Source of the DNA: an uncultured Gammaproteobacteria bacterium | GTDB lineage: Bacteria > Patescibacteriota > Patescibacteriia > Magasanikbacterales > UBA922 | Assembly: GCA_965231005.1 (NCBI GenBank) | Contig: OZ246405.1 | Span: 39,204 to 103,203 of the forward strand | DNA: 64,000 bases | Direction of reading: 5' to 3' | Shown here: piece by piece, positions 1 through 64,000 of the stretch | Layout: the number at the start of each line of letters is the position of its first letter | How positions within the stretch are numbered: position 1 is the first letter of the stretch | Program-made: the position numbers and the translations under genes | The notes under the pieces: generated by a model | Database searches by the model: none | Told to the model about the DNA's origin: nothing | Seen by the model: the letters and a program-made list of their open reading frames with translations, nothing else

Positions 1-1
1 G

Positions 2-460
2 AAAGTCTGTTATTCAAGCACAGATTGCAAAACAACCCAGCAAGTTTGTGAAGATGGAAACTTTCTGTGTGTTGATTGTCTTACGACAGATGACTGCCCA
101 CAGAATCAGGAATGTATAGAAAAAAAATGCCAGGCTGTTGCCACATGCAAGTCTGACAAGGACTGCTCTGCTGTCTGCAACAAGGATAAGGGCTGGTGCG
201 TCGACTGCGTTTCGTCTGCTGACTGCAAGGCTGATGAATTCTGCACGTCCTGGGGAACCTGCGATCCCACTGTTTGTTCTAATCACTCCTGTGCCGAGAC
301 AGCCCTTGGAACAAGATTCTTCAAGTGCAGATCGGATGGAGCAGGTTATCAAAACGTTGCCCCGTGTGACGACAAGGATGAATGCACCATAGACACCTGC
401 GACGTCGTCAAAGGCTGCAGTCACTCTCCCAAGTCAGGTGGCAATTGCGGTAGTGGCTGA
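2..460 (+). CDS. C-terminal fragment of a cysteine-rich (CxDC...DC...C repeat) secreted protein; 5' end lies outside the window
   Basis: Frame +2 is open from the window edge to TGA at 458-460 and contains no Met. Cys/Asp spacing is regular (CVDCLTTDDC, CVDCVSSADC). The track ORFs 14-424(-) and 138-392(+) are other frames of the same DNA. Confidence 0.5.
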   Translation, partial: KVCYSSTDCKTTQQVCEDGNFLCVDCLTTDDCPQNQECIEKKCQAVATCKSDKDCSAVCNKDKGWCVDCVSSADCKADEFCTSWGTCDPTVCSNHSCAETALGTRFFKCRSDGAGYQNVAPCDDKDECTIDTCDVVKGCSHSPKSGGNCGSG

Positions 461-624
461 GGTTTACCTAACAACATGGTCTTATCGCTACTGAACTTCT
501 CATGAGCGAGTACCACATCCGATCCGCGCATTTGCTGCGATCAAGTCCTCACCGGACGAACATCGCGCACGTGCGGATCGGGGACTTTAAAAGAACATCC
601 TTCAAAACGCTTGCCCTGAGCGAC

Positions 625-668
625 CGAGCCGCTCGCGAGCAGCTCGGGAGTCGAAGGGTGTTTTTTTG
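625..668 (+). terminator. GC-rich hairpin (ccgagccgctcgcgagcagctcggg) followed by a T7 run; putative intrinsic terminator of the upstream Cys-rich gene
   Basis: Inverted repeat followed by gggtgtttttttg, read directly. Confidence 0.35.
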
Positions 669-773
669 ATCATTTAAGCAATTCTCCAATCACAATCACA
701 GGCTGGATAATCTAAAAAAGTTGATTAATTCTATAGTTGGTATATACTTAAAAAAGATACATAACTTTTACAC

Positions 774-1004
774 ATGGAAAATATACTTGGACATTATTTT
801 GGTGTTGACTGGTTTGCAATGATTATGACACTTTTATTTCTTTACTTAATTGGAAATAAAAAAAGGTATGGCTTTATTTTTTATTTACTCGGAAATATTG
901 CGTGGATGTATGTAAATGCTACAGCAAAAATATGGCCAGGAGTAATACTAAACATAACTCTTATTATTCTCAACTTTAGAGCGTACATAAAATGGAAAGA
1001 ATAG
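774..1004 (+). CDS. small 3-TM membrane protein (76 aa), possibly a SemiSWEET/PnuC-repeat-like half transporter
   Basis: Three hydrophobic segments; TTGATT-N16/17-TATACT promoter-like sequence upstream; sits 10 nt before a NUDIX gene. Confidence 0.4.
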   Translation: MENILGHYFGVDWFAMIMTLLFLYLIGNKKRYGFIFYLLGNIAWMYVNATAKIWPGVILNITLIILNFRAYIKWKE

Positions 1005-1014
1005 ATTTGAAAAT

Positions 1015-1413
1015 ATGAACAAAATCACACTCACAGCAGACGTAATCATTACATACGACGATGGAAGTATTGTTTTGATAAAACGAGGAACAGAACCTTT
1101 CAAAGGAAAGTGGGCATTGCCAGGTGGAAGACTTGATGGAAATGAAACACTTGAAGAAACTGCTATTCGTGAAGCAAAAGAAGAAACAGGACTTGATGTC
1201 CAGCTGAATAATATTGTTGGAGTATATTCTGATCCAAATAGAGACCCCCGTGGAAGGTATGTAAGCGCGGTTTTTACAGCAACTCCTGTTAGTGGTGAAT
1301 TACATGCATCGTCAGATGCAGCTGAATATCTTCGTACAAAAGATTTTACAACACTCGACTTGGCATTTGATCATGATAAAGTCATTGCTGACTATTTGGA
1401 GACACTTAAATAA
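1015..1413 (+). CDS. NUDIX hydrolase
   Basis: Nudix box GGRLDGNETLEETAIREAKEETGL (Gx5Ex7REUxEExGU). Confidence 0.8.
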   Translation: MNKITLTADVIITYDDGSIVLIKRGTEPFKGKWALPGGRLDGNETLEETAIREAKEETGLDVQLNNIVGVYSDPNRDPRGRYVSAVFTATPVSGELHASSDAAEYLRTKDFTTLDLAFDHDKVIADYLETLK

Positions 1414-1419
1414 AAAAAT

Positions 1420-1449
1420 AAAACAAGACTCTTTCAAGCCTTGTTTTTT
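1420..1449. terminator. hairpin AAAACAAG-loop-CTTGTTTT plus T-run (conserved terminator motif, copy 1 of 3)
   Basis: 8-bp perfect stem. The same stem sequence recurs at 3185-3213 and 37803-37832. Confidence 0.4.
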
Positions 1450-1460
1450 ATTTAACATGT

Positions 1461-2285
1461 TTATTTCCTCTTACAAACTATAATCCTTGTCCTCGTTTTG
1501 TTAAACGTATCATCTGGAAGTTCATCAATAATTTTTAATGATGTTGTAATTGACTTTTGATCGTCTTTCCATTTTTTATTATAATCCCACACTTTTCCAG
1601 GAGGTAAAATACTAAAAATCATTTTGCGATATGTTTTCATGTGCGGCACGTGCTGATATTTATCAAGAATATCAAAAGCAGTCTTTGTAGCAGGATGTTT
1701 AGAATATGGCTGTGTTAAAAACATAATCTGCATCCAAAGATCAGTTACCTTTTGCCATGTTGGTTTGATCTTTGAATATTTTTTTATTATTGGTTCAACA
1801 TCTGCAACAGTAGAAGTTTCTGGAAAATAACTAAACACTCGTTCTACAAACACACCTTTTGGTTTAAGCCACGATGCAATATTTTTATAGAGAATAAATT
1901 GATCTTTAAATTTAAGATTCCCTTTTATATAATCACCAAAAACAACATCAAAAGATGCAGGCGGTAGTGGGGCTGTTAACCAACTTGCTCGTGTCCACAC
2001 TTCCCTATCTGATGATTGTTTCATCAGTTCTGTCATGGCAAGTGTCATTTCTATATTTACATCTACAAGAGTTACCTGCACATTGCGATGCTTTGCAAGC
2101 ATGTCACGAATTTCTGGAGTTGAACCCATGACAAGAACACGTGGATGTTTCTTCCCTTTTGTATATTTTTTGAGTAATGCTTCAAACGTGCGAATATTCC
2201 CTTTTGATGGACGAGGTCCTGGGCCAAGTTTATGCCACGTTTCAGCTATCTTTCGCCATGGTTCTGTATGTGTTTTTTTGGACAT
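1461..2285 (-). CDS. class I SAM-dependent methyltransferase (paralog 1)
   Basis: VLVMGSTPEIRD glycine-rich motif I and DVVFGD motif; 274 aa. Confidence 0.6.
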   Translation of the reverse strand: MSKKTHTEPWRKIAETWHKLGPGPRPSKGNIRTFEALLKKYTKGKKHPRVLVMGSTPEIRDMLAKHRNVQVTLVDVNIEMTLAMTELMKQSSDREVWTRASWLTAPLPPASFDVVFGDYIKGNLKFKDQFILYKNIASWLKPKGVFVERVFSYFPETSTVADVEPIIKKYSKIKPTWQKVTDLWMQIMFLTQPYSKHPATKTAFDILDKYQHVPHMKTYRKMIFSILPPGKVWDYNKKWKDDQKSITTSLKIIDELPDDTFNKTRTRIIVCKRK

Positions 2286-2286
2286 A

Positions 2287-3141
2287 TTATTTTTTCTTAC
2301 AATACCAAAATGGAGTTACATTGGAATATGCATAGTCAGTAGCATGGACTACATCTTCAATAATAAAATATGGATCAATATCATTACGCAAATCTTGCTC
2401 ATACCCTATGTCCCACTTTTTCTCCAGATCTCCCCAAAATGTGTATAAATGAGTAAGTAATGTACTAATATTTGGAATCTCCTCTTGTTTCCACTCACCT
2501 TTTTCCCAAAATGGAGACACAAGCTGCCACACACGCTGCATACTTACATCTTTTGTTTCAGCATCGTATGAGTTTGTTAACAATTCAAAAAATAATTCAA
2601 AGGCAAGTTGGTGGGTATACGTACGTTTTGAAAAATCCTCAAATATAATTTGAGTATCTCGAAACGGCCAATTGTCTGGAACTTTATGTACTCTGTGAAT
2701 ATATGAACCCGAGGATTTAAGGACTCGAAGCAATGTAGTATGAAATTCAGGCCAATCTTTTCTTGGAATATTTGACCAAGAAAAATCTCCCAATACTGCA
2801 TCGAACGTGTTGTCAGGCAAGTCATTACTCACCCAACTTCCACAAATCTGTGTGTCTTGATCTGCATCGTTCACAAAAGAATTCATTGCATGTATCATTT
2901 CTTGATTGATATCAATAATAGTCACATCAAAGCCAAGACTGTGTAAGACATTTCGTGTCTCTGGTGTTGCACCAAGCACAAGTGCATTTTTCCCACTTGT
3001 TTCAGCAACCTGCTCAAGAAGCGCACCATAAATCTCTTGATCTTGGATCGATGGTCGTCCAGGAGGTGTGTAGTATTTTTCCCATGTCGATGCCAAATGC
3101 TTCCATGGTGAGGCAAATACTTCTTTATTTTCTGTATTCAT
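2287..3141 (-). CDS. class I SAM-dependent methyltransferase (paralog 2, tandem duplicate)
   Basis: ALVLGATPETRN and DAVLGD motifs. N-terminus PWKHLASTWEKY parallels PWRKIAETWHKL of the downstream gene. 1-nt intergenic gap. Confidence 0.6.
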   Translation of the reverse strand: MNTENKEVFASPWKHLASTWEKYYTPPGRPSIQDQEIYGALLEQVAETSGKNALVLGATPETRNVLHSLGFDVTIIDINQEMIHAMNSFVNDADQDTQICGSWVSNDLPDNTFDAVLGDFSWSNIPRKDWPEFHTTLLRVLKSSGSYIHRVHKVPDNWPFRDTQIIFEDFSKRTYTHQLAFELFFELLTNSYDAETKDVSMQRVWQLVSPFWEKGEWKQEEIPNISTLLTHLYTFWGDLEKKWDIGYEQDLRNDIDPYFIIEDVVHATDYAYSNVTPFWYCKKK

Positions 3142-3184
3142 ATGTGTGTATTCTACTCTCTAGTGGTATAAATTTCAACTAAAC

Positions 3185-3213
3185 AAAACAAGACTTTTTT
3201 AAGCCTTGTTTTT
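3185..3213. terminator. AAAACAAG...CTTGTTTT hairpin (conserved terminator motif, copy 2)
   Basis: Same stem as at 1420-1449. Confidence 0.35.
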
Positions 3214-3223
3214 AATTATAAAT

Positions 3224-3266
3224 CTTTCCCTAATCCCTGATTTCCGGTTTCCGATTTCTATTCCAG
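3224..3266. repeat. 8-bp tandem array (TTCCCTAATCCC TGATTTCC GGTTTCC GATTTCT) of the TAGTTTCC repeat family
   Basis: Shares the TTCCCTAAT core and TTTCC units with the arrays at 18448-18496 and 52615-52651. Confidence 0.5.
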
Positions 3267-5267
3267 AATTATCCCATCAATCGCCTTAAGAATCTTTTCT
3301 CCAGTAACAACATCTGTTGCTTCAACACGAACTTTTGAACTAAGCTGTGTTTGCCCAGCATTTACTTTGTGAAGTTTTACTTTAAACTGATATGCAAGCA
3401 CATCAAGCTCTGTTGGCATGGTTGGAATTGTCCAAATCAATTTATTTTTTTGTTCATCAACAGTAACTTTTCCAGCAGGAGGAACAAGTGTTGTTTTTTC
3501 ATCAAAACTTACATCTCCAAAAAAGTCAGCACTAATGTTCAAATCTTTAAGTTCATGAAAACTATTATTCAAGAGCCATGTCACTGTGTACATTTTTTGA
3601 TCATTTGGTTCTTTTTTCACATCTGCTCGAACTTCGAGTGAAAGGTCTGACTGAATAGTAAGACCTATGCTATTACTTGAAATAATTTCCTTTTTCGACC
3701 CGAGGTCGACCAGCCTCTGGCTGGCATCCACCTCACCATCGTACTGAACATCACCAAAAATCTTTCCTGTCCATGTTTCAAATGCTGCCAAGTCTGTTAC
3801 ATCACTTGTTTTTACTGGCAACTGAACATCAATAACAACAGACTCCCCTGGCGCAATACTTGCCAATTCTTTTACTTGTCGTTTATCCCATGTAATTTCT
3901 CCACGACGTGTTGTATCATCAAGTTGTTCACCACGGATGGTTCCATCTGCTGGATCTTCTACCTTTGCCCAATGTAAAATACTTTTCTTTTTGATCGATG
4001 GCGCATCAAATACAAGACGAACTTTTGCATTTTTTAATGTTGCTTCTCCAGCATTTTTTGTGACAACACTTACATTCAATTTTTCACCTGGCTCTACTGA
4101 AAGATCACCAACACTTCCATTGATAATGACAGTGGAGACAATTGTTGTTTCTACAAGTTTTAGATCAATAGATTCTTCTGCCAAGACAAATGCATCATCT
4201 ATCCCCTGTCCTTTTGCAATACCAAGAACTTTAGTTTTAAATGAAATCTCTTTTGCACCTTCTTCTGAGTCAAAACTTCCAACAATATTTACTTTAAACT
4301 CTTCATCAAAATCTTTTGTTGTCCATTGCAGCTCGTCTAAAGAATCACTTTCAGGAGTACTACTCTTTTTTGTAAAGACTTCTTCTCCTTCTACAACAAC
4401 TGCAATTCGTTCAATTGAATCTGGAAATCCATCTTCCTTTTTTACGCTTACAGTAAATGGCACGTCAGATCCTTGTGGGACTTCTTTTGGAATACCTATA
4501 GTAAAGGAAATTGGAGAATCAGTTGCTTTTGTATTTAGACTTGTTACTTTTTGAAATTCAGAACTAAAGTTTTCTGGGAAGTAATTTAAGAATACACGCA
4601 CTGATTGTGATTCTCCAAGACTTCCATGAAATGATCCAAAAATATCAATAATACCACCTTCGTCTGATTTGATTTCACCAAGATCCCATTTGTCTTTTGT
4701 ATTGTTGCTCGGCTCTACACTTGCACGATCAAACACAAATCCAGCAGGATAACGAACTTGCAATGTTGCATTGTTCAAAGAAATAGATTGTGTATTTCTG
4801 TATCGAATGCGATACTGCACTTCATCTCCTGCAACAACCTGCTCTTCTCCTGACACAGAAAGAATAACATCTTCTTCTGAAAATTTAGATGGTGACTGCA
4901 GCACAAAAAAACCAACCCATGCGACTGCACCAAGAAATACTAATGCAACAAAGAGAGTTAATAGTGCGCGAAATGTTCCTCTCCCTTTTCTTTTTTTAAA
5001 CTTTGTCATATCTGGCATGGATCCATCACTGTTCTCATAAATTTCTGTCAATTCTTTTTCAATCTTTTTTGAATACTCTTTTCGAGACAATGTTGCTTTT
5101 GAGCGTGACCGTGATGGTGTTTTTTTTGAAGCAGTCTTTGGTCTTTTTATTGTCTTTTTCTTAATTGAAGACCGTGAAGACGTAGGAGATAATTTCTTCT
5201 CTGTAAATGTTTTTCGGCTTCCAGAAGACTTCTTTGCTTTGCCTGTACTCTTCTTTTTTTCTGGCAT
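3258..5267 (-). CDS. membrane-anchored surface protein: Lys/Ser-rich basic N-terminal tail, one TM, large extracellular domain
   Basis: 669 aa; cytoplasmic K/R/S-rich 100 aa; hydrophobic segment ALLTLFVALVFLGAVAWVGFFVL; no recognisable catalytic motif. Confidence 0.55.
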   Translation of the reverse strand: MPEKKKSTGKAKKSSGSRKTFTEKKLSPTSSRSSIKKKTIKRPKTASKKTPSRSRSKATLSRKEYSKKIEKELTEIYENSDGSMPDMTKFKKRKGRGTFRALLTLFVALVFLGAVAWVGFFVLQSPSKFSEEDVILSVSGEEQVVAGDEVQYRIRYRNTQSISLNNATLQVRYPAGFVFDRASVEPSNNTKDKWDLGEIKSDEGGIIDIFGSFHGSLGESQSVRVFLNYFPENFSSEFQKVTSLNTKATDSPISFTIGIPKEVPQGSDVPFTVSVKKEDGFPDSIERIAVVVEGEEVFTKKSSTPESDSLDELQWTTKDFDEEFKVNIVGSFDSEEGAKEISFKTKVLGIAKGQGIDDAFVLAEESIDLKLVETTIVSTVIINGSVGDLSVEPGEKLNVSVVTKNAGEATLKNAKVRLVFDAPSIKKKSILHWAKVEDPADGTIRGEQLDDTTRRGEITWDKRQVKELASIAPGESVVIDVQLPVKTSDVTDLAAFETWTGKIFGDVQYDGEVDASQRLVDLGSKKEIISSNSIGLTIQSDLSLEVRADVKKEPNDQKMYTVTWLLNNSFHELKDLNISADFFGDVSFDEKTTLVPPAGKVTVDEQKNKLIWTIPTMPTELDVLAYQFKVKLHKVNAGQTQLSSKVRVEATDVVTGEKILKAIDGIILE

Positions 5268-5462
5268 ATTTATAACGTAAATAAGATCTAAAGTACTACC
5301 ATTGTAACAGATGGGGTATAAGAGTCAAGGATTTCAAAAAGAAATAGCGAAATAAAGAAATAAAGAAATAAGGGGCTTTGGATAAATGCCGAACGGCTGT
5401 TGAAACATACAATCTTTTTACGTTAACCCCTTATTTCCTGTTTCTTTATTTCTTTTAACAAA

Positions 5463-5512
5463 AAAAGCCTTTATGGCTTTTTTAGCATTTATGGCTTTTA
5501 AGGCCTTTTTAA
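5463..5512. repeat. 9-bp periodic array AAAGCCTTT ATGGCTTTT TTAGCATTT ATGGCTTTT AAGGCCTTT
   Basis: Five tandem 9-mers with consensus A(A/T)GGC(C/T)TTT directly after the stop of the DUF4012 gene. Confidence 0.6.
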
Positions 5513-8055
5513 TTTTTTTCCATAACAACACCAAGCACCTGGTCTTCATGAAGCGTTGTAGTAAACAGTGCCCCATTTACAGCAAGCTGTATGTCACCCC
5601 GAGATCGCCAAACTGGCTGCCACCCATCTGGATACACAATTTGGGAATGAAATGCACTATTGATTCCTGACTGTTTTTGAATAAACAAACTATACCTGCT
5701 TCCATGCCGCTGAGCATCTCCAAAAAATATGTCTCTCCACTTTTCTTGTGTTGTTAACTCTGCTTCTTCTTGCTCCATTTTTACTTGCATTGGAAGTTTA
5801 TAAACAAATGTCACCTCACTTGTTTCTCCAGGAAGAACACTCATCCAATTTCCAAACGTTGTTTTGCCAAATTGTTCTGACACACGCGTACCACTTTGTG
5901 CATGGATTCCTTTTTCTTTTTCAAAATCAGCCAAATGTGGATCTTGTCTATACCATTCTTCTGGAACTTTAAAGACATCTTCTGGCGGATAGGTAAATCC
6001 ATTTGCATCAAGAAGTTCAGACCCTTTTGGAACATATACACGAATATAATCTATATTTGGTCCACCATAAAATTGTTCCCCTGCCACACCAGTGTGTGTT
6101 CGTTTTATATTCACTGTATTGATGATTGATCCATCGTCCATAACTTGTGCTTGGTGTGTAATATCTTGTTCAATTTTTGCATCTGACTTTTGACCACCAA
6201 TATTTGTATTCACAACCATAAGATAATCTTGTGTTGGTGCTGTTTCAACAATTTCACCTGTCCATCCAAAAGATCGAATTTCTTTTTGTAACTCATTATC
6301 AATAAACGATGCTTGTATTTCTTTTTGTTGTGCAGCAGTATGTATTTCTGACAAGAGCCGAATTGCAGAAACAGCATCAATTTCTTTCATTCCTTCAAGG
6401 AGTTGTTCAAGCATGCTTGCAACAACTGCTTTTGGTTTATTTTCTTCTTTATCATAATTCAATTCAACTTCTTCTTGAACTGTCTGAAGTACATTGTCTG
6501 CATCGACGAGCAAATCAAATTCTTCATTTTCCATAGGACCAACAACACGAAGGAATCGTTCTAAAACTGATGCATTAATTGCAATGACTCCATCGACGGT
6601 TGCTCCTCTACCATGCTGATAAAACCATGCCATTTTTTCTGCCGAAGCAGCAAAATCTGGAAACCAATTACTATCTTGAAATTCCCAACGTCCATTTACT
6701 ACTTGTAATGGCTCTGGTGGTTCTACAAATACATTGAGTTGCCCTTTGATATCGTATGTGCCTCCTCCTGGGACTTCAATATTCATAATTTTTCCTTTTT
6801 GAACATCAACAACAGCAAAGCTTCCTAAAAATCCACCAGTTGCACGAAGTTCATGATTGTTCTGGAACATAACAAGGTATCGCTTTAATCCGTCAGCACC
6901 GAAAACCTTATTAATAACATCGACAAGGTCTGCTAAGTCACCCATGTCACTAATAAACGCAGCAAATAATAATTTAAACTCTTCAAATGCATCCTGATAT
7001 TCTGTAGGAAGAGAAGATGATTCAACATGTTGGAGATCTTCAAGTGCAAGTCGGTATTGTGGGACAGAAGCTTGTAAATGATCTTGAATAATATTGAATC
7101 GATCGGTCATATTCAAATCATCATCTTCACTTGCAGCACTCACGCCTTTTACTAAATAGGTATTACCCAATGCCAAATGATGGCCAGCACTGAGTACATG
7201 TTGTCGAGACCGAACTTGTTTTCCAATAACAGGTAGCATACTTGCTACAAAGCCTAATATTTGATGTTCTTGATCGACAAAAGACTGCGCTTCATTGAAT
7301 GATCCAAGTGCACTATTCAAGTCAAATTGTGCTTGGGCAATATTTGCCTGAAGAGCAGCGAGTGTTGAAGACTGAAGAGAAAGAAACGCATTGGTGCTTT
7401 GCTCTACCAGTTCAGCACTGTCTTGTCGAACCTTTTTATAATATCCAAATGCAGGAAATGGTAGGCTTCCAATCAACACAAGAATAACAAAAGAGGCAAT
7501 AAAACGTCGAACAGTAAATCCTTGGACAAACTGTTGTGCTCGGTTGTCTACGGCATTGAATGCACCATTCCATTTTTGTTTTACAGATGAGGCAACAGTG
7601 CGATGAAATGTTATTCGACGTCGTGCTTTTTTTACAACAATACGATCGTCTCTTTGTAAAATTGGTTGAGATACCACTCCTTGTGTTTGTTGTTTTCTAA
7701 CCATATTTCGAAGCTGAACAACCTCTTGCTCAAGACGTTCGATTTTTGTTTTCTGATTTGCTTTGCGAACCATGCTTGCCAAATCAATTCCCTCTCGGAT
7801 TGGAGCAACTTTTTCATATGCTTCTCGAAATGCTTTTACGCGCTCTGGCGCGACCTTCTTTTCTGGGCGCAAATCAACAATATGTGGTGATTGTTTTTTA
7901 TCGTGGCAAACATGAACAACGACAGATGGTTTTGTCGTTCTTTTTTTCCTCTTTTTGACATGAGGAGTACTATTGAGCGATGCTCGTTTACATGTCCGTT
8001 TTGTGTGTCCAGGACGTCTGCAAACTGAGCATTTTCGCTGCTTTTTTTCTGCCAT
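5509..8055 (-). CDS. DUF4012 domain protein with N-terminal zinc-ribbon-like CxxC...C and one TM
   Basis: 848 aa; HNHELRATGGFLGSFAVVDV block characteristic of DUF4012; CSVCRRPGHTKRTC near the N-terminus; adjacent to the GT4 cluster. Confidence 0.6.
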   Translation of the reverse strand: MAEKKQRKCSVCRRPGHTKRTCKRASLNSTPHVKKRKKRTTKPSVVVHVCHDKKQSPHIVDLRPEKKVAPERVKAFREAYEKVAPIREGIDLASMVRKANQKTKIERLEQEVVQLRNMVRKQQTQGVVSQPILQRDDRIVVKKARRRITFHRTVASSVKQKWNGAFNAVDNRAQQFVQGFTVRRFIASFVILVLIGSLPFPAFGYYKKVRQDSAELVEQSTNAFLSLQSSTLAALQANIAQAQFDLNSALGSFNEAQSFVDQEHQILGFVASMLPVIGKQVRSRQHVLSAGHHLALGNTYLVKGVSAASEDDDLNMTDRFNIIQDHLQASVPQYRLALEDLQHVESSSLPTEYQDAFEEFKLLFAAFISDMGDLADLVDVINKVFGADGLKRYLVMFQNNHELRATGGFLGSFAVVDVQKGKIMNIEVPGGGTYDIKGQLNVFVEPPEPLQVVNGRWEFQDSNWFPDFAASAEKMAWFYQHGRGATVDGVIAINASVLERFLRVVGPMENEEFDLLVDADNVLQTVQEEVELNYDKEENKPKAVVASMLEQLLEGMKEIDAVSAIRLLSEIHTAAQQKEIQASFIDNELQKEIRSFGWTGEIVETAPTQDYLMVVNTNIGGQKSDAKIEQDITHQAQVMDDGSIINTVNIKRTHTGVAGEQFYGGPNIDYIRVYVPKGSELLDANGFTYPPEDVFKVPEEWYRQDPHLADFEKEKGIHAQSGTRVSEQFGKTTFGNWMSVLPGETSEVTFVYKLPMQVKMEQEEAELTTQEKWRDIFFGDAQRHGSRYSLFIQKQSGINSAFHSQIVYPDGWQPVWRSRGDIQLAVNGALFTTTLHEDQVLGVVMEKN

Positions 8056-8099
8056 GTTCTTCGCTATTTATAGATATATTATACCATGAATCTGTAATA

Positions 8100-8290
8100 A
8101 ATAGCAGAAGAATTGGGTATAAACCGACTGCATTCAACACACCTCTCATTCTGTCATTGCGAGGAATGAAGCGAAAGCGTAATGACGAAGCAATCTAGTG
8201 GGAACTGCTAGAAAAATTCCAATGAGATTGCTTCGTCGCCCTACTGCCTATCGGCAAGTAGGGCTTCTCGCAATGACAGGAATCTTTTAA
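8100..8290. other. nested-palindrome structured element (possible cis-regulatory RNA or REP-like DNA element) in the leader of the DUF4012 gene
   Basis: Perfect 13-bp inverted pairs CTGTCATTGCGAG/CTCGCAATGACAG and GACGAAGCAATCT/AGATTGCTTCGTC, plus an internal hairpin GCCCTACTTGCC-GATA-GGCAGTAGGGC. Locally GC-rich. Confidence 0.4.
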
Positions 8291-8322
8291 TAAAAAAACC
8301 TCCCCCTGCTAAAGGGGAGGTA
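8290..8322 (-). terminator. intrinsic terminator of the GT4 gene (CCTCCCC-TTTAGCA-GGGGGAGG stem then T7 on the minus strand)
   Basis: The reverse complement reads cctcccctttagcagggggaggttttttt. Confidence 0.55.
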
Positions 8323-8341
8323 GCCGAAGGCTGGAGGGGGT

Positions 8342-9466
8342 TTACTTTTTTACGAGAAACTCCGAATAAACATCCAACGTCTCCTCTGCCATCCTTTTCC
8401 ATGAATATCTTTTCAACTCTTCTACACCTTTTTGTTTTAGTTCAAAACGAATATCCTCGTCTACAAGCGCACGTTCAATTGCAGAAGCAAATTGTTCATG
8501 GTCTTCTGGATCAGCATACAGTGCAGCTTCACCTAAAATTTCTGGGAGGCATGTTCTGTTTGAAGAAACAACAGGAACGCCATGACTCATCGCTTCAAGC
8601 GGTGGCAATCCAAATCCTTCGTACAAACTTGGAAATGTATAAAGTGTTGCATGTTTATAAAGAGTTAACAATTCATCATCACTAACAAAATCCGTATAAA
8701 CAACATTGTTACATTGTTTTATTTCTTCACTTTTTAAAAGTTTTTCATAAAAATAATTTTTCTTTCCAACGAGCACAAGTTGATATTCATCTTCAAATGT
8801 TTTTTCAATAATTTTCCACGCATTTAACAAACCTTTTAAATTCTTGTGTGGAAACGCCACTCCAACATACAACACATACGGCTTGGCAATATTAAACTTT
8901 TTCAAAACAGAATTATTTGTATCTTGTGTCTTATGATTTAAGTAGGCTTCATATGTGACACTCATCTTATCAAGAGAAACATTAAGTGTTTTGTGCACAT
9001 CTTGTCTTGTAAACTCACTTGGCGTAAAAATATGTTTTGCTTTTTTTACTGCATGAGCAAGCACTACTTTGTATGCAATATATTTGAATGCATAACGAAA
9101 CCACCCAAGCGTGCTTGCTTCACGAGTTGGATAATGCATGAGCAACAAATCATGAACAGTGACAACAAATGGATCATTATAAAACAGAGGTACGTTCCAG
9201 TGTGGAAAATGCATCAAATCTATTTGTTCTTTTTTGAGAATGCGTAAAAATCTGAATTGTTCTTCCCATCCATACCAATGTATGTCTGCAAGAACTTTTC
9301 GAATCTTTGGATGTTCTGGGACAAGCTCCCAATTATCTTTTTTTAAAAATAAAACATACTCATCATCACCAGACAGTGTAATAAGATGATCAATGAGTTG
9401 TTGCGTATACCGACCCAATCCCCCACATTGAGGACCAAGCATTCGTGCGTCTATGCCGACTCTCAT
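8342..9466 (-). CDS. glycosyltransferase family 4
   Basis: EGFGLPPLEAMSHGVPVVSS motif of GT4/RfaB-like enzymes. Confidence 0.8.
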   Translation of the reverse strand: MRVGIDARMLGPQCGGLGRYTQQLIDHLITLSGDDEYVLFLKKDNWELVPEHPKIRKVLADIHWYGWEEQFRFLRILKKEQIDLMHFPHWNVPLFYNDPFVVTVHDLLLMHYPTREASTLGWFRYAFKYIAYKVVLAHAVKKAKHIFTPSEFTRQDVHKTLNVSLDKMSVTYEAYLNHKTQDTNNSVLKKFNIAKPYVLYVGVAFPHKNLKGLLNAWKIIEKTFEDEYQLVLVGKKNYFYEKLLKSEEIKQCNNVVYTDFVSDDELLTLYKHATLYTFPSLYEGFGLPPLEAMSHGVPVVSSNRTCLPEILGEAALYADPEDHEQFASAIERALVDEDIRFELKQKGVEELKRYSWKRMAEETLDVYSEFLVKK

Positions 9467-9533
9467 ACATTGCGTTAATGAATAGAGTCAGCATAGCACT
9501 TGATAGCAGACGAGTCAAAAGAGAATGTGTTGC

Positions 9534-10202
9534 TTATATGTATTCCAATCCATCTGTTTTCTGGCATATGTGATCAAAGACGTCTTCTGGAATGTTCTCA
9601 TATTTTTCAAGAGAAATCATTTTTTTTGCCTGTTGTATCCAAGCAGCGTCATAACTCATGGCATTTTCAATATCTCTTAATTCATTCTTTAATTTATCAA
9701 CAGCATCTTTTGAAAAAAATAGTCCCCAACATTCTTGCTTTGCAATGTCTGCATGCTTCAAAACTCTTTCGTGTACATCTTTTTCTATTATAAGTTCCTC
9801 AATATGATCTTCAGTATTGTCAATCAATTCTTGGTGCTCTGAAATTGCTGATTCTTTTTCAATAACCATTTTTGCCAGAATAAACTGCCTTTTTTCTTCT
9901 TCTGTTTTTGGTGAATAATAATTATCTAGTGCCTCTTCGTATGCAAGACCAGCATACTCAAGTAATTCTACATCTGATTCTCTAAGCATAAACAATTCAA
10001 TCTGATGAACTGATTCTGCAGAACCTTGGTGTGCCCACTGATGCAACATACCTCGAATTGTGTCGGTTGTAGTTGAGTTATTAGAGGTATGATTTTCTCG
10101 TATACTATCTGATTTTTCTGTAGAGAAAGAAGCTGGTGTGTCTTGGATGAGATCTTTTGTGAGAAAAGAATGTTGAGATGTGTATATAATATTTCCCCCC
10201 AT
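9534..10202 (-). CDS. hypothetical protein (acidic, helical) within the polysaccharide cluster
   Basis: 222-aa ORF with no motif recognised. Confidence 0.4.
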   Translation of the reverse strand: MGGNIIYTSQHSFLTKDLIQDTPASFSTEKSDSIRENHTSNNSTTTDTIRGMLHQWAHQGSAESVHQIELFMLRESDVELLEYAGLAYEEALDNYYSPKTEEEKRQFILAKMVIEKESAISEHQELIDNTEDHIEELIIEKDVHERVLKHADIAKQECWGLFFSKDAVDKLKNELRDIENAMSYDAAWIQQAKKMISLEKYENIPEDVFDHICQKTDGLEYI

Positions 10203-10314
10203 ATAATTATTGTTATGAATACTATATCTAACTTACCAAAGAGGAAAAAACATGCAAAAAAATAGCCGAAAAAGGGCCATTTTTATCACTTTTGTTTAAT
10301 TTTATATATAAAAC

Positions 10315-11442
10315 CTACTTCTGAGCCACATCAGTAAGCAAGGAGAAAAAATCGGCTGCAGCATTATTCCAATTAAACTTCTTTGCCTGATCCAAACCTT
10401 TTTCGATGTATGTTTGTCTTACCTCCTTATCTGATGCGAGCAATTCCATACCCTGAATGATCTCTGAAATATTATATGGATTCACCAAATACGCAGCTGG
10501 ACCAACGACTTCTGGAAGCGACGAAAGATGACTGGTAATAACTGGTGTGCCTGCAGCCATTGACTCAAGAACTGGAAAACCAAATCCTTCATACAAACTT
10601 GGAAATACAAATACACTTGCAAGTGAGTAAAGCGTTTGTTTTTCTTCCTCAGTAACAAAACCGACGTAACGAATCCCAGGAGCAACACATGCTCGACGAA
10701 TAATATGTTTGCACTTCCATCCTTTTGGTCCTGCAATAATAAGTTCATACCCTTTACTCCTGAGCGAGCTCTGCTCAAATGCTTGAATTGCACCCAACAT
10801 ATTTTTTCTTGGTTCAACTGTTCCTAAAAAGAGAATAAATTTTTCAGGAAGATTATATTTTTGAATGCACTGTGATTTGTCAGACGTATCAATATCTTGC
10901 ACTGACATACCTGGTTGAACAACTGAAATTTTTTCTGAATCAATGTCAAAATAATCAATAAGATCATGTTTTGTATGAGCACTCGGAACAATAATATGAT
11001 GTGCGTTTTGACATTGTTGTTTTGGTCTTACCATTTTGTGCCACAGCAATCTTTTTTTAGAAAAAAATTCTGGAAAAAGTTCGAATGACAAATCATGAAT
11101 AGTAAGGACATGTTTTGTATTGGAAGAAAATGATGTGAAATGTAAATTTGGAGAAAAAAATAAATCAAATTCCTTTTTCATTATATTGTTGATCCGAGGT
11201 CTTTGAAACAATACCATTGAAGAATGTAGGATCTTGTTTGGAAATCGTGATGCAACAATATGAACATTGTCTTGCAAAAAATTTGGAATATATTCAGATA
11301 CATTTTTAAACGAATTATAGAAAAGATAATAATTATTTTTTTTATCAAGCGCAAACAAGGACTGTAATAGTCCCTGTGTATATTGTCCCACACCTGTTTT
11401 ATGTGGTGTTGCAAGACATCGTATGTCAATCCCGATGTTCAT
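10315..11442 (-). CDS. glycosyltransferase family 4
   Basis: PSLYEGFGFPVLESMAAGTPVITS motif. Confidence 0.8.
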   Translation of the reverse strand: MNIGIDIRCLATPHKTGVGQYTQGLLQSLFALDKKNNYYLFYNSFKNVSEYIPNFLQDNVHIVASRFPNKILHSSMVLFQRPRINNIMKKEFDLFFSPNLHFTSFSSNTKHVLTIHDLSFELFPEFFSKKRLLWHKMVRPKQQCQNAHHIIVPSAHTKHDLIDYFDIDSEKISVVQPGMSVQDIDTSDKSQCIQKYNLPEKFILFLGTVEPRKNMLGAIQAFEQSSLRSKGYELIIAGPKGWKCKHIIRRACVAPGIRYVGFVTEEEKQTLYSLASVFVFPSLYEGFGFPVLESMAAGTPVITSHLSSLPEVVGPAAYLVNPYNISEIIQGMELLASDKEVRQTYIEKGLDQAKKFNWNNAAADFFSLLTDVAQK

Positions 11443-11611
11443 ATTATAGGACTTATCTTAAAGGTGATTTTGTATCAGTTTTAGATCAGTTTTGAGTGAA
11501 AAAAACGAAGATTGAGGAATGATACCCGGTGGTATCACGACGAAATATGAGTTTTTTGCAGCCAACACTGGCTGAAAATGAGTCATGAATCACTTTTAAG
11601 ATAAGTTCTAT

Positions 11612-12742
11612 CTATCTATAAGAAATATCTAGTGCGCATTGGTTTAATCCTTGTTTAAACTCTTCATATCTGTGGTGAACATATTGTTGCATACGTGTAC
11701 GAAATGCATGTTCATCATATCGCGAAGCCCACTGACGAATTTCATGAGGATTCCATGCCTGAGCATCAAAATTAAGAAGAGCATCTAAAAGTGCTTCCCA
11801 TGTTTGTTCATAAAACAATATTCCTGTCTTCCCTGGAATAACTGTTTCTGTTGCTCCGCCAACACCATACGCAATAACAGGACGACCACAGGCCATGGAC
11901 TCAATTGGTGTAATGCCAAAATCTTCAACTTGTGGATGGATAAATGCTTTTGCACGACTGAGCAATTTTACTTTTCCTTTTTCATCAACACGCCCAAGAA
12001 ATTGAATATTGCTTTTCGCTTTCTTTTTTAAGCGCTCAAGTTCTGGTCCATCACCAAAAATTTTTAAATTCCAGCCAAGTCGATTGAACACATGCACTGC
12101 AAGATCAAATCGTTTATATGGAACAAGGCGTCCACCAGTAACAAAATAATTTCCAATGTTTGGTGCTATTGAAAAATCAGAAATAGTAATTGGAGGATAA
12201 ACAATATCACTTTCACGACGATAATACTTTTGGATCCGTTGACGTACGGTTTGGGAATTTGCAATAAAGTGGTCAACTCTGTCTGTGCTCATTTTATCCC
12301 ACAGCCGCAATTTATAAATAAGACGTGGCAAAAATGCTTTAATTGCTCTGTTGTATTTTAAGTCTGCAATATATTTGTGTGTGTCAGTCCACAGATATCG
12401 TGTTGGGGTGTGGCAGTATGAAATATGCAATGTTTCCGGACGAGTAAGGACCCCTTTTGCAAATGCACTTGTAGAAGAAACCACTATGTCAAACTCATCT
12501 AAATTATGACGCTCTGTTGCCAGAGGCATAAGTGGTAAATACCATTGGTAGCGTGTTTTTCCAAATGGAAGTCGTCGAATAAATGATTGACGAACTTTTT
12601 TTTCAGAAAATTGAGGAAGTTTTTTCTTGTCATGAAAAAGGACAAAAATTGGCGCATCTGGCCAAATTTCTTGAAACGCTTGAAGCACACGCTCAGCTCC
12701 TCCATCTTGTGACAAATAGTCATGTACAAGTGCAACTTTCAT
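11612..12742 (-). CDS. glycosyltransferase family 4
   Basis: EDFGITPIESMACGRPVIAYGVGG motif. Confidence 0.8.
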   Translation of the reverse strand: MKVALVHDYLSQDGGAERVLQAFQEIWPDAPIFVLFHDKKKLPQFSEKKVRQSFIRRLPFGKTRYQWYLPLMPLATERHNLDEFDIVVSSTSAFAKGVLTRPETLHISYCHTPTRYLWTDTHKYIADLKYNRAIKAFLPRLIYKLRLWDKMSTDRVDHFIANSQTVRQRIQKYYRRESDIVYPPITISDFSIAPNIGNYFVTGGRLVPYKRFDLAVHVFNRLGWNLKIFGDGPELERLKKKAKSNIQFLGRVDEKGKVKLLSRAKAFIHPQVEDFGITPIESMACGRPVIAYGVGGATETVIPGKTGILFYEQTWEALLDALLNFDAQAWNPHEIRQWASRYDEHAFRTRMQQYVHHRYEEFKQGLNQCALDISYR

Positions 12743-12744
12743 AT

Positions 12745-14163
12745 TTACTCAACTTTCCTTTTTTTCAACAGGATGAAGGGGGTTTTTAAAAAAATAATAA
12801 TATCGAGTGCAAGATTCCACCGTTCAATATATAAAATATCTAATTTCATTTCTTCTTCAAATGATAAATCACTTCGGCCAGAAATTTGTGCAAGTCCAGT
12901 AATACCAGGCTTAAGTGTAAATACATGCGGATACTTATCTTTGTATTGATTTACCTCTCGTGGCTGATGAGGACGAGGACCGACAACACTCATTGATCCA
13001 CCTAGAACATTGAAAAATTGTGGCAATTCATCAATGCTCCAGCGCCGCATAAACCGACCAAACCCTGTAACGCGAGGATCATTTCCTATTTTATAAATAG
13101 GGCCCTTGCGTGTATTTGATTTTTTAATAAGTTCTTGTTCTTTTTTTTCTGCTTCAGCTCCAGCTTTTCCAAATTGTTTTCCAGTAGAGAATTTTTTAAA
13201 CATGGAACGAAACTTGAGTGTATAAAATATTCTCCCACGAAGTCCAACTCGTTCATTTTTGTAAATAATTGGAAATCCAGTTTCAAACAAAATAATAATA
13301 CTGCTGAGTACAGTAATTGGGCTTGTAATAACAATGACAAACATACTTAAGACAATATCGAGCAAGCGTTTAATAACTCTTCCCCACGCGCCAAGTGATG
13401 TGCGTCGAAGTTCTACAATTGGCACACCACCAACAGGGTGAATGATCATGTTGCTTGAATATGTTGCAAATACATCTGCTGAATATTTAAATGTAACATG
13501 AAGCCGATCGCATGCTTCAATTGCCCGTAAAGCCTCTTTTTCATGTGCACGAGGATTTGCGAAGATCATTTCATCGATCTTGGTTTTTTTCATTTTGTTT
13601 TCAGCGTCTTCATTAAATGTTTTATATGTTCCAATGACTTTGAATCCGAGCTCTTTTCTTTTTGAAAGTGTTTGTTCAATTGTTTTTGCAACACTGTCAG
13701 ATCCAATAATAATAACGCGACGAAGACCAATACCCATGCGATACATAAGTCCTTTTAATCCTCGAATAAGAATTCTTCCAAAACTTACATACACAATAGA
13801 AAGAACCCAACCAACAGCAACAAGAAAACGAGAGTCAAACAATTCTTGTGTAAACATGATGTAGACTGCAACAGCACCAAGCCCTGCTGAGCATGCAAAT
13901 AAAATGCGTGTAAGATCATGACTCAATTTTCTGTTTGGATCAGGACGGTAGAGTCCAATGAGGGCAAACAACACAAGCCAGCTTAGTGCTACCCACGATG
14001 CAATCGATGTAAAATCAAAAAGACTCAAATCAAATAACACTGGTTTGAGTGAGACTGCCCAATCTGAAAAACGAAGTGCATATGCTGTAACTGCAGCTGC
14101 CACGAGCATGAAATAATCAACTGGAACCTGCAAAATCATCAATAAAATTTCAGAACGTTTCAT
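12745..14163 (-). CDS. polyprenyl-phosphate sugar phosphotransferase (WbaP/bacterial sugar transferase family; priming enzyme)
   Basis: N-terminal TM helices; C-terminal [18 protein letters not shown] ... [21 protein letters not shown] signature. Confidence 0.8.
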
Positions 14164-14232
14164 AGAGAATCAATAATATAATTATGTTTATTTTACGCAA
14201 AAAAATGACTTTGGTCAACACAGTAACCCACC

Positions 14233-14261
14233 TTGACAAAAGGTATAAACTATGGTATATT
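14233..14261 (+). promoter_or_regulatory. sigma70-like promoter of rnpB (TTGACA-17nt-TATATT)
   Basis: Consensus -35 hexamer at 14233-14238, 17-nt spacer, -10 at 14256-14261. Confidence 0.55.
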
Positions 14262-14267
14262 CTTATG

Positions 14268-14672
14268 GTCTTGTTCATTACAGATGATCGATTTGGCCTC
14301 TGGCCAGATAGGAAAGTCCGAACTCTTCTCAATTTTATTGAGGTCGTGGAAGTGGGTAACACCCACCCACTGCATTGTGAAATGTATGTGAGGGACAGTG
14401 CCGCAGAGACAATACTAGTCCCGTCGCTCGTGAGCGACAGGACAAAAGGTGAAAAGTGTATAGAGGTTTTTGATCTCGAGTCAAAAGTTACTATACTCTA
14501 TCCTGTGGTGACACAGGTTAGTGGTAAACCCTTCCTAGAGAAAGAGCAGCGTTTTCCGTTTACGGGATTCGAAAAGTTAGCTCGTTACAGGTGTTTGGTA
14601 ACAAACATCGCAGAGAAATGATCATCACCCGCAAGGGTACAAAATTCGGCTTACGTAGTGGACAAGACAACA
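14268..14672 (+). ncRNA. rnpB: RNase P RNA (bacterial type A)
   Basis: P4 strands AGGAAAGTCCGAAC and ACAAAATTCGGCTTA show compensatory CCGAA/TTCGG changes relative to the E. coli GUCCGGGC/CCCGGCUUA. GGTAACACCCACC and CAGTGCCGCAGAGACAA match conserved RNase P blocks. P1 pairing GTCTTGTTCATTAC with GTAGTGGACAAGAC. Confidence 0.75.
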
Positions 14673-14675
14673 AAA

Positions 14676-14700
14676 AAACACCATGATTGGTGTTTTTTTG
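14676..14700 (+). terminator. intrinsic terminator of rnpB (AACACCA-tgat-TGGTGTT then T7)
   Basis: Hairpin and U-run read directly. Confidence 0.55.
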
Positions 14701-14781
14701 ATACCCTCCGAACTTCACAGTTGCGTAGCCCGAAGGGCACACATTTGTTTGGTTCGGAGTTTGTTCTCCTAGTTCTTGCAG

Positions 14782-15399
14782 CTAGGCTGCGGTGGGCTCG
14801 GACGCGACGTGGTCCTTGCAGACCGGGCAGGCTTCGTCGGTGTAGCCGTTGCTACTGCAGTGATTGCATCGGTCAAAGGTTCCTCCTCTGCTGTGCTTCT
14901 CCAGACCGCTACCACCACAGGGCTCGCACTTCTTTTTGCGGATGTTCTTGCATGCCATGCAATAAAGCTCGGCACTCACATGCTCTGCGCTGATGGTCCA
15001 GCCGTTTTTCTCGAGCCTTGCGACCACGGAGTGACGCGTCGAACACGTGTTCTTGTCGAGCATGCCATGATGACCGCCGTACGAGTAGCGCTGCATCTTG
15101 ATGGTTGCCATGTCCCAGGCAGACCTTTCAATATAGACCCTTGCCTCGAAGAAGATGTGGTACCGATCGCCATCACTGCCGGCATAGCCGAGGACGCACG
15201 AAAAGTTCCGCAGTTCTCCGTCTGGAGCACCATCGAAGTCAGGCCGACCCCACCAGGCCGCAAGACCGAAGTCTGCGTCGGTGTAGATCCTGCCGTGAAT
15301 CGCAGCGAACTCCTTGACTGCTGCGATCGCGATCGGGATCATTTGCAGACAAAAAGCCAGTCCTTGTGTGACTTTCAGGTCTTTTCCTTTCTTTGCCAT
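14782..15399 (-). CDS. hypothetical protein with C-terminal multi-CxxC zinc-ribbon region; strongly GC-atypical (~57-60% GC)
   Basis: The minus frame gives a non-repetitive protein with RBS gggggaaacaATG (start MAKKGKD). The opposite-strand ORF 14776-15456 is Ala/Val/Arg-rich low complexity typical of an antisense frame in GC-rich DNA. Confidence 0.45.
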   Translation of the reverse strand: MAKKGKDLKVTQGLAFCLQMIPIAIAAVKEFAAIHGRIYTDADFGLAAWWGRPDFDGAPDGELRNFSCVLGYAGSDGDRYHIFFEARVYIERSAWDMATIKMQRYSYGGHHGMLDKNTCSTRHSVVARLEKNGWTISAEHVSAELYCMACKNIRKKKCEPCGGSGLEKHSRGGTFDRCNHCSSNGYTDEACPVCKDHVASEPTAA

Positions 15400-15595
15400 T
15401 GTTTCCCCCATCTGAAGGGAACTCCTGGACAACATGTCCACGAGGCTGCCATCTGAGCAGCGCCCTACTTCTCACATTTGAGAGTTAAAGCGCTACTGAG
15501 ATGGATACTTGATCCTAGTATATATTGAAACATTTGTCAAGTATAGACCAAAAAACAGCCCAAAGGCTGTTTTTTTGTAAAAAAATTAAATTTTT

Positions 15596-16390
15596 TTAAT
15601 CCAAAAAATAATCCTTTTCAAGCTGCTGCACTACAGAGCCTGGTATAGTTTTTTCTAGTGAAAGTGGACTATCTCTGTGATAAAACACCTCCACAAAAAT
15701 TTCTAAAGCATCAGAGGTTCTTTCAATCTTCTCTTCACCCTCAACAGCCTCCCCCATTTCAAATAACTGCTCACTAGACTCACTTCTATCTGGATCTGTT
15801 GCTCGAGTTTGAAGTAATTCTGCAAAGGCAGAACGGACAGATTGCAAAAACTCTGGAGTGCGCAAATCATCTACTAATTTTTCTTTTCTTTCTGATGCAT
15901 CTTTTTTCATCTTATCAACATATTCTTTTGGCATTGCCTGAAAAGCAACTGCATATTCAGATTTTGGCTCACTTGAGCTAACCGCATCTATGGCAGCCTC
16001 CATTCCATGCTTGTCACGCATATGAAAAGCACCCAATTCATTACCAACACCATGACTGTCAGTTGTAATACCATGCATCCCCATAACAGCCATGATTGTA
16101 TTCTCTTCTGCGCGAGTTAAATCTCTACCTGGCGTGTTTGCGATCGCTTGTAAAAGTTCAGCAGATCTTTCACTGCTAAATTCTGGCTTGTCAGACCCCT
16201 GCTCCCAGGACAATGGATTTTCAACCAGCCACTGAACATGTCCTAAAACTCTGCCTGCTTCTCCAAAAGCTGCGGCCTCGTCTGGTTCTAAATTTTTAGG
16301 CATGAAAGGACCAGCTTTTAGAACTTTTTCATATATTCCCTCACTTGTCTCTTCCTGAGGAGGATGATGCCTGTCTCTTTTACTATCCAT
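15596..16390 (-). CDS. hypothetical protein (acidic, 264 aa) in the GC-atypical island
   Basis: ORF only. Confidence 0.4.
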   Translation of the reverse strand: MDSKRDRHHPPQEETSEGIYEKVLKAGPFMPKNLEPDEAAAFGEAGRVLGHVQWLVENPLSWEQGSDKPEFSSERSAELLQAIANTPGRDLTRAEENTIMAVMGMHGITTDSHGVGNELGAFHMRDKHGMEAAIDAVSSSEPKSEYAVAFQAMPKEYVDKMKKDASERKEKLVDDLRTPEFLQSVRSAFAELLQTRATDPDRSESSEQLFEMGEAVEGEEKIERTSDALEIFVEVFYHRDSPLSLEKTIPGSVVQQLEKDYFLD

Positions 16391-16548
16391 ATTAAAATTT
16401 TGTTATTATTAAAATGTAGTGTAAAGCTTTTTCAAATAAAAGACAAATTTGAATTTAAGATCAAAAAAACTCGTCTTCGCCATAGGCTACGCCGAGTAAA
16501 CTCTTTCATTCGATAAATCCTCTTGTAGAGTTTACTTGGCGGAGTCCT

Positions 16549-16612
16549 GCCTGCCGGTCCGATGCGCAAGCGATACGGACTCCGTACCTTGCGTCGGAGC
16601 AGGCAGGCCGAA
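16549..16612. repeat. split or degenerate copy of the GC palindrome: CCTGCCTGCCGG + 41-bp imperfect palindrome + GCAGGCAGG
   Basis: Halves of CCTGCCTGCCGGCAGGCAGG separated by tccgatgcgcaagcgatacggactccgtaccttgcgtcgga. Confidence 0.45.
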
Positions 16613-16744
16613 GGACGTAGACAAGTTCTTTTGATCTATCCCGAGCCGCACAGTTGCAGAGCTTTCGTCCGGAGGGACGATCGTTGCAGGGTAGTACGAG
16701 TCGGGTGACAGGCATATATGACAAGAACATTTGAGGAGGGTATT

Positions 16745-17149
16745 CTAGGACAGCCTAGGCTTGAGTCCATTTGTAACAGCGATCCGAAACAGATCTGCAC
16801 GAGTACTAACACCCAGACGTCTACTGATCTCCCTTGAATGTGATTCGACTGTCCGGTGGCTCACACCAAGAATTTCTCCTACTTCGCCACACGTATGACC
16901 ACTAATGATCCATGACAAAACTTCGAGCTGTCGTTTTGTCAGAGACTTGAGAGGACCTCTAGCAACAATCTGTGACATAGGACCTGAAGCAGGCTGAACT
17001 ACTCTGCTGGCGAACCTGAGTGACACACCACCAGATCTATTTCTTGAAACCTCAATTGAGAGAATAACCTTCTGACCTTCTTCCGGAATATCCAGCTCAA
17101 AGGAGTCAGCAGCGACTTTCACAGAAATTGTCTTTGTTTTAGGAGCCAT
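16745..17149 (-). CDS. LuxR/GerE-family HTH transcriptional regulator
   Basis: C-terminal LTKRQLEVLSWIISGHTCGEVGEILGVSHRTVESHSREISRRLGV is a LuxR-type HTH; GC ~50%. Confidence 0.7.
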   Translation of the reverse strand: MAPKTKTISVKVAADSFELDIPEEGQKVILSIEVSRNRSGGVSLRFASRVVQPASGPMSQIVARGPLKSLTKRQLEVLSWIISGHTCGEVGEILGVSHRTVESHSREISRRLGVSTRADLFRIAVTNGLKPRLS

Positions 17150-17205
17150 GCTACCTCCTTGTTCTTGTGTAGCCTGTTTATATCAGCAAACGCTTAGTTT
17201 GTCAA

Positions 17206-17232
17206 TTCAAAAACCCGGCTTTTCACCGGGTC
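17206..17232 (-). terminator. intrinsic terminator (CCCGGTG-aaaa-GCCGGG then T5 on the minus strand)
   Basis: The reverse complement reads cccggtgaaaagccgggttttt. Confidence 0.5.
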
Positions 17233-17239
17233 TTTTCTG

Positions 17240-17328
17240 TGCTCAGGAGAGGACTTGAACCTCCACAGGAAAAAATTCCCACAAGGCCCTCAACCTTGCG
17301 CGCCTGCCTGCCGGCAGGCAGGTCTACC
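17240..17328 (-). pseudogene. 3' portion of a degenerate tRNA-Leu(GAG) paralog (D-loop GGTAGAC to acceptor end), interrupted by the 20-bp GC palindrome
   Basis: Minus strand reads GGTAGAC-[CCTGCCTGCCGGCAGGCAGG]-CGCGC AAGG TTGAGGG CCTTG ... GGAGGTTCAAGTCCTCTCC TGAGCA. The T-arm and anticodon loop are identical to the intact tRNA-Leu at 18199-18285. Confidence 0.5.
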
Positions 17329-17574
17329 AAATCTGTTTAATAAAGTTATTTTTATCCATTCCTTCCCTGATCCAGACTTTAGATATTTCTCCCGTTTTCT
17401 AGCTTCAATTCTTGTCGAATATTTTTCGTAATATATCAAAAGAAAAGGTCTGTAAAAACGTGTCACTCTTTCTTTTCCACGCTCATGTTCTAAAACCCGT
17501 CGCTCAAGGTCATTCGTTAGACCAACATAAATATAATTCTTTTGAAGACTTTTTAATACATACACATGGTACAT
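17290..17574 (-). CDS. GIY-YIG nuclease family protein
   Basis: YVYVLKS...YIYVGLTNDLERRVLEH GIY-YIG motif. The last ~8 codons (PACRQAGAQG) are encoded by the GC palindrome and tRNA fragment. Confidence 0.7.
   Translation of the reverse strand: MYHVYVLKSLQKNYIYVGLTNDLERRVLEHERGKERVTRFYRPFLLIYYEKYSTRIEARKREKYLKSGSGKEWIKITLLNRFGRPACRQAGAQG
17303..17322. repeat. perfect 20-bp palindrome CCTGCCTGCCGGCAGGCAGG (copy 1)
   Basis: Exact self-complementary 20-mer. Identical copies at 18312-18331 and 52500-52519. Confidence 0.8.
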
Positions 17575-17627
17575 ATTCCACTCCTTAATTCACTGTGCGG
17601 AGTTAAGGACCAGATTGCAACCTTAAT

Positions 17628-18197
17628 CTACTTTTCAACCTGATAACCATGCAGGAGAGGACGATCCGGTCGAGGGATGAGCCATTTAATATTTGTCTTT
17701 TGTAGCCTTATCGCTCGTATTTCTTCCAAAGAACTCCATGCAGTAAGCAATTGGTCTGATGCTCCTTCCACGTATAATCCAAAGATGTATGAATGATCTG
17801 CAAGAGCTCCAAGCCTAGTAACCATTGCAGTAGAAATCTGATCCGAGCAAGTGTCTTTCGTTTTTCCACCAAGACTCACAAGTCCACTACCAGACTCTTC
17901 TCCAGAATAACTAAGTCCAGTTATATTTAAATCAAAATCTCTACAGAGTATTGTAAAAAATTCCGAATGTGAAGAAAGTGATTTGTTCAGTGCTATCCCA
18001 GCCCTAAGAGTAGTCCCGATACTATCACCAGAAGCGTCTTGTATCTCTTTCCTCATCTCCTCGATCGCTTCTTTATCTTGATCTGCTATTGACTGAGGTT
18101 CAACTGAGAAAATGGCACATCCAGACAAAAAGAAAATAACTAAAATAAGGCCGCAAAGAGCAGTAACAGATGAAATTTTCTTGGCTTGTAATAACAT
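17628..18197 (-). CDS. putative lipoprotein
   Basis: Signal peptide with lipobox LSGCAI; 189 aa; start codon directly abuts the tRNA-Leu 3' end. Confidence 0.5.
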   Translation of the reverse strand: MLLQAKKISSVTALCGLILVIFFLSGCAIFSVEPQSIADQDKEAIEEMRKEIQDASGDSIGTTLRAGIALNKSLSSHSEFFTILCRDFDLNITGLSYSGEESGSGLVSLGGKTKDTCSDQISTAMVTRLGALADHSYIFGLYVEGASDQLLTAWSSLEEIRAIRLQKTNIKWLIPRPDRPLLHGYQVEK

Positions 18198-18198
18198 G

Positions 18199-18285
18199 TG
18201 CGCAGGAGAGGACTTGAACCTCCACCCTGTATAACCAGGACCAGGCCCTCAACCTGGCGCGTCTACCGATTCCGCCACCTGCGCG
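18199..18285 (-). tRNA. tRNA-Leu (anticodon GAG), class II with long variable arm
   Basis: The minus strand reads GCGCAGG TG GCGG AATCGGTAGA CGCG CCAGG TTGAGGG CCTGG TCCTGGTTATACAGGGT GGAGG TTCAAGT CCTCT CCTGCGC A. All four stems pair. No encoded CCA. Confidence 0.85.
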
Positions 18286-18306
18286 TGTTTTGAATATTTT
18301 TTATTT

Positions 18307-18384
18307 TTAAATGTTGCGCGCCTGCCTGCCGGCAGGCAGGTCTACCAATGGAGTTTACCTGCCGGAGCTTTAGCGTAGGCAGGC
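18307..18384 (-). pseudogene. 5' portion of the degenerate tRNA-Leu paralog (acceptor GCTCAGG through the D-arm), containing two GC-palindrome-type insertions
   Basis: The minus strand reads GCTCAGG TG GC[CTGCCTACGCTAAAGCTCCGGCAGG]TAAACTCCATT GGTAGAC[CCTGCCTGCCGGCAGGCAGG]CGCGC. Acceptor GCTCAGG is complementary to CCTGAGC at 17241-17247. Confidence 0.45.
18312..18331. repeat. perfect 20-bp palindrome CCTGCCTGCCGGCAGGCAGG (copy 2); part of the 31-bp direct repeat GGTAGAC-palindrome-CGCGC shared with 17298-17328
   Basis: Exact match. Confidence 0.8.
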
Positions 18385-18389
18385 CACCT

Positions 18390-18496
18390 GAGCATATCTA
18401 GAAATTAAAAATTGGAAATCAGGGGTTAGGGAATACTGACAGTAATATCTTATTTAGTTCCCTAATTTCTAGTTTCTAGTTTCCAGTTTCCAATTT
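18390..18496. repeat. inverted pair of TAGTTTCC-family 8-mer arrays (GAAATTAAAAATTGGAAATCAGGGGTTAGGGAA ... TTCCCTAATTTC TAGTTTC TAGTTTCC AGTTTCC AATTTC) around a 24-bp core
   Basis: Read directly; left arm is the reverse complement orientation of the right arm. Confidence 0.6.
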
Positions 18497-18502
18497 CAAT
18501 TT

Positions 18503-19282
18503 TTAAAATCTTCTTCCCTTTCCAACAATCATCTTAATTCTACTCTTTGCCAATTTTATTGTAATCTTTGTTTCTTTTGATTCCTTTCCATCGGCCTGCA
18601 CAACAAAGGGTTTTGTGCTACTTACAATCATTTCTTCAAATGGGAACACACTTGGATCTTCGTATACTGGACGAATAATTTTCTTTCCAAGTACTGGACG
18701 TAAAAACGCTTCTAACTTTCCATCTTGCGGATGAACTGTTACACGATCCTGCTTTCTCATTCCTCTCCATTCAAATGGCTGTAAGTTACACACAACCAAT
18801 TCAATTTTTGCACCTTGTCGTGCCGATACTTTAAACCGTTCATCGTACTGCACAGTCACATCACTTGCAGGAATATGCAGACGAGAAATAAAATATCTAT
18901 TATTGAACCAACCTACATCTAACTTTACTTTTCTTCTTCGTGAAAGAACATCACATGCTTCTACACCAACTGGAATACCAAGCACATCTGCGATTGAGTT
19001 ATCCGATCCTATAGGGAGAAAACCAAAGAGCGTATCGCAAATTGCTGCGCGAGAAAGAACATGACCAAAGGTCTCATCATTTCCAACAATCACAATAGCG
19101 GTCGCGCCACGTTTTATTTCTTCCTCTACAATTGCATGTGCATTTGTATAGTTTTGAAGTCGGATTATTTTACCAGCAATACCAAAGTCTGTCAACCGTG
19201 TCTCCATGGTCTTAATGGTACTTGCAAACTTTTTTTGCTTTAAAAAGTTGTCGTATAAATATACGTACATAATAGATAACAA
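18503..19282 (-). CDS. diacylglycerol kinase catalytic-domain (YegS/DagK-like) lipid kinase
   Basis: IVIVGNDETFGHV and LPIGSDNSIADVLGIP motifs of the DAGK_cat / NAD-kinase-like fold. Confidence 0.6.
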   Translation of the reverse strand: MLSIMYVYLYDNFLKQKKFASTIKTMETRLTDFGIAGKIIRLQNYTNAHAIVEEEIKRGATAIVIVGNDETFGHVLSRAAICDTLFGFLPIGSDNSIADVLGIPVGVEACDVLSRRRKVKLDVGWFNNRYFISRLHIPASDVTVQYDERFKVSARQGAKIELVVCNLQPFEWRGMRKQDRVTVHPQDGKLEAFLRPVLGKKIIRPVYEDPSVFPFEEMIVSSTKPFVVQADGKESKETKITIKLAKSRIKMIVGKGRRF

Positions 19283-19299
19283 ATTGAATCTGAGAAAAA

Positions 19300-19755
19300 T
19301 TACTCAGACAATGCTTCCTCTGTTTTTATACGACTTTTTGATGTTCCCTTTTTTCTCGTTACACCACCCTTTACCATCTCAATTCCTTTCATAGTAATTT
19401 TTCCATGAACAAGTGCACCAGCTTCAACAGAAAGAACTTTACATGCAATATCTCCAGCAATACGCGCTGTTGCCTTTAAATCAATTCTATCACTCACTTT
19501 TACATTTCCAGAAATTTCACCAGCAACCACTGCTTCACCTGCACGAACATTTGCAGAAATTTTTGCTCCTTCTTGGACAGTAAGCAAGCGGCTTGTTTTT
19601 ACATTTCCAGCAACACTTCCTCTGACAAGGATATCACCTTCAGAAGAAAAGTCTCCTTCTACATGGACAGAAGGGCCGACAACAGTCTCTACTGTATCTG
19701 GTTCTTTGTTTGTTTCTGGATCTTCATAAATTGGCTCTGGAGTTTTTTGAAACAT
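19300..19755 (-). CDS. bactofilin family cytoskeletal protein
   Basis: Repetitive beta-helix pattern (GDILVRGSVAGNVKT..., AVVAGEISGNVKVSDRIDL..., GDIACKVLSVEAGALVHGKI) typical of DUF583/bactofilin. Confidence 0.7.
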   Translation of the reverse strand: MFQKTPEPIYEDPETNKEPDTVETVVGPSVHVEGDFSSEGDILVRGSVAGNVKTSRLLTVQEGAKISANVRAGEAVVAGEISGNVKVSDRIDLKATARIAGDIACKVLSVEAGALVHGKITMKGIEMVKGGVTRKKGTSKSRIKTEEALSE

Positions 19756-19882
19756 ATATACTTGTTATAAGTAGGATAAAGATTGTCTATAGGTTTGTAT
19801 ATAATAGCGCATGTCTCAAAAAAATTCAAATCCTTGAATACAATATGTGGTCAAAGAAAAACAGGCTATTATAGCCTGCTCT

Positions 19883-22834
19883 TTATGATGGTTGTTCTTG
19901 TTCTCGAAGCTCTTCCCAGCGCGTTTGAATGTCAACCATAATTTGCTCAGACTCATCCAACCCCTGCCCGCTCGATAACTTCTCCATAATAGCCAGCTGC
20001 TTTCTACTTGCTTCTGCAAACAAAGATTCCATGGTATGCATAAATGCAGGATCATGATCCATAGATTGATTATGTGCAACTTCGTGTGTCATAGTGCGCC
20101 AAGCTTCGTAAAAACCGTGATTGATAGTCTCGCTGTTTAACCCAATTGCTTTCCGCGCAATGTTCAAACCTTTTGATCCTGTGCCATTGTAAATAAACAT
20201 CTCATTTTGAATTGCAACTCCTGTTGACGCATGAACATATACTTGTAACAATGCAAGTCTTGCAAGCTGTTCCTTTGTTGGTGCTAGTTCAATTTCAAAA
20301 TCATTAATGTTTGCATCTTCTGGTGTAAGTCTATCTGCGATCCTTTTAATTTCATTACTGATTATTGCAACTGCACTCGCCTTTTTACTATCCTTTAATT
20401 TTGCAGAGACCGTATCAATTTCTGCACGACTGTGCTCTTCAATAATTTCTGCAAGATTTTTTCCTGTCAAATACCCTGCACCAACTTCTGCTGCTCCATA
20501 AAAATCACTGGACTCTCTCCATAAAAGATATTTATCAATCCGGCTTAACCCTTCTTTTTCATTTTCTGTACTTTCGCCTGCTTCAATTTCTTTTGTGATT
20601 GTTTTAAGCTTGTCTACTACTTCTGTTAGTTCAGGAACTTTTTCAGCCACACGCGAAATCTTTTCTTGGACTTTATCTGATGCTTCGACCACTTTGTGTT
20701 CTCCGCGTAGTCGTGGATCACGAAGATCTTGCTCTACTGGAACGTCTTCTAGTGATCGCTTTTCTTTTGTAACAACCTTTTTATCTGTTTTTTCTTTATT
20801 CTTTGCTCCTACAGCAGGTGTTTCTTTTTGAGTCAATCCTTCTACTGGCGCAGAAAGCAAATCTCTAAGTACTTTTGCTGATTGTTCGTCCAAATCAAAC
20901 TCAAAAAATAATCCGCCTTCTTGCTTAGACTCAGTAGTCCGTGAAAGCAACATATCCTCTCCTACAACATTATCTTTCTCAACACCAAATGTTGCAACAT
21001 ACTCACCTTGAGAAAGAAACGCACGATCATCTCTAAAATAAGAATTTGAAAGTCCTTCTTTAGCTACACCTCGTAGGAACGAAAGAGCCTTCTGATCATC
21101 TGTCTTTACACGAACCAATGGATGGGATAACAATTCTTTTGAAATCTTTACATCAGAATAAATTCGAAAGGAGCCTGGCCGATCTGGTCGTTCTATACAA
21201 TTTCCTTTTATACTCGCAAGCCTACTTACTATCATTTTTAATAATGCTTCTGAAGAATCAACATCATCAAATTCTTCAAAAGAAACTTCTACACCACTTT
21301 CTTTTGCTGCAGCTTCTCTTGCAATTTTTGCATTATATCTCTCTGGCTTTGCATTTACTGCCACATCAAGTGAATCGAGTTTTGAACTTGCCTCTGGCAT
21401 ACCAATTTTAGCAAAATAAGGAGGACACAACACATATCCCTGTTCTCTCAGTTCACGTGCGTTGTTCTGATTGACTGAATTATCCATTGCTAAATATTTT
21501 TTTCCTCCAAAATGCTCGTCAAATTGTGTTGGTGAATAATCTTTAATACGATACGAAGCTCCAAGACGACGAACCATTTCTTCAATGACAACAAAACAAC
21601 CAGGACGCCCTGAACTGGAAAACATACCACCATCTGAAAGTGTGCTCCACAAATGTTCAGATGCTTTTAATTGAGCAAGTAAATTATCTTTATCCATTGA
21701 ATTCACCAGCTCACGAGTATATTTTTCAAGTTCATAAGCCTTCACTGGCGGTCGATCAACATTCATTGCATATTTCACATTATTTAACTGCAATGTCATA
21801 AATTCAGGACCAACCCAAAAATCTTCTTCTGTTTCACCTTTTTTTTCATAACTCATCACTTGTCCATTCAAAAAGAGTCGACCTCGTTCTGTTTTACCAA
21901 GTGCATGGAGTGGAAGCCATTTAATTGCGCCATGTTTATTCTCAAAATCAGGATCTTGCAAAAAAGGATTCTCTTTTGAAACACCAATTGACTTAAGCTG
22001 ATCCATTATTGCAAAAATTTTAGGATCAGAAGTATCAATCACATATGCATTTGATCCTCTAGATTCTGTTTGTTGCAAATCTGCCAATAACCAGTCATGT
22101 TGCACATCTTTCATCGGTGACTGGCCTTTTCTTGCTAAGCGCTCTCTCATGTCAGCATTCACATCTTCTGCTCTATTTAAACTATAATCAACCTTCCATC
22201 CTTCACCATGAATTTCAAACGTTTCTACATCAAAATCACGCAATAACCGTATCGCTGCTTGCTTTAATCCAATCCCATTTCCACCTGCAGTATTTCTATC
22301 ATCAGGTTTTTCCGAATGTGGACTCAGCACACCTGTAGGATCGTTAAATTCCCAATTTCCTCTAATAATATACCGCCGCTTTCCTGGGCTAATTTCTTCA
22401 CTAACAATAGATACACCATTTAACGTACCAGGATCTTCTGGATTGTGATCAACAAAATTCTGAACTAATTCTCGAGAAAGCCATGCTGCATTGTATTGAT
22501 CCTTTGATTTATCTAAAAATTTATCTGTTGTAACAGGATTTGCATCTTTTCCATATTCACTTTCATAAAACCAGCGAATCATCTTTTGATCTGTTACAAA
22601 TCCTGATGGACCAGTCTTTTCTAGCTCTCTAGCAGGCACATCTGGGACATTAGCCGAAGCTGGCTCAGTCTGGACAGGCCTGTCAACTTGTTTTTCCCTT
22701 CTTTCCCTAGATGGAGGCGTTTGTACTTCTGGAGGTGTCGACGCTGACTTATCCCCTTTCCCTATACCAAAAAAACGCTTCCAACCTGGTTTGGAGTGTG
22801 AAATATCTAGATTAGGTCTCCTATGAACCCCCAT
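19883..22834 (-). CDS. large hypothetical protein (983 aa) with an N-proximal GHKL/Bergerat-fold ATPase-like region and a C-terminal HExxH motif
   Basis: N-box-like ELVQNFVDH and G1-box-like GGNGIGLKQAAIRLL; C-terminal MTHEVAHNQSMDHD; proline-rich basic N-terminus. Confidence 0.45.
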   Translation of the reverse strand: MGVHRRPNLDISHSKPGWKRFFGIGKGDKSASTPPEVQTPPSRERREKQVDRPVQTEPASANVPDVPARELEKTGPSGFVTDQKMIRWFYESEYGKDANPVTTDKFLDKSKDQYNAAWLSRELVQNFVDHNPEDPGTLNGVSIVSEEISPGKRRYIIRGNWEFNDPTGVLSPHSEKPDDRNTAGGNGIGLKQAAIRLLRDFDVETFEIHGEGWKVDYSLNRAEDVNADMRERLARKGQSPMKDVQHDWLLADLQQTESRGSNAYVIDTSDPKIFAIMDQLKSIGVSKENPFLQDPDFENKHGAIKWLPLHALGKTERGRLFLNGQVMSYEKKGETEEDFWVGPEFMTLQLNNVKYAMNVDRPPVKAYELEKYTRELVNSMDKDNLLAQLKASEHLWSTLSDGGMFSSSGRPGCFVVIEEMVRRLGASYRIKDYSPTQFDEHFGGKKYLAMDNSVNQNNARELREQGYVLCPPYFAKIGMPEASSKLDSLDVAVNAKPERYNAKIAREAAAKESGVEVSFEEFDDVDSSEALLKMIVSRLASIKGNCIERPDRPGSFRIYSDVKISKELLSHPLVRVKTDDQKALSFLRGVAKEGLSNSYFRDDRAFLSQGEYVATFGVEKDNVVGEDMLLSRTTESKQEGGLFFEFDLDEQSAKVLRDLLSAPVEGLTQKETPAVGAKNKEKTDKKVVTKEKRSLEDVPVEQDLRDPRLRGEHKVVEASDKVQEKISRVAEKVPELTEVVDKLKTITKEIEAGESTENEKEGLSRIDKYLLWRESSDFYGAAEVGAGYLTGKNLAEIIEEHSRAEIDTVSAKLKDSKKASAVAIISNEIKRIADRLTPEDANINDFEIELAPTKEQLARLALLQVYVHASTGVAIQNEMFIYNGTGSKGLNIARKAIGLNSETINHGFYEAWRTMTHEVAHNQSMDHDPAFMHTMESLFAEASRKQLAIMEKLSSGQGLDESEQIMVDIQTRWEELREQEQPS

Positions 22835-22835
22835 A

Positions 22836-24533
22836 TTACATTTCTTCTACTGTTTCTATAGTTAGTAAGCGAAGCCCTTCTTCTAAAACTTCCTTTACTA
22901 CTGAGCTAAGCGCAAGTCTTGCATTAACCACATCTTTACTTTCTGCCTGGAGTACAGAATGGTTGTGATAAAAATCATTAAACGCATGTGCAAGATCAAA
23001 ACAATATTTTGAAATAACAGAAGGATTATATTGCTGCAATGCCTTTTCAACAACGGTTGGGAATGATGCAAGCATTTTGAGTACCTTTTTTTCTTCATCT
23101 TCTTTTATAGCATCAAAATCGACCTTGGAAATTTTTCCAGCTTTTTTTAATAAACTATTAATACGCGCAACAGCATACAAAATATATGGTGCACTGTATC
23201 CATCAAAGCTTGTTGCTTCTTTAAAATCAAACGTAATATTTTTCTTAGCCTCATGCTTTTGCATGGTAAGTTTGAGTGAAGCAAGAGCCAATGTGCGAGC
23301 AGTTGAATTAATCTGCTCTTCACTCCAATCTTCATGACGCTCTGCAGTTTCTTTTTCTAATTTTTCTACAATCTCATTTCGTAAATCTTCATATAAAATT
23401 ACTTGCCCAGTACGAGAAGACATTTTTCCACTTGCTAAATTTACAAGACCATGTCCAATATGTGTCATCTTATGTGTAAAACCAGATAATTCCAACACTT
23501 TAAATAGTTGTTTGAAATAAAAATCCTGTTCAAGTCCAGTTAAATTAATGCTTTCTTCAACATTGTGTTTTTTGAATTTTTGCCGTGCAAGTTCTAAATC
23601 ACTTGTCATGTATAATCCAGCCCCGCTTGATTTTCTTAAAAGTGCAATATCCAAATTATATTCATTTAAATCAACAATAACAGCACCCCCTTCTCCAACT
23701 TGCGCTACCTTGTCTTTTAAAAGTTTATCTACAACTTTTTGTCCTCCATCTTTTACTTGATTTTCTAAAAATAATTCAACGTGCTCGGCTTTTAATTCTT
23801 TGTGAAGAATTTCAAACCCTGCCAAGCTTGCGTCTCTGGTTTTTTCATATAAATCCCAGATTTCAGGATCACGAGATTCAAGTTTTTGTTGTAATGCTTC
23901 AAGTTCTGGTTTAAGTTCTTCATTGTCTTTAATATGCTGACTTGCCTCGGCATAGACTTTGCCAAGCCATTGCTGAGTATTTTTTTCTTCTATGTTACCG
24001 TCATGCAAATTTAAAATTCCCCACAAACATCTTACAACATTTGTTCCAAAATCATTGATATAATTTATTGGAACAACAGTATATCCACTTTTTCTATAAA
24101 GCTGAACCAAAGTATTTCCAATGGCAACATTTCGCAAATGTCCAACATGAAATTCTTTATGTGTGTTTTGCGATGGATATTCAATCATCATTTTCTTTCC
24201 TTTTCCAATATTGTTTGATCCGTATTTGCTCCCCTGTTTTTGAATGTCAGTAATAACTAATTTAGCCAGTGCTGATGTATTGATATAAAAATTTACATAT
24301 GGACCAAATGCTTTTACATCTGTAAAAAGATCTGAAGAACTAATATCTATTTTCTCAATAAATTCTCCTGCAAGTTCAACTGGATTCTCCCCCTGCTCTT
24401 TTGCAAATGAAAAAACAGGAAACGCTAGGTCTCCCATTTCAGATTTTGGTGGAGGAGCTAAAGAAATATCACCAGAAATTCCAGCTTTCTTTAATACGCT
24501 CTTTATTTCTTTCTCTATCTGGCTGTGCATCAT
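22836..24533 (-). CDS. argS: arginine--tRNA ligase
   Basis: Class I HVGHLRN (HIGH) and MSSRTG (KMSKS-like) motifs; DALR-type anticodon-binding C-terminus ending in ...ETVEEM, typical of ArgS. Confidence 0.85.
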   Translation of the reverse strand: MMHSQIEKEIKSVLKKAGISGDISLAPPPKSEMGDLAFPVFSFAKEQGENPVELAGEFIEKIDISSSDLFTDVKAFGPYVNFYINTSALAKLVITDIQKQGSKYGSNNIGKGKKMMIEYPSQNTHKEFHVGHLRNVAIGNTLVQLYRKSGYTVVPINYINDFGTNVVRCLWGILNLHDGNIEEKNTQQWLGKVYAEASQHIKDNEELKPELEALQQKLESRDPEIWDLYEKTRDASLAGFEILHKELKAEHVELFLENQVKDGGQKVVDKLLKDKVAQVGEGGAVIVDLNEYNLDIALLRKSSGAGLYMTSDLELARQKFKKHNVEESINLTGLEQDFYFKQLFKVLELSGFTHKMTHIGHGLVNLASGKMSSRTGQVILYEDLRNEIVEKLEKETAERHEDWSEEQINSTARTLALASLKLTMQKHEAKKNITFDFKEATSFDGYSAPYILYAVARINSLLKKAGKISKVDFDAIKEDEEKKVLKMLASFPTVVEKALQQYNPSVISKYCFDLAHAFNDFYHNHSVLQAESKDVVNARLALSSVVKEVLEEGLRLLTIETVEEM

Positions 24534-25711
24534 ACTATTTTTGCAAAAAACCTTTTTCCTTTTTGAATAATATCTCCAGCATTTGCTGTGTGATCATGAG
24601 CATCAACCTTTTCATCATTTACTTTAATAGCATCACTATCAATTAAGCGACGAGCATCTGATTTACTTTTTGCAAATCCTGCTTCAACTAATACCTCTAC
24701 AATTGTTTTTCCAGCTGCTTTCAATTCTTCCATATCTTCTGGTTTTTCATTTGATTGAATCACACTTGCAAAATGATTTTTTCCTTGCTCGGCTGCTGCT
24801 TCTCCAAGAAATGTTTTTGTCACTTCAAATGCAAGACGCAATTTTGCATCTCGAGGATTCTTAGCACTTGTAATTTTTTTGACTTCTGCAATATCCACAT
24901 GCGTACACAATTCAAATCCAAGCATAATTGATTCATCTGACCAACGCATTACTTTCCCAAACATATCTTCTGGAGAATCGTTTAATGCAATCATATTCCC
25001 TTCGCTCTTTCCCATTTTCTTCCCAGCACCATCAACAAGCAATTTAGTTGTGAGAACAAACTTTTCCTTTTTCTTTAAATCTTTTAACAATGTTCTTCCT
25101 GCAAGCATGTTAAATGTTTGATCATTTCCACCAACTTCTCCATCAACGTCCATTGCAACAGAATCATATCCTTGCATAACAGGATATAAAAATTCATGAA
25201 GATAAATTGTTTTTCCTTCTGATAATCTATTTTGAAACATATCACGCTCCAAAAGTTGCGGAACAGTAAAGTTTGTACTTAACTCAACCACGTCTGCAAA
25301 TGACATACTTCCAAGCCATTCACTATTATATTTAAGCTCCACTGGATTATCACCCTTAAAATCAAGAATCGCAGATGCTTGTTCTTGGTATTCTTTTGCG
25401 TTTTCTAGCACATCTTCTTTTGTAAGTTTTTTTCTTGTAGAAGATTTGTCAGTTGGATCACCAATCATTCCCGTAAAATCTCCAATAAGCATGATGACTT
25501 TATGCCCAAGATCTTGGAACTGACGTAGCTTTAGCATGGTAATTCCATGACCAATGTGAAGTGTAGGCGCAGTCGGGTCATACCCAGTATAGAGTGTTAG
25601 CTGTTTTCCAGAAAGTAATTCTTTTTCCAAAAACGCACGCTTGGGATATACATGCTCTACTCCTCTGTCTAAAAGTTCTTTAATTTTTTTCTTGTCTTTT
25701 GATACAGCCAT
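24530..25711 (-). CDS. tyrS: tyrosine--tRNA ligase
   Basis: TLHIGHG (HIGH), KMGKS, and C-terminal S4 RNA-binding domain (ARRLIDSDAIKVNDEKV); overlaps the argS start by 4 nt. Confidence 0.85.
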   Translation of the reverse strand: MAVSKDKKKIKELLDRGVEHVYPKRAFLEKELLSGKQLTLYTGYDPTAPTLHIGHGITMLKLRQFQDLGHKVIMLIGDFTGMIGDPTDKSSTRKKLTKEDVLENAKEYQEQASAILDFKGDNPVELKYNSEWLGSMSFADVVELSTNFTVPQLLERDMFQNRLSEGKTIYLHEFLYPVMQGYDSVAMDVDGEVGGNDQTFNMLAGRTLLKDLKKKEKFVLTTKLLVDGAGKKMGKSEGNMIALNDSPEDMFGKVMRWSDESIMLGFELCTHVDIAEVKKITSAKNPRDAKLRLAFEVTKTFLGEAAAEQGKNHFASVIQSNEKPEDMEELKAAGKTIVEVLVEAGFAKSKSDARRLIDSDAIKVNDEKVDAHDHTANAGDIIQKGKRFFAKIV

Positions 25712-25712
25712 A

Positions 25713-28391
25713 TTATTTTTTTAATGTATTGAGTTGTTGTTCTAATTTTTCAAATTTATCTTTTGCATCTGCTAATTTTCTTTTTTCTGCATTAACAACA
25801 GATTCTGGTGCACTTTTTGTAAATCCTTTGTTACTCAACTTTCCTTCTAAACTTTTTACAAATGGTGCAACCTTTTTCATTTCTTTTTCAATACGCGCTG
25901 TTTCTTTTGCAATATCTACTGTCCCCTTTAGATCAATAAATACTTCAATACCTTTTTCAACAAAACCTACAAGTCCATCTTTATCTTTTATTTTTTTCTT
26001 TATATCAATGTCTTGAACGCGAGCCAATCCTTGAACAATATGTTGATTATCTTTCACAATATCTTCATCATCTCCTGTAACAATAATATCAATCTTTTTT
26101 CCAGCCTCAATTCCATATTCATTTCTAAGTGAACGAATGCCCACGACAATATTTTGAATTGCATCAAATCCATGAGTAGGATATACCATTGCTTGCGCTG
26201 GCCATTTTTCTACCATAAGGAATTCTTCCTTCCCATAAACTTCTTGCCAAATCGCTTCTGTAACAAATGGCATAAACGGATGCCAAAGTTTTAATACATT
26301 GTTCAATATATAATTAAGTATATCACTTTTCTTCCCTTCTATCTTTGCAATTTCCAAATACCAATCAGCAAGTTCATTCCAAGTGAAATCACGAAGTTTT
26401 TCTCCAGCAAGTGACAAACGAAATTCTTGAATATCATCGCTTACTTGATCTATCAAATCATGAAGGCGAGAAAGAATCCACTTATCTGCAAGTGTCTTTC
26501 CTTCTGGTTCTTTTATATCAATAACAGGTTTATCAATGTTGAGCAATGTAAATCGTGAAATGTTCCAAAGTTTATTTGTAAAATTTCTAAAACTTGCAAT
26601 CTTTTCTTCACTGAGTCGAGAGTCATTTCCTGGTGTTGCGCCAATAATTAATGAAAGTCGGACAGCATCGGTTCCAAATTTTTCTGAAACATCGAGTGGG
26701 TCAATAATATTATCAAGTGACTTACTCATTTTTCTTCCTTTTTCATCCCGAACCAGTCCATGAAGATACACTGTTTCAAATGGAATTTGTCCACGAAGAT
26801 ATGTGGTCATTAAAATCATTCGGACCACCCAAAACGTTAAAATATCATATCCTGTTTCAAGAACACTTGTTGGGTGATAGTTAGCTAAATCATGTTCAGG
26901 ACCTAATTCTCCTTTTTTAGGATTTTCCTGGACGGGCCAGCCCATCGGAGAAAAACTAAACATGCCAGCACTAAACCATGTATCAAGCGTATCTGGATCT
27001 TGTTCCCATCCTTCCCCTTCTGGTGGTTCTATACCAACATACACCTCCTTGTCTTTATACCAAGCAGGAACTCTATGTCCAAACCAGAGCTGTCGAGACA
27101 AACACCAATCTAATAAATTATCAACCCATTGAAAATAAGATTTTTCAAAACGTGCTGGCAAAATCGTAATATGTTTTTTCCGGACAACATGTTGCAAAAT
27201 AGATTGAATACTAACTTCTTCGCCTTTTTTGATTCCTTCAATCTCTGAATGTGGCATTTTAAATGTTTGTTTTACATTCAGCCACCACTGTTTCATAATT
27301 TGCGGTTCAATCACACCACCACCACGACTGTTTGTTGCAAGCTGATGTTTGTAGTTTTCATCAACTCTGTTAAGCAATCCCTTTTTATCTAATTTTTTTA
27401 CAATCTTTTTTCTTGCCTCTTCAATATGCATGCCAGCAAACTCTCCTGCAATTGGTAAAAGCTTTCCATCAAAATCAATCACTTGTTCTTTATCCAAATC
27501 CCAACGTTCTGCAATAAAAAAGTCAGTCGTATCATGCCATGGCGTAATTGTCATAACTCCAGACCCAAATTCTGGATCTGCTGCCTCATCCTTTATAACA
27601 GTTGCAATAATTGGACCATTGATCCATTCACATTCAAACGTATCTCCATGTTTGTAATCAGCGTACCTATCATCATCTGGATGCATAACAACATATTTGT
27701 CACCAAACTTTGTTTCAGGACGAGATGTACCAATTTCAAATGGTCCGTATTGAAAATAATAAAACGGTGCTTGTTCTTCTTTTCTTACCACTTCAACATT
27801 TGAAACATTCGATTGCATTTTTGGATCCCAATTTACGATTCTATCTCCTCTATAAATGAGGCCAGCATCATACATTGTTTTAAATGCAGTACGAACTGCA
27901 AGATTTAAATTCTCATCAAGAGAATAATATTCTCTTGACCAATCCATTGATGTTCCCATTTTTTTCGCTTGCTTCACAATTCTGTCATGACTGTTCTGTG
28001 CAAACTCTTCTACACGACGTAAAAATTTTTCCCTTCCTAAATCATGTCGAGTCTTTTTTTCTTCATCCCACAATATTCTTTCAACTTTTTCCTGTGTTGC
28101 AATTGCCGCATGATCTGTTCCTGGAACCCACAATGTTCTATCGCCTTTCATTCGATGATAACGAATCATAACATCTTCAACTGCAAGCATCACTGCATGA
28201 CCAATGTGAAGTGTTCCTGTAACATTTGGTGGCGGAAGAACAATTGAAAACGGCTCTGCATTTTTATCTGTCCCCCCTTTTTCAATACAAACATCTGGAT
28301 TAAAAAATCCGCTTTCTTCCCAGCGTTTGTAAATATCATCTTCGTATTGTTTTGGTTCGTATGCCTTTGAAAGTTCTTTTTTATTTGCCAT
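25713..28391 (-). CDS. valS: valine--tRNA ligase
   Basis: PPPNVTGTLHIGHA, KMSKSLDN, editing domain, C-terminal coiled coil; 892 aa. Confidence 0.9.
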   Translation of the reverse strand: MANKKELSKAYEPKQYEDDIYKRWEESGFFNPDVCIEKGGTDKNAEPFSIVLPPPNVTGTLHIGHAVMLAVEDVMIRYHRMKGDRTLWVPGTDHAAIATQEKVERILWDEEKKTRHDLGREKFLRRVEEFAQNSHDRIVKQAKKMGTSMDWSREYYSLDENLNLAVRTAFKTMYDAGLIYRGDRIVNWDPKMQSNVSNVEVVRKEEQAPFYYFQYGPFEIGTSRPETKFGDKYVVMHPDDDRYADYKHGDTFECEWINGPIIATVIKDEAADPEFGSGVMTITPWHDTTDFFIAERWDLDKEQVIDFDGKLLPIAGEFAGMHIEEARKKIVKKLDKKGLLNRVDENYKHQLATNSRGGGVIEPQIMKQWWLNVKQTFKMPHSEIEGIKKGEEVSIQSILQHVVRKKHITILPARFEKSYFQWVDNLLDWCLSRQLWFGHRVPAWYKDKEVYVGIEPPEGEGWEQDPDTLDTWFSAGMFSFSPMGWPVQENPKKGELGPEHDLANYHPTSVLETGYDILTFWVVRMILMTTYLRGQIPFETVYLHGLVRDEKGRKMSKSLDNIIDPLDVSEKFGTDAVRLSLIIGATPGNDSRLSEEKIASFRNFTNKLWNISRFTLLNIDKPVIDIKEPEGKTLADKWILSRLHDLIDQVSDDIQEFRLSLAGEKLRDFTWNELADWYLEIAKIEGKKSDILNYILNNVLKLWHPFMPFVTEAIWQEVYGKEEFLMVEKWPAQAMVYPTHGFDAIQNIVVGIRSLRNEYGIEAGKKIDIIVTGDDEDIVKDNQHIVQGLARVQDIDIKKKIKDKDGLVGFVEKGIEVFIDLKGTVDIAKETARIEKEMKKVAPFVKSLEGKLSNKGFTKSAPESVVNAEKRKLADAKDKFEKLEQQLNTLKK

Positions 28392-28647
28392 ATTTCTTAG
28401 TCCACCATTTTTTTATAAAAGGAATAGAAAGTGTTGAAAGATACCACCCTACAGCTGGGACAAGTGCTGTGCGCCACGCATCTGCACTTTCAATCATAAT
28501 AAGCCAGACAGCTGCAATAAGATATGTAAGAACAAAAATGGTTACCTTGCGAAATCCACTTGTTTCCCAGGCCTTATCTGCTTCAACTTTTTTATTTCTT
28601 CCTTCAATTTTTTCTACCCTTTGTTCAAGGTTAATATTGTCTTTCAT
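28381..28647 (-). CDS. small membrane protein (88 aa), overlaps the valS start by 11 nt
   Basis: Two predicted TM helices; operon position. Confidence 0.4.
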   Translation of the reverse strand: MKDNINLEQRVEKIEGRNKKVEADKAWETSGFRKVTIFVLTYLIAAVWLIMIESADAWRTALVPAVGWYLSTLSIPFIKKWWTKKYGK

Positions 28648-28697
28648 AACTACTAGTGTAGTAAAAAAAAGCTAAAAAAGCAAGATTTCTACAAAAT

Positions 28698-28758
28698 AAA
28701 GAAAAGGCGAAAAAGCTAAAAGGCGAAAAAGCTAAAAATTCTGAAAATGCTCTAAATT
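28698..28758. repeat. 9-bp periodic array (AAAAGGCGA AAAAGCTA AAAGGCGA AAAAGCTA AAAATTCTG AAAATGCTCT), reverse orientation
   Basis: Tandem units of the AAAGCCTTT-family read on the complementary strand. Confidence 0.55.
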
Positions 28759-28821
28759 AAGTCAAAATCTCCCTAAAATTGATCTTTCTTTAGTGGACAA
28801 TCCACTGTGGGTATACAATGA

Positions 28822-28850
28822 TTGACAAAATTCGGCTGAGTTGATACAAT
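28822..28850 (+). promoter_or_regulatory. sigma70-like promoter TTGACA-17nt-TACAAT driving the GC-rich 4-gene cassette
   Basis: ttgacaaaattcggctgagttgatacaat. Confidence 0.45.
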
Positions 28851-28899
28851 AATTAACTTCCTAAACCTAGGAAGCCAAACGAACAACAAGGGGGTAACC

Positions 28900-29211
28900 A
28901 TGTCGCTCATTCGAAAGGCAAGCATCACGTGTTTGGGCGCATTAACTTGCGTCTCAGCTGCCGTAATCCTCAACTCGCTTTTGGCTCTGGTCTTGATTGG
29001 CTTTTTGCCCATGATCCCATTCGCGTACGGTTTGGCCAAGAAAAAGCCATACTTGACTTTTTTGGGCCTGGGCGGAATGATCGGCATTTCCCTGCTGCAT
29101 TTGAGTGTGCACTTGGAAATCCATCCATCACAGATCATTGAGACACTTTTCTTTGCTCAGGTTGCAGCTGTAGTTCTCTGGGTGATCGAGAAGGTCCGGG
29201 AGGACAAATGA
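28900..29211 (+). CDS. small membrane protein (cassette gene 1)
   Basis: RBS AAGGGGGT 5 nt before the ATG; 2-3 TM helices; GC ~50% vs ~33% background. Confidence 0.5.
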   Translation: MSLIRKASITCLGALTCVSAAVILNSLLALVLIGFLPMIPFAYGLAKKKPYLTFLGLGGMIGISLLHLSVHLEIHPSQIIETLFFAQVAAVVLWVIEKVREDK

Positions 29212-29525
29212 GCATTCGCAAAAAAGCCAAATGGTTAGTCGCGCTGCCGTTTCGTGTTGCAAGGGGCATTGTTCGACTCAACTTGGCAGCAGTAGACGCT
29301 GCAGCCGAGATATGGCTTGACCTTCGCGAGTCAGATACGACAAACGCATACCAGGTATACCGCCAAATCGTACGGCTGGAAGATCCTGTTGAAGCACTTT
29401 GTCGCTCACAGAACATTGACCACCAAACCGCAAGTGTTCTGTGGCACCAACTGGTCACTGAATTCCACCCCGATCCGAAAAGATATTGGGAACTTTACCC
29501 AGACGAGCAGCCAGATCTGAACTGA
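29208..29525 (+). CDS. hypothetical protein (cassette gene 2)
   Basis: ATGA stop/start overlap with gene 1; RBS GGGAGGA. Confidence 0.45.
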   Translation: MSIRKKAKWLVALPFRVARGIVRLNLAAVDAAAEIWLDLRESDTTNAYQVYRQIVRLEDPVEALCRSQNIDHQTASVLWHQLVTEFHPDPKRYWELYPDEQPDLN

Positions 29526-29621
29526 ATGAGACAACACACAAAAAAGGAGGAGCTCCCTGCTACCACGCGGGGTCTCACATAGGTACAGTTAATAAAAGTG
29601 TATCTGTGTGAGGAGGACACA

Positions 29622-29927
29622 ATGATCACATTCACAAAGCTCTTTTTGTACATGTGCACAGGTGCGTTCCTCGGAAGTGCCTTGTACATATTTGGGATGG
29701 ACACAAATACCATCTCAATGATTGCTGCGTTCTACCTTTTCATGGGAATCGTAGTATATCGTGGGAATCTGTTAGGATGCGGCATAGGCACTGCCTTCTC
29801 AAGCATTCTCTTGACAGACAAACACTCACCCAAAACCATTGCCATGTACGCTTTCATCATGCTGCTGGCAACACTCGTCTGGATGACCATGACGAGACAA
29901 ACAGAACGACAAAGGGGGGAACCATGA
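29622..29927 (+). CDS. small membrane protein (cassette gene 3)
   Basis: RBS GAGGAGGA before the ATG at 29622 (internal Met of track ORF 29598-29927); 3 TM helices. Confidence 0.45.
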   Translation: MITFTKLFLYMCTGAFLGSALYIFGMDTNTISMIAAFYLFMGIVVYRGNLLGCGIGTAFSSILLTDKHSPKTIAMYAFIMLLATLVWMTMTRQTERQRGEP

Positions 29928-30295
29928 CTTTTCTCGAGGTGCTCGGCATCATTACTGTCATCATGACCATTACGTACGGAGCAATCTGGTTCAAGCTCAT
30001 TCCGTGGGTAGAGAAACCAAAAGGCCCAGTTGAATTTCTGGCATACCCACCACGTCTGCCAGGAGATATCTTCGGGATGATCGTGTTTGGCATGATTTCA
30101 AGAGATTGGCTACACGTACTGTTTCTATTGCCGCTGCTCTTGCTCTCGCTCGTCCCTGCACTTGTCGTGATGGTGATAGGAGTTGTTTCACTCTTCCTGA
30201 TCATCATCTTCTGGTTCACCATCGATTTCGTATCGTACTACGGAGTCGTATTCATTGACTGGGTTGCACGGGCGTGGAGTTCGTGGAGAAAATAA
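29924..30295 (+). CDS. small membrane protein (cassette gene 4)
   Basis: RBS AAGGGGGG before the ATG at 29924; ATGA overlap with gene 3. This is the in-frame C-terminal 123 aa of track ORF 29654-30295. 4 TM helices. Confidence 0.5.
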   Translation: MTFLEVLGIITVIMTITYGAIWFKLIPWVEKPKGPVEFLAYPPRLPGDIFGMIVFGMISRDWLHVLFLLPLLLLSLVPALVVMVIGVVSLFLIIIFWFTIDFVSYYGVVFIDWVARAWSSWRK

Positions 30296-30395
30296 TAAAC
30301 AACAAAGGCGCAACAACAAGGGGGTTTGTCCTGACACTGTCGGGACTCACCATCAACGTATATATAATTGTGCGTTCATGGTGGGAAGAACAATA

Positions 30396-30486
30396 TTAGT
30401 TACTAGATAATAGTTAATAGACAACTAGGCTGGAAACTTCTTACAAAGCACAATAAATAATAACTATTAGCTAATAGCTAATAAAC
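30396..30486. repeat. inverted pair TTAGTTACTAGATAATAGTTAATAGACAA ... ATAACTATTAGCTAATAGCTAATAAACT (inner arm of the TIR element family)
   Basis: 29/30 identity to 35252-35281; read directly. Confidence 0.55.
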
Positions 30487-30487
30487 T

Positions 30488-31642
30488 ATGGCCCTTAATG
30501 TAAATGAACAAATCAAAAAACTAATTGACGATAAGAAGCATGTCCTTATTACATTTAGTCCAAAAGGAAAAGGCGATGCACTTGCTAGTGCAGTTGCGCT
30601 ATCTTTGTATTTGAAAAAACTTGGAAAACGAGTGGACATTGTATCAGACGGATTTGTTCTTCCCCGTCAATATAAATTTTTGAAAGGATCAGAAACAATT
30701 GCATCTTCATTTTCACATTTACAAAAATTTATTATTACGATTGATGCAAAAGATGCTGGTGTCCAGGAATTAAGTTATGATGTAAAAGATGGAAAACTTC
30801 GCATTTTTGTAACACCGAAAAAAGGATTCTTTACAAAAGAAAAATTGCGCACTGCACAATCTGATTTTAAATATGATTTGATTGTTACGCTCAACACGCA
30901 GGACTTAGAATCACTTGGCTCACTCTATGACAACAATGTAGAACTCTTTTACAAAGTTCCAATTATTAATATTGATCACAATCCTAGCAATGAACATTTT
31001 GGTCAAGTAAATCTTGCGGATTTAACAACAACGACAACAGCAGAAGTTATCTTCAACATGATTAACAAAATAAATCCTGAAACGATTGATGAACATATTG
31101 CAACAGCACTTCTTACAGCGATTGTTGCAAAGACACGTAGCTTTAAGTCAGACAATATAAAACCACATACATTACATCTTGCAAGCAAGTTAATCACACT
31201 TGGTGCTGATCGTGATTTTATTGTTAAAAATCTTTTTCACACAAGATCAATTGCTGCATTAAAATTGTGGGGGCAAGCACTCACAAATTTGAATAGTGAT
31301 CCTGATATTGGACTTGTTCATACTTCAATAACTCGTGATGATTTAACAAGAACTGCTGCAGAAAAAGATGACATTCCAGATATTATTGATGAATTAATTA
31401 GTAATTCACCAGAAGCAAAATTAACATTGCTCTTATTTGAAGATCCTGAAAAGACAACTCCATACACTGTGCATGGTATGCTTGTGACAGATCGCGGATA
31501 CAATGCACTTCAATTGTTAAAAGAATATAACCCAGTTGGAAGTATTAATTACGCATCATTTGTTATTACAGATGTTCCAATGCAAGTTGCAATAAAAAAT
31601 ATCCGCGAACAATTGCGGAGTCAGCTTATAAAAAATGTCTAA
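30488..31642 (+). CDS. DHH-family phosphoesterase (NrnA-like nanoRNase / pAp phosphatase)
   Basis: INIDHNPSNEHFG DHH motif and C-terminal DHHA1-like region. Confidence 0.65.
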   Translation: MALNVNEQIKKLIDDKKHVLITFSPKGKGDALASAVALSLYLKKLGKRVDIVSDGFVLPRQYKFLKGSETIASSFSHLQKFIITIDAKDAGVQELSYDVKDGKLRIFVTPKKGFFTKEKLRTAQSDFKYDLIVTLNTQDLESLGSLYDNNVELFYKVPIINIDHNPSNEHFGQVNLADLTTTTTAEVIFNMINKINPETIDEHIATALLTAIVAKTRSFKSDNIKPHTLHLASKLITLGADRDFIVKNLFHTRSIAALKLWGQALTNLNSDPDIGLVHTSITRDDLTRTAAEKDDIPDIIDELISNSPEAKLTLLLFEDPEKTTPYTVHGMLVTDRGYNALQLLKEYNPVGSINYASFVITDVPMQVAIKNIREQLRSQLIKNV

Positions 31643-31646
31643 GACA

Positions 31647-32789
31647 TTATTCTTTTTTTAATCCAGCTGCTGAATATCGATTACTTGCATTCCAAAGTAA
31701 CCAACCACCATCAGTATATTTTTCAACCGCGTCAATCTGGGCGCGTATTTTATTTGCATCATATACTGCACCAATATTAAAGGCTTGAATCCAGGGACGA
31801 GACTGTGCTCGTTTTCCTTCAAAATACGGAGATCCTGCTTTCATTCCATTTTCAATAACCAACCCAGGATGCGCTGCTGGATTTTCCAAACCAATGTGGC
31901 CTGCAGGATAGTGGGATGGATACATCATTGGACAGATATAGTCGATAGAATCTACAGCATCTTCAAGACGTTGCCCAATAGACATACCATCATGACGCTC
32001 CATAACAAATCCAAACATATCAATAGAAATCCATGCGGGCCAAGATGAAAGCTTTTGATCCAAATATGCAAAAAATTCACGCATAACCTCTGCACGCGAT
32101 CTGTCACCATTTGTATAGACTACTTGACTCATGTTTCCATCTGAAGGAAACCTAACATAGTCAAAATTAATTTCATCAAATCCCAATCCAATTGCTTCTT
32201 TTGCTATACCAACATTGTAATCCCACACAGATTTTTGCGTTGGATCAACCCAAGCAAGTCCTTTATGATCACGCCACAGTCCCCCACCTTTTTTGTGAAT
32301 TGCCCATTCTGGTTTTCGTTCTGCAAGAATTGGATCTTGAAACACTGTTTGTCGCGCGATTACGTAAATGCCATTGTCATGAAACTTGCGAATCATTGCG
32401 CGTACATCTTTTATCCTATGTTTCTCCGTTTTAAATTCATTGACCCAAAGCAAATTACTGTCGTACAAAACATATCCTGAGTAATCTTTGATATCAACAA
32501 CAACAGCATTTAATTCTGTGCTATTAATTAAATCAATAATTGCATCTACCTTTTTAGGCAAATTTGCAGAATATGCTGTAAGGTAGAGTCCTTTGATTTC
32601 TTTTTTAATTGGTTTGGATATAATTCTTTTTCCAGGAATCGCCGCATCGTGCGATACCATTGCCAAGCCATCTTGTGTGTGACTTGTTACATTCCACTGC
32701 CACCCAACACCAAGGAGCGCAAACATACCTATACCAATTGCTAGAATAAGATATAAATGCGGATGTTTGTAATTTGGTTGATTAAGCAT
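31647..32789 (-). CDS. putative glycoside-hydrolase-like TIM-barrel protein (DUF4015/COG1306-like), N-terminal TM anchor
   Basis: 380 aa; the family call is an overall sequence-pattern resemblance, so it is tentative. Confidence 0.45.
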   Translation of the reverse strand: MLNQPNYKHPHLYLILAIGIGMFALLGVGWQWNVTSHTQDGLAMVSHDAAIPGKRIISKPIKKEIKGLYLTAYSANLPKKVDAIIDLINSTELNAVVVDIKDYSGYVLYDSNLLWVNEFKTEKHRIKDVRAMIRKFHDNGIYVIARQTVFQDPILAERKPEWAIHKKGGGLWRDHKGLAWVDPTQKSVWDYNVGIAKEAIGLGFDEINFDYVRFPSDGNMSQVVYTNGDRSRAEVMREFFAYLDQKLSSWPAWISIDMFGFVMERHDGMSIGQRLEDAVDSIDYICPMMYPSHYPAGHIGLENPAAHPGLVIENGMKAGSPYFEGKRAQSRPWIQAFNIGAVYDANKIRAQIDAVEKYTDGGWLLWNASNRYSAAGLKKE

Positions 32790-34008
32790 TACTTTTGGTT
32801 TTCTTTTCTAATCGATGCAACTGTAAGAATAATAACACAATCAAAGAGAGGAAGAAAGAAAAAATGTATGGATATCGCATATCCTTAGCAACGAGTAGGG
32901 CTGCAGCAAATAAAATTGGATATTCAAGCACATTGTGTAATAAATTTGACAATGACATTGTTGTTGCCCGATTGTACGAATGAAATCGTTTGTGAAATAG
33001 TTCGGAAAATAGTGGAAAACGGAACGCTTCGACAAGCGTAAGTAATATATACAAAAGAAGGAGAATGTATGGTTGTGGCCATACAAACATAAATACAACA
33101 AAAAACAATGCAAATACTGTATAGAGATAATTCAATCTATCAATCCGAAGTCCAACAGGATATTTTGTATGAAAATGTCCTACATACCAATACCAAATAA
33201 ACTTTGCAAGATGACTAAATGACCAAGCAAAACCAATGAAGACAATACTTATTCCCAGATCTACAAAGAACTTTTGATAATATGACCACAACATAAATAA
33301 AGCAAAAAACAAAATTTCCTTATTTAATAATGCACGCAATAATTCTTTGTCATTAATAAGCAATTTCCATCCATCTTTAATTACTCCTGCCTCGGTTTTC
33401 TCAACATCCATTTTATGATCTGGCTCGACAATACGCAGCGCAACAATAAAGGCAACAATTGTACCAAGGACATCAATCAAAAGAAGAGAAATAAATTGAC
33501 TATCTGTCAAATCTTTGGCGATAAGTACTCCAATAATAGGAGTTATTATTTTGAAAATACTGTGTGATGCACGATACTTCCCAAGTCGAGATAACGAATC
33601 ATGTTCTTGACCTAACTCACGCTCTGTATCGTACACTAATGCTTCGTCTGTTCCAGAAAGACTTGCATACGAAAGTCCCATGAATAATATACCAACACCC
33701 ATCCAAAAAAAGCCGTGAGCAAAAATAAAAATATTCCACTGGATACAAGCAAATATAATGCCTAAGATAATCGTTTTCTTCCTGCCCCAGCGATCTGCAA
33801 GATAACTTGATGGTATTTCAAAAATAAGAGAGGCTGTTGCCCAGACCATGCTTACATAAAGAATCTGAGAAACTGTTAAACCACGATGGATATAAAATAG
33901 TGCAATAACAACATTGATGACTTTTGTATTTAAAAAAGCACGAATCCAAAACATTCTGCGAAAATTCTTTTCTAGTTGTTTTCTTCTTTTCTTTGTCATG
34001 ACAGGCAT
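32782..34008 (-). CDS. MFS transporter
   Basis: 12 predicted TM helices; ADRWGRKKTIILG-type motif A between TM2 and TM3. Confidence 0.7.
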   Translation of the reverse strand: MPVMTKKRRKQLEKNFRRMFWIRAFLNTKVINVVIALFYIHRGLTVSQILYVSMVWATASLIFEIPSSYLADRWGRKKTIILGIIFACIQWNIFIFAHGFFWMGVGILFMGLSYASLSGTDEALVYDTERELGQEHDSLSRLGKYRASHSIFKIITPIIGVLIAKDLTDSQFISLLLIDVLGTIVAFIVALRIVEPDHKMDVEKTEAGVIKDGWKLLINDKELLRALLNKEILFFALFMLWSYYQKFFVDLGISIVFIGFAWSFSHLAKFIWYWYVGHFHTKYPVGLRIDRLNYLYTVFALFFVVFMFVWPQPYILLLLYILLTLVEAFRFPLFSELFHKRFHSYNRATTMSLSNLLHNVLEYPILFAAALLVAKDMRYPYIFSFFLSLIVLLFLQLHRLEKKTKSNA

Positions 34009-34565
34009 TATTCAAAAATCAAACTTGCAAAAAACATTTCTGCTTCACCAAGCATAATACTTCCCTCTTTTCCAACTCCTTCTGCACCAAGAACAATGGT
34101 CTTCCCATCGTGAATATATCGAGCGTGACTATTCCCAATAATGACAAAAGGAATGCCTTGTTTATTTTTTGAATGACGAACTAATGTTTTATCATTAATT
34201 TTTGGAAGATACTCAAATTCTTTTTCTGCAACTAAAATATAAAAATGAGATATTTTATTTCGTGGATCTTGAAAATGAATATATTTTTCAAATGCTCCAT
34301 CTAGATCAATTGAATCGAGTAGTGTTGAGTCTCCATCTCGACTACTGACTTGCATCCATGCTCCAAACGGTTCACCCCAAGAATATGTAACAGAAAATCC
34401 ATATTCAGTATCCATGTATTGTTCAGCATATGGTTCAACATACTTATCTAAATCATTTTCTAACAGTCCTGTATCAGTAGCAGATTTATATAAATAAACC
34501 CCAACAATCAATACAACAAAAAGAAGTATGAATAATGGCCAATAAAAATAAACACGTAATTTCAT
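34008..34565 (-). CDS. hypothetical membrane-anchored protein
   Basis: N-terminal TM helix; 185 aa. Confidence 0.4.
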   Translation of the reverse strand: MKLRVYFYWPLFILLFVVLIVGVYLYKSATDTGLLENDLDKYVEPYAEQYMDTEYGFSVTYSWGEPFGAWMQVSSRDGDSTLLDSIDLDGAFEKYIHFQDPRNKISHFYILVAEKEFEYLPKINDKTLVRHSKNKQGIPFVIIGNSHARYIHDGKTIVLGAEGVGKEGSIMLGEAEMFFASLIFE

Positions 34566-34567
34566 AC

Positions 34568-35182
34568 TTACACTGTTGAGTTGACAATGACTTCTCCTTG
34601 TCGGAGAACGATCATTTCTCCATGTTCTATTTTAATAATAGTTGATGGACTTTGGTGAGGAAGCGTTCCTGCATCTATAAATATATCCGGTTGATTTTCT
34701 TCATCCTGAAACATGTTCAAAATACTTTCTGCATCATATGCACTTTCTTGTGCAGCAATATTTGCAGAAGTTGACACAAGTGGTTTTCCTAATTGCTCAG
34801 ACAATTCTGCAGCAAGAGAATGTGCTGTTACACGAAACGCAATTGTATTGTCTGAACCAAAAACACCTGAAACAAACGGATGTTCTGGTACAAGATCAAC
34901 CACAGCTGTAAGTGCTCCTGGCCAGTATCTATTTGCAATCGTTTCTAATGTTGGAGACCATTCAATGTGCTGCATAATCATATCAATGTCAGGAACAACA
35001 ACAAGTACTGGTTTATCTTTTTGACGTTTTTTAATATCAAATATTTTTTGAACAGCAACCTCGTTTGTTGCATCACAACCAAGCCCATAACATGTTTCTG
35101 TTGGATATACTATGACTGCACCATTACGCAATTCACTTGCAATCTCATTTATATCAATGTCCTCTTGTTTGATGACTTTCAT
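34568..35182 (-). CDS. tsaC: L-threonylcarbamoyladenylate synthase (YrdC/Sua5 family)
   Basis: VIVYPTETCYGLGCDATNEVAVQKIFDIKKR...KPV signature of the YrdC fold. Confidence 0.8.
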   Translation of the reverse strand: MKVIKQEDIDINEIASELRNGAVIVYPTETCYGLGCDATNEVAVQKIFDIKKRQKDKPVLVVVPDIDMIMQHIEWSPTLETIANRYWPGALTAVVDLVPEHPFVSGVFGSDNTIAFRVTAHSLAAELSEQLGKPLVSTSANIAAQESAYDAESILNMFQDEENQPDIFIDAGTLPHQSPSTIIKIEHGEMIVLRQGEVIVNSTV

Positions 35183-35190
35183 TCAAAATA

Positions 35191-35412
35191 ATTAGCAACT
35201 AACAATTAGCAATTAACAACTTAGTATAGGATGATTTTACAAGAAAGGAATTAGTTATTAGTTACTAGCTAATAGTTAATAGACAATATAAGAAAGATCT
35301 AAGCCTAATTTGCTAATAAATAGTAACTAATAGCTAATAACTATTAATTCCGATCTTATCTTAAAGAATCTTTCTATACAAGTTTGTTAATTGTTAGTTG
35401 TTAATTGTTTTT
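35191..35412. mobile_element. MITE-like nested inverted-repeat element: outer arms of TTGTTAA-type 7-mer arrays with a CTATACWAGTT core, inner arms TTAGTTACTAGCTAATAGTTAATAGACAA
   Basis: Left arm AATTAGCAACTAACAATTAGCAATTAACAACTTAGTATAG; right arm CTATACAAGTTTGTTAATTGTTAGTTGTTAATTG. Related copies at 45250-45433, 42964-43040 and 30396-30486. The right arm supplies the last codons (KKQLTTNN) of prfB. Confidence 0.5.
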
Positions 35413-36499
35413 TGTTATACCGAAGATATGCCTCAATAAGAGCATCAAGATTCCCGTCTAACACTTCATCTGGGTCCTGTGTTTCAAACTTTGAACGAAG
35501 ATCTTTTACCATTTTATATGGGTGAAGAACATATGATCTGATTTGATTTCCCCATTCTGCACTTTTGTACTCACCACGAAGTTCTTTTGTTTCTTTTGCC
35601 TCCTCTTCTTCGCGCAACGTTTCTAGTCTTGAATGAAGCACACGCATTGCTGTTTCTTTATTTTGTAATTGTGATCGTTCGTTTTGACATTGTACAGTAA
35701 TTCCTGTTGGAATGTGCACAATCCGTACAGCTGAGTATGTTGTGTTCACACTTTGACCGCCTTTTCCTCCAGACATAAATGTATCGATGCGTAAATCTTT
35801 TGGATCAATCTCTATATTCTCATTATGCGCTATTTCTGGAATAACTTCAATTGATGCAAATGATGTATGTCGCATTTTTTCTGCATCAAATGGTGAAATC
35901 CGTACAAGCCGATGCGTTCCATGTTCTGATTTGAGATGGCCAAATGCATATCTTCCTTCTACACGAAATGTTGCTGACTTTATCCCTGCCTCTTGTCCAC
36001 GCGATTCATCTAACATTTCTGTTTTCCACTCCTTCTTTTCACAATAACGAAATACCATGCGTTGTAGCATTTCTGCCCAGTCTTGCGCTTCTGTTCCTCC
36101 ACTTCCTGCATGAATTGAGACGATTGCATTTTTTGCATCATGTTTTCCAGAAAGGAGTAAATAAAATTCAAGTTTTTCAAATTCTGTTTCTAACTCGCCA
36201 ATTCGTTTTACAACACCCTCTTGCATTTCTTCATCTGGATTTTTTTCTAAATCCTTTGCAAGACTTAACAGTTCTTCTACTTCTTCTTTCATCTTTGTCC
36301 ATGTTTCAATTTCTTTTCTATATTCTTCGTGTTGCTGAGAAACATTTTTTGCATTGCCTTGATCATTCCAAAAATCTGGATCCTGCATTTCTTTTTCCAT
36401 GCCATGCATGTGCGCAATCATATCATCAATATCAAGAAGCGCCCATGTGTCTACAATACGCTTTTGTAATGCTTGAAGTTGTTTTATGTAATCTTTCAT
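35387..36499 (-). CDS. prfB: peptide chain release factor 2
   Basis: GGQ motif (SGGKGGQSVNTT) and RF2-specific SPF motif (RISPFD); one uninterrupted ORF with no programmed frameshift. Confidence 0.85.
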   Translation of the reverse strand: MKDYIKQLQALQKRIVDTWALLDIDDMIAHMHGMEKEMQDPDFWNDQGNAKNVSQQHEEYRKEIETWTKMKEEVEELLSLAKDLEKNPDEEMQEGVVKRIGELETEFEKLEFYLLLSGKHDAKNAIVSIHAGSGGTEAQDWAEMLQRMVFRYCEKKEWKTEMLDESRGQEAGIKSATFRVEGRYAFGHLKSEHGTHRLVRISPFDAEKMRHTSFASIEVIPEIAHNENIEIDPKDLRIDTFMSGGKGGQSVNTTYSAVRIVHIPTGITVQCQNERSQLQNKETAMRVLHSRLETLREEEEAKETKELRGEYKSAEWGNQIRSYVLHPYKMVKDLRSKFETQDPDEVLDGNLDALIEAYLRYNKKQLTTNN

Positions 36500-36502
36500 G
36501 TA

Positions 36503-36841
36503 TTAAAATAATTTCTGTCCATTTTCTACTTCTCGTTCTGGCTGAGTCAACACAATACGACCTTCTTTATCTGCAAATCCAGTTATTAAACATTCAGAAA
36601 CAAATGGTCCAATCTGTTTTGGTGCAAAATTTACAACACCCACAACTTGTTTTCCGAGTAGTTCTTCTTTTGTATACAAATCTGTAATCTGCGCTGATGA
36701 CTTTTTTATTCCTATTTCACTACCAAAATCAACCTGCAATTTATATGCAGGCTTTCGTGCTTCTGGAAAATCTTTAACATCAATGATTGTTCCAACACGT
36801 ATGTCTACTTTTTCAAAATCATTGTAAGAGATAACGTTCAT
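36503..36841 (-). CDS. tRNA-binding protein (CsaA/YgjH-like EMAP/Myf domain)
   Basis: 112 aa; VDIRVGTIIDV...LQVDFG...VVGVVNFAPKQIGPFVSE pattern of the tRNA-binding OB fold. Confidence 0.65.
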   Translation of the reverse strand: MNVISYNDFEKVDIRVGTIIDVKDFPEARKPAYKLQVDFGSEIGIKKSSAQITDLYTKEELLGKQVVGVVNFAPKQIGPFVSECLITGFADKEGRIVLTQPEREVENGQKLF

Positions 36842-36848
36842 AACACTA

Positions 36849-37724
36849 TTAATTGACGCTAAATGTTTTCAGCACAACTCGAAGACTATCTCTCAAAGAA
36901 GAATCAAACTGCCAGCGATAAAACGTATCATCATGTTTTGCAATCATTACAGTTTTTTTCTTATCATATAATAATTGACCTCCAGCATTATTCGCAAAGA
37001 CTAAACTTTTTTCTGCTGTAAATCCATACCATGTAATGCCATTGACATTCTCGGTAAATATTGGTGAAACGACTGCTTTAGCATTTACATCGGGATCATT
37101 CTTATTATCATCCCACCATTTTTTTACAAAAGCCTCGGCAGATAGGTCTTCCAATCCTCTAATTTCAGGATGAACCTCTGGATCGTTCATTGCACTTAAA
37201 TTAGCTCTCATATTATTAGGAAAAACAACAGAAAGTTCTATTGCCTCATCAGGATCTATTGGGTATATGACAACGTCTGTATCAACTTTCACACCAATAG
37301 GAGTGACAAAAGAATATCCAAATGCATTATTTTTATATGTTACTCCTTTCTGGACTTTGTGAACAACTTGATTTGTATCATTTTTTACGTCATCTTTTTC
37401 TTCGATGATAGACTCTACAACAGATTCAGAAATATGAAGTGTTACCTCAGCATCACCTCGCAAAAATGCTCTGTAAAAATATACAGGAACGGCTAGGACA
37501 AGAAAAATTGTTGCAACAAGTCCAATTTCCCCTCTCCTCTTAGGCCCTTCTTTGTAAAAGAAAATGATTGATCCAATAGAACCAAGGAAAAGCCAAACAA
37601 AAAACCAAACCGTTCCACTATGTTTAAGATCGTTTCTCCTGATAATAGATAATAGCATCAATGCCCACAAAATAAGATTGACACCTAATGCTACAAAAAT
37701 TAGTACTGAGATAATTGTTTGCAT
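36849..37724 (-). CDS. hypothetical membrane protein
   Basis: Three N-terminal TM helices, then a soluble domain. Confidence 0.45.
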   Translation of the reverse strand: MQTIISVLIFVALGVNLILWALMLLSIIRRNDLKHSGTVWFFVWLFLGSIGSIIFFYKEGPKRRGEIGLVATIFLVLAVPVYFYRAFLRGDAEVTLHISESVVESIIEEKDDVKNDTNQVVHKVQKGVTYKNNAFGYSFVTPIGVKVDTDVVIYPIDPDEAIELSVVFPNNMRANLSAMNDPEVHPEIRGLEDLSAEAFVKKWWDDNKNDPDVNAKAVVSPIFTENVNGITWYGFTAEKSLVFANNAGGQLLYDKKKTVMIAKHDDTFYRWQFDSSLRDSLRVVLKTFSVN

Positions 37725-37802
37725 AAAAAATACAAGCTTAGTAGGAATCTACTATACAGAAAATTTAGCAAATCATCAACTTTCTGACCTATTAAAACAA
37801 GA

Positions 37803-37832
37803 CTTTTTTTCAAGCCTTGTTTTCTTTTAATT
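37803..37832 (-). terminator. AAAACAAG...CTTGTTTT hairpin (conserved terminator motif, copy 3) downstream of groEL
   Basis: Same stem as at 1420 and 3185. Confidence 0.45.
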
Positions 37833-37843
37833 GTTCTTTATCT

Positions 37844-39484
<1,641 letters not shown>

Positions 39485-39499
39485 TTATGTTAAATACTA

Positions 39500-39790
39500 T
39501 TATGAAAGAATTGCTAACACTTTATCTTGTGAAACAATTTTATAATCTTCTCCATTTACTTTTACTTCTTCTCCTCCCCATTTTTCAAATAATACTTTGT
39601 CTCCAACAGAAACTTCCATTTGACTTCTTGTACCAGATTCAAGAACCTTTCCTGGTCCAACAGCTACAATTTCTCCTTCTGCTTTTTTTTCTTTATCAAC
39701 TGTATCTGGAAGAACAATTCCAGAAGCAGTCACTTCTTCCTCTTGTAGAGGTTTAATAACAACGCGATCACCAAGTGGTTTGATATTCAT
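39500..39790 (-). CDS. groS: co-chaperonin GroES
   Basis: Starts MNIKPLGDRVVIKP (internal Met of track ORF 39500-39832); 96 aa. Confidence 0.9.
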   Translation of the reverse strand: MNIKPLGDRVVIKPLQEEEVTASGIVLPDTVDKEKKAEGEIVAVGPGKVLESGTRSQMEVSVGDKVLFEKWGGEEVKVNGEDYKIVSQDKVLAILS

Positions 39791-39821
39791 AATAATATAA
39801 ATATAAATAATAGATGAAATT

Positions 39822-39848
39822 CTGTCACTCATGACTATTGAGTGATAA
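39822..39848. promoter_or_regulatory. CIRCE-like inverted repeat (tgtCACTC-N9-GAGTGata) in the groES leader
   Basis: CACTC at 39826-39830 and GAGTG at 39840-39844 with a 9-nt spacer, matching the core of TTAGCACTC-N9-GAGTGCTAA. Confidence 0.4.
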
Positions 39849-39892
39849 ATAGTATGCTTATCTTACACTAAATAAAAAATGTGTCAAGATTA

Positions 39893-40054
39893 TAAAAGGC
39901 CATAAAAGCCTAAAAAGCTAAAAAGGCCTTAAAGGCCCGGACAATACATCTCTTCTTTTTTAGTGCTTTTTTGTCTTATTTAAGCAAAAAATCAAGTTTT
40001 TAATCCTAAGCATTTAGAGCATTTATGGCCTTTACGGCATTTAAAGCCTTTTAT
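39893..40054. repeat. inverted pair of 9-bp periodic arrays (AAAAGGCCAT AAAAGCCTA AAAAGCTA AAAAGGCCTT AAAGGCCC ... TAAGCATTT AGAGCATTT ATGGCCTTT ACGGCATTT AAAGCCTTT)
   Basis: Left array 39893-39947 in reverse orientation, right array 40006-40054 forward, ~60-bp core between. Confidence 0.6.
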
Positions 40055-40264
40055 TAAAAAAAGCCCACAAAAGGCTACACACTCAACGCACCGACAAGAT
40101 ATGAAACCGTGATGCCTGTCGTAACACGGTTTCGACTTGCGAATACTTGTGTATATAGCCAATTGTAAGCTCTTCCTTTGGTGTATGTACTTTCTCATGA
40201 ATACGAAGAGGTGTCAACCTTGAAAATTTGGCTAATTTAGGACAAATTGTGAACAAAAAGTGGA

Positions 40265-41556
40265 TTAGGTGTGCACAAGTTGGGGAAGCATTCTTATAAC
40301 AATCCCCCAGTAAATGGCTGATAGCATAAGACCAATATATGAAGAAAATAGATAATGATCAAATGTACCTAAAACAAGGTAAATGATAGCAAAAAGAAAA
40401 ATCTCTTTTGAAAAACCTGATAAAGAAAGCCACGAATATATAACTCCACACAAAAGAACAATACCAATCACACCGACTTCTGCTAATAAGAGAAATCCAA
40501 CATTATGAACTGGTTGGTATGCCCAACCAGGCAATCCAGGATGATTTATCGCGAGGGCCAAAGAATAGTTCCCTATTCCAACACCGACTAATGGATTATT
40601 TTTTATCAATGCAAAAGATTCTTCATAACCAGAAATTCTTTCTTCCACTGATTTTATTTCTAAACGCGAATCAGGAAAAAATCTTGTTTGTACAATTGGA
40701 AGATACAAAAGGGTAAGAATAACGAACACTCCAACTCCAATAATAATTGGACGTAAGAATTTTTTCCCATACATGATTAGCAACCCCACAAAGCAAACAA
40801 GAAGTGCGAGCCATGCAGAACGACTGAACGTGAAAAATAATGATATCAATAATATGAAATAACAAATATTGGATAATAAATGATTTTTCTTGTTTTTAAG
40901 AAACATGAGTAAGAAAAGTATAATTGCAATAACTAAAAAACCACCAAACACATTTGGATGAGTAAATCCTCCATACGCACGCAACACTCTACCAATTGCA
41001 TTTCCTGCTACCACAGCCGTTCCTGGTTCAGCAACAACATGAGATGATGTCCCAAGTATTGTCGAAACAAATGTTGACTGGGAAATAAACTGCCAAATAC
41101 CAAGAACACCTTGCACAACTGCACCAAACACAAACCATCTCATAATCTTTTGAAGATCAATTGGTCCAATCAACAGAAAAAGAAACAATAATGCTGCTTC
41201 CATAATACGAAGTGCTTGTTGTTGTGCGACATCTACATTTATTGACCAAAATACAGAAAAGAAAATATATAATAAAAAAATAAAAACACTCAATATAAAC
41301 ATTCTATCCTTTGTCAGATAAAATTCATTCTTTCTTATTTGAGAACCTCTCTTCTTCCAATACCAAAAAAAGAAAAAAACTAATAACATCCATAACAAAA
41401 ACTCTGTTGCATAAAATCCAAGTGTTGCATACTCCAGCTTTGCTCCATTCAAAATATATTCATTGTATATCCAAATCGTATGCCATGGGAGAAGGAAGAC
41501 AAATAGATTGATGGACCACTGTAATAAAGTTTCTATTGAAATTTTTCTTTTGTTTA
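40265..41556 (-). CDS. O-antigen ligase/polymerase-like (Wzy_C family) polytopic membrane protein
   Basis: ~10 TM helices with a large periplasmic loop. Start placed at MNIINKRK (ATG at 41556), which is preceded by a GAGGTT SD-like sequence. Confidence 0.5.
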
Positions 41557-41685
41557 TAATATTCATATTAACTATAACCTCATTATACACCAAAAAAAGA
41601 GGTGATTGACAATAAAAATTAGCAATGCAATAATGAAAAAGCACTGGGGAATTCTGCCTCAGCAGCCACATCAAGGAGCAACATC

Positions 41686-41934
41686 ATGAGCACAGACGGA
41701 CTTGGCGTTTCATTCAACATCAACAAAACAGTCTGGTTCAAGCCCACAGAGCGCGGGTTGGCTGTGATGAGAGAAACCGTGCATGCTCAAAGGGCAGCAA
41801 AGGTAACTCAGAGGAAGCCATGGTGCAGTCTCAACTTTTGCGTCTTCGCAAAGATCTTCGGCCCACACTTGGGCTCTGGCTACTCGATGGTGTACGATGG
41901 CCAAATCCTTCTGACTGAGCCACCAAGGAACTAG
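41686..41934 (+). CDS. hypothetical small protein in a GC-rich (~52%) mini-island
   Basis: Strong RBS AAGGAGcaacatcATG; followed by the hairpin GGAAAGTC-acac-GACTTTCC plus a T-rich run. The opposite-strand ORF 41710-42006 was rejected. Confidence 0.4.
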   Translation: MSTDGLGVSFNINKTVWFKPTERGLAVMRETVHAQRAAKVTQRKPWCSLNFCVFAKIFGPHLGSGYSMVYDGQILLTEPPRN

Positions 41935-41977
41935 CGCAGCCGCACACTTCACAAACCGAATAAGGGGGACGGGAAAG

Positions 41978-42982
41978 TCACACGACTTTCCTTTCTTCTT
42001 TTCCAATCCTTGTCATCCACTCCTGCTTAAAATACTCTCTTCTATCATTGTCATGAAATTTTAACATTTCATCACTAACAATCACATCTGTTTTGTGAGA
42101 GTCAAAATCAATATTCTTTTCTTTTAATTTTTTCAATTGAATATTCCTCAACATTCTTTCTAGTGAATCTCCAATGCTTCCACTGAGCAATGTTTCAAAA
42201 ACTCGTTGAAAGGTATTTGTAAAAACATTGTGTGAAACCTTCCACAAACCAAGCGGATTAAATGCTTCTGATGTATTTGGAAGATACTTTTTTGTCCAAG
42301 CATTTTTCTCTTTTATGACTTGCGAAACATTTGACGGATCAAAAACAGGAATAAGTTGTTCAAGCCAATATGTTAGATAAATATCAGGCTGCTCAATTGC
42401 AACAGAAGAGAGATCAAGATGACTTTCTCCTGCATAAAAACTAAGACAAATTTTATCTTTACTTTGTAAGGTTGTAATGCGTAATTTAAAAAAATGAAAA
42501 AGTAAAATAATAAAAAAACGAGCAAACCACATACGTCCATCTTTTATAACAATAAATGTATCAATATCACTCTCCTCTTTTGTTGAAATAGTGAACTGGT
42601 TGCAAACAAAAAATGCACGAACAAATGGAATAAACCGGATGATCTTTGCTGCACGCTTTGCAATCTTCATTTTTCGACGTAACAGCGAAGGCATGGATTT
42701 ACGGTTTTGAATCGTAGAACTTTGTTGAGGCAAAAAATAAAAACTTTCTTGTCTTTCAATTCTTCCAGACAACACCTCACTATCGAGCATATCCAAAAAA
42801 GCAACATACGAAATTTCCTGATTGCTACCCCACTGCCACTCGTAAAGCTCTTGGGCAGTCAATGGATAATCAAATATGCCAAAGTAAGCAATTGTTTTTG
42901 TAATTGATTCACTCATAGTATCTATAGTGTAACCCAGATCGGTTGTTATGTCACCTATAAAAAAACAACTAACAATTAACAA
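41978..42982 (-). CDS. hypothetical protein
   Basis: 334-aa ORF; possible true start at MSESITK (42913); no motif recognised. Confidence 0.4.
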   Translation of the reverse strand: MLIVSCFFIGDITTDLGYTIDTMSESITKTIAYFGIFDYPLTAQELYEWQWGSNQEISYVAFLDMLDSEVLSGRIERQESFYFLPQQSSTIQNRKSMPSLLRRKMKIAKRAAKIIRFIPFVRAFFVCNQFTISTKEESDIDTFIVIKDGRMWFARFFIILLFHFFKLRITTLQSKDKICLSFYAGESHLDLSSVAIEQPDIYLTYWLEQLIPVFDPSNVSQVIKEKNAWTKKYLPNTSEAFNPLGLWKVSHNVFTNTFQRVFETLLSGSIGDSLERMLRNIQLKKLKEKNIDFDSHKTDVIVSDEMLKFHDNDRREYFKQEWMTRIGKEERKVV

Positions 42983-43040
42983 CTAACAACCTATCTAGGA
43001 ATTGTTAATTGTTAATTGCTAGTTGTTAATTGTTGTTAAT
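42964..43040. repeat. compact inverted pair of TTGTTAA-type arrays (AACAACTAACAATTAACAACTAACAACC tatctaggaa TTGTTAATTGTTAATTGCTAGTTGTTAATTGTTGTTAATC)
   Basis: Read directly; overlaps the yidC stop. Confidence 0.55.
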
Positions 43041-43797
43041 CAACCAACGTTCCTTCAATCACTCCACCACTTTTTCCAGAACCATCATCTTTATTTTTCT
43101 TTCGAAACATCACCCATTGTTGTACACCAGTCAATAGTGTTGAAAGGAACCAGTAAAGCGCAAGCCCCCCTGGGAAACTCAATCCAATGAATACTGTCAT
43201 CACTGGCATAAAGTAAAGCATTTGCTTATTCATCATACTCATCATATTCTCATCCTTTCCACCTTCACCAGCTTCTTTTGGAGGTTTTCTACTTTGCATC
43301 ATTTTTGCCTGCCAATATTGAGCACCACCAGCAAGAACTGCAAGCACAGGACTTGTCTTACTTAAATCAAAAAGACCAAATGATATTGGATTTATATTTC
43401 CAGGACTTGGAACAAATGAATAGAGCAAACTAAAATCAGTTGATGAAAGAGTCTCTCGTAACACCCAATACAGCGCAAGAAATACTGGTAATTGGATAAG
43501 AATTGGCAAACAAGAACCAAGTGGGTTTACCTTGTGCTCTTTATATAACGCCATTGTTTCCTTTGCCATTGCTTGCTGATCATCTTTGTATTTCTTTTTC
43601 AATGCCTCCATTTTTGGTTGAAGATCTGCCAAAGACTTCTGAGCAGCAATTGATTTTTTAGTCAAAGGATACAATGCCAATTTAATCAAAACTGTTAATA
43701 CAAGAATAACAACACCTACGTCCAAGAAGATATTGTAAAAGCCAACAAAAAAGTTAAATATTGGCTGATAAAGGATAAGTTCAAATAATGCTTTCAT
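43036..43797 (-). CDS. yidC: membrane protein insertase YidC (short form)
   Basis: LYPLTKKS...MQ..QPKM..L...YK.........MALYKEHKVNPLGSCLPILIQLPVF signature of YidC/Oxa1. Confidence 0.8.
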   Translation of the reverse strand: MKALFELILYQPIFNFFVGFYNIFLDVGVVILVLTVLIKLALYPLTKKSIAAQKSLADLQPKMEALKKKYKDDQQAMAKETMALYKEHKVNPLGSCLPILIQLPVFLALYWVLRETLSSTDFSLLYSFVPSPGNINPISFGLFDLSKTSPVLAVLAGGAQYWQAKMMQSRKPPKEAGEGGKDENMMSMMNKQMLYFMPVMTVFIGLSFPGGLALYWFLSTLLTGVQQWVMFRKKNKDDGSGKSGGVIEGTLVD

Positions 43798-43882
43798 AGT
43801 GGAACGAGTATATCACAGGTGTGTAAAAAGCTCAACGCCCCGTGTTTGCTTCGCAAACCGGGGCGCTGTTCAAAAATCCTAA

Positions 43883-45241
43883 TTATTTTGATTCTTCAGC
43901 TGAATCCTCTTCAGATTCTTCTTTTGCATCAGTTGGCTCTTCCTCAACTGATTCTTCTTTTTCTTTATCTTCTTCTGAGTCAGGTGCATCTTCTTGTGAT
44001 TCATCTTTGCTTTCTTCTACAACTTCTTCTTTTTCTTCTGATGCTTCTTTCTTTTCATCTTCTGAAATATCTTCGTCTTCGCTGCTGACTACTTTTTCTT
44101 CTCCACCTTCTTGTACAACATCAATCTTCCATTCAGTAAGAGATGCTGCAAGACGAACATTTTGACCATTTCGACCAATCGCAAGTGAAAACTGATCTTC
44201 AGCAACAAACACTTTTGCTTCTTTTGTTTCTTCGTCTAATTCAACACGATCAACTTTTGCTGGAGAAAGAGAATTTTTAATAAATTCTTGTGCATCTTCA
44301 CTCCATGAAATCACATCAATTTTTTCTCCACCAAGTTCAGCAATAATAGTTGTAATTCTACTTCCACGTTGTCCAATACATGAACCAATTGGATCAATAG
44401 ATTCGTCGTCTGTAGATACAGCAACTTTAGAACGTTGTCCTGGATCACGAGCAATACCTTTGATAACAACTGAACCAGATGCAATTTCTGGAATTTCTTG
44501 TTCAAAGACTGCTTCAATCATCTTTTTACTAGATCGAGAAAGTAAAATTTCTGGACCACGTTTTCCCATTTCAACAGAAATAATATAAAATTGTGTTCGC
44601 ATTCCTGGACGCAAAAATTCACCTTGTACTTGTTCTTCTGGTGAAAGAATACCAGTAATTTTTCCTAAATCAACAAGTGTATTTCCACTTCTGTCACGAC
44701 GTTGAATTGTTCCTTGAACAATTTGTCCTTGTTGATCTTTGAAATCTTCAAATACACTGTTACGTTCAGCCTCACGAACTTTTTGAATAATAACTTGCTT
44801 TGCCGTTTGAGCTGCCATACGACCAAAGTCTCCAGGCACATCAAGATCAATGCGAAGTGTTTCACCAATCTTTGCACTTTTTTTATGTTCCTTTGCTTCT
44901 GTAATCATCATTTCTGTTTTTGGATTGAAGTGAGGAATACCTTCCACTTCTTCTTCGGTGATATCTCGCCCTTCTTTTCGTGCTTCTTCACGAAGATCAG
45001 CAAGTTGTTCTTGTGCTTTTTCCAAAACGTCTTCATCAATGTCTTCGACAACAACTTTTTCATCCCACACTTCCATATCTCCAGTTTCAGAGTCAAATTT
45101 TACTTGTACGTTTTGTTGACGATTTCCAAAATCTTTTCTGTATGCTGCAGCAAGCGCGATTTCAAGCGCTTCCATGACAACATCAACATCAAGTCCTTTT
45201 TCGTCAGACAGAAACTTGATTGCTTTTGTAATATCTGAGGC
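43883..45241 (-). CDS. nusA: transcription termination/antitermination factor NusA with acidic C-terminal tail
   Basis: S1 and tandem KH domains; start at MASDITK (track ORF extended 9 codons upstream); Glu/Ser/Asp-rich tail. Confidence 0.85.
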   Translation of the reverse strand, partial: ASDITKAIKFLSDEKGLDVDVVMEALEIALAAAYRKDFGNRQQNVQVKFDSETGDMEVWDEKVVVEDIDEDVLEKAQEQLADLREEARKEGRDITEEEVEGIPHFNPKTEMMITEAKEHKKSAKIGETLRIDLDVPGDFGRMAAQTAKQVIIQKVREAERNSVFEDFKDQQGQIVQGTIQRRDRSGNTLVDLGKITGILSPEEQVQGEFLRPGMRTQFYIISVEMGKRGPEILLSRSSKKMIEAVFEQEIPEIASGSVVIKGIARDPGQRSKVAVSTDDESIDPIGSCIGQRGSRITTIIAELGGEKIDVISWSEDAQEFIKNSLSPAKVDRVELDEETKEAKVFVAEDQFSLAIGRNGQNVRLAASLTEWKIDVVQEGGEEKVVSSEDEDISEDEKKEASEEKEEVVEESKDESQEDAPDSEEDKEKEESVEEEPTDAKEESEEDSAEESK

Positions 45242-45249
45242 CATAAATA

Positions 45250-45433
45250 AATAATTAACAATTAACAACTAACAATTAACAAATTTAATAGGGAAAGAAT
45301 ATTTAATACGAGTACGAGAACGATATCACTATCTATTATCTAATATAGAGAATAAATCAGATAAGACTGACGTCCTTTTCTAACAAAGCCTTTCTATACT
45401 AAGTTGCTAATTGTTAATTGCTAATTGTTTTTT
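45250..45433. mobile_element. MITE-like inverted-repeat element (TTGTTAA-array arms with a CTATACTAAGTTG core)
   Basis: Left TAATTAACAATTAACAACTAACAATTAACAAATTT; right CTTTCTATACTAAGTTGCTAATTGTTAATTGCTAATTG. The right-arm core is near-identical to 35371-35400. Confidence 0.5.
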
Positions 45434-45510
45434 GATTAAAGAAAAGCAGCTTTAGTAAGCTACTTTATTGTTAATATAATACCATATTATGTACGTTTTG
45501 TCAATAGCAA

Positions 45511-45897
45511 TTACTCAACTGGGATAATATAATGCCTAATTATAGGCGATTTATCATAAAAATCTACATACACACCAATATGTTCAAATTGAATTGGTGT
45601 ATCTTCAATGTTTATCCCTTTTATTATGCAATACTCCTGAGCTGTTCGTTTAAGACGGAGAATCTTCTGCCTTCCAGTTGCTCGCTCAGCACTCCCAACC
45701 TGTCCATTTCTTGTTTTGACTTCAATAAAGCAGAGTGTTTTTTGGCCACGTTTTGTATGCCAAGCAATAATATCAATCTCTCCTCTTCGTGTTTGAAAAT
45801 TTTTTTCAAGGATGCTGTAGCCTTCCTTTTGTAAAAAAAGAACGCTTTGCTGCTCCCCCCACGCACCAAGACGTTTCTTTTTGTTCCCTCCTTTCAT
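45511..45897 (-). CDS. YraN-family (UPF0102) endonuclease
   Basis: GAWGEQQSVLFLQKEGYSILEKNF..GEIDIIA......FIEVKTR pattern. Confidence 0.75.
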   Translation of the reverse strand: MKGGNKKKRLGAWGEQQSVLFLQKEGYSILEKNFQTRRGEIDIIAWHTKRGQKTLCFIEVKTRNGQVGSAERATGRQKILRLKRTAQEYCIIKGINIEDTPIQFEHIGVYVDFYDKSPIIRHYIIPVE

Positions 45898-45908
45898 ATT
45901 TTAAAATG

Positions 45909-48827
45909 TTATTGACATGAGCCATTTATACAACTCTTTCCAGCAGCACATCCATCAATACAAAGCTGTGAACAAACACCTGCTGCAGATCCTGTGTAAT
46001 TCTTAATTGCGCGACAAAGTGTTCGTTCATTTCCTAATCCATACACTCTTGACTTTTCTGTAATCTTATTAAATGAATGCATGAATTTTTTTGAAATATC
46101 CATAACAGATATTCTTGTTGCTTTCAAAAGATTTGCAGAACCAGTATTTGAATGCGTTCCTCCACCAAAGTTACATCCAACTTCCTGATCAAAACCAGGA
46201 TCATTGAATGAACAATCCAATACACCATCTTTTCCACAGCCATTTCCAATTAAATCTGACCAAGAAGATTGTGAACATGCATTTGCTGGTGCATCATCAC
46301 ATACAATCTCGTTTACAAAATGTCCGCCTCCACTATATTTAAATTGTTTACAATAATTATCAAGATCGAGTGAAGAAGAGTGATATGTGTTTGGTCGAAA
46401 GTTTGGGGTATAACTCATTTTATTTTCCTTTACATATTCATCTACATTGAATAAATCGAAAGTATCAACGTATTCTTCACCTAAAAATCCAAGTTCATGG
46501 CCTAATTCATGAAGAACAACACGTCCTACTTGAAATTCTTTGAAACAAGTTGGAGCTGTTTTTGAAGCAAGACAATTCTTGAGTGGTTGACTTGCAATGC
46601 CAAATGTTACACCCTTGTTAAACGTACACTGTCCACTGACTGCTCTTGTCTGTACCTGTGTCAGTGAGTCATCATCAATCATTGCATAGAAAATTGTTTT
46701 TCCTTTGAAATTATGGCTCAAATACATTTCCTGACTCTTGGAAAGTTTTTCCCAGCCAAAAAAGATACTACTAAAATTCCCAAACTCCCATGTCGCTTCG
46801 TCGACTGTGAGTTTAGTATTGTACTTCCAAAAATTAAACTTATTCTTATTTGATTTTATTGGTTCAACATTTAGCAAGCTCAATTTTGCATCTGTTGTAA
46901 CGTATGAAAGGATTTGTTGGAACAAATTATCATCAAAACCAATATTTAAAAATACAATATTAACCCTGTTTTCATTTGAATTATTCTGCCCTTGCAGGAC
47001 TGGTGAAAATGTTCCTACGTTCATTGCAGGATAGACAAGGACATTTCCTCTGTACCGCCAACTGTCAAACTTTTCTACATCTGGATGATTCACTGGTGTT
47101 AATCCCCATCCAACATATGATGGATAAAAATCATATGTTTGTTTTGTTCCATTATTATTTGTAACAGTAAATGTAAAGTAAAAATAATATGCACCTTCGT
47201 CCAGTGTATATTTAAACGAATGGATCTGACCAATCTTAATATTGTTTAATGTTTGTTCATAGTAAAAATTCTCATCTGCAAATTTTGTTAAGCCAGCGGG
47301 GACTTCTGTTCCATTAGCAGCCGTTGGCTGATCCACAATCTTCATCGTTAGATCAATCTGTTTACTATTTGCAAGAATATCGTCTCTTACAATAGGAGTA
47401 AATGGCAAAATAATTTCACGACCTGCCACTTCGTACTGTGACCAATATGTTCCATTTGTATCAACCCGAGCTGGGAGCCTATTTTGTTGTGCAGCACTGC
47501 TTGGACTTTTCTTGAACGACTGTAGTGAATAAAGAGAAAGTGTTGTGTCTTGAACTAAATTACAATACCTATTTGGAATAAATTTTGTTATGTAGCCTGG
47601 TGCAGACGCAACAATAGTATGAATCTCGCTTTTTAATAAATTCCCATCCAACACAGCTTTCCCCTGACTGTTAGTTTTTGCAGTCATTTCAATATTTGAA
47701 TTTCCAAATGCAATATTAAATGGTGTTACATGCAATGGATCCATTTCACTATCGCGTCCATATACAGTTACAAGCGCATTTGAAACAGGTTGACCATTTG
47801 ATACAACTGTTATTGTTCTATTTGTCCACGGACAGCCCGTCTGATTCACAACAAACTGTTGATTGCTAGTCTGCTTTGTTCGTGTATCTTTAATTTGAAT
47901 TGTTGGTTGTGGTGTATCTACTTTGGTTGGTGGAGAAATTGTTTGTGTTGTCTGCGGCTTTTGCACCACACTTTTGTCTGCTGTGTTCGTAGATTTTTTA
48001 GCAGGAGTATTTTTGACCTGCGGTGTAGATTTTTGGACAACCGGCTGTTTTTTGACAACAGTCTTTTGTATTGGCTGAACCGTCTTTTGTGCAGGCTGTG
48101 TTGTTTTTACAAAACTTGAACCACCAGATCCAGTGTTATATTGTTCTGTCTTATCAATTACAACAATACGATCCCAACGAAACCCAAAAGAATTAAATTC
48201 TTTTTCATCTTTAATATGTTTTTTAATTTGTTTTGATGCATCTGTTGGATCTGGTTCAAGGCGATACACATCTGCAGAGTCAGGATATTTTACAATTGTA
48301 TAATTTGGATGACGATTCGTATAATTAATTTCTGAACCAGTAAAGTAATTATTTAATAATCTCTGATCAATATCCTCAATCCAATTCCATGAATATCCTA
48401 ATTTGTTAAATACTGACTCATCAGTAATCCAATATTTTTCATTTCCCAAAAGAAGATATACTTTTGGGTCATCAACCGTTTTTACAAGTGCCCCATATTT
48501 TGGATCATACAATGGCCCGGCCGGCATAAATCCTAGATGATCTTTTGGAATAGAAGCAAGCTCATAAGATGAAACGTGTGTGACTTCATTCCAAGAATAA
48601 AAATATGTGAAGTATTTCTTTGCTGAGCGGAATGGACGCTTTGTACATTGTTTTGTTATGTAATAGACTGCACTGCTATTTGGCGCCTTATATGCATTTT
48701 GCTCTGGCAATGGGCAGCCAACAGCTTGTGTTGATTGAAAAAAATACCCAAAAAACAAAAAAAGGCCTGAAGTAAAAAGAAGCCAATAAAAATATACTAT
48801 TTTTTTGCTTAAATTAGTCAAAAACAT
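45909..48827 (-). CDS. secreted large protein with a peptidase M64 (IgA-peptidase-like) zinc-binding motif, Thr/Pro/Gln-rich linker and Cys-rich C-terminus
   Basis: Signal/TM at the N-terminus; HELGHELGFLGEEY matches the M64 HExxH...DEY signature; 972 aa. Confidence 0.5.
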   Translation of the reverse strand: MFLTNLSKKIVYFYWLLFTSGLFLFFGYFFQSTQAVGCPLPEQNAYKAPNSSAVYYITKQCTKRPFRSAKKYFTYFYSWNEVTHVSSYELASIPKDHLGFMPAGPLYDPKYGALVKTVDDPKVYLLLGNEKYWITDESVFNKLGYSWNWIEDIDQRLLNNYFTGSEINYTNRHPNYTIVKYPDSADVYRLEPDPTDASKQIKKHIKDEKEFNSFGFRWDRIVVIDKTEQYNTGSGGSSFVKTTQPAQKTVQPIQKTVVKKQPVVQKSTPQVKNTPAKKSTNTADKSVVQKPQTTQTISPPTKVDTPQPTIQIKDTRTKQTSNQQFVVNQTGCPWTNRTITVVSNGQPVSNALVTVYGRDSEMDPLHVTPFNIAFGNSNIEMTAKTNSQGKAVLDGNLLKSEIHTIVASAPGYITKFIPNRYCNLVQDTTLSLYSLQSFKKSPSSAAQQNRLPARVDTNGTYWSQYEVAGREIILPFTPIVRDDILANSKQIDLTMKIVDQPTAANGTEVPAGLTKFADENFYYEQTLNNIKIGQIHSFKYTLDEGAYYFYFTFTVTNNNGTKQTYDFYPSYVGWGLTPVNHPDVEKFDSWRYRGNVLVYPAMNVGTFSPVLQGQNNSNENRVNIVFLNIGFDDNLFQQILSYVTTDAKLSLLNVEPIKSNKNKFNFWKYNTKLTVDEATWEFGNFSSIFFGWEKLSKSQEMYLSHNFKGKTIFYAMIDDDSLTQVQTRAVSGQCTFNKGVTFGIASQPLKNCLASKTAPTCFKEFQVGRVVLHELGHELGFLGEEYVDTFDLFNVDEYVKENKMSYTPNFRPNTYHSSSLDLDNYCKQFKYSGGGHFVNEIVCDDAPANACSQSSWSDLIGNGCGKDGVLDCSFNDPGFDQEVGCNFGGGTHSNTGSANLLKATRISVMDISKKFMHSFNKITEKSRVYGLGNERTLCRAIKNYTGSAAGVCSQLCIDGCAAGKSCINGSCQ

Positions 48828-48837
48828 ATGAAAATCA

Positions 48838-48887
48838 AGCTTTTATGGCCTTCATAGCTTTTAAAGCCTTTACGGCCTTTTTACGAT
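48838..48887. repeat. 9-bp periodic array (AAGCTTTT ATGGCCTTC ATAGCTTTT AAAGCCTTT ACGGCCTTTTT)
   Basis: Read directly. Confidence 0.6.
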
Positions 48888-49432
48888 TGCTTGAACAATA
48901 CCAGCCCTTTATGAAATTGTCCAACTGGGAACTCCTCTTGCAATACAAATCCGTGTGTTGTTGCCCATTTCTTAATATCTTCAAAATCAATAAAATGTTC
49001 GTCTGATGGTCCAAAAGTTAATCCTTTTTTTGACCAATCAACAATAATGAGACGGGCTTTATCTTTTAGTAAACGATGCGTTTCATCTAAGACTGCATGT
49101 CTATCTTTTGACTGAACCAATGTATTTACAAGAAAACCAACATCAAGACTATTTGCTGGAATAGCAGTCTTTCCTGTCCGTTCTAAATCTGCCCAGATGG
49201 TTTGAATATTATTTAACTTACTTAGCTCTGCACGTTTATGAACTATCTCGAGCACTGATTTCATAATATCAATCCCATACATAATGCCATGATCACCTAA
49301 AATATTTGCCGCAGGAAAAAGAATATGTCCAGTTTTTCCACATCCAAAATCTGCAACATGCATGCCTGGCTGAAGCTGTGCTTTTTCAAAAAGCAAGTGT
49401 GGATCTACCATTTGATTCCCACTGTGATACAT
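48881..49432 (-). CDS. class I SAM-dependent methyltransferase
   Basis: VADFGCGKTG motif I. Confidence 0.65.
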   Translation of the reverse strand: MYHSGNQMVDPHLLFEKAQLQPGMHVADFGCGKTGHILFPAANILGDHGIMYGIDIMKSVLEIVHKRAELSKLNNIQTIWADLERTGKTAIPANSLDVGFLVNTLVQSKDRHAVLDETHRLLKDKARLIIVDWSKKGLTFGPSDEHFIDFEDIKKWATTHGFVLQEEFPVGQFHKGLVLFKQS

Positions 49433-49441
49433 AATGCAAAA

Positions 49442-49681
49442 TTAATTTTGAATGCCAAACATACGACCAAATACATTTAAAATCAATGGTCCTAATAGCC
49501 CTGTCATACCCATCATGGCAACGAAAATAAAAACAATGCCTAGTACTTTATAAAAAAAACGGGATCCACCAAAATGCTGCTCAGCCCAGTCACTTCTCCC
49601 AAACATTTGCAATACCCATTCTGTTTTTAACACCATAAAAACTCCGACTGCAATAGCTAATAAACCTACAAAATATTTCAT
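49442..49681 (-). CDS. small membrane protein (79 aa)
   Basis: Two TM helices. Confidence 0.4.
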   Translation of the reverse strand: MKYFVGLLAIAVGVFMVLKTEWVLQMFGRSDWAEQHFGGSRFFYKVLGIVFIFVAMMGMTGLLGPLILNVFGRMFGIQN

Positions 49682-49714
49682 ACAATATTATTTTAAACAC
49701 TACTAGTATACTTC

Positions 49715-49768
49715 AAAAGGCTAAAAAGGTCTAAAAAGTGAAAAGGCAAAAAGGTCTTTTAGACCTTC
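49715..49768. repeat. 9-bp periodic array, reverse orientation, ending in the hairpin AAGGTC-tttta-GACCTT
   Basis: AAAAGGCTA AAAAGGTCT AAAAAGTGA AAAGGCAAA AAGGTCTTTTAGACCTT. Confidence 0.55.
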
Positions 49769-49799
49769 TCGCTTTCAAAAATCTAATAACTAATAGCTA

Positions 49800-50084
49800 T
49801 TAACTAGTAACTAATGGCATCAACTCACCCTTTGCATGAAGTGCTGCCAAGTCATCATATCCACCAATAAACTTTTCTCCAATAAAAATCAACGGTACGG
49901 TCATATGACCAGTTTCTTTAATTAGTTTGTCACGAACATCTGGGTTTGCTTGCACATCGGTATCTTCAAATGGAATGTTCAGTGATGCAAAAAGTTCTTT
50001 TGCTCTGTGACAGTACGGGCAATATGGTGTTGTATATATTTTTACTTGTTTCATATTGTAGATTTCTAGGTACGGATTTTCCAT
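49800..50084 (-). CDS. glutaredoxin-family protein
   Basis: CPYC active-site motif (YTTPYCPYCHRAKELF). Confidence 0.7.
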   Translation of the reverse strand: MENPYLEIYNMKQVKIYTTPYCPYCHRAKELFASLNIPFEDTDVQANPDVRDKLIKETGHMTVPLIFIGEKFIGGYDDLAALHAKGELMPLVTS

Positions 50085-50827
50085 CCGATTTTAAATAAAT
50101 ACCAGACAAGAGAACCAAGGACAATAATTGATCCAAAAATCACTGCAAGCCCAATAGTAAAGCTACCTTCTTGGATCCCAATCATAGAATACCGTAATCC
50201 ATCAACAAAGTAGAAGAACGGATTAAATTTTACAAATATCTGTGCTTTTTCTGGCAACATGGTGATTGAATTAAACACGCCGCCCAAAAACGTAAGTGGT
50301 GTTATGATGAATGTGTTTAAAAGTGCAAGTTGTTCAAAACCATCTGACCAAAGACCAATAAGCAATCCAATAAGAGAAAAAATAAGTGCAACAGAAATAC
50401 TATAAAAAAGAAATAACCCAAGGTTTGCCATGTTTGCTGCACTAAATAAAATAGCAATAATATAGACACCAAATCCAACAATTAATCCACGCGTCACACC
50501 GCCAATCACATATCCCAAAACAATTTCCAAATGAGAAAGTGGTGCAACTAATACTTCTTCGATGTGCTTTGCAAAACGCTGAAAGTACAAAGACGAAGAT
50601 GTTTGAGAATACGTTGAAGAAATAAGATTTAACATGACAATTCCTGGAAGGACAAAGTCAATGTAACTCACACCAACAATGAGATCAATGCGTGAACCAA
50701 CAATATATCCAAATACTAAAATGTATAAAAGCGCATTAATCCATGGACTCACAAGTGTTTGTGTACCAACACGAAGAAAGCGCTGCACTTCTTTATAAAC
50801 ATGTGTTTGTAATCCTATAACATTCAT
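50066..50827 (-). CDS. ABC-2 type transporter permease
   Basis: Six TM helices; overlaps the ATPase gene stop. Confidence 0.7.
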   Translation of the reverse strand: MNVIGLQTHVYKEVQRFLRVGTQTLVSPWINALLYILVFGYIVGSRIDLIVGVSYIDFVLPGIVMLNLISSTYSQTSSSLYFQRFAKHIEEVLVAPLSHLEIVLGYVIGGVTRGLIVGFGVYIIAILFSAANMANLGLFLFYSISVALIFSLIGLLIGLWSDGFEQLALLNTFIITPLTFLGGVFNSITMLPEKAQIFVKFNPFFYFVDGLRYSMIGIQEGSFTIGLAVIFGSIIVLGSLVWYLFKIGWKIRT

Positions 50828-51546
50828 ATACGTTCTTTGGTAATTTCAAGATATCTTTTTTCAAGTGTTTTTCCCCCTTTTGTAAATTCTTCTTTCTTCC
50901 CAACAGCAACAAGCTTTCCATGATTGATAATTCCTATTCTGTCACAAAGATGTTCTACCTCTTCAAGATAATGAGAAGTAAACAAAATTGTTTTTCCTTC
51001 TTTATTAATTTTCTTTAAATATTCCCAAAGCTCATGTCGCAATTCTACATCAACACCTGCAGTCGGTTCATCAAGAATAAGAAGATCTGGATCATGCATC
51101 ATAGCGCGAGCAAGCATAACACGTCGTTTTAATCCACCAGACAATTCACGGAATTTCTTTTCTGCATGCGCTGTCAGTTCAAAAATCTCCAAGAGTTCTT
51201 TTATTCTTTTTTTCCGTTCTGATCGCTTTACTCCAAAAAAACCAGCATTAAACCAAAGAATATTTTTTACTTTTGCAAATACATCAACATTGTATTCTTG
51301 TGCAGAAATACCAATATTAAATCTGGCTTCTCTATAGTCTTTTTGAACATCTTTTCCAAAAAGTGTTATCGTGCCTTTTGAAAATTTTCCTACGCCAGTA
51401 ATACAACTTATGGTCGATGTTTTTCCAGCGCCATTTGGACCAAGAAAACCAAAAAATTCTCCTTTTGGAATTTCCAAATTTAAATTATCTACAGCAACAA
51501 AATCACCATATTGTTTTGTAAAATTTTTTATTTCTAAAGCTAACAT
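50824..51546 (-). CDS. ABC transporter ATP-binding protein
   Basis: Walker A GPNGAGKTS, signature LSGGLKRR, Walker B LLILDEPT. Confidence 0.85.
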   Translation of the reverse strand: MLALEIKNFTKQYGDFVAVDNLNLEIPKGEFFGFLGPNGAGKTSTISCITGVGKFSKGTITLFGKDVQKDYREARFNIGISAQEYNVDVFAKVKNILWFNAGFFGVKRSERKKRIKELLEIFELTAHAEKKFRELSGGLKRRVMLARAMMHDPDLLILDEPTAGVDVELRHELWEYLKKINKEGKTILFTSHYLEEVEHLCDRIGIINHGKLVAVGKKEEFTKGGKTLEKRYLEITKERI

Positions 51547-51549
51547 AAT

Positions 51550-51668
51550 AAAATGCTTTAAAGGCCATAAAAGCCATAAATGCTGTAAAAGCTCTTGTAT
51601 TAATCAATATCACACCAAGTAAAGCCTTTAAGGCCTTTATGGCTTTTAAAGCTTTTTCAGCCTTTTAA
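51550..51668. repeat. inverted pair of 9-bp periodic arrays (left reverse orientation 51550-51596, right forward 51621-51668) around a 25-bp core
   Basis: AAATGCTTT AAAGGCCAT AAAAGCCAT AAATGCTGT AAAAGCTCT ... AAAGCCTTT AAGGCCTTT ATGGCTTTT AAAGCTTTT TCAGCCTTTT. Confidence 0.6.
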
Positions 51669-52400
51669 GAACTGTTTTATTTTTCTCATTATTCTCCACT
51701 TCATAAGAGAACGAGTACTCAGATGTCCACCTTCTTTTAGAAACAACGTGGCAGAGCCAATATCTTTTGCAAATTGCTTTACAGGTTCTGGCAACACTAC
51801 TTCATCGTCTAGTGCATGGATAATCATAACTTTTTTTCCATCAATACGATCCTTTTGTGCAACTGGATTATAAAATGTACCTTCGCTTAACTTTTTCCAA
51901 TCTGCCATATCATATCTGTACCCTTGTCCAAATGATTTTTGCACTGTTTCTCCTAACCAATCAATTGGTTCATCTCGACTCTCTTGTGTCCAATCAACAA
52001 CAGGAGAAACGCAGATAATTTTTTTGACTCGTGGGTCTTTTGAAACAAGCATTGCAGCTGGACCGCCAAAACTGCTTCCAACAATGTATATTTCTGGTTT
52101 TTCAATCTTATATTCGGCTCCATCCCAAAGACTTATAAAAGATTTGTGAATACCATCAATAACATCAAGAATATCTTTTGTTGGTTCGTCTTTTAAAAAT
52201 GTACCACTACTTTCCCACGTTCCTCTGTACCTTGGAAAAAATGACCAATAGTTATTCTTATGCATCGCCATCATGGCACGCTTATTCCCTGGCAAACCTG
52301 GCATGCCTTTACAAAAAATCATCACCTTGTTTGATGGTTTCTGTGGAGGTAAAAATTCGCAAATAATGTCCTTTTTAAAACGCGTGCGTAGTGCGTGCAT
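51657..52400 (-). CDS. alpha/beta-fold hydrolase
   Basis: GSSFGG nucleophile elbow. Start moved to MHALRTRF (ATG at 52400) because the track N-terminal 20 codons are encoded by the TAGTTTCC-family repeat arm. Confidence 0.55.
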   Translation of the reverse strand: MHALRTRFKKDIICEFLPPQKPSNKVMIFCKGMPGLPGNKRAMMAMHKNNYWSFFPRYRGTWESSGTFLKDEPTKDILDVIDGIHKSFISLWDGAEYKIEKPEIYIVGSSFGGPAAMLVSKDPRVKKIICVSPVVDWTQESRDEPIDWLGETVQKSFGQGYRYDMADWKKLSEGTFYNPVAQKDRIDGKKVMIIHALDDEVVLPEPVKQFAKDIGSATLFLKEGGHLSTRSLMKWRIMRKIKQFLKG

Positions 52401-52404
52401 AAAA

Positions 52405-52651
52405 TCAGAAATTAGAAATTGGAAATTAGGGATCAAACTAGGAACAACTATATAGTACACAGATTACCAAGATAAAAACAGATTTACCAGGATCTGATCC
52501 CTGCCTGCCGGCAGGCAGGTGTGAAAATCCTGGTCGATCCTGGAAATCTGTGTACTATTTAATCGAAACTAGATAATATATAATTCGAAAATTTAAACTA
52601 AAACAACCTAATTTACTTCCCCAATTTCTAGTTTCTAATTTTTAATTTCCT
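52405..52651. mobile_element. compound nested palindromic element: outer arms are TAGTTTCC-type 8-mer arrays, inner arms CAGATTTACCAGGATC/GATCCTGGAAATCTG, centre is the perfect GC palindrome CCTGCCTGCCGGCAGGCAGG (52500-52519)
   Basis: Left arm CAGAAATTAGAAATTGGAAATTAGGGATC; right arm CCCAATTTCTAGTTTCTAATTTTTAATTTCC; additional pair GTACACAGAT/ATCTGTGTAC. Confidence 0.55.
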
Positions 52652-53134
52652 TCTTATATATGGATGCCAATAATGAACAAAAATTACTCCCAATACTATC
52701 CAGAGAAACATGTGCCAAATATCAGTGTGCCCATGAAGATTTAAAGCATTTTCACTATAGTCCCAAAGTCTTCTTCCAAAGAACCATAATCCAATAATTC
52801 CACCAATGTATTCAACAATTGTGAAAATAATTCCTGGCATAATTTCACGAAAAAACGCTGGAAACTTTTCTATAAGAGGCTGAGCTATTATTACAGCAAC
52901 TGCTCCACATCCATAAATAAGTGCAAACGGAACATACACTCCAAACGATATTGCCGCGCCCCCAAATACAAATTCCATTGGTCCTAAGCTCCAAATTGCA
53001 GAATCAATAAACCAACCAATAAATCCGTAAATAAAGAAAAAATAGATAAGAGATTTATAATATTTTTTTTGTTTTTTATTCATAGCAATAATCAAATAAT
53101 AACACAACATCGCCGTTTTGGCGATGTTGTTCAA
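52628..53134 (-). CDS. hypothetical polytopic membrane protein
   Basis: 4-5 TM helices. Confidence 0.45.
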   Translation of the reverse strand: MNNIAKTAMLCYYLIIAMNKKQKKYYKSLIYFFFIYGFIGWFIDSAIWSLGPMEFVFGGAAISFGVYVPFALIYGCGAVAVIIAQPLIEKFPAFFREIMPGIIFTIVEYIGGIIGLWFFGRRLWDYSENALNLHGHTDIWHMFLWIVLGVIFVHYWHPYIRRKLKIRN

Positions 53135-53147
53135 TTTGTACTAATTG

Positions 53148-53534
53148 TTATGCCCAGTATCCCATGTAACTAAGCCAAAGACCAATGATCAGAGTAAATA
53201 AAATTGCAAATCCAGTCCACCAAGATTTCTTTGCTTGTTTTTCAGACCAACGAATAAATGAGTCTGGCCACACCATAAAGATTATTCCTTTGATAACAGC
53301 TCCCCATCCAAATAAGGTAATAAGACCCTTGTAACTCCATTCCCAAATGTTGTGAACATTTACCATTAAGAGTCCAATAAGGAGTGCAAACATAGAAAAT
53401 GTCCAGACAGCCCCATCACTTTTTTTAAAATGAGCGACTAAATCCTTGTACATGTTTTTGTTTACAAGAAATGCAAGCGCAATCACTAAATAAAACGGAC
53501 CAAGGATGCGAGCGAGAAGCATTGATGTTTCCAT
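53148..53534 (-). CDS. hypothetical membrane protein
   Basis: Four TM helices. Confidence 0.45.
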   Translation of the reverse strand: METSMLLARILGPFYLVIALAFLVNKNMYKDLVAHFKKSDGAVWTFSMFALLIGLLMVNVHNIWEWSYKGLITLFGWGAVIKGIIFMVWPDSFIRWSEKQAKKSWWTGFAILFTLIIGLWLSYMGYWA

Positions 53535-53578
53535 AGTTACTTAAATTAAATAATGAATACAAACAAATCTGTTTTAGA

Positions 53579-53628
53579 TGAGAGCTTTTAAGGCCTTTTA
53601 AGCTTTTATAGCCTTTACGGCATTTTCT
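53579..53628. repeat. 9-bp periodic array (GAGCTTTT AAGGCCTTTT AAGCTTTT ATAGCCTTT ACGGCATTTT)
   Basis: Read directly; abuts the stop of the 1742-aa gene. Confidence 0.6.
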
Positions 53629-56600
53629 AGAACCAGTCCATTGCTTTTGTAACAAACATAAATGAGTTTGCAAGGGACTTCATAATCTTGAAGAATTGTG
53701 ATACTCCTGGTGTTTCGTCAAATGGAATACTTGAACCAAGAGAACTGAAACTTGTATTTACAGAAGAATCACTATTTGATGCACAGGAGCTTGATTCATA
53801 ACTGCTCCAGCAATATCCATTACACCATCCATAACCAGCACCAGTACAGTCTGATTCTGTGTAACAATAGTTGTAATTTGATGAACAATCTGTTGATGTC
53901 CACTGAGAACTGTCACCATTAGAAGAACTACTGCCAGAATTAGAGCCGCAGGAGCTTGATTCATAACTGCTCCAGCAATATCCATTACACCAACCATAGC
54001 CAGCACCAGTACAGTCTGATTCTGTGTAACAATAGTTGTAATTTGATGAACAATCACCAGATCCAAAAGTATTACTATCTGATCCACTACCACAGTCATT
54101 TGGACAACTTCCACTGCTCTCTCCTGATTCACAAGTTCCATCATTATCACATGCTGAAGAATATGAGTCTGACGATGTATATGAGCCTTCCTGACAGCCA
54201 GTTGGACAACCATTGTCATCCCACTTACACCACTTGTCAGATGAACTTCCGTATTTACAATCATCACAAGAATTTGGTGAGCTACATGTCACTCCTGCTT
54301 TTACACAGGAACCTGTTTGACTGTTGTACTCCCAGCCATCCCATTCACTACATGAAGTGGACCAACTATCCCCTGTTGAACCTGAACTAGTAGATCCTGA
54401 TGATGAACCAGATGAATCTGAACCTGAGCTGTGAGATCCAGATGTTGAACTTCCGCACCCCGTTGCACAGCCACTACTATCCCAAACACATCCATCAGCA
54501 CATAAAGTTGAGTCACAAATTTTATCACCAGTAAAATTATTATATTGATTCAACTTACATGCAGGAGGTGCCTTACAATCTTTTGGACAATTTTCAACTG
54601 TCTCCCCATCGTCACATGTAAAGTTGTAGTTACATGGATCCTTTGGCGGTTCTTCTACAGGTGGGACATAATCTTTGTACTTACATCCTTCAGAACTAAA
54701 CCATTTACATGATGACTGTGCAAAACATGAAGAGTCTGTTGAGTAATCATCACAGTTTACAGTGGTTGGATCTGGCGTCGTGCTTGTTTCAGATGGACAA
54801 TTATCTTCATGATAATTTGATCCGTTTGTTAGATAGCCAGGATAGTTATAATCACATTTTTTCTCATTATTTAACTGACAATATCGCACGCCTGCGCTAT
54901 CCCATCTACTGTACGCAAATCCTGGACACGAATCTTTATCACCTTCATATACTCCACCAGAACAGTCTGCATAACAAGATTCTTTTGTTTCTCCATTATC
55001 ACATGTGCCATTTCCACAAGAATTTCCTGAAGAATAATCCTGACAACCAGTTGGACAACCATTGTCATCCCACTTACATGTAAGACCAGAAGAAGATCCA
55101 TATTTACAACTGTCACAGGATTTTGGTGCACTACAGGTCACACCTTTTGTAATACATGATTCTGTTTCTTTATTATATTCAAACTTCTCACCACAAGAAG
55201 GTGTGCCACTACAATCACTACAACTATCATATGTTTCTCCTGAATCGCAAGAACCATTATAGTTACAACTACCATTTTCTACAAAGTCCTGAGGACAGTT
55301 TGTTGCATCATAGTTACTTCCATTTGTTAAATAACTTGGATAATTGTAATCACACTTGAATTCAGTATTTAGCTGACAATATCTTTTACCAGCTTTATCC
55401 CATTTACTATATGCAAATCCAGGGCAGGAATTCTCATCACCTTCATATTCAGTCTTCTTACAATCAGAAGCACATGTGTCTAATTCTCCTGGAGAGCAGA
55501 TATTATCTCCACAAACATAGTCGCTAGCCCCTCCTGTACAATTAGGTATACCAAATGTTTTCCAGTTTTTATCATTACCAGCATCTGGCATCCAATAAAA
55601 TTCTGATTTTACAATTTTTTTACACTCTGCTGCAATACCAACAATATAACTGTTGTATTCACTGTCAGTTCTATCTAGAATATATGACGATTCAGAATCA
55701 CCATCGTAGAAATACCATGTATATTTTACCCACGTAGGTTTGTCATCTTTTTTCTCTACTAAAATAACATCAAAATGATCTTTACACGCTTGAATCATTT
55801 TTTCTCCAGCATCAGTTCCTCTTGCTTCACAATGTGCTACACCCTCTTCATTTGAATACACTGTTATTCCATCTGGGAATGTGTATCTAAATGGATCTGG
55901 TTTTATTTCTTCATCTTTTTCACATCTATCTGGAATGGAACAACCTTTCTCATCAGTAGTATATACAGTATGTGTTCCTTCAGGACAATACAACATGGTT
56001 GTATAATTACATACCACTTCTTCTTTAATACATTCTCCAGGAATCCAACAGCCATTGTCACTTTTAACTGGCTCACGATAAAAACCAGGAGCACAAGGAG
56101 CTACATAATATTCTGGACAAGCTAAAATTTCTTTTTCTTCACATTTTTGAGTTTTAAAATTGTAATACTTTCCATATCCACAATCATAGTCCTTTGGTTC
56201 ACATTTGTTTAAATGATCATCATAGTAAAAACCATCATCACAATGCTTATAATCAAATGGAACACAGTCACGAGCTTTTTCATCCCATCGATATCCTTGT
56301 TTACAATCTATTGAAGTTGTTTTATGGCATTCTGGAGGATAAATAAACTTTGCTTCTGCTTCATCATAATATCCTTCACATTTGTCTTTTTGATCTGGGA
56401 CACAGTAAGAAAGATCATAATCCCAGTGCATTCCCCAACCACAATTTTTAAACTCTACTGGTGGAACATAATATGGATCTTTTACACATTGTTTTATTTT
56501 TGCATCATAGTAATGTCCAGGTTGACAATCTATAAGAAAATCATCATACGTGACACAATAGCCTAGTCCATAATCCCAGTACCCTGGTGGCTGACATTCA

Positions 56601-58855
56601 GGATGATCTTCAACTTGAATTGCCCACTCACATCCCTTTACACTAGAATTTGCTTTACAATATGCATCACATTCTTCAGGCGTTTTACATAGACCAGCCA
56701 AAGGATTATTCTCTCTGTGTTGAATTTGTTCTGACTCAATTCTATTACGTTCGCGGATCAAATCGTCTGCTAGGCGCTCTTTTTCATGACGTAAATCTTG
56801 TTCTATAAACTGAAGTTGAATTTGTTGACAGACATCGTCACACCACGGATCAAGTTTGAGACGTTCTTCGAAAATCTTCTTTTGCTCTTCATATTTTTTT
56901 GTTGCAATTTCGTATCTGTCGTCAATTTTCTCTTCCCACAATTTCTTACGCTCTTCAAAATCTTCCCAATCAACATCATTTAATTCTTCCCAAAATTTTT
57001 CTTCTTCTTTTCTTTGCTGTCTATCAAATTCATGATGAAGTTCTCTCTCACGAAAATCAAGGGAAGCTCGTGCTATATCTCTCTCCTTTTCAGCTCGTCG
57101 TTCTTCCATCTTTCTTCTCTTAAATTGGATAGCATCTTGGAACCCATCGTCATTATTTCTAATTTCATTAATCACAAAATCTGGAACATCAAAAAATCGT
57201 TCATGGAACTTGTCAAAATCTTCTGGCTCAACAATATCTTGCATATGTCGTTTGAACCGTTCAGCATTCTTTTTTGCAAACTCATCAACAAACGAATCTT
57301 CAAAGTGCAAATTCTCAAATACTGCTATGTCTTCTGGATCAAGAGTTGTAACACGATTCCAAAACTTATCTCCTTCTCTTTTGAATCGTTCTTCTGTCTT
57401 GTGTTGCATGTCTTGCTCAAGTTTTTCAAGAAATGCTCTTTTTGTTGGATCTGACTTTACTTCTTCTTCCAATTCTTGGAGAAGACGGAATGTTTTTGGC
57501 GTTGGATTTTTTGTCATTTCTTCAGAAAGTTTTCTAAACCGCTCTGCTTGATCTTGTGATTCTGAATCTTTAAATTCACTTACAAATGCATCCAAAGATT
57601 GTTTTTCATACTCTTCCATGATTCGGAATTCTTCTCTTTCTGAATCCATACGAGAACGGATATCACTCATCACATGAAGATCATTTACGTCTTCTCTATC
57701 AAAATTCTCAAAGAATGTTTCTCGAATACTCTCTAATTCAAGCTTTTCTTCAAAATTTCGTACAGCAATTTCTTTTGCTTCTTCTATTGCATCTATCATA
57801 TCGAGCGGAATTTCTGCATTTTGTTTAATATGCTCTAAAATACTCATGAGTCGAACCTCATCAGCACTTGCATGCTCAACATATTGCTCAAACTTATCTG
57901 CGCGAACAGCTGCTGGCAACTCTTTTATACTTACTTCAAATCGTTCAAGTGTTTTTCTTCGTGCGTTTTCAATTGCATCTTTTGCTGAATCTGGCACACG
58001 ATCATGAATTACTTCAAGTACCTCCAGATGTTTCAATTCTTTAAATTCAGATCCTGTTTCCTTTTCTAAAACCTCAGTAATACGATCACTCACATCTTCT
58101 GAAGAATCTTCAACTTCCAAAAGAACCTCTGTCAAATCTTCAATGGCTTCTTCTTTTGTCTCTTGGACTTTTGCAACAACTCGTTCAAGACCTCGCGCAG
58201 CATTTTCACCATCTTCTTGCTTTCTCTGTTCAATTTCCTCAAAAATTCCTTTTCCAATAGTATCTAAGAGTGTTCTCCCCTTTAATTGTTTTTCAGTGTA
58301 GTCATCTAAAAATCTTTCAACATCTTCTGGCTGTTCATCTTTTATGTCTTTGAGTCGTTCTGCTGTTCTAGATGCTGATCCAAGTCTTCTTTCAAACTGA
58401 TCAATCATATCAGCACGAATATTTTCAAATCCTTTTTCTTCTGCCAACTGGTGAACTTCTGCAAGATGTTGATTTGCATGCTTGAACTTTAACTCTGCAT
58501 CCTTTACAGGATCAAACGTGAAAAATTCCTGCATGTTCCAACCAAACCGTTTAAATGCATGAAGTGGACTATCTGGCAAAATACGTGCACGTACAGCATC
58601 TAAGTCTTCAGGCCTTACAAATTCATCTTTAAGAACTTCCGGAGGAGCCTCAGTCGACTCTGATGCCACTACAAGTTCTCCAGCAGTTTCTGTTGCATTT
58701 GCTTGACTAGCTTCATCAGTGGTTTGTGCATGAGCTGGCAATGCAATAAATAAAAACGCAGCAATTATGATGCTGCAAAAAAGAAAATAGCGGGCACGAA
58801 ACAAACAAACGATGAGAGAGTTTGTGTGCCATGCCTTATTCAGACGTAAAAACAT
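53627..58855 (-). CDS. giant secreted cysteine-rich repeat protein (1742 aa): signal peptide, ~650-aa Glu/Arg/Lys-rich helical region, then multiple Cys-rich modules
   Basis: Hydrophobic N-terminus. Repeated C(D/E)xGE(T)xxxCxxDC modules. Duplicated ~130-aa units (PGFAYSKWDKAGKRYCQLN.../PGFAYSRWDSAGVRYCQLN...). Near-identical tandem units DCSSNYNYCYTESDCTGAGYGWCNGYCWSSYESSSC at the C-terminus. Confidence 0.6.
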   Translation of the reverse strand: MFLRLNKAWHTNSLIVCLFRARYFLFCSIIIAAFLFIALPAHAQTTDEASQANATETAGELVVASESTEAPPEVLKDEFVRPEDLDAVRARILPDSPLHAFKRFGWNMQEFFTFDPVKDAELKFKHANQHLAEVHQLAEEKGFENIRADMIDQFERRLGSASRTAERLKDIKDEQPEDVERFLDDYTEKQLKGRTLLDTIGKGIFEEIEQRKQEDGENAARGLERVVAKVQETKEEAIEDLTEVLLEVEDSSEDVSDRITEVLEKETGSEFKELKHLEVLEVIHDRVPDSAKDAIENARRKTLERFEVSIKELPAAVRADKFEQYVEHASADEVRLMSILEHIKQNAEIPLDMIDAIEEAKEIAVRNFEEKLELESIRETFFENFDREDVNDLHVMSDIRSRMDSEREEFRIMEEYEKQSLDAFVSEFKDSESQDQAERFRKLSEEMTKNPTPKTFRLLQELEEEVKSDPTKRAFLEKLEQDMQHKTEERFKREGDKFWNRVTTLDPEDIAVFENLHFEDSFVDEFAKKNAERFKRHMQDIVEPEDFDKFHERFFDVPDFVINEIRNNDDGFQDAIQFKRRKMEERRAEKERDIARASLDFRERELHHEFDRQQRKEEEKFWEELNDVDWEDFEERKKLWEEKIDDRYEIATKKYEEQKKIFEERLKLDPWCDDVCQQIQLQFIEQDLRHEKERLADDLIRERNRIESEQIQHRENNPLAGLCKTPEECDAYCKANSSVKGCEWAIQVEDHPECQPPGYWDYGLGYCVTYDDFLIDCQPGHYYDAKIKQCVKDPYYVPPVEFKNCGWGMHWDYDLSYCVPDQKDKCEGYYDEAEAKFIYPPECHKTTSIDCKQGYRWDEKARDCVPFDYKHCDDGFYYDDHLNKCEPKDYDCGYGKYYNFKTQKCEEKEILACPEYYVAPCAPGFYREPVKSDNGCWIPGECIKEEVVCNYTTMLYCPEGTHTVYTTDEKGCSIPDRCEKDEEIKPDPFRYTFPDGITVYSNEEGVAHCEARGTDAGEKMIQACKDHFDVILVEKKDDKPTWVKYTWYFYDGDSESSYILDRTDSEYNSYIVGIAAECKKIVKSEFYWMPDAGNDKNWKTFGIPNCTGGASDYVCGDNICSPGELDTCASDCKKTEYEGDENSCPGFAYSKWDKAGKRYCQLNTEFKCDYNYPSYLTNGSNYDATNCPQDFVENGSCNYNGSCDSGETYDSCSDCSGTPSCGEKFEYNKETESCITKGVTCSAPKSCDSCKYGSSSGLTCKWDDNGCPTGCQDYSSGNSCGNGTCDNGETKESCYADCSGGVYEGDKDSCPGFAYSRWDSAGVRYCQLNNEKKCDYNYPGYLTNGSNYHEDNCPSETSTTPDPTTVNCDDYSTDSSCFAQSSCKWFSSEGCKYKDYVPPVEEPPKDPCNYNFTCDDGETVENCPKDCKAPPACKLNQYNNFTGDKICDSTLCADGCVWDSSGCATGCGSSTSGSHSSGSDSSGSSSGSTSSGSTGDSWSTSCSEWDGWEYNSQTGSCVKAGVTCSSPNSCDDCKYGSSSDKWCKWDDNGCPTGCQEGSYTSSDSYSSACDNDGTCESGESSGSCPNDCGSGSDSNTFGSGDCSSNYNYCYTESDCTGAGYGWCNGYCWSSYESSSCGSNSGSSSSNGDSSQWTSTDCSSNYNYCYTESDCTGAGYGWCNGYCWSSYESSSCASNSDSSVNTSFSSLGSSIPFDETPGVSQFFKIMKSLANSFMFVTKAMDWF

Positions 58856-58952
58856 ACAAAAAACTTAATTGTGAAAACAATATACTTAGAGTATACCTGA
58901 ATTTATACTTTTTTTATAACGTTTTCGTTAGTTATCCACAACAAAACAAATC

Positions 58953-59240
58953 TTAAAAAAATTTTGAAGTGATTTCCTGCTTGTACTCTGGAAAATACTT
59001 TTCTATAACATCGAGAGAAAAAGATGTTAAAATTAATTCTTTGGGTTCATGTGTTAGCAAAAATTCAAAAGATTGTGTTAGTAATTCTTCTGGAGAAATC
59101 ATTTCATTTGTAAGTTCTTTCCAATAAGCACGAGAAAGTGAGACATGATGTTGAGACATTGAATCTTCATCTTTTACAACTACACCTATTTCCCAACCAT
59201 CAGCTGCCTCATTCTTGATTGTCACAGAAATTTTTTCCAT
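58953..59240 (-). CDS. hypothetical small protein
   Basis: 95-aa ORF. Confidence 0.35.
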   Translation of the reverse strand: MEKISVTIKNEAADGWEIGVVVKDEDSMSQHHVSLSRAYWKELTNEMISPEELLTQSFEFLLTHEPKELILTSFSLDVIEKYFPEYKQEITSKFF

Positions 59241-59286
59241 ATATTTTTTATGTTATACTTTCTTCATCTATTATAAAGTACATGCT

Positions 59287-59799
59287 ATGAAAAATATACT
59301 CCTCCCTATCCTTGTTGTCACAGTATTGCTTCTGCCTGGATGTGGAATAAAAAAACAAACCCAACAGTATTGGACTCTTTATTCAAATGAGACACAAGGT
59401 TTTGCTATCCCCCATCTTGCAGATTGGTATGTAAAAGAATTTACTATTCCTGCTGGTTTTCCATTTGCAGCAATTGGATTTGATCCAGAACCAATTATGC
59501 ATAGTACTCCGATAAATGGGAGTAACAATGGAAAAATTATGGTTCAAGTATATGATGCACCATACATGCAAAAAATAATTAATGAAAATAGGACAAAGCC
59601 AGGCTATATTGGTGTTGTAAAAGAATTTGGTGATGCACTTGGTATTCAAATTTCTTTTGAAACTGATAAACCGAGTTTTCAATTTATGACAGTAGTAGAA
59701 AAAAATAATAAAACCTTTGTCATTGCTTCAGAAGAATTGACTGATCAGGAAGATGTAAAGATTTATCAAAAAATGGTCGAAGGATTTTCTTTAGATTAA
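59287..59799 (+). CDS. putative lipoprotein
   Basis: Start at MKNILLPILVVTVLLLPGCG (lipobox LLPGC); internal Met of the track ORF. Confidence 0.5.
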   Translation: MKNILLPILVVTVLLLPGCGIKKQTQQYWTLYSNETQGFAIPHLADWYVKEFTIPAGFPFAAIGFDPEPIMHSTPINGSNNGKIMVQVYDAPYMQKIINENRTKPGYIGVVKEFGDALGIQISFETDKPSFQFMTVVEKNNKTFVIASEELTDQEDVKIYQKMVEGFSLD

Positions 59800-59815
59800 T
59801 AATCACTAATTAATA

Positions 59816-60244
59816 ATGTCTATGGAAATAAATTACCTTGCAGTTCTCGTGACTGCATTCATTCCAATGGTCCTTGGTGCTCTTTGGTACTCACCAGTTG
59901 GATTTGGAAACACTTGGATAAAACTTACTAAGTGGACTCCAGAAGAAATTAAAAAAGCAAAAAATGATAAGGCTGCAATGAACAAGGCCTATGGTCTTGG
60001 ATTTGTTGGTGCATTGGTCCGTTCCTATGTACTTTACTACATGTTACAAATGCTAGAAGTCAGCAGTTGGCAAGCAGGAGCAATGTCAGCATTTTGGATT
60101 TGGCTTGGTTTTGTAGCAGTTGCACAGTGGAGTATGACGCTGTGGGGAAAGAATAAATCTTTCCAATTGTTTTCAATCAACACTGGTTACGAACTTGTCA
60201 CACTCATTTTAATGGGTGCTGTGCTTGGCGCTTGGATGATGTAG
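59816..60244 (+). CDS. hypothetical membrane protein (DUF-type, 4 TM)
   Basis: 142 aa, hydrophobic. Confidence 0.5.
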   Translation: MSMEINYLAVLVTAFIPMVLGALWYSPVGFGNTWIKLTKWTPEEIKKAKNDKAAMNKAYGLGFVGALVRSYVLYYMLQMLEVSSWQAGAMSAFWIWLGFVAVAQWSMTLWGKNKSFQLFSINTGYELVTLILMGAVLGAWMM

Positions 60245-60245
60245 A

Positions 60246-60385
60246 AAAAGCTCTAAATGCCGTAAAAGCTTAAGAAGCCTAAAAGGCAAAAAAACCTGTT
60301 ACTCATGCAGGTTTTTTGCTTTAACAAACACTATTAGCCAGCCTTTATGGCTTTTATAGCATTTAAAGCCTCTTGCCGCGTGGAT
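60246..60385. repeat. inverted pair of 9-bp periodic arrays flanking an intrinsic terminator (ACCTG-ttactcatg-CAGGT + T6 at 60289-60317)
   Basis: AAAAAGCTCT AAATGCCGT AAAAGCTTA AGAAGCCTA AAAGGC ... CCAGCCTTT ATGGCTTTT ATAGCATTT AAAGCCTCTT. Confidence 0.55.
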
Positions 60386-60410
60386 CGAACGTAGTGAGAT
60401 CTTTACGCGG

Positions 60411-60806
60411 TTACGGCCTTTTTATAACAATATAGGAAAGCGCCCCAATAAACCCAGCAAAAAGGTCTCCTACTGTATCAGCAACACTAACTTGATATTG
60501 AAGAGGAAAATACAGATCATGAATAAATTCATAAAATTCCCAACCAATTGCAAATGCTCCTACAGCGCAAAGAATAAATAAGTGCCACACCCATTGTGGT
60601 TTAATTTCAATATGATATTGTTTGCCAAATATTTTTTTAATGAGTACAACAGTCCATGCAGTCGCAGCCCCTCCTATAATATGCATTGGAATATCAAGAA
60701 ATGGATACAACTCATACAATCCAGTCAAATCAAGAACTGCCTGATTGAAAAGAAACACTCCAATCATTGGAGAAAACGCGTGCAATATTTTTTTAAGACT
60801 ATTCAT
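60411..60806 (-). CDS. hypothetical membrane protein
   Basis: Four TM helices. Confidence 0.45.
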   Translation of the reverse strand: MNSLKKILHAFSPMIGVFLFNQAVLDLTGLYELYPFLDIPMHIIGGAATAWTVVLIKKIFGKQYHIEIKPQWVWHLFILCAVGAFAIGWEFYEFIHDLYFPLQYQVSVADTVGDLFAGFIGALSYIVIKRP

Positions 60807-60812
60807 ATATTA

Positions 60813-61118
60813 TTAAAAATCGTCCTCCAATGAATCATCGGCTGTATTCCCCCAACGCCATTTCATCTTCCCTTTTGCTTTTCCTTTAAAGATAAGCATA
60901 AAGAGTGCAGTAAGAATAATAATATCAAAAAAATATCGCGCTACTTGTTCAAAGGTTGGTTCGTCTGAAAAAAAATTATTTGTATATGCTGAAAGAATAA
61001 TCATTCCAACAAATAACAGTGTCATAAGCCAACCTTGCCAACGTACTGGGACCCAGCCATAGCCATATGTTTTTTGTTTGAACCAATATTTCATATTATT
61101 CAAGAAAAGTGTCATCAC
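60813..61118 (-). CDS. hypothetical membrane protein
   Basis: Two TM helices. Confidence 0.45.
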   Translation of the reverse strand: MMTLFLNNMKYWFKQKTYGYGWVPVRWQGWLMTLLFVGMIILSAYTNNFFSDEPTFEQVARYFFDIIILTALFMLIFKGKAKGKMKWRWGNTADDSLEDDF

Positions 61119-61185
61119 ACAAATATTATGTAAACTAAATAGTAGTTTAGTGAAAGAAAGACAATTTGTCTACTAATTTATAATC

Positions 61186-61455
61186 CTATTTATTTGTTTT
61201 TTTGAATAACGTAAGAAGTTCGTCTACTGCCTTTACCTTACCTTTTTTAATATCATGCATAACACAGCTGTGCAAGTGAGAATCAAGTAATACAATCTCT
61301 GCTTGTTTAATTGCGTTCTTTACAGCTGTTGTCTGTTGCAGGACATCCATGCAATATCTATCTTCTTCAACCATTTCTGTGACTTTGCGAAGATGTCCCT
61401 GAATTGTTTTAAGTCGTTTAATTAATGCTTGTTTGTCGAAATTTTTCTTTGGCAT
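61186..61455 (-). CDS. csoR: CsoR/RcnR-family metal-sensing transcriptional repressor
   Basis: DUF156 pattern: LKRLKTIQGHLRKV...YCMDVLQQ...HLHSC, with the C-H-C metal ligand spacing. Confidence 0.75.
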   Translation of the reverse strand: MPKKNFDKQALIKRLKTIQGHLRKVTEMVEEDRYCMDVLQQTTAVKNAIKQAEIVLLDSHLHSCVMHDIKKGKVKAVDELLTLFKKTNK

Positions 61456-61456
61456 A

Positions 61457-63685
61457 CTATGCTAATTTAATATGTTTAAGACGAAGAGCATTTAATACAA
61501 CAGAGATACTGCTCATTGCCATTGCAGCTGCACTAATTTCTGGATTTAAGAATCCTAATGCAGCAAATGGAATACCAACTGTATTGTAAATAAATGCCCA
61601 AAATAAATTTTGTTTAATATTTTTGAGTGTACGAGCTGAAAGTGAAATAGATTCTGACGCTTTAAATAAATCACCTTTTACTAAAACAATATCGCCTGTC
61701 TCAACTGCCACATCAGTACCTGTTCCCATAGCAATACCAACATCTGACTGGGCAAGTGCAGGAGCATCATTTATTCCATCACCAACCATGGCAACAACCT
61801 GACCACTTTTTTGTAGTTCTTTAATTGCGTTTACTTTGTCTTCTGGCATCACTTCTGCACGGACTTCATCTATACCAACTTGTTTGGCAATTTCTTGTGC
61901 AACAGTTTTATTATCGCCTGTAAGCATGATTGTTTTAATGTCTTGCTTTTTTAAATTGTTAATAGCATCTTTTGATGTTGTTTTGATTCCATCTTGTACT
62001 GCAAAAAATCCTAAAAATTTTGTATCTACAGAAAAGCCAATAATCGTGTGACCTTTTTTTGCATATGAATTAATATCTTTTTCACTTGAATCAAAAGCAA
62101 CAGTATGTTCTTTAAGAAAATTTATACTTCCAACTCGATAAATTCTTTGTTGATGTTCTCCAACAATCCCTCGCCCTGTTACAGCCTGAACATTTTTTAA
62201 AGAAATGCTGTCTTTTATGTTCTTTTCTTTTTCTGCCCATGTAACAATGCTATGTGCCAAAGGATGTTCTGATTGAAGTTCTAAACTGTAGGCAACATTT
62301 AAAAATTTGTCTGCATCTTTAGAAACACCAACCCAATCTTGAACTTCTGGCTTCCCTTTTGTAATTGTACCTGTTTTGTCAAAGGCAACCGTAGTTACTT
62401 TATGCATTTTTTCTAAACTTTCAGCATCTTTGATTAAAATTCCAAGTCCTGCTCCACGCCCAGTACCTACAACAATCGAAATTGGTGTTGCAAGCCCAAG
62501 TGCACAAGGACATGCAATAATAAGAACGCTGACTGTATGTACTAATGCTGTAGGTAAATATCCTGCGACAAAGAACCAACAAGAAAATGTCACTATTGCA
62601 ACAATAATGATTCCCCAGACAAAATATTTTGAAACAGTATCCGCCAATTTTTGAATTGGCGCACGAGACATTTGTGCCTCTTGAACTAGTTTTACAATTT
62701 GAGCAAGCACTGTGTCAGACCCAACCTTTCTTGCCTCCATAGTAAATGTTTGATTTTTATTCATTGTTGCTCCAATAACACTGTCTCCAACATATTTTTC
62801 AACTGGGATACTTTCACCGGTAACCATAGACTCATCTATTGTTGCTGCTCCCTCGATAATGATCCCATCGACTGGAATCTTTTCTCCTGGCTTAACCAAG
62901 AGCTTATCACCAACGACTACCTCTTCAAGAGGAATGTCCTTTATATTATTTTTTCCAAAAACTTTATGAGCAATCTTTGCAGATAACTGCATTAATTTTT
63001 TAATTGCTTCTGATGCCCTTCCTTTTGCCTTCGCTTCTAGATACCGACCAAATAAAATAAAGGTAATAATGATTCCTACATCCATGAAATATTCAGGCTG
63101 AGTTGGATCGAACAGTGTTGTGTATGAAGAATATAAAAATGCAGCACTTACTCCGAGTGAAACAAGCGTATCCATATCTGGCCCAAGCCGCAGCAAAGAA
63201 GGAATTCCTGTTTTGAAAAATTCTTGTCCAACAAATAGCACTCCAATTGAAAGGACAAGCATCAACATCCTGTCATTGCCTGTATCAATGCCGTACATTA
63301 AAAGAAGTATGAGTGCAGACAGTATTGCTGCTATTACGACTTTTTTAAAACGTTTCTTTAGTGCAACTTCTCCTTCAGCTTTTGCATGAGCAGAATGATC
63401 TCCATGATTCATATCGTGATGGGTATGATTTTCTTCTGAGGATTGCTTTCCATGAATCATGGCTGTATACCCCGTCTGCTTTATATTAGAAATAATATCC
63501 TCTGGTGAAAGCGTTCCTTCATCAAATTCAACCTGACCTTGTTCAAGCGCAAAATTAACACGTGCATCTTTTACACCTGGCATTTTTTTCAAGCCAGTTT
63601 CAATCTTTGCAACACAACTAGCACAATGCATGTCTTGTATATGTACTTGTATTTTTCTTGTCATATGCAAATACTTAACCCCCAC
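61457..63685 (-). CDS. copA: copper-translocating P-type ATPase
   Basis: N-terminal HMA domain [14 protein letters not shown] motif ([12 protein letters not shown]), DKTGT phosphorylation site, [10 protein letters not shown] hinge. Confidence 0.9.
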
Positions 63686-63698
63686 CCCCAGGGTATGG

Positions 63699-63718
63699 AT
63701 ATACCATACCTAAGGTCT
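63699..63718. promoter_or_regulatory. candidate CsoR operator: GGTATGG-atata-CCATACC inverted repeat upstream of copA
   Basis: 7-bp perfect inverted arms with a 5-bp spacer 14 bp upstream of the copA ATG; locally GC-rich (cccccaccccca precedes it). Confidence 0.35.
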
Positions 63719-63779
63719 AATAATTTGTCAAGAAATCCAATAAAGGGCCGCTTTCGCGACCCTTTATAACTTTCCCCTC

Positions 63780-63980
63780 TTACCAATCTCTGCAACAAGC
63801 AATTATTTTCTGAACAAAACGCTTGGTGTATGTATTATTTCTATAAAGAAACAATAACACGAACCCACACCAAAGAAATCCTAAGAAAATAAACGTACCA
63901 AGAAAACCATTCCTTACATCTAGGAAAAAGTAAGCAAGAAAGGTCATGGTGAGCAAAAATGGAAGACGAAATATCTGCAT
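63780..63980 (-). CDS. small hypothetical membrane protein
   Basis: 66-aa ORF with two TM helices; weak support. Confidence 0.3.
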   Translation of the reverse strand: MQIFRLPFLLTMTFLAYFFLDVRNGFLGTFIFLGFLWCGFVLLFLYRNNTYTKRFVQKIIACCRDW

Positions 63981-64000
63981 TGATTCAGAAACCTTTTTTT

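Follow-up and report, generated by a model that had tools for sequence, protein, structure and literature searches.

The window, by which we mean the whole 64,000-nucleotide stretch of DNA that we analyzed, contains a compound locus at a tRNA gene. Read along the minus strand, it comprises, in this order, a 5' fragment of a tRNA-Leu gene, an intact tRNA-Leu(GAG), a lipoprotein-type ORF, a GIY-YIG nuclease gene, a 3' fragment of a tRNA-Leu gene, and a terminator-like hairpin. Two direct repeats bracket the genes, and the neighbors outside the repeats are LuxR-type, DAGK, and bactofilin genes. The G+C content of the window is 37%. The features are listed here with the basis for each in parentheses:

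18393-18314, minus strand: 5' tRNA-Leu(GAG) fragment, tRNA positions 1 to ~28, acceptor strand GCTCAGG (sequence, joining test)
18382-18347, minus strand: 36-nt insert in the D-loop of the 5' fragment (sequence, DNA fold)
18340-18321: palindrome copy 1, CCTGCCTGCCGGCAGGCAGG, between GGTAGA and CGC at tRNA position 23 (exact-copy count)
18314-18348: direct repeat copy 1, 35 nt, exact, made up of TTGGTAGA, the palindrome, and CGCGCAA (repeat alignment)
18285-18313, minus strand: AT-rich spacer of 29 nt between the 5' fragment and the intact tRNA (sequence)
18284-18198, minus strand: intact, foldable tRNA-Leu(GAG), the working copy (ARAGORN, Rfam, comparison with relatives)
17628-18197, minus strand: lipoprotein-type ORF, 189 amino acids, an ORFan (ORF call, family and protein searches)
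17574-17290, minus strand: GIY-YIG nuclease gene, 94 amino acids (Pfam PF01541, family alignment, AlphaFold, Foldseek)
17330-17240, minus strand: 3' tRNA-Leu(GAG) fragment, from position ~16 to the end and including the discriminator A, acceptor strand CCTGAGC (sequence, joining test)
17322-17303: palindrome copy 2, at tRNA position 23 of the 3' fragment (exact-copy count)
17296-17330: direct repeat copy 2, 35 nt, exact (repeat alignment)
17232-17209, minus strand: terminator-like hairpin with a T-run, directly after the 3' fragment (sequence, alignment to the AgrB-like terminator hairpin in Rfam)
52500-52519: palindrome copy 3, exact and solitary (exact-copy count; DNA fold, z = -7.45)
16546-16607, minus strand: palindrome copy 4, split by a nested imperfect palindrome (sequence)

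An earlier note, made from the sequence alone, had described an intact tRNA nested between the halves of a degenerate paralog, together with lipoprotein and GIY-YIG genes. This arrangement is present, with slightly corrected coordinates. The 5' part, which had been placed at 18384-18307 with the locus ending at 18390, is indeed a tRNA fragment, but it lies at 18393-18314 and reaches 3 nt beyond 18390. The 3' part lies at 17330-17240 instead of 17328-17240, and ARAGORN places the intact tRNA-Leu(GAG) at 18284-18198 instead of 18285-18199. The direct repeats had been described as 31 nt long; they are exact on re-alignment, but the exact match extends to 35 nt (17296-17330 and 18314-18348). Two independent metagenome assemblies match the locus with 0 mismatches, one over 2285 nt (the whole compound locus) and the other over 1664 nt (from the 3' end of the DAGK gene into the LuxR-type gene), so we rejected misassembly.

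The tRNA-Leu(GAG) at 18198-18284 (minus strand) is the sole tRNA that ARAGORN calls in the 64-kb window. Its Rfam score is 54 bits, its acceptor stem is formed by GCGCAGG with CCTGCGC, and its variable arm is unusual. Within 16300-18600, ARAGORN and Rfam did not find a group I intron, any other RNA family, or a tmRNA.

The 5' fragment consists of GCTCAGGTGGC, the 36-nt insert, GGTAGA, the 20-nt palindrome, and CGCGCAA, in that order. The 3' fragment consists of TTGGTAGA, the palindrome, CGCGCAAGG, the GAG anticodon loop, the variable arm, the T arm, CCTGAGC, and A. The hairpin at 17209-17232 is where the ancestral tRNA gene would have ended; a terminator scan scored this hairpin on the plus strand only. 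The 36-nt insert has palindrome-like arms (CCTGCC...GGCAGG) around 14 nt, followed by TAAACTCCATT, and it has GGCCTGCCT...CGGCAGG...TAAACTC in common with a structured region at 16465-16745. Once the fragments are joined and both inserts are removed, ARAGORN calls a tRNA-Leu(GAG); if either insert is kept, a default run of ARAGORN gives no call. So besides the one tRNA that is called directly, the pieces that the earlier note took for tRNA halves do join into a valid tRNA-Leu(GAG).

The acceptor strands of the two fragments are complementary to each other (GCTCAGG with CCTGAGC), and their differences from the intact gene (GCGCAGG/CCTGCGC) are compensatory. Also, both fragments have A28 while the intact gene has C. 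Judging from these sequences, the fragments are halves of one tRNA-Leu(GAG) lineage that is distinct from the intact copy. The fragments are more similar than the working copy is to the tRNA-Leu(GAG) of two related loci (0.84 versus 0.76 for L012 and 0.81 versus 0.75 for L021), and the variable arm of the 3' fragment is similar to that of L021, a relative from the Peribacteria. By this sequence comparison, the fragments look ancestral. The lineage's original tRNA-Leu(GAG) is left only as 5' and 3' remnants, each broken at position 23 by the palindrome, and the working tRNA-Leu(GAG) is a divergent copy that lies between the remnants with the ORFan lipoprotein gene and the nuclease gene.

Both fragments carry the perfect 20-nt palindrome, CCTGCCTGCCGGCAGGCAGG, at the junction of the D-loop and the D-stem. 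The window contains 3 exact copies, compared to 0.00 expected from shuffled sequences. Copy 3 lies at the apex of a ~105-nt imperfect hairpin (~52452-52558) between two co-directional genes. Copy 4 is interrupted, 1 nt from its centre, by a nested imperfect palindrome of 42 nt and lies within a structured, GC-rich non-coding stretch. Beyond the window, we found the palindrome in over 120 metagenome contigs, and its sequence is unchanged from Patescibacteria to Bacteroidota, Nitrospira, and Planctomycetes. About 90% of the metagenome copies are solitary and distant from any tRNA or GIY-YIG gene. An adapter or linker artefact is ruled out by mutated variants of the palindrome, by its presence in an isolate genome, and by conserved syntenic contexts from many projects.

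Within tRNA fragments, the palindrome is a precise 20-bp insertion, with no target duplication, at about six discrete positions (14/15, 22/23, 31/32, 39, 65-69, and 77). It is never found inside complete (working) tRNAs. The flanks match the end of the palindrome at 4 or more of 6 positions in 62% of tRNA-associated copies versus 7% of controls, which suggests microhomology, with the caveat that these counts are drawn from few site classes, which makes the copies non-independent. As the earlier note had proposed in part, the palindrome behaves like a GC-rich element that is dispersed and mobile-looking; that it specifically invades D-loops does not hold, given the other tRNA positions. We rejected the idea that the palindrome generally lies at the apex of existing hairpins, as the duplex energy of the 25-nt flanks is like that of random positions (p = 0.34). 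Some copies are placed in this way, such as the one at 52.5 kb in the window.

The 94-amino-acid ORF matches Pfam's GIY-YIG family (PF01541) at residues 1-70 with E = 3.2e-15 (56.6 bits, with a cut-off of 22.6 bits), which bears out its identification in the earlier note, and no other domain was detected. An AAGGAG ribosome-binding site lies upstream of the gene. The protein is a catalytic core alone (roughly residues 1-80): it lacks a C-terminal DNA-binding domain of the SegB or I-TevI type, and it scores just 18 bits against NCBIfam's group I intron endonuclease model, whose cut-off is 56. In an alignment of 23 homologs, Y5, Y16, R26, H30, and E62 are invariant. The AlphaFold model (pLDDT 84) has structural matches by Foldseek to UPF0213 (1zg2), to Slx1, and to the catalytic domain of I-TevI, and the nearest solved sequence is the UPF0213 protein 1ywl (E = 1.7e-6). 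Because the catalytic residues are invariant and the modelled fold is like that of UPF0213 and of the structure-selective nuclease Slx1, the nuclease looks to be active. The UPF0213 proteins (EF2693, BH0048, and YazA) and the Slx1 domain are the closest solved sequences and folds, but sequence similarity to UPF0213 is only ~30-40%, and UPF0213 has no reported tie to tRNA genes or to the palindrome. As had been noticed before, the last codons of the nuclease gene are supplied by the palindrome: its final 12 codons run through the tRNA fragment and the palindrome. Since homologs are usually 77-83 amino acids long and residues 83-94 are predicted to be disordered, this palindrome-encoded tail is most likely accidental read-through.

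The start of the 189-amino-acid ORF abuts the tRNA's 3' end, and its product has a lipoprotein-type signal peptide with the lipobox LSGC. It does not belong to any family in Pfam or NCBIfam and has no match but itself among 5.8 billion proteins. The lipoprotein and the nuclease are the only ORFs between the repeats; as previously reported, there is no integrase at the locus.

We surveyed 80 loci of other species, each encoding a nuclease closely related to this one; these were picked by similarity to the query, which may partly explain the missing taxonomic structure and the restriction to tRNA-Leu. At 73 of the 80 loci, a complete tRNA-Leu lies within 130 nt on the same strand, either downstream (54 loci) or upstream (19 loci) of the nuclease gene, with all five anticodons represented. 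The nuclease gene and the tRNA always point in the same direction. At 61 of these 73 loci, the palindrome lies beyond the nuclease gene, that is, away from the working tRNA, within 200 nt and in a partial tRNA copy (48 are exact). Partial tRNA copies, detected without the palindrome, are present at 52/55 type-A loci and 18/21 type-B loci. The cassette takes the form of a tRNA fragment with the palindrome, the GIY-YIG gene, and a complete tRNA, or the mirror image of this. Most of the related loci have only one kind of tRNA fragment, and 14 have fragments on both sides, like the window. These results show that the locus in the window is a variant of a recurrent cassette with a minimal GIY-YIG gene (a core of ~78 amino acids), a tRNA-Leu, and a partial tRNA duplicate that is broken by the palindrome. 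The earlier note had read the locus as an insertion or recombination event, with a GIY-YIG gene inside a tRNA gene that resembles the footprint of a homing endonuclease or an integrative element. An insertion or recombination scar at a tRNA gene is supported, and the nuclease is the relevant actor, but this is not a unique case of a gene inside a tRNA.

Some loci contain tandem units of fragment, palindrome, and GIY-YIG gene that are 92-100% identical to each other, and pseudogenised copies of the cassette are present as well. The same logic is seen at tRNAs for Asn, Ser, Lys, Arg, Val, and Ala. The hosts are mainly Patescibacteria and Bacteroidota. The identity of the nucleases between phyla is as high as 0.73-0.74, versus 0.61-0.72 between syntenic relatives; identities are flat at ~0.62 over the whole set, and the phylogeny does not separate vertical from horizontal descent.

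The order bactofilin, DAGK, cassette, tRNA-Leu(GAG) is kept in five relatives (L038, L012, L006, L024, and L011), which have a GIY-YIG gene where the window has the 29-nt spacer (18285-18313). At this syntenic site, L012 and L038 have fragments on both sides, and the 5' fragment of L012 has the same acceptor strand, and the same junction of palindrome and CGCGCAA, as the window does. Neither exact-protein look-ups of the flanking genes nor the five syntenic relatives (all occupied) revealed empty-site alleles or presence/absence polymorphism; in the look-ups, the DAGK protein as called has no record, and the LuxR protein was found in the same arrangement only. Phages and plasmids carry distant relatives only: the best matches are 42% identical in IMG/VR and ~40% identical in GenBank phages, with one match to yazA on a Bacillus plasmid. 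In our full-text literature searches, we found neither the palindrome nor a GIY-YIG/tRNA-Leu cassette described. The arrangement spans many bacterial phyla and looks like an undescribed selfish genetic element.

Among the closest known systems are the Ssn nucleases, represented by SsnA of Neisseria meningitidis (CDD cd10448) with its NTS/SRM hairpin repeats (Chenal et al. 2025, PMC11893778). These are single-domain proteins of 94 amino acids that bind a cognate hairpin repeat flanking their own gene (PMC11893778). In both systems, a single-domain GIY-YIG protein of ~80-95 amino acids lacks a DNA-binding domain, and a short inverted repeat able to form a hairpin flanks its gene and is dispersed in genomes at mostly intergenic sites. 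The IS-like layout of repeat, gene, and repeat is also shared. On the other hand, the cassette's repeat is a perfect 20-bp palindrome and has no oriented flanks. The SRM consensus, HGTCWYN(0-2)YYVSBRHN(0-5)WNVSBRGN(0-2)RNCYNB, was found in 0 of 91 neighborhoods of the nuclease genes, with 0.3 expected by chance, and the palindrome with its flanks does not match this consensus on either strand. Also, the cassette gene is tied to tRNA genes and partial tRNA duplicates (the word "tRNA" occurs 0 times in PMC11893778), and the host range, mainly Patescibacteria and Bacteroidota, differs.

Another similar system is SegB of T-even phages, which cuts the DNA of tRNA genes and drives tandem amplification of tRNA-segB (PMC13096335). 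As in the cassette, a GIY-YIG gene lies beside tRNA genes, and recombination in the tRNA-nuclease region yields tandem repeats of tRNA plus nuclease. In contrast to SegB, which is phage-borne, has two domains including a DNA-binding part, and has neither a palindrome nor a standing partial tRNA duplicate, the proteins we describe are bare catalytic domains encoded on bacterial chromosomes, and their best phage relatives are ~40% identical.

We favor the interpretation, at a probability of roughly 55%, that the locus is a homing-type selfish cassette, in which a minimal nuclease would act with its cognate hairpin and tRNA sequence would serve for recombination. By analogy to the Ssn nucleases, the nuclease, a bare catalytic domain with a predicted Slx1/UPF0213-like fold, would recognize the palindrome as a hairpin and cut nearby DNA. 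It may also cut tRNA-Leu DNA, as the D-loop GGYAGA and the anticodon-stem TCTGCC mimic the ends of the palindrome. The breaks would be repaired by recombination between tRNA sequences, and this repair would duplicate part of the tRNA, leave one copy intact, and sometimes amplify the unit in tandem. Near-universal tRNA sequence could then act as portable homology arms that give access to other tRNA-Leu genes and to other genomes. The palindrome would keep the tRNA remnant dead, and it would also shorten an uninterrupted direct repeat that might otherwise be open to clean excision. Excision between the 35-nt repeats would delete the sole working tRNA-Leu(GAG) seen at the locus, which would make the cassette hard to lose.

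In this interpretation, movement and cleavage are inferred. In its favor are the association with tRNA-Leu, the partial tRNA copies, the palindrome on the far side of the nuclease gene and its clean insertion at discrete tRNA positions, the synteny, the ancestral look of the window's fragments, the tandem units, the occurrence at other tRNAs, the invariant catalytic residues and predicted fold of the nuclease, the Ssn and SegB precedents, the identity across phyla, and the microhomology. Several observations point against a homing cassette. The SRM is absent, and most copies of the palindrome are distant from GIY-YIG genes; since a hydrolytic nuclease is unable on its own to transpose DNA, homing leaves the spread of those copies unaccounted for. 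The search of phages and plasmids turned up no close relatives, and so no vector. Finally, no empty sites were found, and since all five syntenic relatives are occupied, the cassette could be an old resident that has been kept vertically.

A more ambitious version, which we put forward tentatively and with considerable doubt, is that a 78-amino-acid nuclease and a 20-bp perfect palindrome make up a minimal mobile system able to cross from one phylum to another. Hairpins would be where the nuclease cuts, and the palindrome would spread as a free-standing unit, inserting precisely and leaving no target duplication. As its two strands are identical, the palindrome would be free of orientation. 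The nuclease gene would travel with tRNA genes as universal homology arms, with part of the tRNA being duplicated so that the host survives, and the host's tRNA would sometimes be replaced by an imported one, which appears to be the case in the window.

An alternative that we consider unlikely is that the nuclease and hairpin are a resident system that serves the host, such as a domesticated Ssn-like pair that limits recombination or transformation and does not move between genomes. The pair would be kept beside tRNA-Leu for the sake of expression, and the tRNA fragments would be by-products of local recombination provoked by the nuclease. Six related genomes, with 62-73% identity between their DAGK proteins, use the same syntenic site, and the constant co-orientation with the tRNA and the failure to find empty sites also fit a resident. 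There is a precedent in that SsnA of Neisseria has been proposed to modulate transformation, and so not to be purely selfish (PMC11893778). However, a resident system does not easily account for the occupation of five tRNA-Leu isoacceptors and other tRNAs, for mirror-image forms, or for copies that are pseudogenised or tandemly amplified. The distribution across phyla is also patchy, with identity across phyla as high as within the lineage.

It is rather improbable that the locus combines two unrelated things, an ordinary free-standing homing endonuclease that acts on tRNA-Leu DNA and an independent REP-like palindrome. The palindrome would be spread by other machinery and would gather in dead tRNA copies because it is harmless there. 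This would suit the ~90% of palindrome copies that are solitary and far from GIY-YIG genes, the near lack of consensus in the flanks of those solitary copies, and the nesting of the palindrome in other palindromes. Viewed from the nuclease side, however, the link is tight, with the exact 20-mer within 250 nt of 65 of the 91 gene copies. Furthermore, it is invariably the fragment side that has the palindrome, other neutral DNA near these genes does not collect it, and classical GIY-YIG homing endonucleases need a DNA-binding domain, which this nuclease does not have. The cassette can also be compared to REP/BIME elements and RAYT: both involve dispersed, nested, GC-rich palindromes in an AT-rich genome and one small nuclease gene flanked by the repeat. 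But RAYT is an HUH/Y1 transposase instead of a hydrolytic GIY-YIG nuclease, and REPs are species-specific whereas the cassette's repeat is identical across phyla. AT-rich organelle genomes contain GC-rich palindromic clusters, which are similar to the dispersed nested palindromes here.

Mechanisms based on an integrase, an intron, or a split tRNA are not supported. The footprint of an integrase-type integrative element or prophage, with the tRNA gene as the attachment site and the 35-nt repeats as attL and attR, is largely refuted and very improbable. The direct repeats are derived from a tRNA and bracket foreign-looking genes, and such elements classically duplicate part of a tRNA, leaving a working tRNA and a displaced partial copy as a direct repeat. 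But the insert is only ~1 kb (and the cargo of the cassettes is ~0.3-1 kb), there is no integrase or recombinase between the repeats (lipoprotein and GIY-YIG) or beside them (LuxR and DAGK), and the recurring partner in the 80 loci is the GIY-YIG gene. Moreover, the repeat is centred on a D-loop with an inserted palindrome instead of on the tRNA's 3' end, the duplicated part can be the 5' or the 3' one, and the displaced copy always carries the palindrome. It is scarcely credible that the tRNA is split or contains an intron and is reassembled at the RNA level, with the palindrome joining halves from separate precursors or one long precursor as in Nanoarchaeum: the acceptor strands of the halves are complementary, and the halves share the self-pairing 20-mer at the same position, but the extra 36-nt insert destroys the D arm of the 5' half, the halves are separated by an intact tRNA that has their anticodon, most related loci have one fragment kind only and so have no pair to join, and there is no Rfam intron match even at E ≤ 10. 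We know of no bacterial enzyme set for joining split tRNA halves.

If the homing interpretation is correct, then bacterial selfish DNA can exploit tRNA genes with no need of an integrase, intron, or transposase. The cassette occurs in lineages whose mobile elements are poorly known, such as Patescibacteria, and also in a cultured Flavobacterium that could be used for experiments; a homolog of the nuclease (locus L027) comes from Flavobacterium cheonanense JCM 17069. It would also provide a candidate pair of a tiny nuclease and a defined 20-nt hairpin, of the sort that has been sought for single-stranded-DNA tools after Ssn. With its own tRNA-Leu(GAG) in pieces and a divergent copy at work, the locus hints at how working tRNA genes come to be replaced. 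These repeats are also a problem for annotation, as tRNA-like fragments lie next to real tRNAs, and gene callers extend ORFs through the palindrome, which gives rise to the recurrent peptides GRPACRQAG and LPAGRQA. They are a problem for assembly as well: several contigs end at these repeats.

Beyond the single tRNA-Leu locus of the window, a nuclease clade, an invariant 20-bp palindrome, and a partial tRNA duplication go together across phyla. The window's locus has the following parts, where the palindrome is the perfect 20-mer CCTGCCTGCCGGCAGGCAGG:

18393-18314, minus strand: 5' tRNA-Leu-like fragment, made up of GCTCAGGTGGC, a 36-nt insert, GGTAGA, the palindrome, and CGCGCAA
between the 5' fragment and the intact tRNA, minus-strand reading: AT-rich spacer of 29 nt
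18284-18198, minus strand: intact tRNA-Leu(GAG), identified by ARAGORN and Rfam
18197-17628, minus strand: 189-aa ORF with a lipoprotein signal
17574-17290, minus strand: 94-aa GIY-YIG ORF, identified with Pfam
17330-17240, minus strand: 3' tRNA fragment, made up of TTGGTAGA, the palindrome, CGCGCAAGG, a GAG anticodon loop, a variable arm, a T arm, and CCTGAGCA
17232-17209, minus strand: terminator-like hairpin, directly after the 3' fragment in minus-strand order

The earlier note had described a compound tRNA-Leu locus here. We found all of its parts again, and the locus is real and unusual, so that reading was roughly correct. The direct repeat, given as 31 nt, is exact but extends to 35 nt; both fragments are present, but the 5' fragment begins at 18393, beyond the end that the note gave. 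The intact tRNA is the only tRNA that ARAGORN and Rfam call in the region. When the fragments are joined and both inserts are removed, ARAGORN accepts the product as tRNA-Leu(GAG). Also, the acceptor strands of the two fragments pair with each other, and the compensatory 3:70 pair and position 28 set both fragments apart from the intact gene, which indicates that the fragments belong together. An identical locus is present in two independent metagenome assemblies, so it is not a misassembly. The window contains three copies of the 20-mer, as compared to zero expected. A search of 5.8 billion proteins gave no relative of the lipoprotein-like ORF, whose start codon abuts the 3' end of the tRNA, with no visible ribosome-binding site.

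The 94-aa protein matches the GIY-YIG family in Pfam (3.2e-15), as the note had proposed. The catalytic Tyr, Tyr, Arg, His, and Glu are invariant in an alignment of 23 sequences. The closest solved sequences are UPF0213 proteins, and the closest folds are UPF0213, the nuclease domain of Slx1, and the catalytic domain of I-TevI; no DNA-binding domain was found in the window's nuclease. Its homologs are mostly 77-83 amino acids long. In the AlphaFold model, residues 1-80 are confident and residues 83-94 are disordered; this tail corresponds to the tRNA fragment and the palindrome, so it is probably accidental read-through. Many homologous ORF calls have N- or C-terminal extensions (such as GGIGRPACRQAGA, LPAGRQAR, AELVDA, or VAEWQTR), which are the tRNA D arm and then the palindrome, translated in different frames. 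We therefore suspected a general association and fetched the genomic contexts. Gene callers often run small ORFs on through tRNA fragments and palindrome (proteins P0005, P0008, P0012, P0039, P0070, and others), and GRPACRQAG, LPAGRQAR, AELVDA, and VAEWQTR recur as artefactual peptides. Several contigs terminate within repeats.

A family-alignment scan of one genome per species gave at least 542 loci, and we analyzed the best 80. These are from Patescibacteria, Omnitrophota, Bacteroidota, Ignavibacteriota, Planctomycetota, Nitrospirota, and others. In 73 of the 80, a complete tRNA-Leu lies within 130 nt of the nuclease gene on the same strand. All five anticodons were seen (CAA 35, GAG 20, TAG 7, TAA 6, and CAG 5). 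Of the seven exceptions, most lie at a contig end or have extra fragments between the nuclease gene and the tRNA. The complete tRNA is downstream of the nuclease gene in 54 loci (type A) and upstream in 19 (type B). In type A, a 5' fragment of the same tRNA (positions 1 to ~30-45, with the palindrome) is followed by the nuclease gene, 7-40 nt, and the complete tRNA. In type B, the complete tRNA, often with a terminator, is followed by the nuclease gene, a 3' fragment with the palindrome, and a duplicated terminator. Searching without the palindrome, we found the fragment upstream in 52/55 type-A loci and downstream in 18/21 type-B loci, with fragments on both sides in 14 loci. The palindrome is on the fragment side in 61/73 loci, allowing up to 3 mismatches, and is exact in 48. 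Several loci have two tandem units of fragment, palindrome, and nuclease gene, and the two copies compared per locus are 92-100% identical; locus L013 has more copies, partly degraded.

One of these best 80 loci (of at least 542) is from an isolate, Flavobacterium cheonanense JCM 17069 (L027, NZ_BAABCT010000011.1), which is a possible experimental system. It has a type-B cassette with an exact palindrome and, on the opposite strand, two more regions that match the query nuclease (4825-5034 and 5643-5852).

To see the palindrome without bias, we scanned metagenome contigs for the exact 20-mer. Across at least 120 contigs, about 90% of copies are solitary, intergenic, and far from tRNA or GIY-YIG genes, and about 10% are within tRNA fragments. 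These fragments include tRNA-Asn, -Ser, -Lys, -Arg, -Val, and -Ala, several of them with a GIY-YIG gene in the same arrangement. At seven such metagenome loci (L126, L132, L134, L155, L161, L117, and L176), a palindrome-bearing partial tRNA lies beside a complete one, often with a GIY-YIG gene, at the same six kinds of tRNA; some of the fragments are unlike the neighboring complete tRNA, as in the window. Many solitary copies, among the matches listed, are within AT-rich periodic repeats similar to those in the window.

Comparing fragments to their intact neighbors, the palindrome is a clean 20-bp insertion, without duplication or deletion, at tRNA positions 14/15, 22/23, 31/32, 39, 65-69, or 77. 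It was never inside a complete tRNA, either in cassette loci or among the listed metagenome matches. Around solitary copies there is almost no flanking consensus, which suggests that the unit consists of the 20 bp alone. The palindrome also nests: in the window, one copy is split by a 42-nt palindrome (16546-16607), and relatives have variants with small central insertions. When we tested whether it targets the tips of pre-existing hairpins, the overall result was negative. The tRNA-Leu insertion sites adjoin mimics of the palindrome's ends (GGYAGA in the D loop resembles GGCAGG, and TCTGCC in the anticodon stem resembles CCTGCC). At least 4 of 6 positions match in 62% of tRNA-associated copies versus 7% of controls, with a small effective n because the copies fall in few site classes. 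Some variants (such as CCTGTCTGCCGATAGGTAGA and CCTGTCTACCGACAGGTAGA) join one arm of the palindrome to the D-loop motif GGTAGA, which suggests slippage between the two sequences. Such variants are in T loops of fragments in L012 (3130-3290), L014, and L027 (downstream fragments in the latter two); in L012, the related variant CCTGCCTGCCGATAGGTAGA is in tandem between two palindrome copies.

Five loci (L038, L012, L006, L024, and L011) share an upstream bactofilin and DAGK-like kinase with the window (62-73% identity to the window's kinase). All five have the cassette at the following tRNA-Leu(GAG) in the type-A arrangement, in which the 5' fragment and the complete tRNA flank the nuclease gene. 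In L012 and L038, a 3' fragment with the palindrome lies downstream as well, so compound loci are not restricted to the window. The working tRNA of L012 has the acceptor strand GCTCAGG, and its 5' fragment ends in GGTAGA, palindrome, and CGCGCAA, identically to the window's. The relatives' tRNA-Leu(GAG) is nearer to the window's reconstructed fragment-tRNA than to its working copy. We conclude from these comparisons that the fragments are probably the remains of the lineage's original gene and that the working tRNA, with its unusual variable arm, is probably a replacement. The window's nuclease gene is downstream (type B), and the 29-nt spacer is where the relatives have their nuclease gene. 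A rearrangement, or a cassette exchange, between the two palindrome-bearing repeats may have produced this difference.

We have high confidence in this description of the locus and the cassette: the architecture and its recurrence, the precise insertion of the palindrome, the tandem amplification, the conserved catalytic residues, and the synteny are all directly observed. As to its nature, we consider it somewhat better than an even bet (roughly 0.55) that the cassette is a selfish homing-type element. This reading is guided by two precedents. Ssn nucleases are 94-aa single-domain GIY-YIG proteins whose genes are flanked by a hairpin repeat; in single-stranded DNA, they bind this cognate repeat and cut next to it (PMC11893778). 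SegB, a free-standing GIY-YIG endonuclease of T-even phages, cuts the DNA of tRNA genes and, through recombination, drives the tandem amplification of a tRNA-segB unit (PMC13096335). By analogy, repair of a break in or near a tRNA-Leu gene could use a cassette-bearing copy as the template, with tRNA sequence providing homology on both sides. The part of the tRNA duplicated during repair would decide between type A and type B, and one tRNA would be left intact. Cutting of the donor's own tRNA would give tandem arrays. In this proposal, the nuclease would recognize the palindrome as a hairpin; the palindrome would also keep the tRNA remnant dead and shorten the direct repeat that allows clean excision. 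In the window, recombination between the 35-nt repeats would remove the only working tRNA-Leu(GAG) seen at the locus, which is also the only tRNA within the 64 kb. One weak point is that homing does not account for the spread of a 20-bp unit by a hydrolytic nuclease.

A further weak point is that no empty site was found. Since all six related genomes carry an occupied site, a domesticated resident system is the main alternative. No vector for the cassette was identified on phages or plasmids. The nuclease identities are flat, at ~0.62 across the set with cross-phylum pairs up to 0.73-0.74, so they do not separate vertical from horizontal descent. Possibly, an ordinary homing endonuclease coincides with an unrelated REP-like repeat, but the palindrome's tight placement on the fragment side is hard to reconcile with this. 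An integrase-type island scar at a tRNA gene fails, as there is no recombinase at the locus. A split or spliced tRNA also fails, because the 5' half carries additional damage, the locus has an intact tRNA with that anticodon, and fragments of just one kind are found at most related loci.

A full-text literature search found no mention of the palindrome or of a GIY-YIG/tRNA-Leu cassette. The Ssn paper does not mention tRNA (PMC11893778), and the 2006 survey of GIY-YIG proteins does not mention tRNA-gene neighborhoods. Unlike Ssn repeats, the palindrome does not match the published Ssn consensus. Given this mismatch and the lack of a published description, we place the cassette near both nuclease-hairpin pairs and free-standing homing endonucleases at tRNA genes, as a confirmed member of neither.

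Just downstream of a LuxR-type gene, a GC-rich non-coding stretch of ~280 nt (16465-16745, minus strand) folds far better than shuffled sequences (RNA MFE -108.5 kcal/mol, z = -6.4) and has no match in Rfam. It holds the palindrome copy that is split by the nested palindrome, and its GGCCTGCCT...CGGCAGG...TAAACTC also occurs in the 36-nt insert of the 5' tRNA fragment. The stretch may be a structured RNA of an unknown type or a cluster of nested palindromic elements. The third exact palindrome is at the apex of a ~105-nt imperfect hairpin (52452-52558, DNA fold z = -7.45), which lies between two co-directional genes and looks MITE-like. Both this hairpin and the tRNA locus are flanked by AT-rich periodic inverted repeats, GAAATTAGAAATTGGAAATTAGGGA ... 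TCCC..ATTTC...TTTCTAATTT (18391-18418 / 18487-18514 and ~52405-52435 / 52620-52655). The window also encodes a 1742-aa predicted secreted protein, Cys-rich and repeat-rich and unrelated to the tRNA locus (53627-58855, minus strand), and a class A bacterial RNase P RNA (14272-14668, plus strand; Rfam, 151.5 bits).

Follow-up and report, generated by a model that had tools for sequence, protein, structure and literature searches.

A GC-rich four-gene segment, probably of foreign origin, behind the promoter of a DHH-family phosphoesterase gene in an uncultured Magasanikbacteria-like bacterium

We studied a GC-rich block of four small genes in a 64-kb stretch of DNA (hereafter the window) from an uncultured Magasanikbacteria-like bacterium of the CPR. 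The results point, with a probability of roughly 0.7, to a horizontally acquired segment of ~1.5 kb (28862-30385), inserted in the 5'UTR of a DHH-family phosphoesterase gene, behind the native promoter of that gene, and carrying genes without relatives. As judged from the sequence, the segment looks acquired by its composition, its GC3, its Shine-Dalgarno (SD)-led genes, its absence from relatives at the syntenic site and the ORFan status of its products, all of which agree with the recent acquisition of foreign DNA proposed in an earlier, sequence-only reading. Since neither a donor nor a homologue was found, the argument for foreign origin is built on base composition, on the signals for translation and on the lack of the segment in relatives. 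The features are collected in Table 1.

Table 1. Features of the segment and its surroundings (positions in the window)
Feature	Position	Strand	Remarks
Valyl-tRNA synthetase (ValRS)	25713..28391	-	Pfam annotation of identical contigs L001 and L002; left anchor
p88, 88 aa, single TM	28381..28647	-	Native composition; homologues adjoin ValRS in L005 and L018
Predicted sigma-70-type promoter, TTGACA-17-TACAAT	28822..28850	+	11/12 positions match; TG extension
5' stem-loop, CTTCCTA-AACC-TAGGAAG	28857..28874	+	At transcript start; RNAfold z only -1.6
Putative foreign segment, ~1.5 kb	28862..30385	+	Limits inferred, approximate
Leader copy 1	28873..28902	+	A/C-rich tract, GGGGG, AACCATG; contains 14-mer 28882-28895; serves P1
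P1 SD			AAGGGGG, 5 nt to ATG
P1, 103 aa	28900..29211	+	Polytopic membrane protein, charged C-terminus
P2 SD			GGGAGGA, 3 nt to ATG
P2, 105 aa	29208..29525	+	Basic N-terminus, then five-helix domain
P2-P3 spacer, 96 nt	29526..29621	+	SD-like GGAGGAG at 29546-29552 with no ORF after it, then P3 SD
P3 SD	29610-29617		GAGGAGGA, 4 nt to ATG
P3, 101 aa	29622..29927	+	Polytopic membrane protein, arginine-rich C-terminus
Leader copy 2	29895..29926	+	Within 3' end of P3; serves P4
P4 SD			AAGGGGGG, 5 nt to ATG
P4, 123 aa	29924..30295	+	Polytopic membrane protein
Leader copy 3, orphan	30303..30325	+	After P4; contains 14-mer 30312-30325
Two stem-loops	30328..30385	+	Joint fold -31.5 kcal/mol, z = -3.8 (RNAfold)
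DHH 5'UTR remainder	30386..30487	+	25% GC, native-like
DHH-family phosphoesterase	30488..31642	+	Pfam DHH E = 1.2e-8; weak NCBIfam NrnA match

The interval 28860-30345 had 48.5% GC against 36.7% over the remaining window and was the top-GC 1.5-kb stretch in the 64 kb (z ~4); the ~33% given for the background in the sequence-only reading was slightly low. Codon usage set the block apart as well, with a GC3 of 0.49-0.62 in the four ORFs vs 0.16-0.26 in the genes for ValRS, DHH, DUF4015 and GroEL, i.e., about three times the host value. The left limit of the segment was placed where homology with the related locus L004 stops, and the right limit where GC drops from 0.47 (30326-30385) to 0.25 (30386-30487). 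An assembly artefact was dismissed because the junctions were the same in the window and in two separate ENA assemblies. In some assemblies, contig breaks fall within the region of the block. The timing of the insertion and the exact junctions are approximate, since ValRS and DHH are only ~70% identical to those of the nearest sampled relative. The source of the segment would be a donor of ~50% GC that uses SD sites. Mobile elements are typically AT-richer than their hosts; the GC-richness of the insert speaks against its having come from a resident phage or plasmid, without indicating the donor's identity.

The four packed or overlapping plus-strand genes of the sequence-only reading held up under statistical examination. 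The stop of P1 overlaps the start of P2, and the stop of P3 the start of P4, each by ATGA; the observed ORF coverage was attained by 0/2000 dinucleotide shuffles of the region, and base composition varied by codon position in all four ORFs (p = 0.01 to 2e-7). By hydropathy, the plus-strand products resembled real membrane or helical proteins and the long minus-strand ORFs resembled antisense junk. The strong SD claimed for each gene was found in all four cases, at a spacing of 3-5 nt, and the description of the products as mostly small membrane proteins was borne out by three of them, P2 being a five-helix protein. Three hydropathy segments in P1 and two in P3 exceeded the threshold, with ~4 TM on inspection in both. 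The AF2 single-sequence model of P2 had a mean pLDDT of 76, rising to ~90 across residues 50-100. That of P4 consisted of helices only and was left out of the fold search because one helix was implausibly long. By their overlaps, P1 and P2 would be coupled in translation as one pair, and P3 and P4 as another. Public annotation omits P1 and P3, fuses P4 into a 213-aa ORF and also calls a minus-strand ORF of 121 aa; standard gene callers pick the wrong strand or fuse ORFs here, so that public protein sets lack such small proteins. This disagreement among gene callers, together with the contig breaks mentioned above and the fact that RNAs often account for GC-rich islands in AT-rich genomes, would fit a segment that holds no genes, i.e., a GC-rich structured non-coding RNA, inert DNA with accidental ORFs or an assembly chimera. 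We regard this as extremely improbable given the ORF coverage above all the shuffles, the significant codon-position bias, an SD correctly spaced before each ATG, ATGA overlaps that fit translational coupling, junctions identical in independent assemblies, and a search of the block against Rfam that gave noise only, even at a permissive threshold (E up to 1).

The insertion lies between the divergently oriented ValRS and DHH genes, a pair that is conserved in relatives (ValRS is 71% identical to that of Ca. Magasanikbacteria genomes). The neighbours comprise ValRS, the small TM protein p88, which gave no family match, DHH, DUF4015, MFS and others. They had been described as all minus-strand, which fails for the DHH gene immediately downstream, in line with the block on the plus strand. 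ValRS and DHH are separated by 2096 bp here and, in most loci, by about 100-270 bp. The block has a single strong plus-strand promoter available to it, that at 28822-28850, which had been taken for the block's own. The motif is indeed present, and because 29 related loci have it at the equivalent position, whether or not they carry an insert, it is judged to belong natively to the downstream DHH gene, as its conserved promoter, and not to have come with the block. In the 20 loci without insert, TTGACA-17-TAnnnT was found 7-92 nt before the DHH start, and in the 9 loci with insert, 393-1637 nt before it.

Directly past the -10 box, the window and L004 remain alignable through AATT[A/C]ACTTCC, and the 5' arm of the stem-loop at 28857-28874 falls within the part conserved in L004. 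Analogous hairpins were seen by eye in L004 and L078. The insertion would have taken place a few bases past the predicted transcription start of the DHH promoter. At the other end, the hairpin reported after the right copy of the 14-mer (see below) was confirmed (stem GTCCTGACA/TGTCGGGAC at 30328-30346, with one G-U pair) and is followed by a second stem-loop at 30346-30385. The two stem-loops are probably not a terminator because they are not followed by a U-tract, and terminator prediction reported none there after P4. The AT-rich remainder of the 5'UTR contains a 26-nt imperfect inverted repeat (30394-30419 / 30458-30483), and no promoter-like site was reported on its plus strand (30386-30487). 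As no terminator or second promoter intervenes, transcription from the host promoter would cover the four genes and continue into DHH.

The same slot is occupied in several relatives. Nine of the 29 loci (W, i.e., this window, L004, L078, L083, L084, L018, L003, L087 and L092) hold different GC-rich small ORFs in it, which makes the DHH 5'UTR an insertion hotspot; several of these relatives also carry small TM proteins there. The occupants from different genomes showed no sequence similarity among themselves, and the nine insertion points had no common junction sequence. None of P1-P4 had a tblastn match among 80 related loci, so that the presence/absence check in relatives came out as expected for acquired DNA. 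When the same samples were probed for a version of the locus with an empty site, by exact matching of DHH and p88, only the occupied locus and contig breaks within it turned up. Most likely, promoterless DNA landing behind the DHH promoter would be expressed and harm nothing. One could instead suppose that the four genes are native, lineage-specific and fast-evolving, and that the position upstream of DHH is a slot reserved in this clade for small membrane proteins, as the small TM proteins in the slot of several relatives and the missing donor for any island gene, including a LuxR-type gene without close homologue (see below), would allow. This seems very improbable to us, since GC3 is about three times that of the host, the occupants of the slot are mutually dissimilar, the slot is empty in most relatives and the use of SD contrasts with that of native genes.

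In the sequence-only reading, an exact 14-mer that recurs at 28882-28895, as the ribosome-binding site of gene 1, and at 30312-30325, past the last stop, marked the boundaries of a mobile element. Both copies were confirmed and are the only exact ones in the window; at up to two mismatches there were three matches against 0.48 expected, and 0/100 shuffles reached three. The search for other copies also yielded a near-copy (two mismatches, 17153-17166) that precedes the LuxR-type gene of another GC-rich island, whose protein returned only itself in a homology search, and a related leader before P4. The role of boundary could not be upheld: by its sequence context the 14-mer is part of a putative translation leader present in three copies, not a mobility scar. 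Copies 1 and 2 are identical at 27/32 positions, including AACCATG (0/2000 shuffles reached the score), and the score of copies 1 and 3 was reached in 9/2000 shuffles. The bases 5' of the left 14-mer copy (CAAACGAAC) match the internal leader copy, and because such insert-like sequence extends further upstream than the left copy, the repeat does not lie at the junction. Copy 3 is followed by no ORF and by no start codon at the right spacing. The leader would have arrived with the foreign DNA, copy 1 for P1, copy 2 for P4 and copy 3 as an orphan, which most simply would be the leader of a next (fifth) gene that was truncated or lost. In L004 (12-nt repeat AGGAGGGCTCAA) and in L078, too, the last ORF of the insert is followed by an orphan leader of SD type; three inserts with such an orphan exceed what simple random truncation would lead one to expect.

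A discrete mobile cassette, whose 14-bp repeat ends represent a target-site duplication or an att core and whose transposase or recombinase acts possibly in trans, in an integron-like manner, would explain why the exact 14-mer, not expected by chance, stands on either side of the gene block, why SD-type repeats also bracket the inserts of L004 and L078, and why the site is recurrently used and promoter-proximal like attI. We consider such an element unlikely. The leader occurs inside the block before P4 and, as a near-copy, at another island, and the foreign DNA reaches beyond the left repeat; the empty sites of the relatives do not contain the 14-mer, whereas a target-site duplication would derive from host sequence. 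As to terminal inverted repeats, the similarity between the ends of the block was not above that of shuffles, nor did comparison of the P2-P3 spacer with the 3' flank support a repeated cassette-end element (score reached in 304/2000 shuffles). GTTRRRY/RYYYAAC attC cores were absent from both strands in 28820-28905, 29520-29625 and 30290-30490, by a test that consisted of the core motif and inspection only, and the ~45 ORFs over 64 kb included no integrase, transposase, other recombinase or phage gene. The nine occupied loci, in addition, share no junction sequence.

The segment resembles integron cassettes in its promoterless small ORFs, mostly of unknown function, placed directly after a fixed promoter, in a content that varies between related genomes and in the short repeats that bracket the cargo. 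Unlike integrons, with their attI/attC sites, IntI and Pc, it has neither attC structure or cores nor an IntI within 64 kb, its genes overlap instead of forming one ORF per cassette, and its nine occupied loci lack a common junction. A search of the literature on integrons in CPR found nothing relevant. It is conceivable, if doubtful, that Magasanikbacteria-like CPR bacteria have a promoter-proximal gene-capture site that resembles an integron platform without a known integrase or attC. Foreign, SD-led ORFan cassettes would then be inserted repeatedly, and perhaps exchanged, just past the DHH promoter, with the A/C-rich and SD leader (a first-ORF copy and an orphan in W, L004 and L078) as recombination substrate; the exchange might proceed by short-homology Campbell-type integration of excised circles or by an unrecognised recombinase in trans. 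Genomic islets are small clusters of ORFan genes gained horizontally at insertion hotspots, and the acquired segment that we favour resembles them: its GC and codon use are atypical, relatives lack it at the conserved syntenic site, its small membrane proteins are ORFans, and the cargo at one spot differs between lineages. Unlike them, it has no tRNA or integrase anchor and sits in a 5'UTR directly behind a conserved promoter, and its genes are led by SD sites, which the host's own genes do without.

Searches for relatives of the four proteins extended from family libraries to very large sequence collections. P2 gave self-matches only against 5.8 billion cluster representatives, and an exhaustive HMMER search against 1.84 billion 50%-identity representatives returned P2 itself and one spurious eukaryotic repeat protein; word-indexed searches with P2 alone and with a concatenate of P1, P3 and P4 retrieved only the query locus. 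Nothing significant was found for P1-P4 in Pfam, PHROGs and NCBIfam (P3 had a borderline match, E = 8e-4, to phrog_8599, of unknown function), and the PADLOC anti-phage defence models gave no match at E up to 1. For P2, phmmer against the PDB returned nothing below E 1, the fold search had no significant match, and the viral structure library BFVD gave weak, non-significant matches, recurrently to DUF732 phage proteins. P2 was also considered as a J-domain protein on account of an FHPD motif and rejected, with neither a Pfam DnaJ match nor a fold match. P2 and P4 had no relative in IMG/VR, where the 17-mer leader had 11 single matches (about chance by a rough estimate), and the DNA of the block had no match among INPHARED phages or among plasmids.

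These results bear on the possibility of a phage remnant, either a moron or a module for lysis or of the holin-antiholin type, with the membrane proteins acting as holins or superinfection-exclusion proteins. The segment shares with phage morons, superinfection-exclusion genes and holin-antiholin pairs its small membrane proteins, compact coupled genes, ORFan status and a composition unlike the surroundings; the genes overlap and have uniformly strong leaders, P1 and P3 show generic holin features (small size, several TM, charged C-termini), and the PHROG match of P3 and the BFVD matches of P2 lean the same way. Unlike such modules, it lacks a prophage context, a promoter and terminator of its own and an endolysin, none of the phage-type context being found in the 64-kb window, and its proteins have no significant sequence or structure match to phage proteins. 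There is no holin family match, P2 and P4 are absent from IMG/VR, the DNA is unmatched in INPHARED, and, whereas most phages do not exceed their host in GC, the insert does. A phage remnant is thus improbable in our view. Two-gene toxin-antitoxin or abortive-infection modules with membrane effectors are comparable in having bicistronic pairs, here two with ATGA overlaps, in their small size and in their location in a variable hotspot. Unlike them, the segment has no PADLOC, Pfam or NCBIfam match and no toxin or antitoxin fold, and its second pair consists of two membrane proteins. Small, fast-turnover cargo genes are typically of the exclusion, immunity or toxin-antitoxin type, and our guess, held with low confidence, is that the products of the horizontally acquired segment make up an accessory membrane module that serves in exclusion, in immunity or as a toxin(-antitoxin).

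Among the host ORFs checked, only a handful had an SD-like motif, one of them being a gene of a GC-rich island, and the native genes of relatives likewise were largely without SD. For about half of Parcubacteria, the anti-SD motif is reported as undetected (PMC9297842). The present host may lack an anti-SD. SD-led genes in a host that does not use SD raise the question of how such genes get translated, and the strong SD on every GC-rich island gene provides a simple, composition-independent marker of foreign genes here. Taken alone, the four-gene block is an ordinary small foreign island; its surroundings are moderately interesting for uncultured CPR genomics, with inserts landing recurrently in one specific 5'UTR, which is occupied in about a third of the sampled related genomes.

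The interval 28860-30345 had a GC content of 48.5%, compared with 36.7% in the rest of the window, and was the most GC-rich 1.5-kb stretch of the 64 kb (z ~4). It holds four plus-strand ORFs, P1 to P4, in two pairs (P1/P2 and P3/P4) with an ATGA overlap within each, and a strong Shine-Dalgarno (SD) sequence lies 3-5 nt before every ATG: AAGGGGG (P1), GGGAGGA (P2), GAGGAGGA (P3) and AAGGGGGG (P4). Plus-strand ORF coverage exceeded that of all 2000 dinucleotide shuffles, and each ORF showed codon-position bias in base composition (p = 0.01 to 2e-7), with T at codon position 2 reaching 0.40-0.52 in the three hydrophobic proteins. Minus-strand ORFs opposite the cassette (121, 107, 72 and 121 aa) gave products rich in Ser, Thr, Arg and Pro and devoid of hydrophobic segments; the plus-strand products had clear transmembrane (TM) segments and charged termini. 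Public gene callers reported one minus-strand ORF plus a 213-aa product in which an alternative frame is fused to P4, and P1 and P3 as read here were absent from the protein collection. The cassette had no Rfam match. The P1-P4 ORFs are real, and of the two strands it is the plus strand that reads coherently. The cassette is not a chimera, since the locus was identical in two independent ENA assemblies. Short-read assemblies of the same population (L002, L136, L137, L138 and L141) were broken in or beside the cassette, at window positions ~29179, 29637-29661, 29785 and 30450, and no empty-site contig was found.

Genes and 3' elements discussed in the text
Feature	Position	Strand	Description
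P1	28900-29211	+	103 aa
P2	29208-29525	+	105 aa
P3	29622-29927	+	101 aa
P4	29924-30295	+	123 aa
ValRS	25713-28391	-	valyl-tRNA synthetase
p88	28381-28647	-	
DHH	30488-31642	+	phosphoesterase
Cys-rich gene	1-459	+	GC-rich, 3' end only, cut by window start
3' non-coding element	455-680	+	GC-rich, after Cys-rich ORF
3' non-coding element, partial	14654-14782	-	GC-rich, after 205-aa ORF
Cys-rich ORFan	14782-15399	-	205 aa
3' non-coding element	16455-16750	-	GC-rich, after LuxR-type ORF
LuxR-type gene	16745-17149	-	GC-rich, 134 aa, GerE/LuxR-type HTH
GIY-YIG gene	17290-17574	-	94 aa, nuclease domain
tRNA-Leu	18198-18284		
Small GC-rich unit	41606-41990	+	among minus-strand genes
ORFan of this unit	41686-41934	+	82 aa

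The cassette separates ValRS, 71% identical to that of Ca. Magasanikbacteria MAGs (CPR/Patescibacteria), from DHH. This divergent pair was kept in dozens of related loci, where the gap between the start codons was mostly ~100-270 bp, against 2096 bp in the window. The motif TTGACA-17-TACAAT at 28822-28850, which the sequence-only reading had taken as the cassette's own promoter, turned out to belong to the host: a TTGACA-17-TAnnnT promoter preceded DHH in 29 loci, with its -10 at 7-92 nt before the DHH start in 20 "empty" loci and at 393-1637 nt in nine (the window, L004, L078, L083, L084, L018, L003, L087 and L092). The extra DNA of these nine was GC-rich, and small ORFs were identified in eight; these were related neither to one another nor to P1-P4. 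The window and its nearest relative, L004, could be aligned from the ValRS side across the promoter to AATT[A/C]ACTTCC just past the -10, and diverged beyond. This alignment and the comparison of the 29 loci identify the motif as the native DHH promoter. The cassette is thereby placed inside the predicted DHH 5'UTR, a recurrent insertion point, and P1-P4 would be co-transcribed with DHH, because neither a plus-strand promoter-like site nor a terminator was found between P4 and DHH. A palindrome just upstream of this promoter (GTGGACAATCCAC, 28794-28806) may be an operator; many relatives carried the DnaA-box-like TTATCCACA at the matching place upstream of the -35, and GC skew showed no origin-like turn nearby. 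In the AT-rich stretch that separates p88 from the promoter there was a perfect 16-nt tandem duplication, AAAAGGCGAAAAAGCT (28702-28733).

The sequence-only reading had also suggested a mobile cassette or phage-derived module, flanked by a 14-bp direct repeat, AACAACAAGGGGGT, which occurs exactly twice in the window (28882 and 30312). The leaders of P1 (28873-28902) and P4 (29895-29926, in the 3' end of P3) were identical at 27 of 32 positions including AACCATG, a score reached by 0 of 2000 shuffles. The copy after P4 (30303-30325), with no ORF behind it, agreed up to GGGGGT (9/2000 shuffles). The sole other near-match in the window (17153-17166, two mismatches) was the leader of the LuxR-type gene in another GC-rich island. 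Bases upstream of the left copy also resembled the internal one, so the foreign DNA reaches past the repeat, which makes it cargo sequence and not a duplicated target. As judged from these comparisons, the repeat is neither a chance repeat nor a junction mark. The cassette ends had no terminal inverted repeats or attC core motifs, and no integrase, transposase or phage gene was found in the 64 kb. A minority reading, capture mediated by the leader itself, stays viable given that SD-type orphan leaders also followed the last inserted ORF in L004 (with a 12-nt repeat, AGGAGGGCTCAA) and L078, and that AGGAGGGC[C/T] recurred at the hotspot of L003, L004, L078 and L087. Past the second 14-mer copy, stems at 30328-30346 and 30346-30385 had a joint fold of -31.5 kcal/mol (z = -3.8). 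The features from which the earlier description was built (GC-rich interval, four ORFs, strong SDs, 14-mer pair, hairpin and promoter motif) are real.

By inspection, P1 and P3 have ~4 TM segments each (three and two above the hydropathy threshold, respectively) and P4 has 3-4. The basic N-terminus, KKK loop and charged C-terminus of P1 fit a predicted in-in topology; the C-terminus of P3 is Arg-rich. The single-sequence AF2 model of P2 (mean pLDDT 76, ~90 over residues 50-100) showed a basic, partly hydrophobic, disordered N-terminus followed by five helices. It had no significant match in BFVD (E >= 0.65), several of the weak ones being DUF732 phage proteins. A J-domain, suggested by an FHPD motif in P2, was not supported. 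Word-indexed searches of 5.8 billion cluster representatives with P2 alone and with a P1+P3+P4 concatenate returned the query locus only, and an exhaustive HMMER search of 1.84 billion representatives with P2 as query returned P2 itself and one spurious repeat protein. For P1-P4, the only match in Pfam, PHROGs, NCBIfam and PADLOC was a borderline PHROG of unknown function for P3; IMG/VR held no relative of P2 or P4, and INPHARED and PLSDB no match to the cassette DNA. Our best guess, by inference from the coupling of the genes in two pairs, their small products, the membrane location and the fast-turnover hotspot, is an accessory module of the exclusion, immunity or toxin type.

Other GC-rich islands occur in the window. 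The Cys-rich ORFan, in a 57%-GC island adjoining the RNase P RNA gene, contains 11 Cys residues, including CxxC pairs towards its C-terminal end; it has the SD GGGGGAAACAATG, an upstream promoter-like TTGACA and no family match. The LuxR-type gene has a leader, ACAAGAACAAGGAGGTAGCATG, similar to that of the cassette, and the protein collection contained nothing closely homologous to its product; between this gene and tRNA-Leu lies the GIY-YIG ORF (SD AAGGAGT). The 82-aa ORFan is preceded by a TTGACA-17-AATAAT promoter and the SD CAAGGAGC and followed by a AAGGGGGAC motif and a hairpin with a T-run. The truncated gene at the window start encodes repeated C..DC..C units. The 3' element has a conserved core, CCCTCCGGACGAA..GCAACTGTGCGGCTCGGG..ATCAAAAGAAC; both full copies end in GTTTTTTTGATC, and the 291-nt copy folded at -119 kcal/mol (z = -7.5). 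It had no match in Rfam and no copy in any related locus or the four-gene cassette. It may travel with these islands as a structured RNA or as a complex terminator working in both directions. Three GC-rich small-ORF units in a distant relative, L116 (6240-6470, 8140-8361 and 8931-9164; GC3 0.85-0.90), two of them paralogous and each with an identical 3' hairpin, CCCCCGAGCAC..CTCGGGGG, add to the examples from CPR genomes of GC-rich mini-cassettes that are repeated.

The proposal of recent acquisition fared better than that of a bounded mobile unit: the cassette reads as foreign from its GC3 (0.49-0.62, against 0.16-0.26 in host genes), its SD use and its missing relatives, P1-P4 being absent from related loci, where the slot was empty or held unrelated ORFs. 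Among window ORFs of native composition and at least 150 aa, only 2 of 42 carried any SD-like motif between -20 and -4; a separate count by hand was similarly small and included one GC-rich island gene, and native genes of related genomes were likewise nearly SD-free. The anti-SD motif is reported to be undetected in about half of Parcubacteria (PMC9297842). A strong SD preceded every GC-rich island ORF starting within the window (P1-P4, the 205-aa and 82-aa ORFans and the LuxR-type gene; the Cys-rich ORF at 1-459 starts outside). The best reading of the cassette is an operon of foreign ORFan genes, captured behind a promoter of the host at an insertion hotspot found across the clade; it is not a self-contained mobile unit with a promoter of its own and the 14-bp repeat at its ends. 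It belongs to the small horizontally acquired islets, a known kind. Across the 64 kb, the presence of an SD in effect marks the foreign genes; worth following are this split in SD use, the hotspot in the 5'UTR and the orphan leaders that recur.

Follow-up and report, generated by a model that had tools for sequence, protein, structure and literature searches.

Three homologous hairpin loci, termed class A here, lie on the minus strand within this 64-kb window (the whole stretch of DNA analyzed): A1 at 35185 to 35416, A2 at 45246 to 45438, and A3 at 42957 to 43035. The initial annotation had proposed three copies at these places, and all are present, with coordinates that differ by a few bases. 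The arms of the elements are inverted arrays of TTGYTAR heptamers. Indeed, TRF finds period-7 arrays in every class A arm, as had been described, and the 20-mer pattern TTGYTARTTGYTARTTGYTA has nine matches, confined to the six class A arms, versus none in 100 shuffles. Alignment shows that the six arms fit one plan, in which an A-run is followed by three to four CAAYTAR units and then by CAACTTAGTATAG. The arrays are mosaics of four unit variants only, so arm identity by itself argues only weakly for copying. Because stops occur in all six frames of each array, the reading frame of the upstream gene ends immediately on entering one. No ORF of at least 20 aa is found inside the class A cores, consistent with their earlier description as lacking one.

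A1 is a quasi-palindrome of about 230 nt that takes up the entire prfB-sua5 spacer. It is built in three layers, with heptamer arms, a stem in the middle, and, nested within, a hairpin of a second family, class B. The inverted-repeat arms span 35185 to 35249 and 35354 to 35416. The 5' arm (35365 to 35416) runs from AAAAAA through CAAYTAR heptamers to CAAACTTGTATAG, whereas the 3' arm (35185 to 35229) opens with CTATACTAAGTT and continues in TTGYTAR heptamers, ending about 2 to 7 nt before the sua5 ATG (35182), the distance varying with the extent of the A/U-rich tail that is included. The predicted RNA fold has an energy of -62.9 kcal/mol (z of -6.75 versus shuffles). The last five codons of prfB (LTTNN) and its TAA stop (35387 to 35389) are supplied by the 5' arm; in the relative L128, the end of prfB read from the DNA is KKEQS followed by a stop. 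The arms had been thought to donate C-terminal codons to both prfB and yidC. This holds for prfB, but yidC retains its native C terminus (LVD) and owes nothing to the array except its TAA stop.

A2 occupies the nusA 5' leader, from a conserved leader hairpin to the nusA ATG (45244). Its arms (45246 to 45290 and 45391 to 45438; inverted repeat 45243 to 45285 with 45401 to 45438) enclose some 100 nt of core, and the predicted RNA fold is -50.7 kcal/mol (z of -5.81 versus shuffles). It is inserted downstream of the nusA promoter (TTGACA-17-TATTAT) and a small leader hairpin with a U-run (45443 to 45504, minus strand), both homologous in the relatives L005, L128, and L130. A3 consists of arms without a core and begins at the yidC stop codon (43036 to 43038). 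Its A/U-rich stem of 26 to 31 bp (42964 to 43027; arms 42964 to 42989 and 43002 to 43027) has a 12-nt loop and is followed by U7 (42957 to 42963), and the predicted RNA fold reaches -35.6 kcal/mol (z of -9.06 versus shuffles). A terminator scan marked A3 as terminator-like; its stem is G+C-poor, with 7 such pairs out of 29, and in this differs from efficient intrinsic terminators. Across the window, 3' arms end 3 to 10 nt 5' of start codons (those of sua5, nusA, a DHH-family gene, and others), at which no Shine-Dalgarno motif is visible.

The homology between copies extends past the heptamers. The near-identical core proposed for 35371 to 35400 and 45391 to 45420 was recovered as 86.7% identity over 45 nt (35370 to 35414 versus 45390 to 45434), and CTATACTAAGTT occurs exactly at both 35218 to 35229 in A1 and 45394 to 45405 in A2. 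A1 and A2 can be aligned at both ends, over about 75 nt (5') and about 45 nt (3'), including nonperiodic sequence, and the homology runs about 25 nt beyond the arms. The nesting suggested for A1 is likewise present: a class B copy with TAGTTAA/CTAATAA-type arms (35252 to 35343, minus strand; inner arms 35252 to 35287 and 35308 to 35343) forms the hairpin at its tip. Class B, defined by TAGTTAA-type arms, also has a stand-alone copy on the plus strand (30394 to 30483), which ends 4 nt 5' of the ATG of the DHH-family gene (30488); its positions 30394 to 30424 match 35256 to 35286 of the nested copy at 30 of 31 bases. A partial copy, a single-arm remnant (49783 to 49815, minus strand), follows a glutaredoxin gene and is itself followed by 9-mer repeats of the AAAGGC type. 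Both had been noted earlier as relatives of the inner arms.

At least four further palindromic repeat families occupy other intergenic gaps of the window, and several of them are mutually nested. Family C has 9-mer AAAGGCnnn arms, and its hairpin at 51549 to 51667 (minus strand) spans another stop-to-start gap; related copies lie at 39892 to 40054, 60246 to 60369, 5466 to 5508, 48837 to 48881, and 53585 to 53616. Family D, with AAATTAG heptamer arms (52402 to 52648, minus strand; related copy at 18391 to 18514), contains two more nested hairpins, the innermost being a G+C-rich palindrome (52500 to 52520), and has a predicted RNA fold of -96.1 kcal/mol (z of -10.33). A 35-nt block around the G+C-rich palindrome is identical between copies. 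Of the 34 intergenic gaps that reach 40 nt, 16 fold at a z of -4 or below; these include the two gaps with RNase P RNA and with tRNA-Leu, as well as several in which an ordinary G+C-rich terminator lies.

We compared the loci with those of three syntenic relatives, whose NusA is 79 to 82% identical. Class A elements are missing at the orthologous sites. The prfB and sua5 genes overlap by 4 nt in the P0002 genome and are 1 nt apart in L128. At the A2 site, the relatives have only 12 to 68 nt; in L128, 12 nt separate the nusA leader hairpin from the ATG, and the L005 nusA leader is ordinary. After yidC, the relatives have short, conventional, G+C-rich terminators, as seen in L128 (short) and L005 (G+C-rich). 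None of the array types of the window is present in 64 kb of the relatives' syntenic DNA. Hairpins with periodic arms do occur in a further relative, L130, but their repeat units are different. Conservation at orthologous sites had been proposed as the way to tell a regulatory palindrome from a mobile element, and the empty sites favor gain or mobility, indicating at the level of sequence comparison that class A elements are lineage-specific gains and not conserved regulators. The alternative reading of the elements as terminators fits the short copy A3, whose place is taken in the relatives by a conventional terminator, but A3 is not conserved as such in them.

These observations point, with a probability that we put at roughly 60%, to a lineage-specific family of small noncoding palindromic dispersed repeats with inverted TTGYTAR heptamer arms that arose or spread within one uncultured Candidatus Magasanikbacteria (CPR) lineage, where the class A copies stand between essential genes. 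The elements had been called MITE-like. They are indeed small and noncoding, with inverted arms, homologous copies are present at several loci that are not related, and one family is nested in another, but no flanking target-site duplication exceeds that of random position pairs, and a Pfam scan of the roughly 50 window ORFs identified no transposase, RAYT, or TnpA-like gene, so that membership among classical MITEs is unproven. The inverted arms need not come from an insertion sequence, since TTGYTAR arms are ordinary heptamer simple-sequence repeats found intergenically in many phyla. Further, the clustering of the three known copies within 10 kb is also compatible with local duplication. 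A family-specific 19-mer had no true match in JGI metagenomes.

Arrays could instead have grown in place without mobility, each from a local seed by polymerase slippage, with template switching of the kind seen in quasi-palindrome correction making the inverted copy; the loci would then be alike through a common mutational bias or a common binding factor favoring one unit. Heptamers are the most overrepresented long simple repeats in bacteria, with slippage proposed as the cause (PMC4679880, PMC4692102), and TTGYTAR also forms plain tandem arrays, some of them in inverted pairs, in at least 120 stretches belonging to cyanobacteria, Acidobacteriota, Bacteroidota, Planctomycetota, and CPR. The missing duplications and transposase, the different units of the L130 hairpins, and the native prfB end of L128 (aagaaggaacaatcataa), which resembles the A-run and CAAT opening the A1 arm, are also in line with growth in place. 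However, the copies have nonperiodic sequence in common that slippage could not produce independently: A1 and A2 share CAACTTAGTATAGAAAG and about 25 further nucleotides, the nested and stand-alone class B copies share the 31-mer TATTAGTTACTAGMTAATAGTTAATAGACAA, and the 35-nt block around the G+C-rich palindrome is identical. Entire blocks of 190 to 230 bp are missing in the relatives, and intermediate arrays are not seen. We therefore regard independent growth in place as unlikely.

A more doubtful explanation is that the arrays are functional RNA or DNA binding sites for a host protein that binds single strands, such as S1 or a cold-shock protein, and that they control translation initiation at genes lacking a Shine-Dalgarno sequence, with the hairpin hiding or exposing the site. 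The position of the 3' arms just before such start codons would agree with this, and for TAACTGA heptamer repeats the same placement has been described and the same idea put forward (PMC4679880). None of the 134 TTGYTAR arrays from other phyla is coding; about 24, in CAAYTAR-sense orientation, have 2 to 16 nt after them an ATG that begins an ORF of 80 aa or more, a raw, uncontrolled count. The window arrays beside start codons, however, read TTGYTAR in sense, opposite to the orientation enriched in those phyla. In a compact genome any intergenic insertion adjoins a stop and a start, so placement is uninformative; moreover, the relatives express the same genes without arrays, and no candidate binding protein was identified.

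A role as conserved cis-regulatory RNAs (leader, attenuator, or riboswitch), or as small RNA genes, belonging to nusA and prfB is largely refuted and very improbable. Strong hairpins do stand at 5' leader or intergenic positions, and nusA leaders are sites of autoregulation in some bacteria. But three or four relatives lack the elements at these sites and conserve a different small U-run hairpin in the nusA leader; the copies adjoin unrelated genes, and an Rfam search of the elements returned only a chance match to a plant microRNA precursor (E of 0.2). Among 11 elements, fold energy is better in sense for six and in antisense for four, with one tie; this lack of a consistent sense-strand preference gives no sign of selection on the RNA and also counts against the dispersed-repeat reading. 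Chimeric fold-back joins made in metagenome assembly are hardly credible: short Logan contigs end precisely at arm boundaries (45282, 43003, and 35219), but repeated k-mers would give such breaks, the arms, unlike those of fold-back chimeras, contain imperfections, the genes on either side are complete and keep their synteny with the relatives, and a pair of independent ENA assemblies, made from two runs, match the window at 100% identity over 37137 to 54476 and 40416 to 53890, through A2, A3, and families C and D.

If the elements are dispersed repeats gained in this lineage, they may have been copied by trans-mobilization through an enzyme encoded outside the window, or by recombination or template switching between hairpins, with the arms then lengthened and homogenized by polymerase slippage. 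On this reading, they lodged in the narrow spaces that separate one gene's stop codon from the start codon that follows, and they are probably cotranscribed with their neighbors. Each would then fold back into a long A/U-rich hairpin that brings its two flanks together, and so would do little harm inside an operon or 5' leader. A3 with its U7 may now serve as a Rho-independent-type yidC terminator in place of the conventional one of the relatives. In the prfB-sua5 copy, ribosomes terminating in the 5' arm would be expected to unwind the base of the stem, which could release the sua5 start region beside the 3' arm and keep prfB and sua5 translationally coupled.

The elements resemble known small repeat elements of bacteria, and we see in them a modest comparative-genomics find and no new kind of system. 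Like the Correia elements of Neisseria (CREE/NEMIS) and similar MITEs (ERIC, RPE), they are 100 to 230 bp long with inverted ends, are intergenic and often beside start codons, are present or absent between related genomes, and have transcripts predicted to fold into long hairpins. Correia elements have defined 26-bp inverted ends, a TA target duplication, and more than 100 copies, whereas the window elements have no detectable duplication, ends that are simple repeats, and three known copies in 64 kb. Correia hairpin transcripts are cut by RNase III (PMC10969869). REP/REPIN sequences, thought to move as hairpins, are also palindromic intergenic repeats without target duplications and occur as inverted pairs, but REPs are 20 to 40 nt long, number hundreds, and have a RAYT gene in the genome (PMC3116915), which the window lacks; a REP-like look is limited to the 20-nt palindrome CCTGCCTGCCGGCAGGCAGG, with three copies.

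For the arms, the closest comparisons are heptamer repeats. Xanthomonas has convergent inverted pairs of intergenic GGGAATC arrays, variable in length and mostly transcribed, in which two opposed 7-nt arrays lie close together and can form a stem-loop (PMC4692102). Their unit is G-rich and quadruplex-prone, with no shared nonrepeat core reported (PMC4692102), whereas the window unit is A/T-rich and the elements are not positionally conserved and have a core common to copies. The TAACTGA direct repeats of Beggiatoaceae, cyanobacteria, and Bacteroidetes (PMC4679880), like long simple-sequence and cyanobacterial heptamers, share the 7-nt unit with stops in every frame. They too are intergenic, overlap the upstream stop, end a few nucleotides before a start codon without a Shine-Dalgarno sequence, and are spread patchily over phyla where TTGYTAR arrays occur, but they are direct in all but a single case and have neither hairpin nor shared core. 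The pneumococcal BOX, RUP, and SPRITE elements are unrelated in sequence, and the window elements differ from them in their tandem heptamer arms and CPR host. Both, however, are short noncoding intergenic hairpin repeats that cluster and insert into each other (PMC10969869), with probable cotranscription with neighboring genes in the window as well, and SPRITE shares with A3 the look of a Rho-independent terminator.

Homologues of NusA place the window in Candidatus Magasanikbacteria (CPR/Patescibacteria). The sequence is 100% identical to two independent ENA metagenome assemblies (PRJEB17505) at 37137-54476 and 40416-53890, and an assembly artefact was rejected on this basis. Inside a gene for a 1742-aa DUF5667-family protein, a 165-bp tandem duplication at 53784-54055 is present in the window and in assembly L001 and collapsed in assembly L002; either this coding repeat is polymorphic in length or assembly has merged its copies. 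Because almost every gene is on the minus strand, the elements are written here in minus-strand orientation. The genes near them are sua5/tsaC (34568-35182), prfB (35387-36499), a gene for a 312-aa protein (41978-42916), yidC (43036-43797), nusA (43883-45244), and a UPF0102 gene (45511-45897).

The initial annotation had proposed MITE-like elements with TTGTTAA-type heptamer arrays and a conserved core. The three loci that it described are confirmed, and all are inverted repeats with period-7 arrays as arms. These class A elements lie between prfB and sua5 (A1, 35185-35416), in the nusA leader (A2, 45246-45438), and after yidC (A3, 42957-43035). They measure 79 to 232 bp, within the limit of about 600 bp used for MITEs, and end in inverted arms of 26 to 63 nt that are 73 to 92% complementary. 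TRF analysis yields a period of 7 with 3.9 to 5 copies per arm, and each locus is an intergenic pair of convergent arrays. The motif TTGYTARTTGYTARTTGYTA has nine matches in the window, all within the six class A arms, and none in shuffled sequence; a looser 13-mer pattern has 24 matches, compared with 7.9 expected. Alignment of the six arms reveals a common plan, consisting of an A-run, three to four CAAYTAR units, CAA, and the nonperiodic CTTAGTATAG(A/G)AAG. Between A1 and A2 the alignment continues for about 25 nt past this last block, and the other end is alignable for about 45 nt, such that CAACTTAGTATAGAAAG and about 25 more nonperiodic nucleotides are common to both; A3 consists of arms only, with a 12-nt loop. 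As single strands, A1, A2, and A3 fold at -62.9, -50.7, and -35.6 kcal/mol (z = -6.75, -5.81, and -9.06, respectively).

A1 had also been described as doubly nested, and its outer heptamer arms, middle stem, and inner TAGTTAA-type hairpin were all found. The inner hairpin belongs to a second family (class B), as positions 35256-35286 in the tip of A1 match a stand-alone copy at 30394-30424 in 30 of 31 positions. For the right arms of these two copies the figure is 23 of 25, and a single arm occurs at 49783-49815. Class A elements have a stop codon in every one of the six frames. The arms had been thought to donate C-terminal codons to both prfB and yidC. For prfB this is the case, as its product gains LTTNN where the DNA of a related species (L128) reads ...KKEQS*; YidC keeps its native ...LVD end, and the array supplies the stop codon only.

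Most informative was a comparison of the loci with those of three syntenic relatives, namely, L005-L007 (NusA 82% identical), contig P0002 (80%; gene table only), and L128/L129 (79%), the last from the same project as the window and a different species. The comparison is thus one between species, not strains. The elements are missing at all three L128 sites, at two L005 sites, and at the P0002 prfB-sua5 junction, and the array types of the window were found nowhere in 64 kb of the relatives' loci. The copies are therefore lineage-specific gains rather than conserved regulators, and the conservation at orthologous positions that would have favored a regulatory role over mobility is absent. At the prfB-sua5 junction, P0002 has a 4-nt gene overlap and L128 a 1-nt gap; in the window a 204-bp spacer, all of it A1, separates them.

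In all four Magasanikbacteria genomes compared, the nusA leader has kept a promoter resembling TTGACA-17-TATAAT, followed by a small hairpin and a U-run. The hairpin, which is probably a leader terminator or attenuator, lies 12 nt from the nusA ATG in L128, about 45 nt in L005, and about 68 nt in the more distant L130; A2 is inserted into this interval in the window. Promoter, hairpin (gtagcttaNaaaagctgc), and U-run occupy 45443-45504 (minus strand) in the window, 9890-9957 in L005, 9909-9990 in L128, and 9891-9960 in L130. L130, whose NusA is 71% identical, has periodic-armed hairpins of its own at 3889-4008, 7240-7305, and 12598-12699. These arms repeat other units, ACGAAAnn among them, so the habit may recur in the clade with lineage-specific units.

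In L005 and L128, yidC is followed by a short hairpin that is rich in G+C and carries a U-run, and then by a TACACT box that is conserved and resembles a -10 element. In the window, A3 and a U7 run occupy the exact equivalent place, followed by GTGACA-17-TACACT. The A3 hairpin (43027-42964) starts at the yidC stop codon and leads directly into the U7 run, giving the stem-loop and U-run of an intrinsic terminator. Only 7 of its 29 stem pairs are G-C, so it lacks the G+C-rich stem of that class. The position of A3 is equivalent to that of the relatives' terminator. A3 would be expected to terminate yidC transcription, and this copy is best classed as one co-opted as a terminator-like structure.

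The class A copies are homologous, were gained relative to their kin, and have strong fold-back potential. Of the known classes, that of heptamer simple repeats accounts for the arms. Heptamer repeats are overrepresented among bacterial simple repeats, and Xanthomonas has 70 to 75 convergent inverted pairs of them (PMC4692102). The class A arms are head-to-tail repeats, longer than expected by chance, of a unit within the 5- to 11-nt range and do belong to this class. Plain heptamer arrays consist of repeat units only, whereas A1 and A2 share a unique core; what is added here is this nonrepeat core and the apparent dispersal of the element as a block.

The TTGYTAR unit itself is common: with each species represented by one genome, at least 120 stretches contain such arrays, and nearly all of those listed are plain, unrelated arrays. 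The listed hosts are mostly cyanobacteria, Acidobacteriota, and Bacteroidota, with some Planctomycetota and CPR; the listed arrays have 3 to 34 units, all lie outside long open reading frames (ORFs), and most are in a single orientation. None of the 134 arrays listed from many phyla (L008-L127) is coding. About 24 of these 134 have an ATG 2 to 16 nt downstream, at the start of an ORF of 80 aa or more, with CAAYTAR in sense, a raw count without a matched control. This placement recalls the TAACTGA repeats reported directly upstream of start codons without a Shine-Dalgarno sequence, which carry stops in all frames (PMC4679880). A few of the listed arrays form inverted pairs, and a convergent TTGYTAR arrangement occurs in three stretches (L100, L076, and L030). 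The Saprospiraceae stretch L100 has a hairpin that begins at a stop codon and is followed by T8, as A3 is designed, and the inverted arrays of L076 and L030 flank spacers. In L030, from a Stigonema metagenome-assembled genome, two AGTTGTT arrays in inverted orientation (6036-6529), one with 13 and the other with 16 units, are separated by about 290 bp. The ORF directly downstream, with MSMVTLSGLKELIES... as its start, looks NusA-like by eye, which would be the gene neighborhood of A2; this may be a coincidence.

The MITE reading proposed at the outset stands in part. Small size, absence of coding capacity, inverted ends, homologous copies, nesting, and presence or absence between species all speak for it, and against it no target-site duplication was found. 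With 12 nt of slack at both ends, the search gave nothing above a control of random position pairs, which commonly have direct repeats of 4 to 6 nt: A1 has none, A2 has 4-mers only, and the 7-mer at A3 belongs to the array itself. Three class A and three class B copies were found, all at 30 to 50 kb of the window and those of class A within 10 kb. No transposase or RAYT-type (Y1) domain occurs among the approximately 50 ORFs of the 64-kb window. In REP/REPIN systems, a RAYT (Y1 transposase) gene in the genome accompanies hundreds of short palindromes. A search of JGI metagenomes with a family-specific 19-mer gave no true match, the one hit being a chance match in an unrelated A/T-rich contig. 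MITE membership is thus unproven, and the behavior, whole-block gain at unrelated sites, is MITE-like.

Fold energies compared for G-U versus A-C asymmetry gave no consistent bias toward the sense strand, so there is no evidence of RNA-level selection and a neutral, selfish reading is adequate. A conserved regulatory RNA was rejected, as no Rfam match passes the gathering or E-value thresholds, those seen are at chance level, and the elements lack a counterpart in the relatives. A hidden small ORF (none of at least 20 aa in the class A cores) was likewise discarded, and an internal promoter found no support (no site with at least 9 of 12 consensus matches on the gene strand of A1 or A2, the overall count equaling the shuffle expectation).

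Palindromic repeats in the window extend beyond classes A and B. There are 34 intergenic gaps that are 40 nt or longer, and 16 of them fold at z ≤ -4; two of the 16 contain the RNase P RNA and a tRNA-Leu, and several have conventional G+C-rich terminators only. The RNase P RNA (14272-14668, plus strand) is of class A in the RNase P sense and scores 151.5 bits; the tRNA-Leu(GAG) (18198-18284, minus strand) is preceded by an AAATTAG-type hairpin and a copy of a G+C-rich palindrome. Three further families are present. The first comprises 9-mer AAAGGC/AAAGCC-type hairpins and arrays at 51549-51667, 39892-40054, 60246-60369, 5466-5508, 48837-48881, 53585-53616, 28702-28737, and 49715-49754, which often fill the space between a stop codon and the next ATG, leaving no more than 3 nt before the latter. 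The second consists of AAATTAG-type hairpins at 52402-52648 (z = -10.3) and 18391-18514. The third is a perfect 20-nt G+C-rich palindrome, CCTGCCTGCCGGCAGGCAGG, with three copies (17303-17323, 18321-18341, and 52500-52520) in a genome of 36% G+C; a 35-nt block around it is identical between 17296-17330 and 18314-18348, and one copy is the exact center of the large hairpin, itself nested, at 52402-52648. In appearance, this palindrome resembles the small dispersed sequences of REP type. A 286-nt intergenic region at 8056-8341 (minus strand; -118.6 kcal/mol, z = -9.2) has long, nested stems of the GTCATTGCGAGAAGC...GACGAAGCAATC type, distinct from the heptamer families.

A 1.6-kb segment on the opposite strand (28790-30390, plus strand) has a raised G+C content of 43 to 50% and its own TTGACA/TACAAT promoter. 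Its ORFs are small and hydrophobic, each preceded by a strong AAGGGGG(T/G)AACC-ATG ribosome site, and it has no match in Pfam or Rfam. In a relative, the syntenic interval between the ValRS and DHH genes contains just one gene, of 87 aa, and the segment was probably acquired horizontally.

Overall, the elements fit best within the broad class of small palindromic repeats found between genes, as new members restricted to this lineage with arms of heptamer simple repeats. Class A elements would be cotranscribed with their neighbors, since A1 is internal to an operon and the conserved nusA promoter precedes A2. A self-folding insert would hold its flanks adjacent and so be tolerated. The prfB stop lies about 25 nt into the 5' arm of A1 and the sua5 ATG a few nucleotides past the 3' arm; given these positions, terminating ribosomes would melt the base of the stem and expose the sua5 start. 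Such melting would preserve the prfB-sua5 coupling that relatives obtain by overlap.

The several repeat-armed palindrome families of this streamlined genome may need no dedicated transposase to spread: a hairpin may, for example, serve as the template for a copy that enters the tip or base of another hairpin already in place. They could be retained for function as well, closing the upstream gene in any frame and then folding away, and their unwinding by terminating ribosomes may couple or gate translation of a Shine-Dalgarno-less downstream gene. That transposase-free spread and retained function combine into a self-installing operon punctuation module is a long shot, to which we assign a probability of roughly 0.1.

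CPR genomes are very small, tightly packed, and usually called poor in selfish DNA. Here, one Magasanikbacteria lineage gained several nested palindromic repeat families that its closest sequenced relatives are without, at delicate sites: between genes that overlap in relatives, in the nusA leader, and at the position expected for a terminator. This provides a clean natural before-and-after comparison of the tolerance of such elements, of terminator replacement, and of protein extension by a few codons, and it joins two poorly understood phenomena, overrepresented heptamer repeats and MITE-like palindromes. In practice, short-read assemblies of such genomes are interrupted at these repeats, which can also mislead gene callers to extended starts, as in a mechanical ORF list where a TTG-start nusA ORF (43883-45268) runs into the arm.

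The logic of such a punctuation module would be akin to that of the unexplained arrays of TAACTGA and other heptamers at start codons in cyanobacteria, Bacteroidota, and Beggiatoaceae. Members of one family repeatedly sit in the tip of a hairpin of another in the window, much as the BOX, RUP, and SPRITE elements of pneumococci occur in clusters and within each other (PMC10969869).
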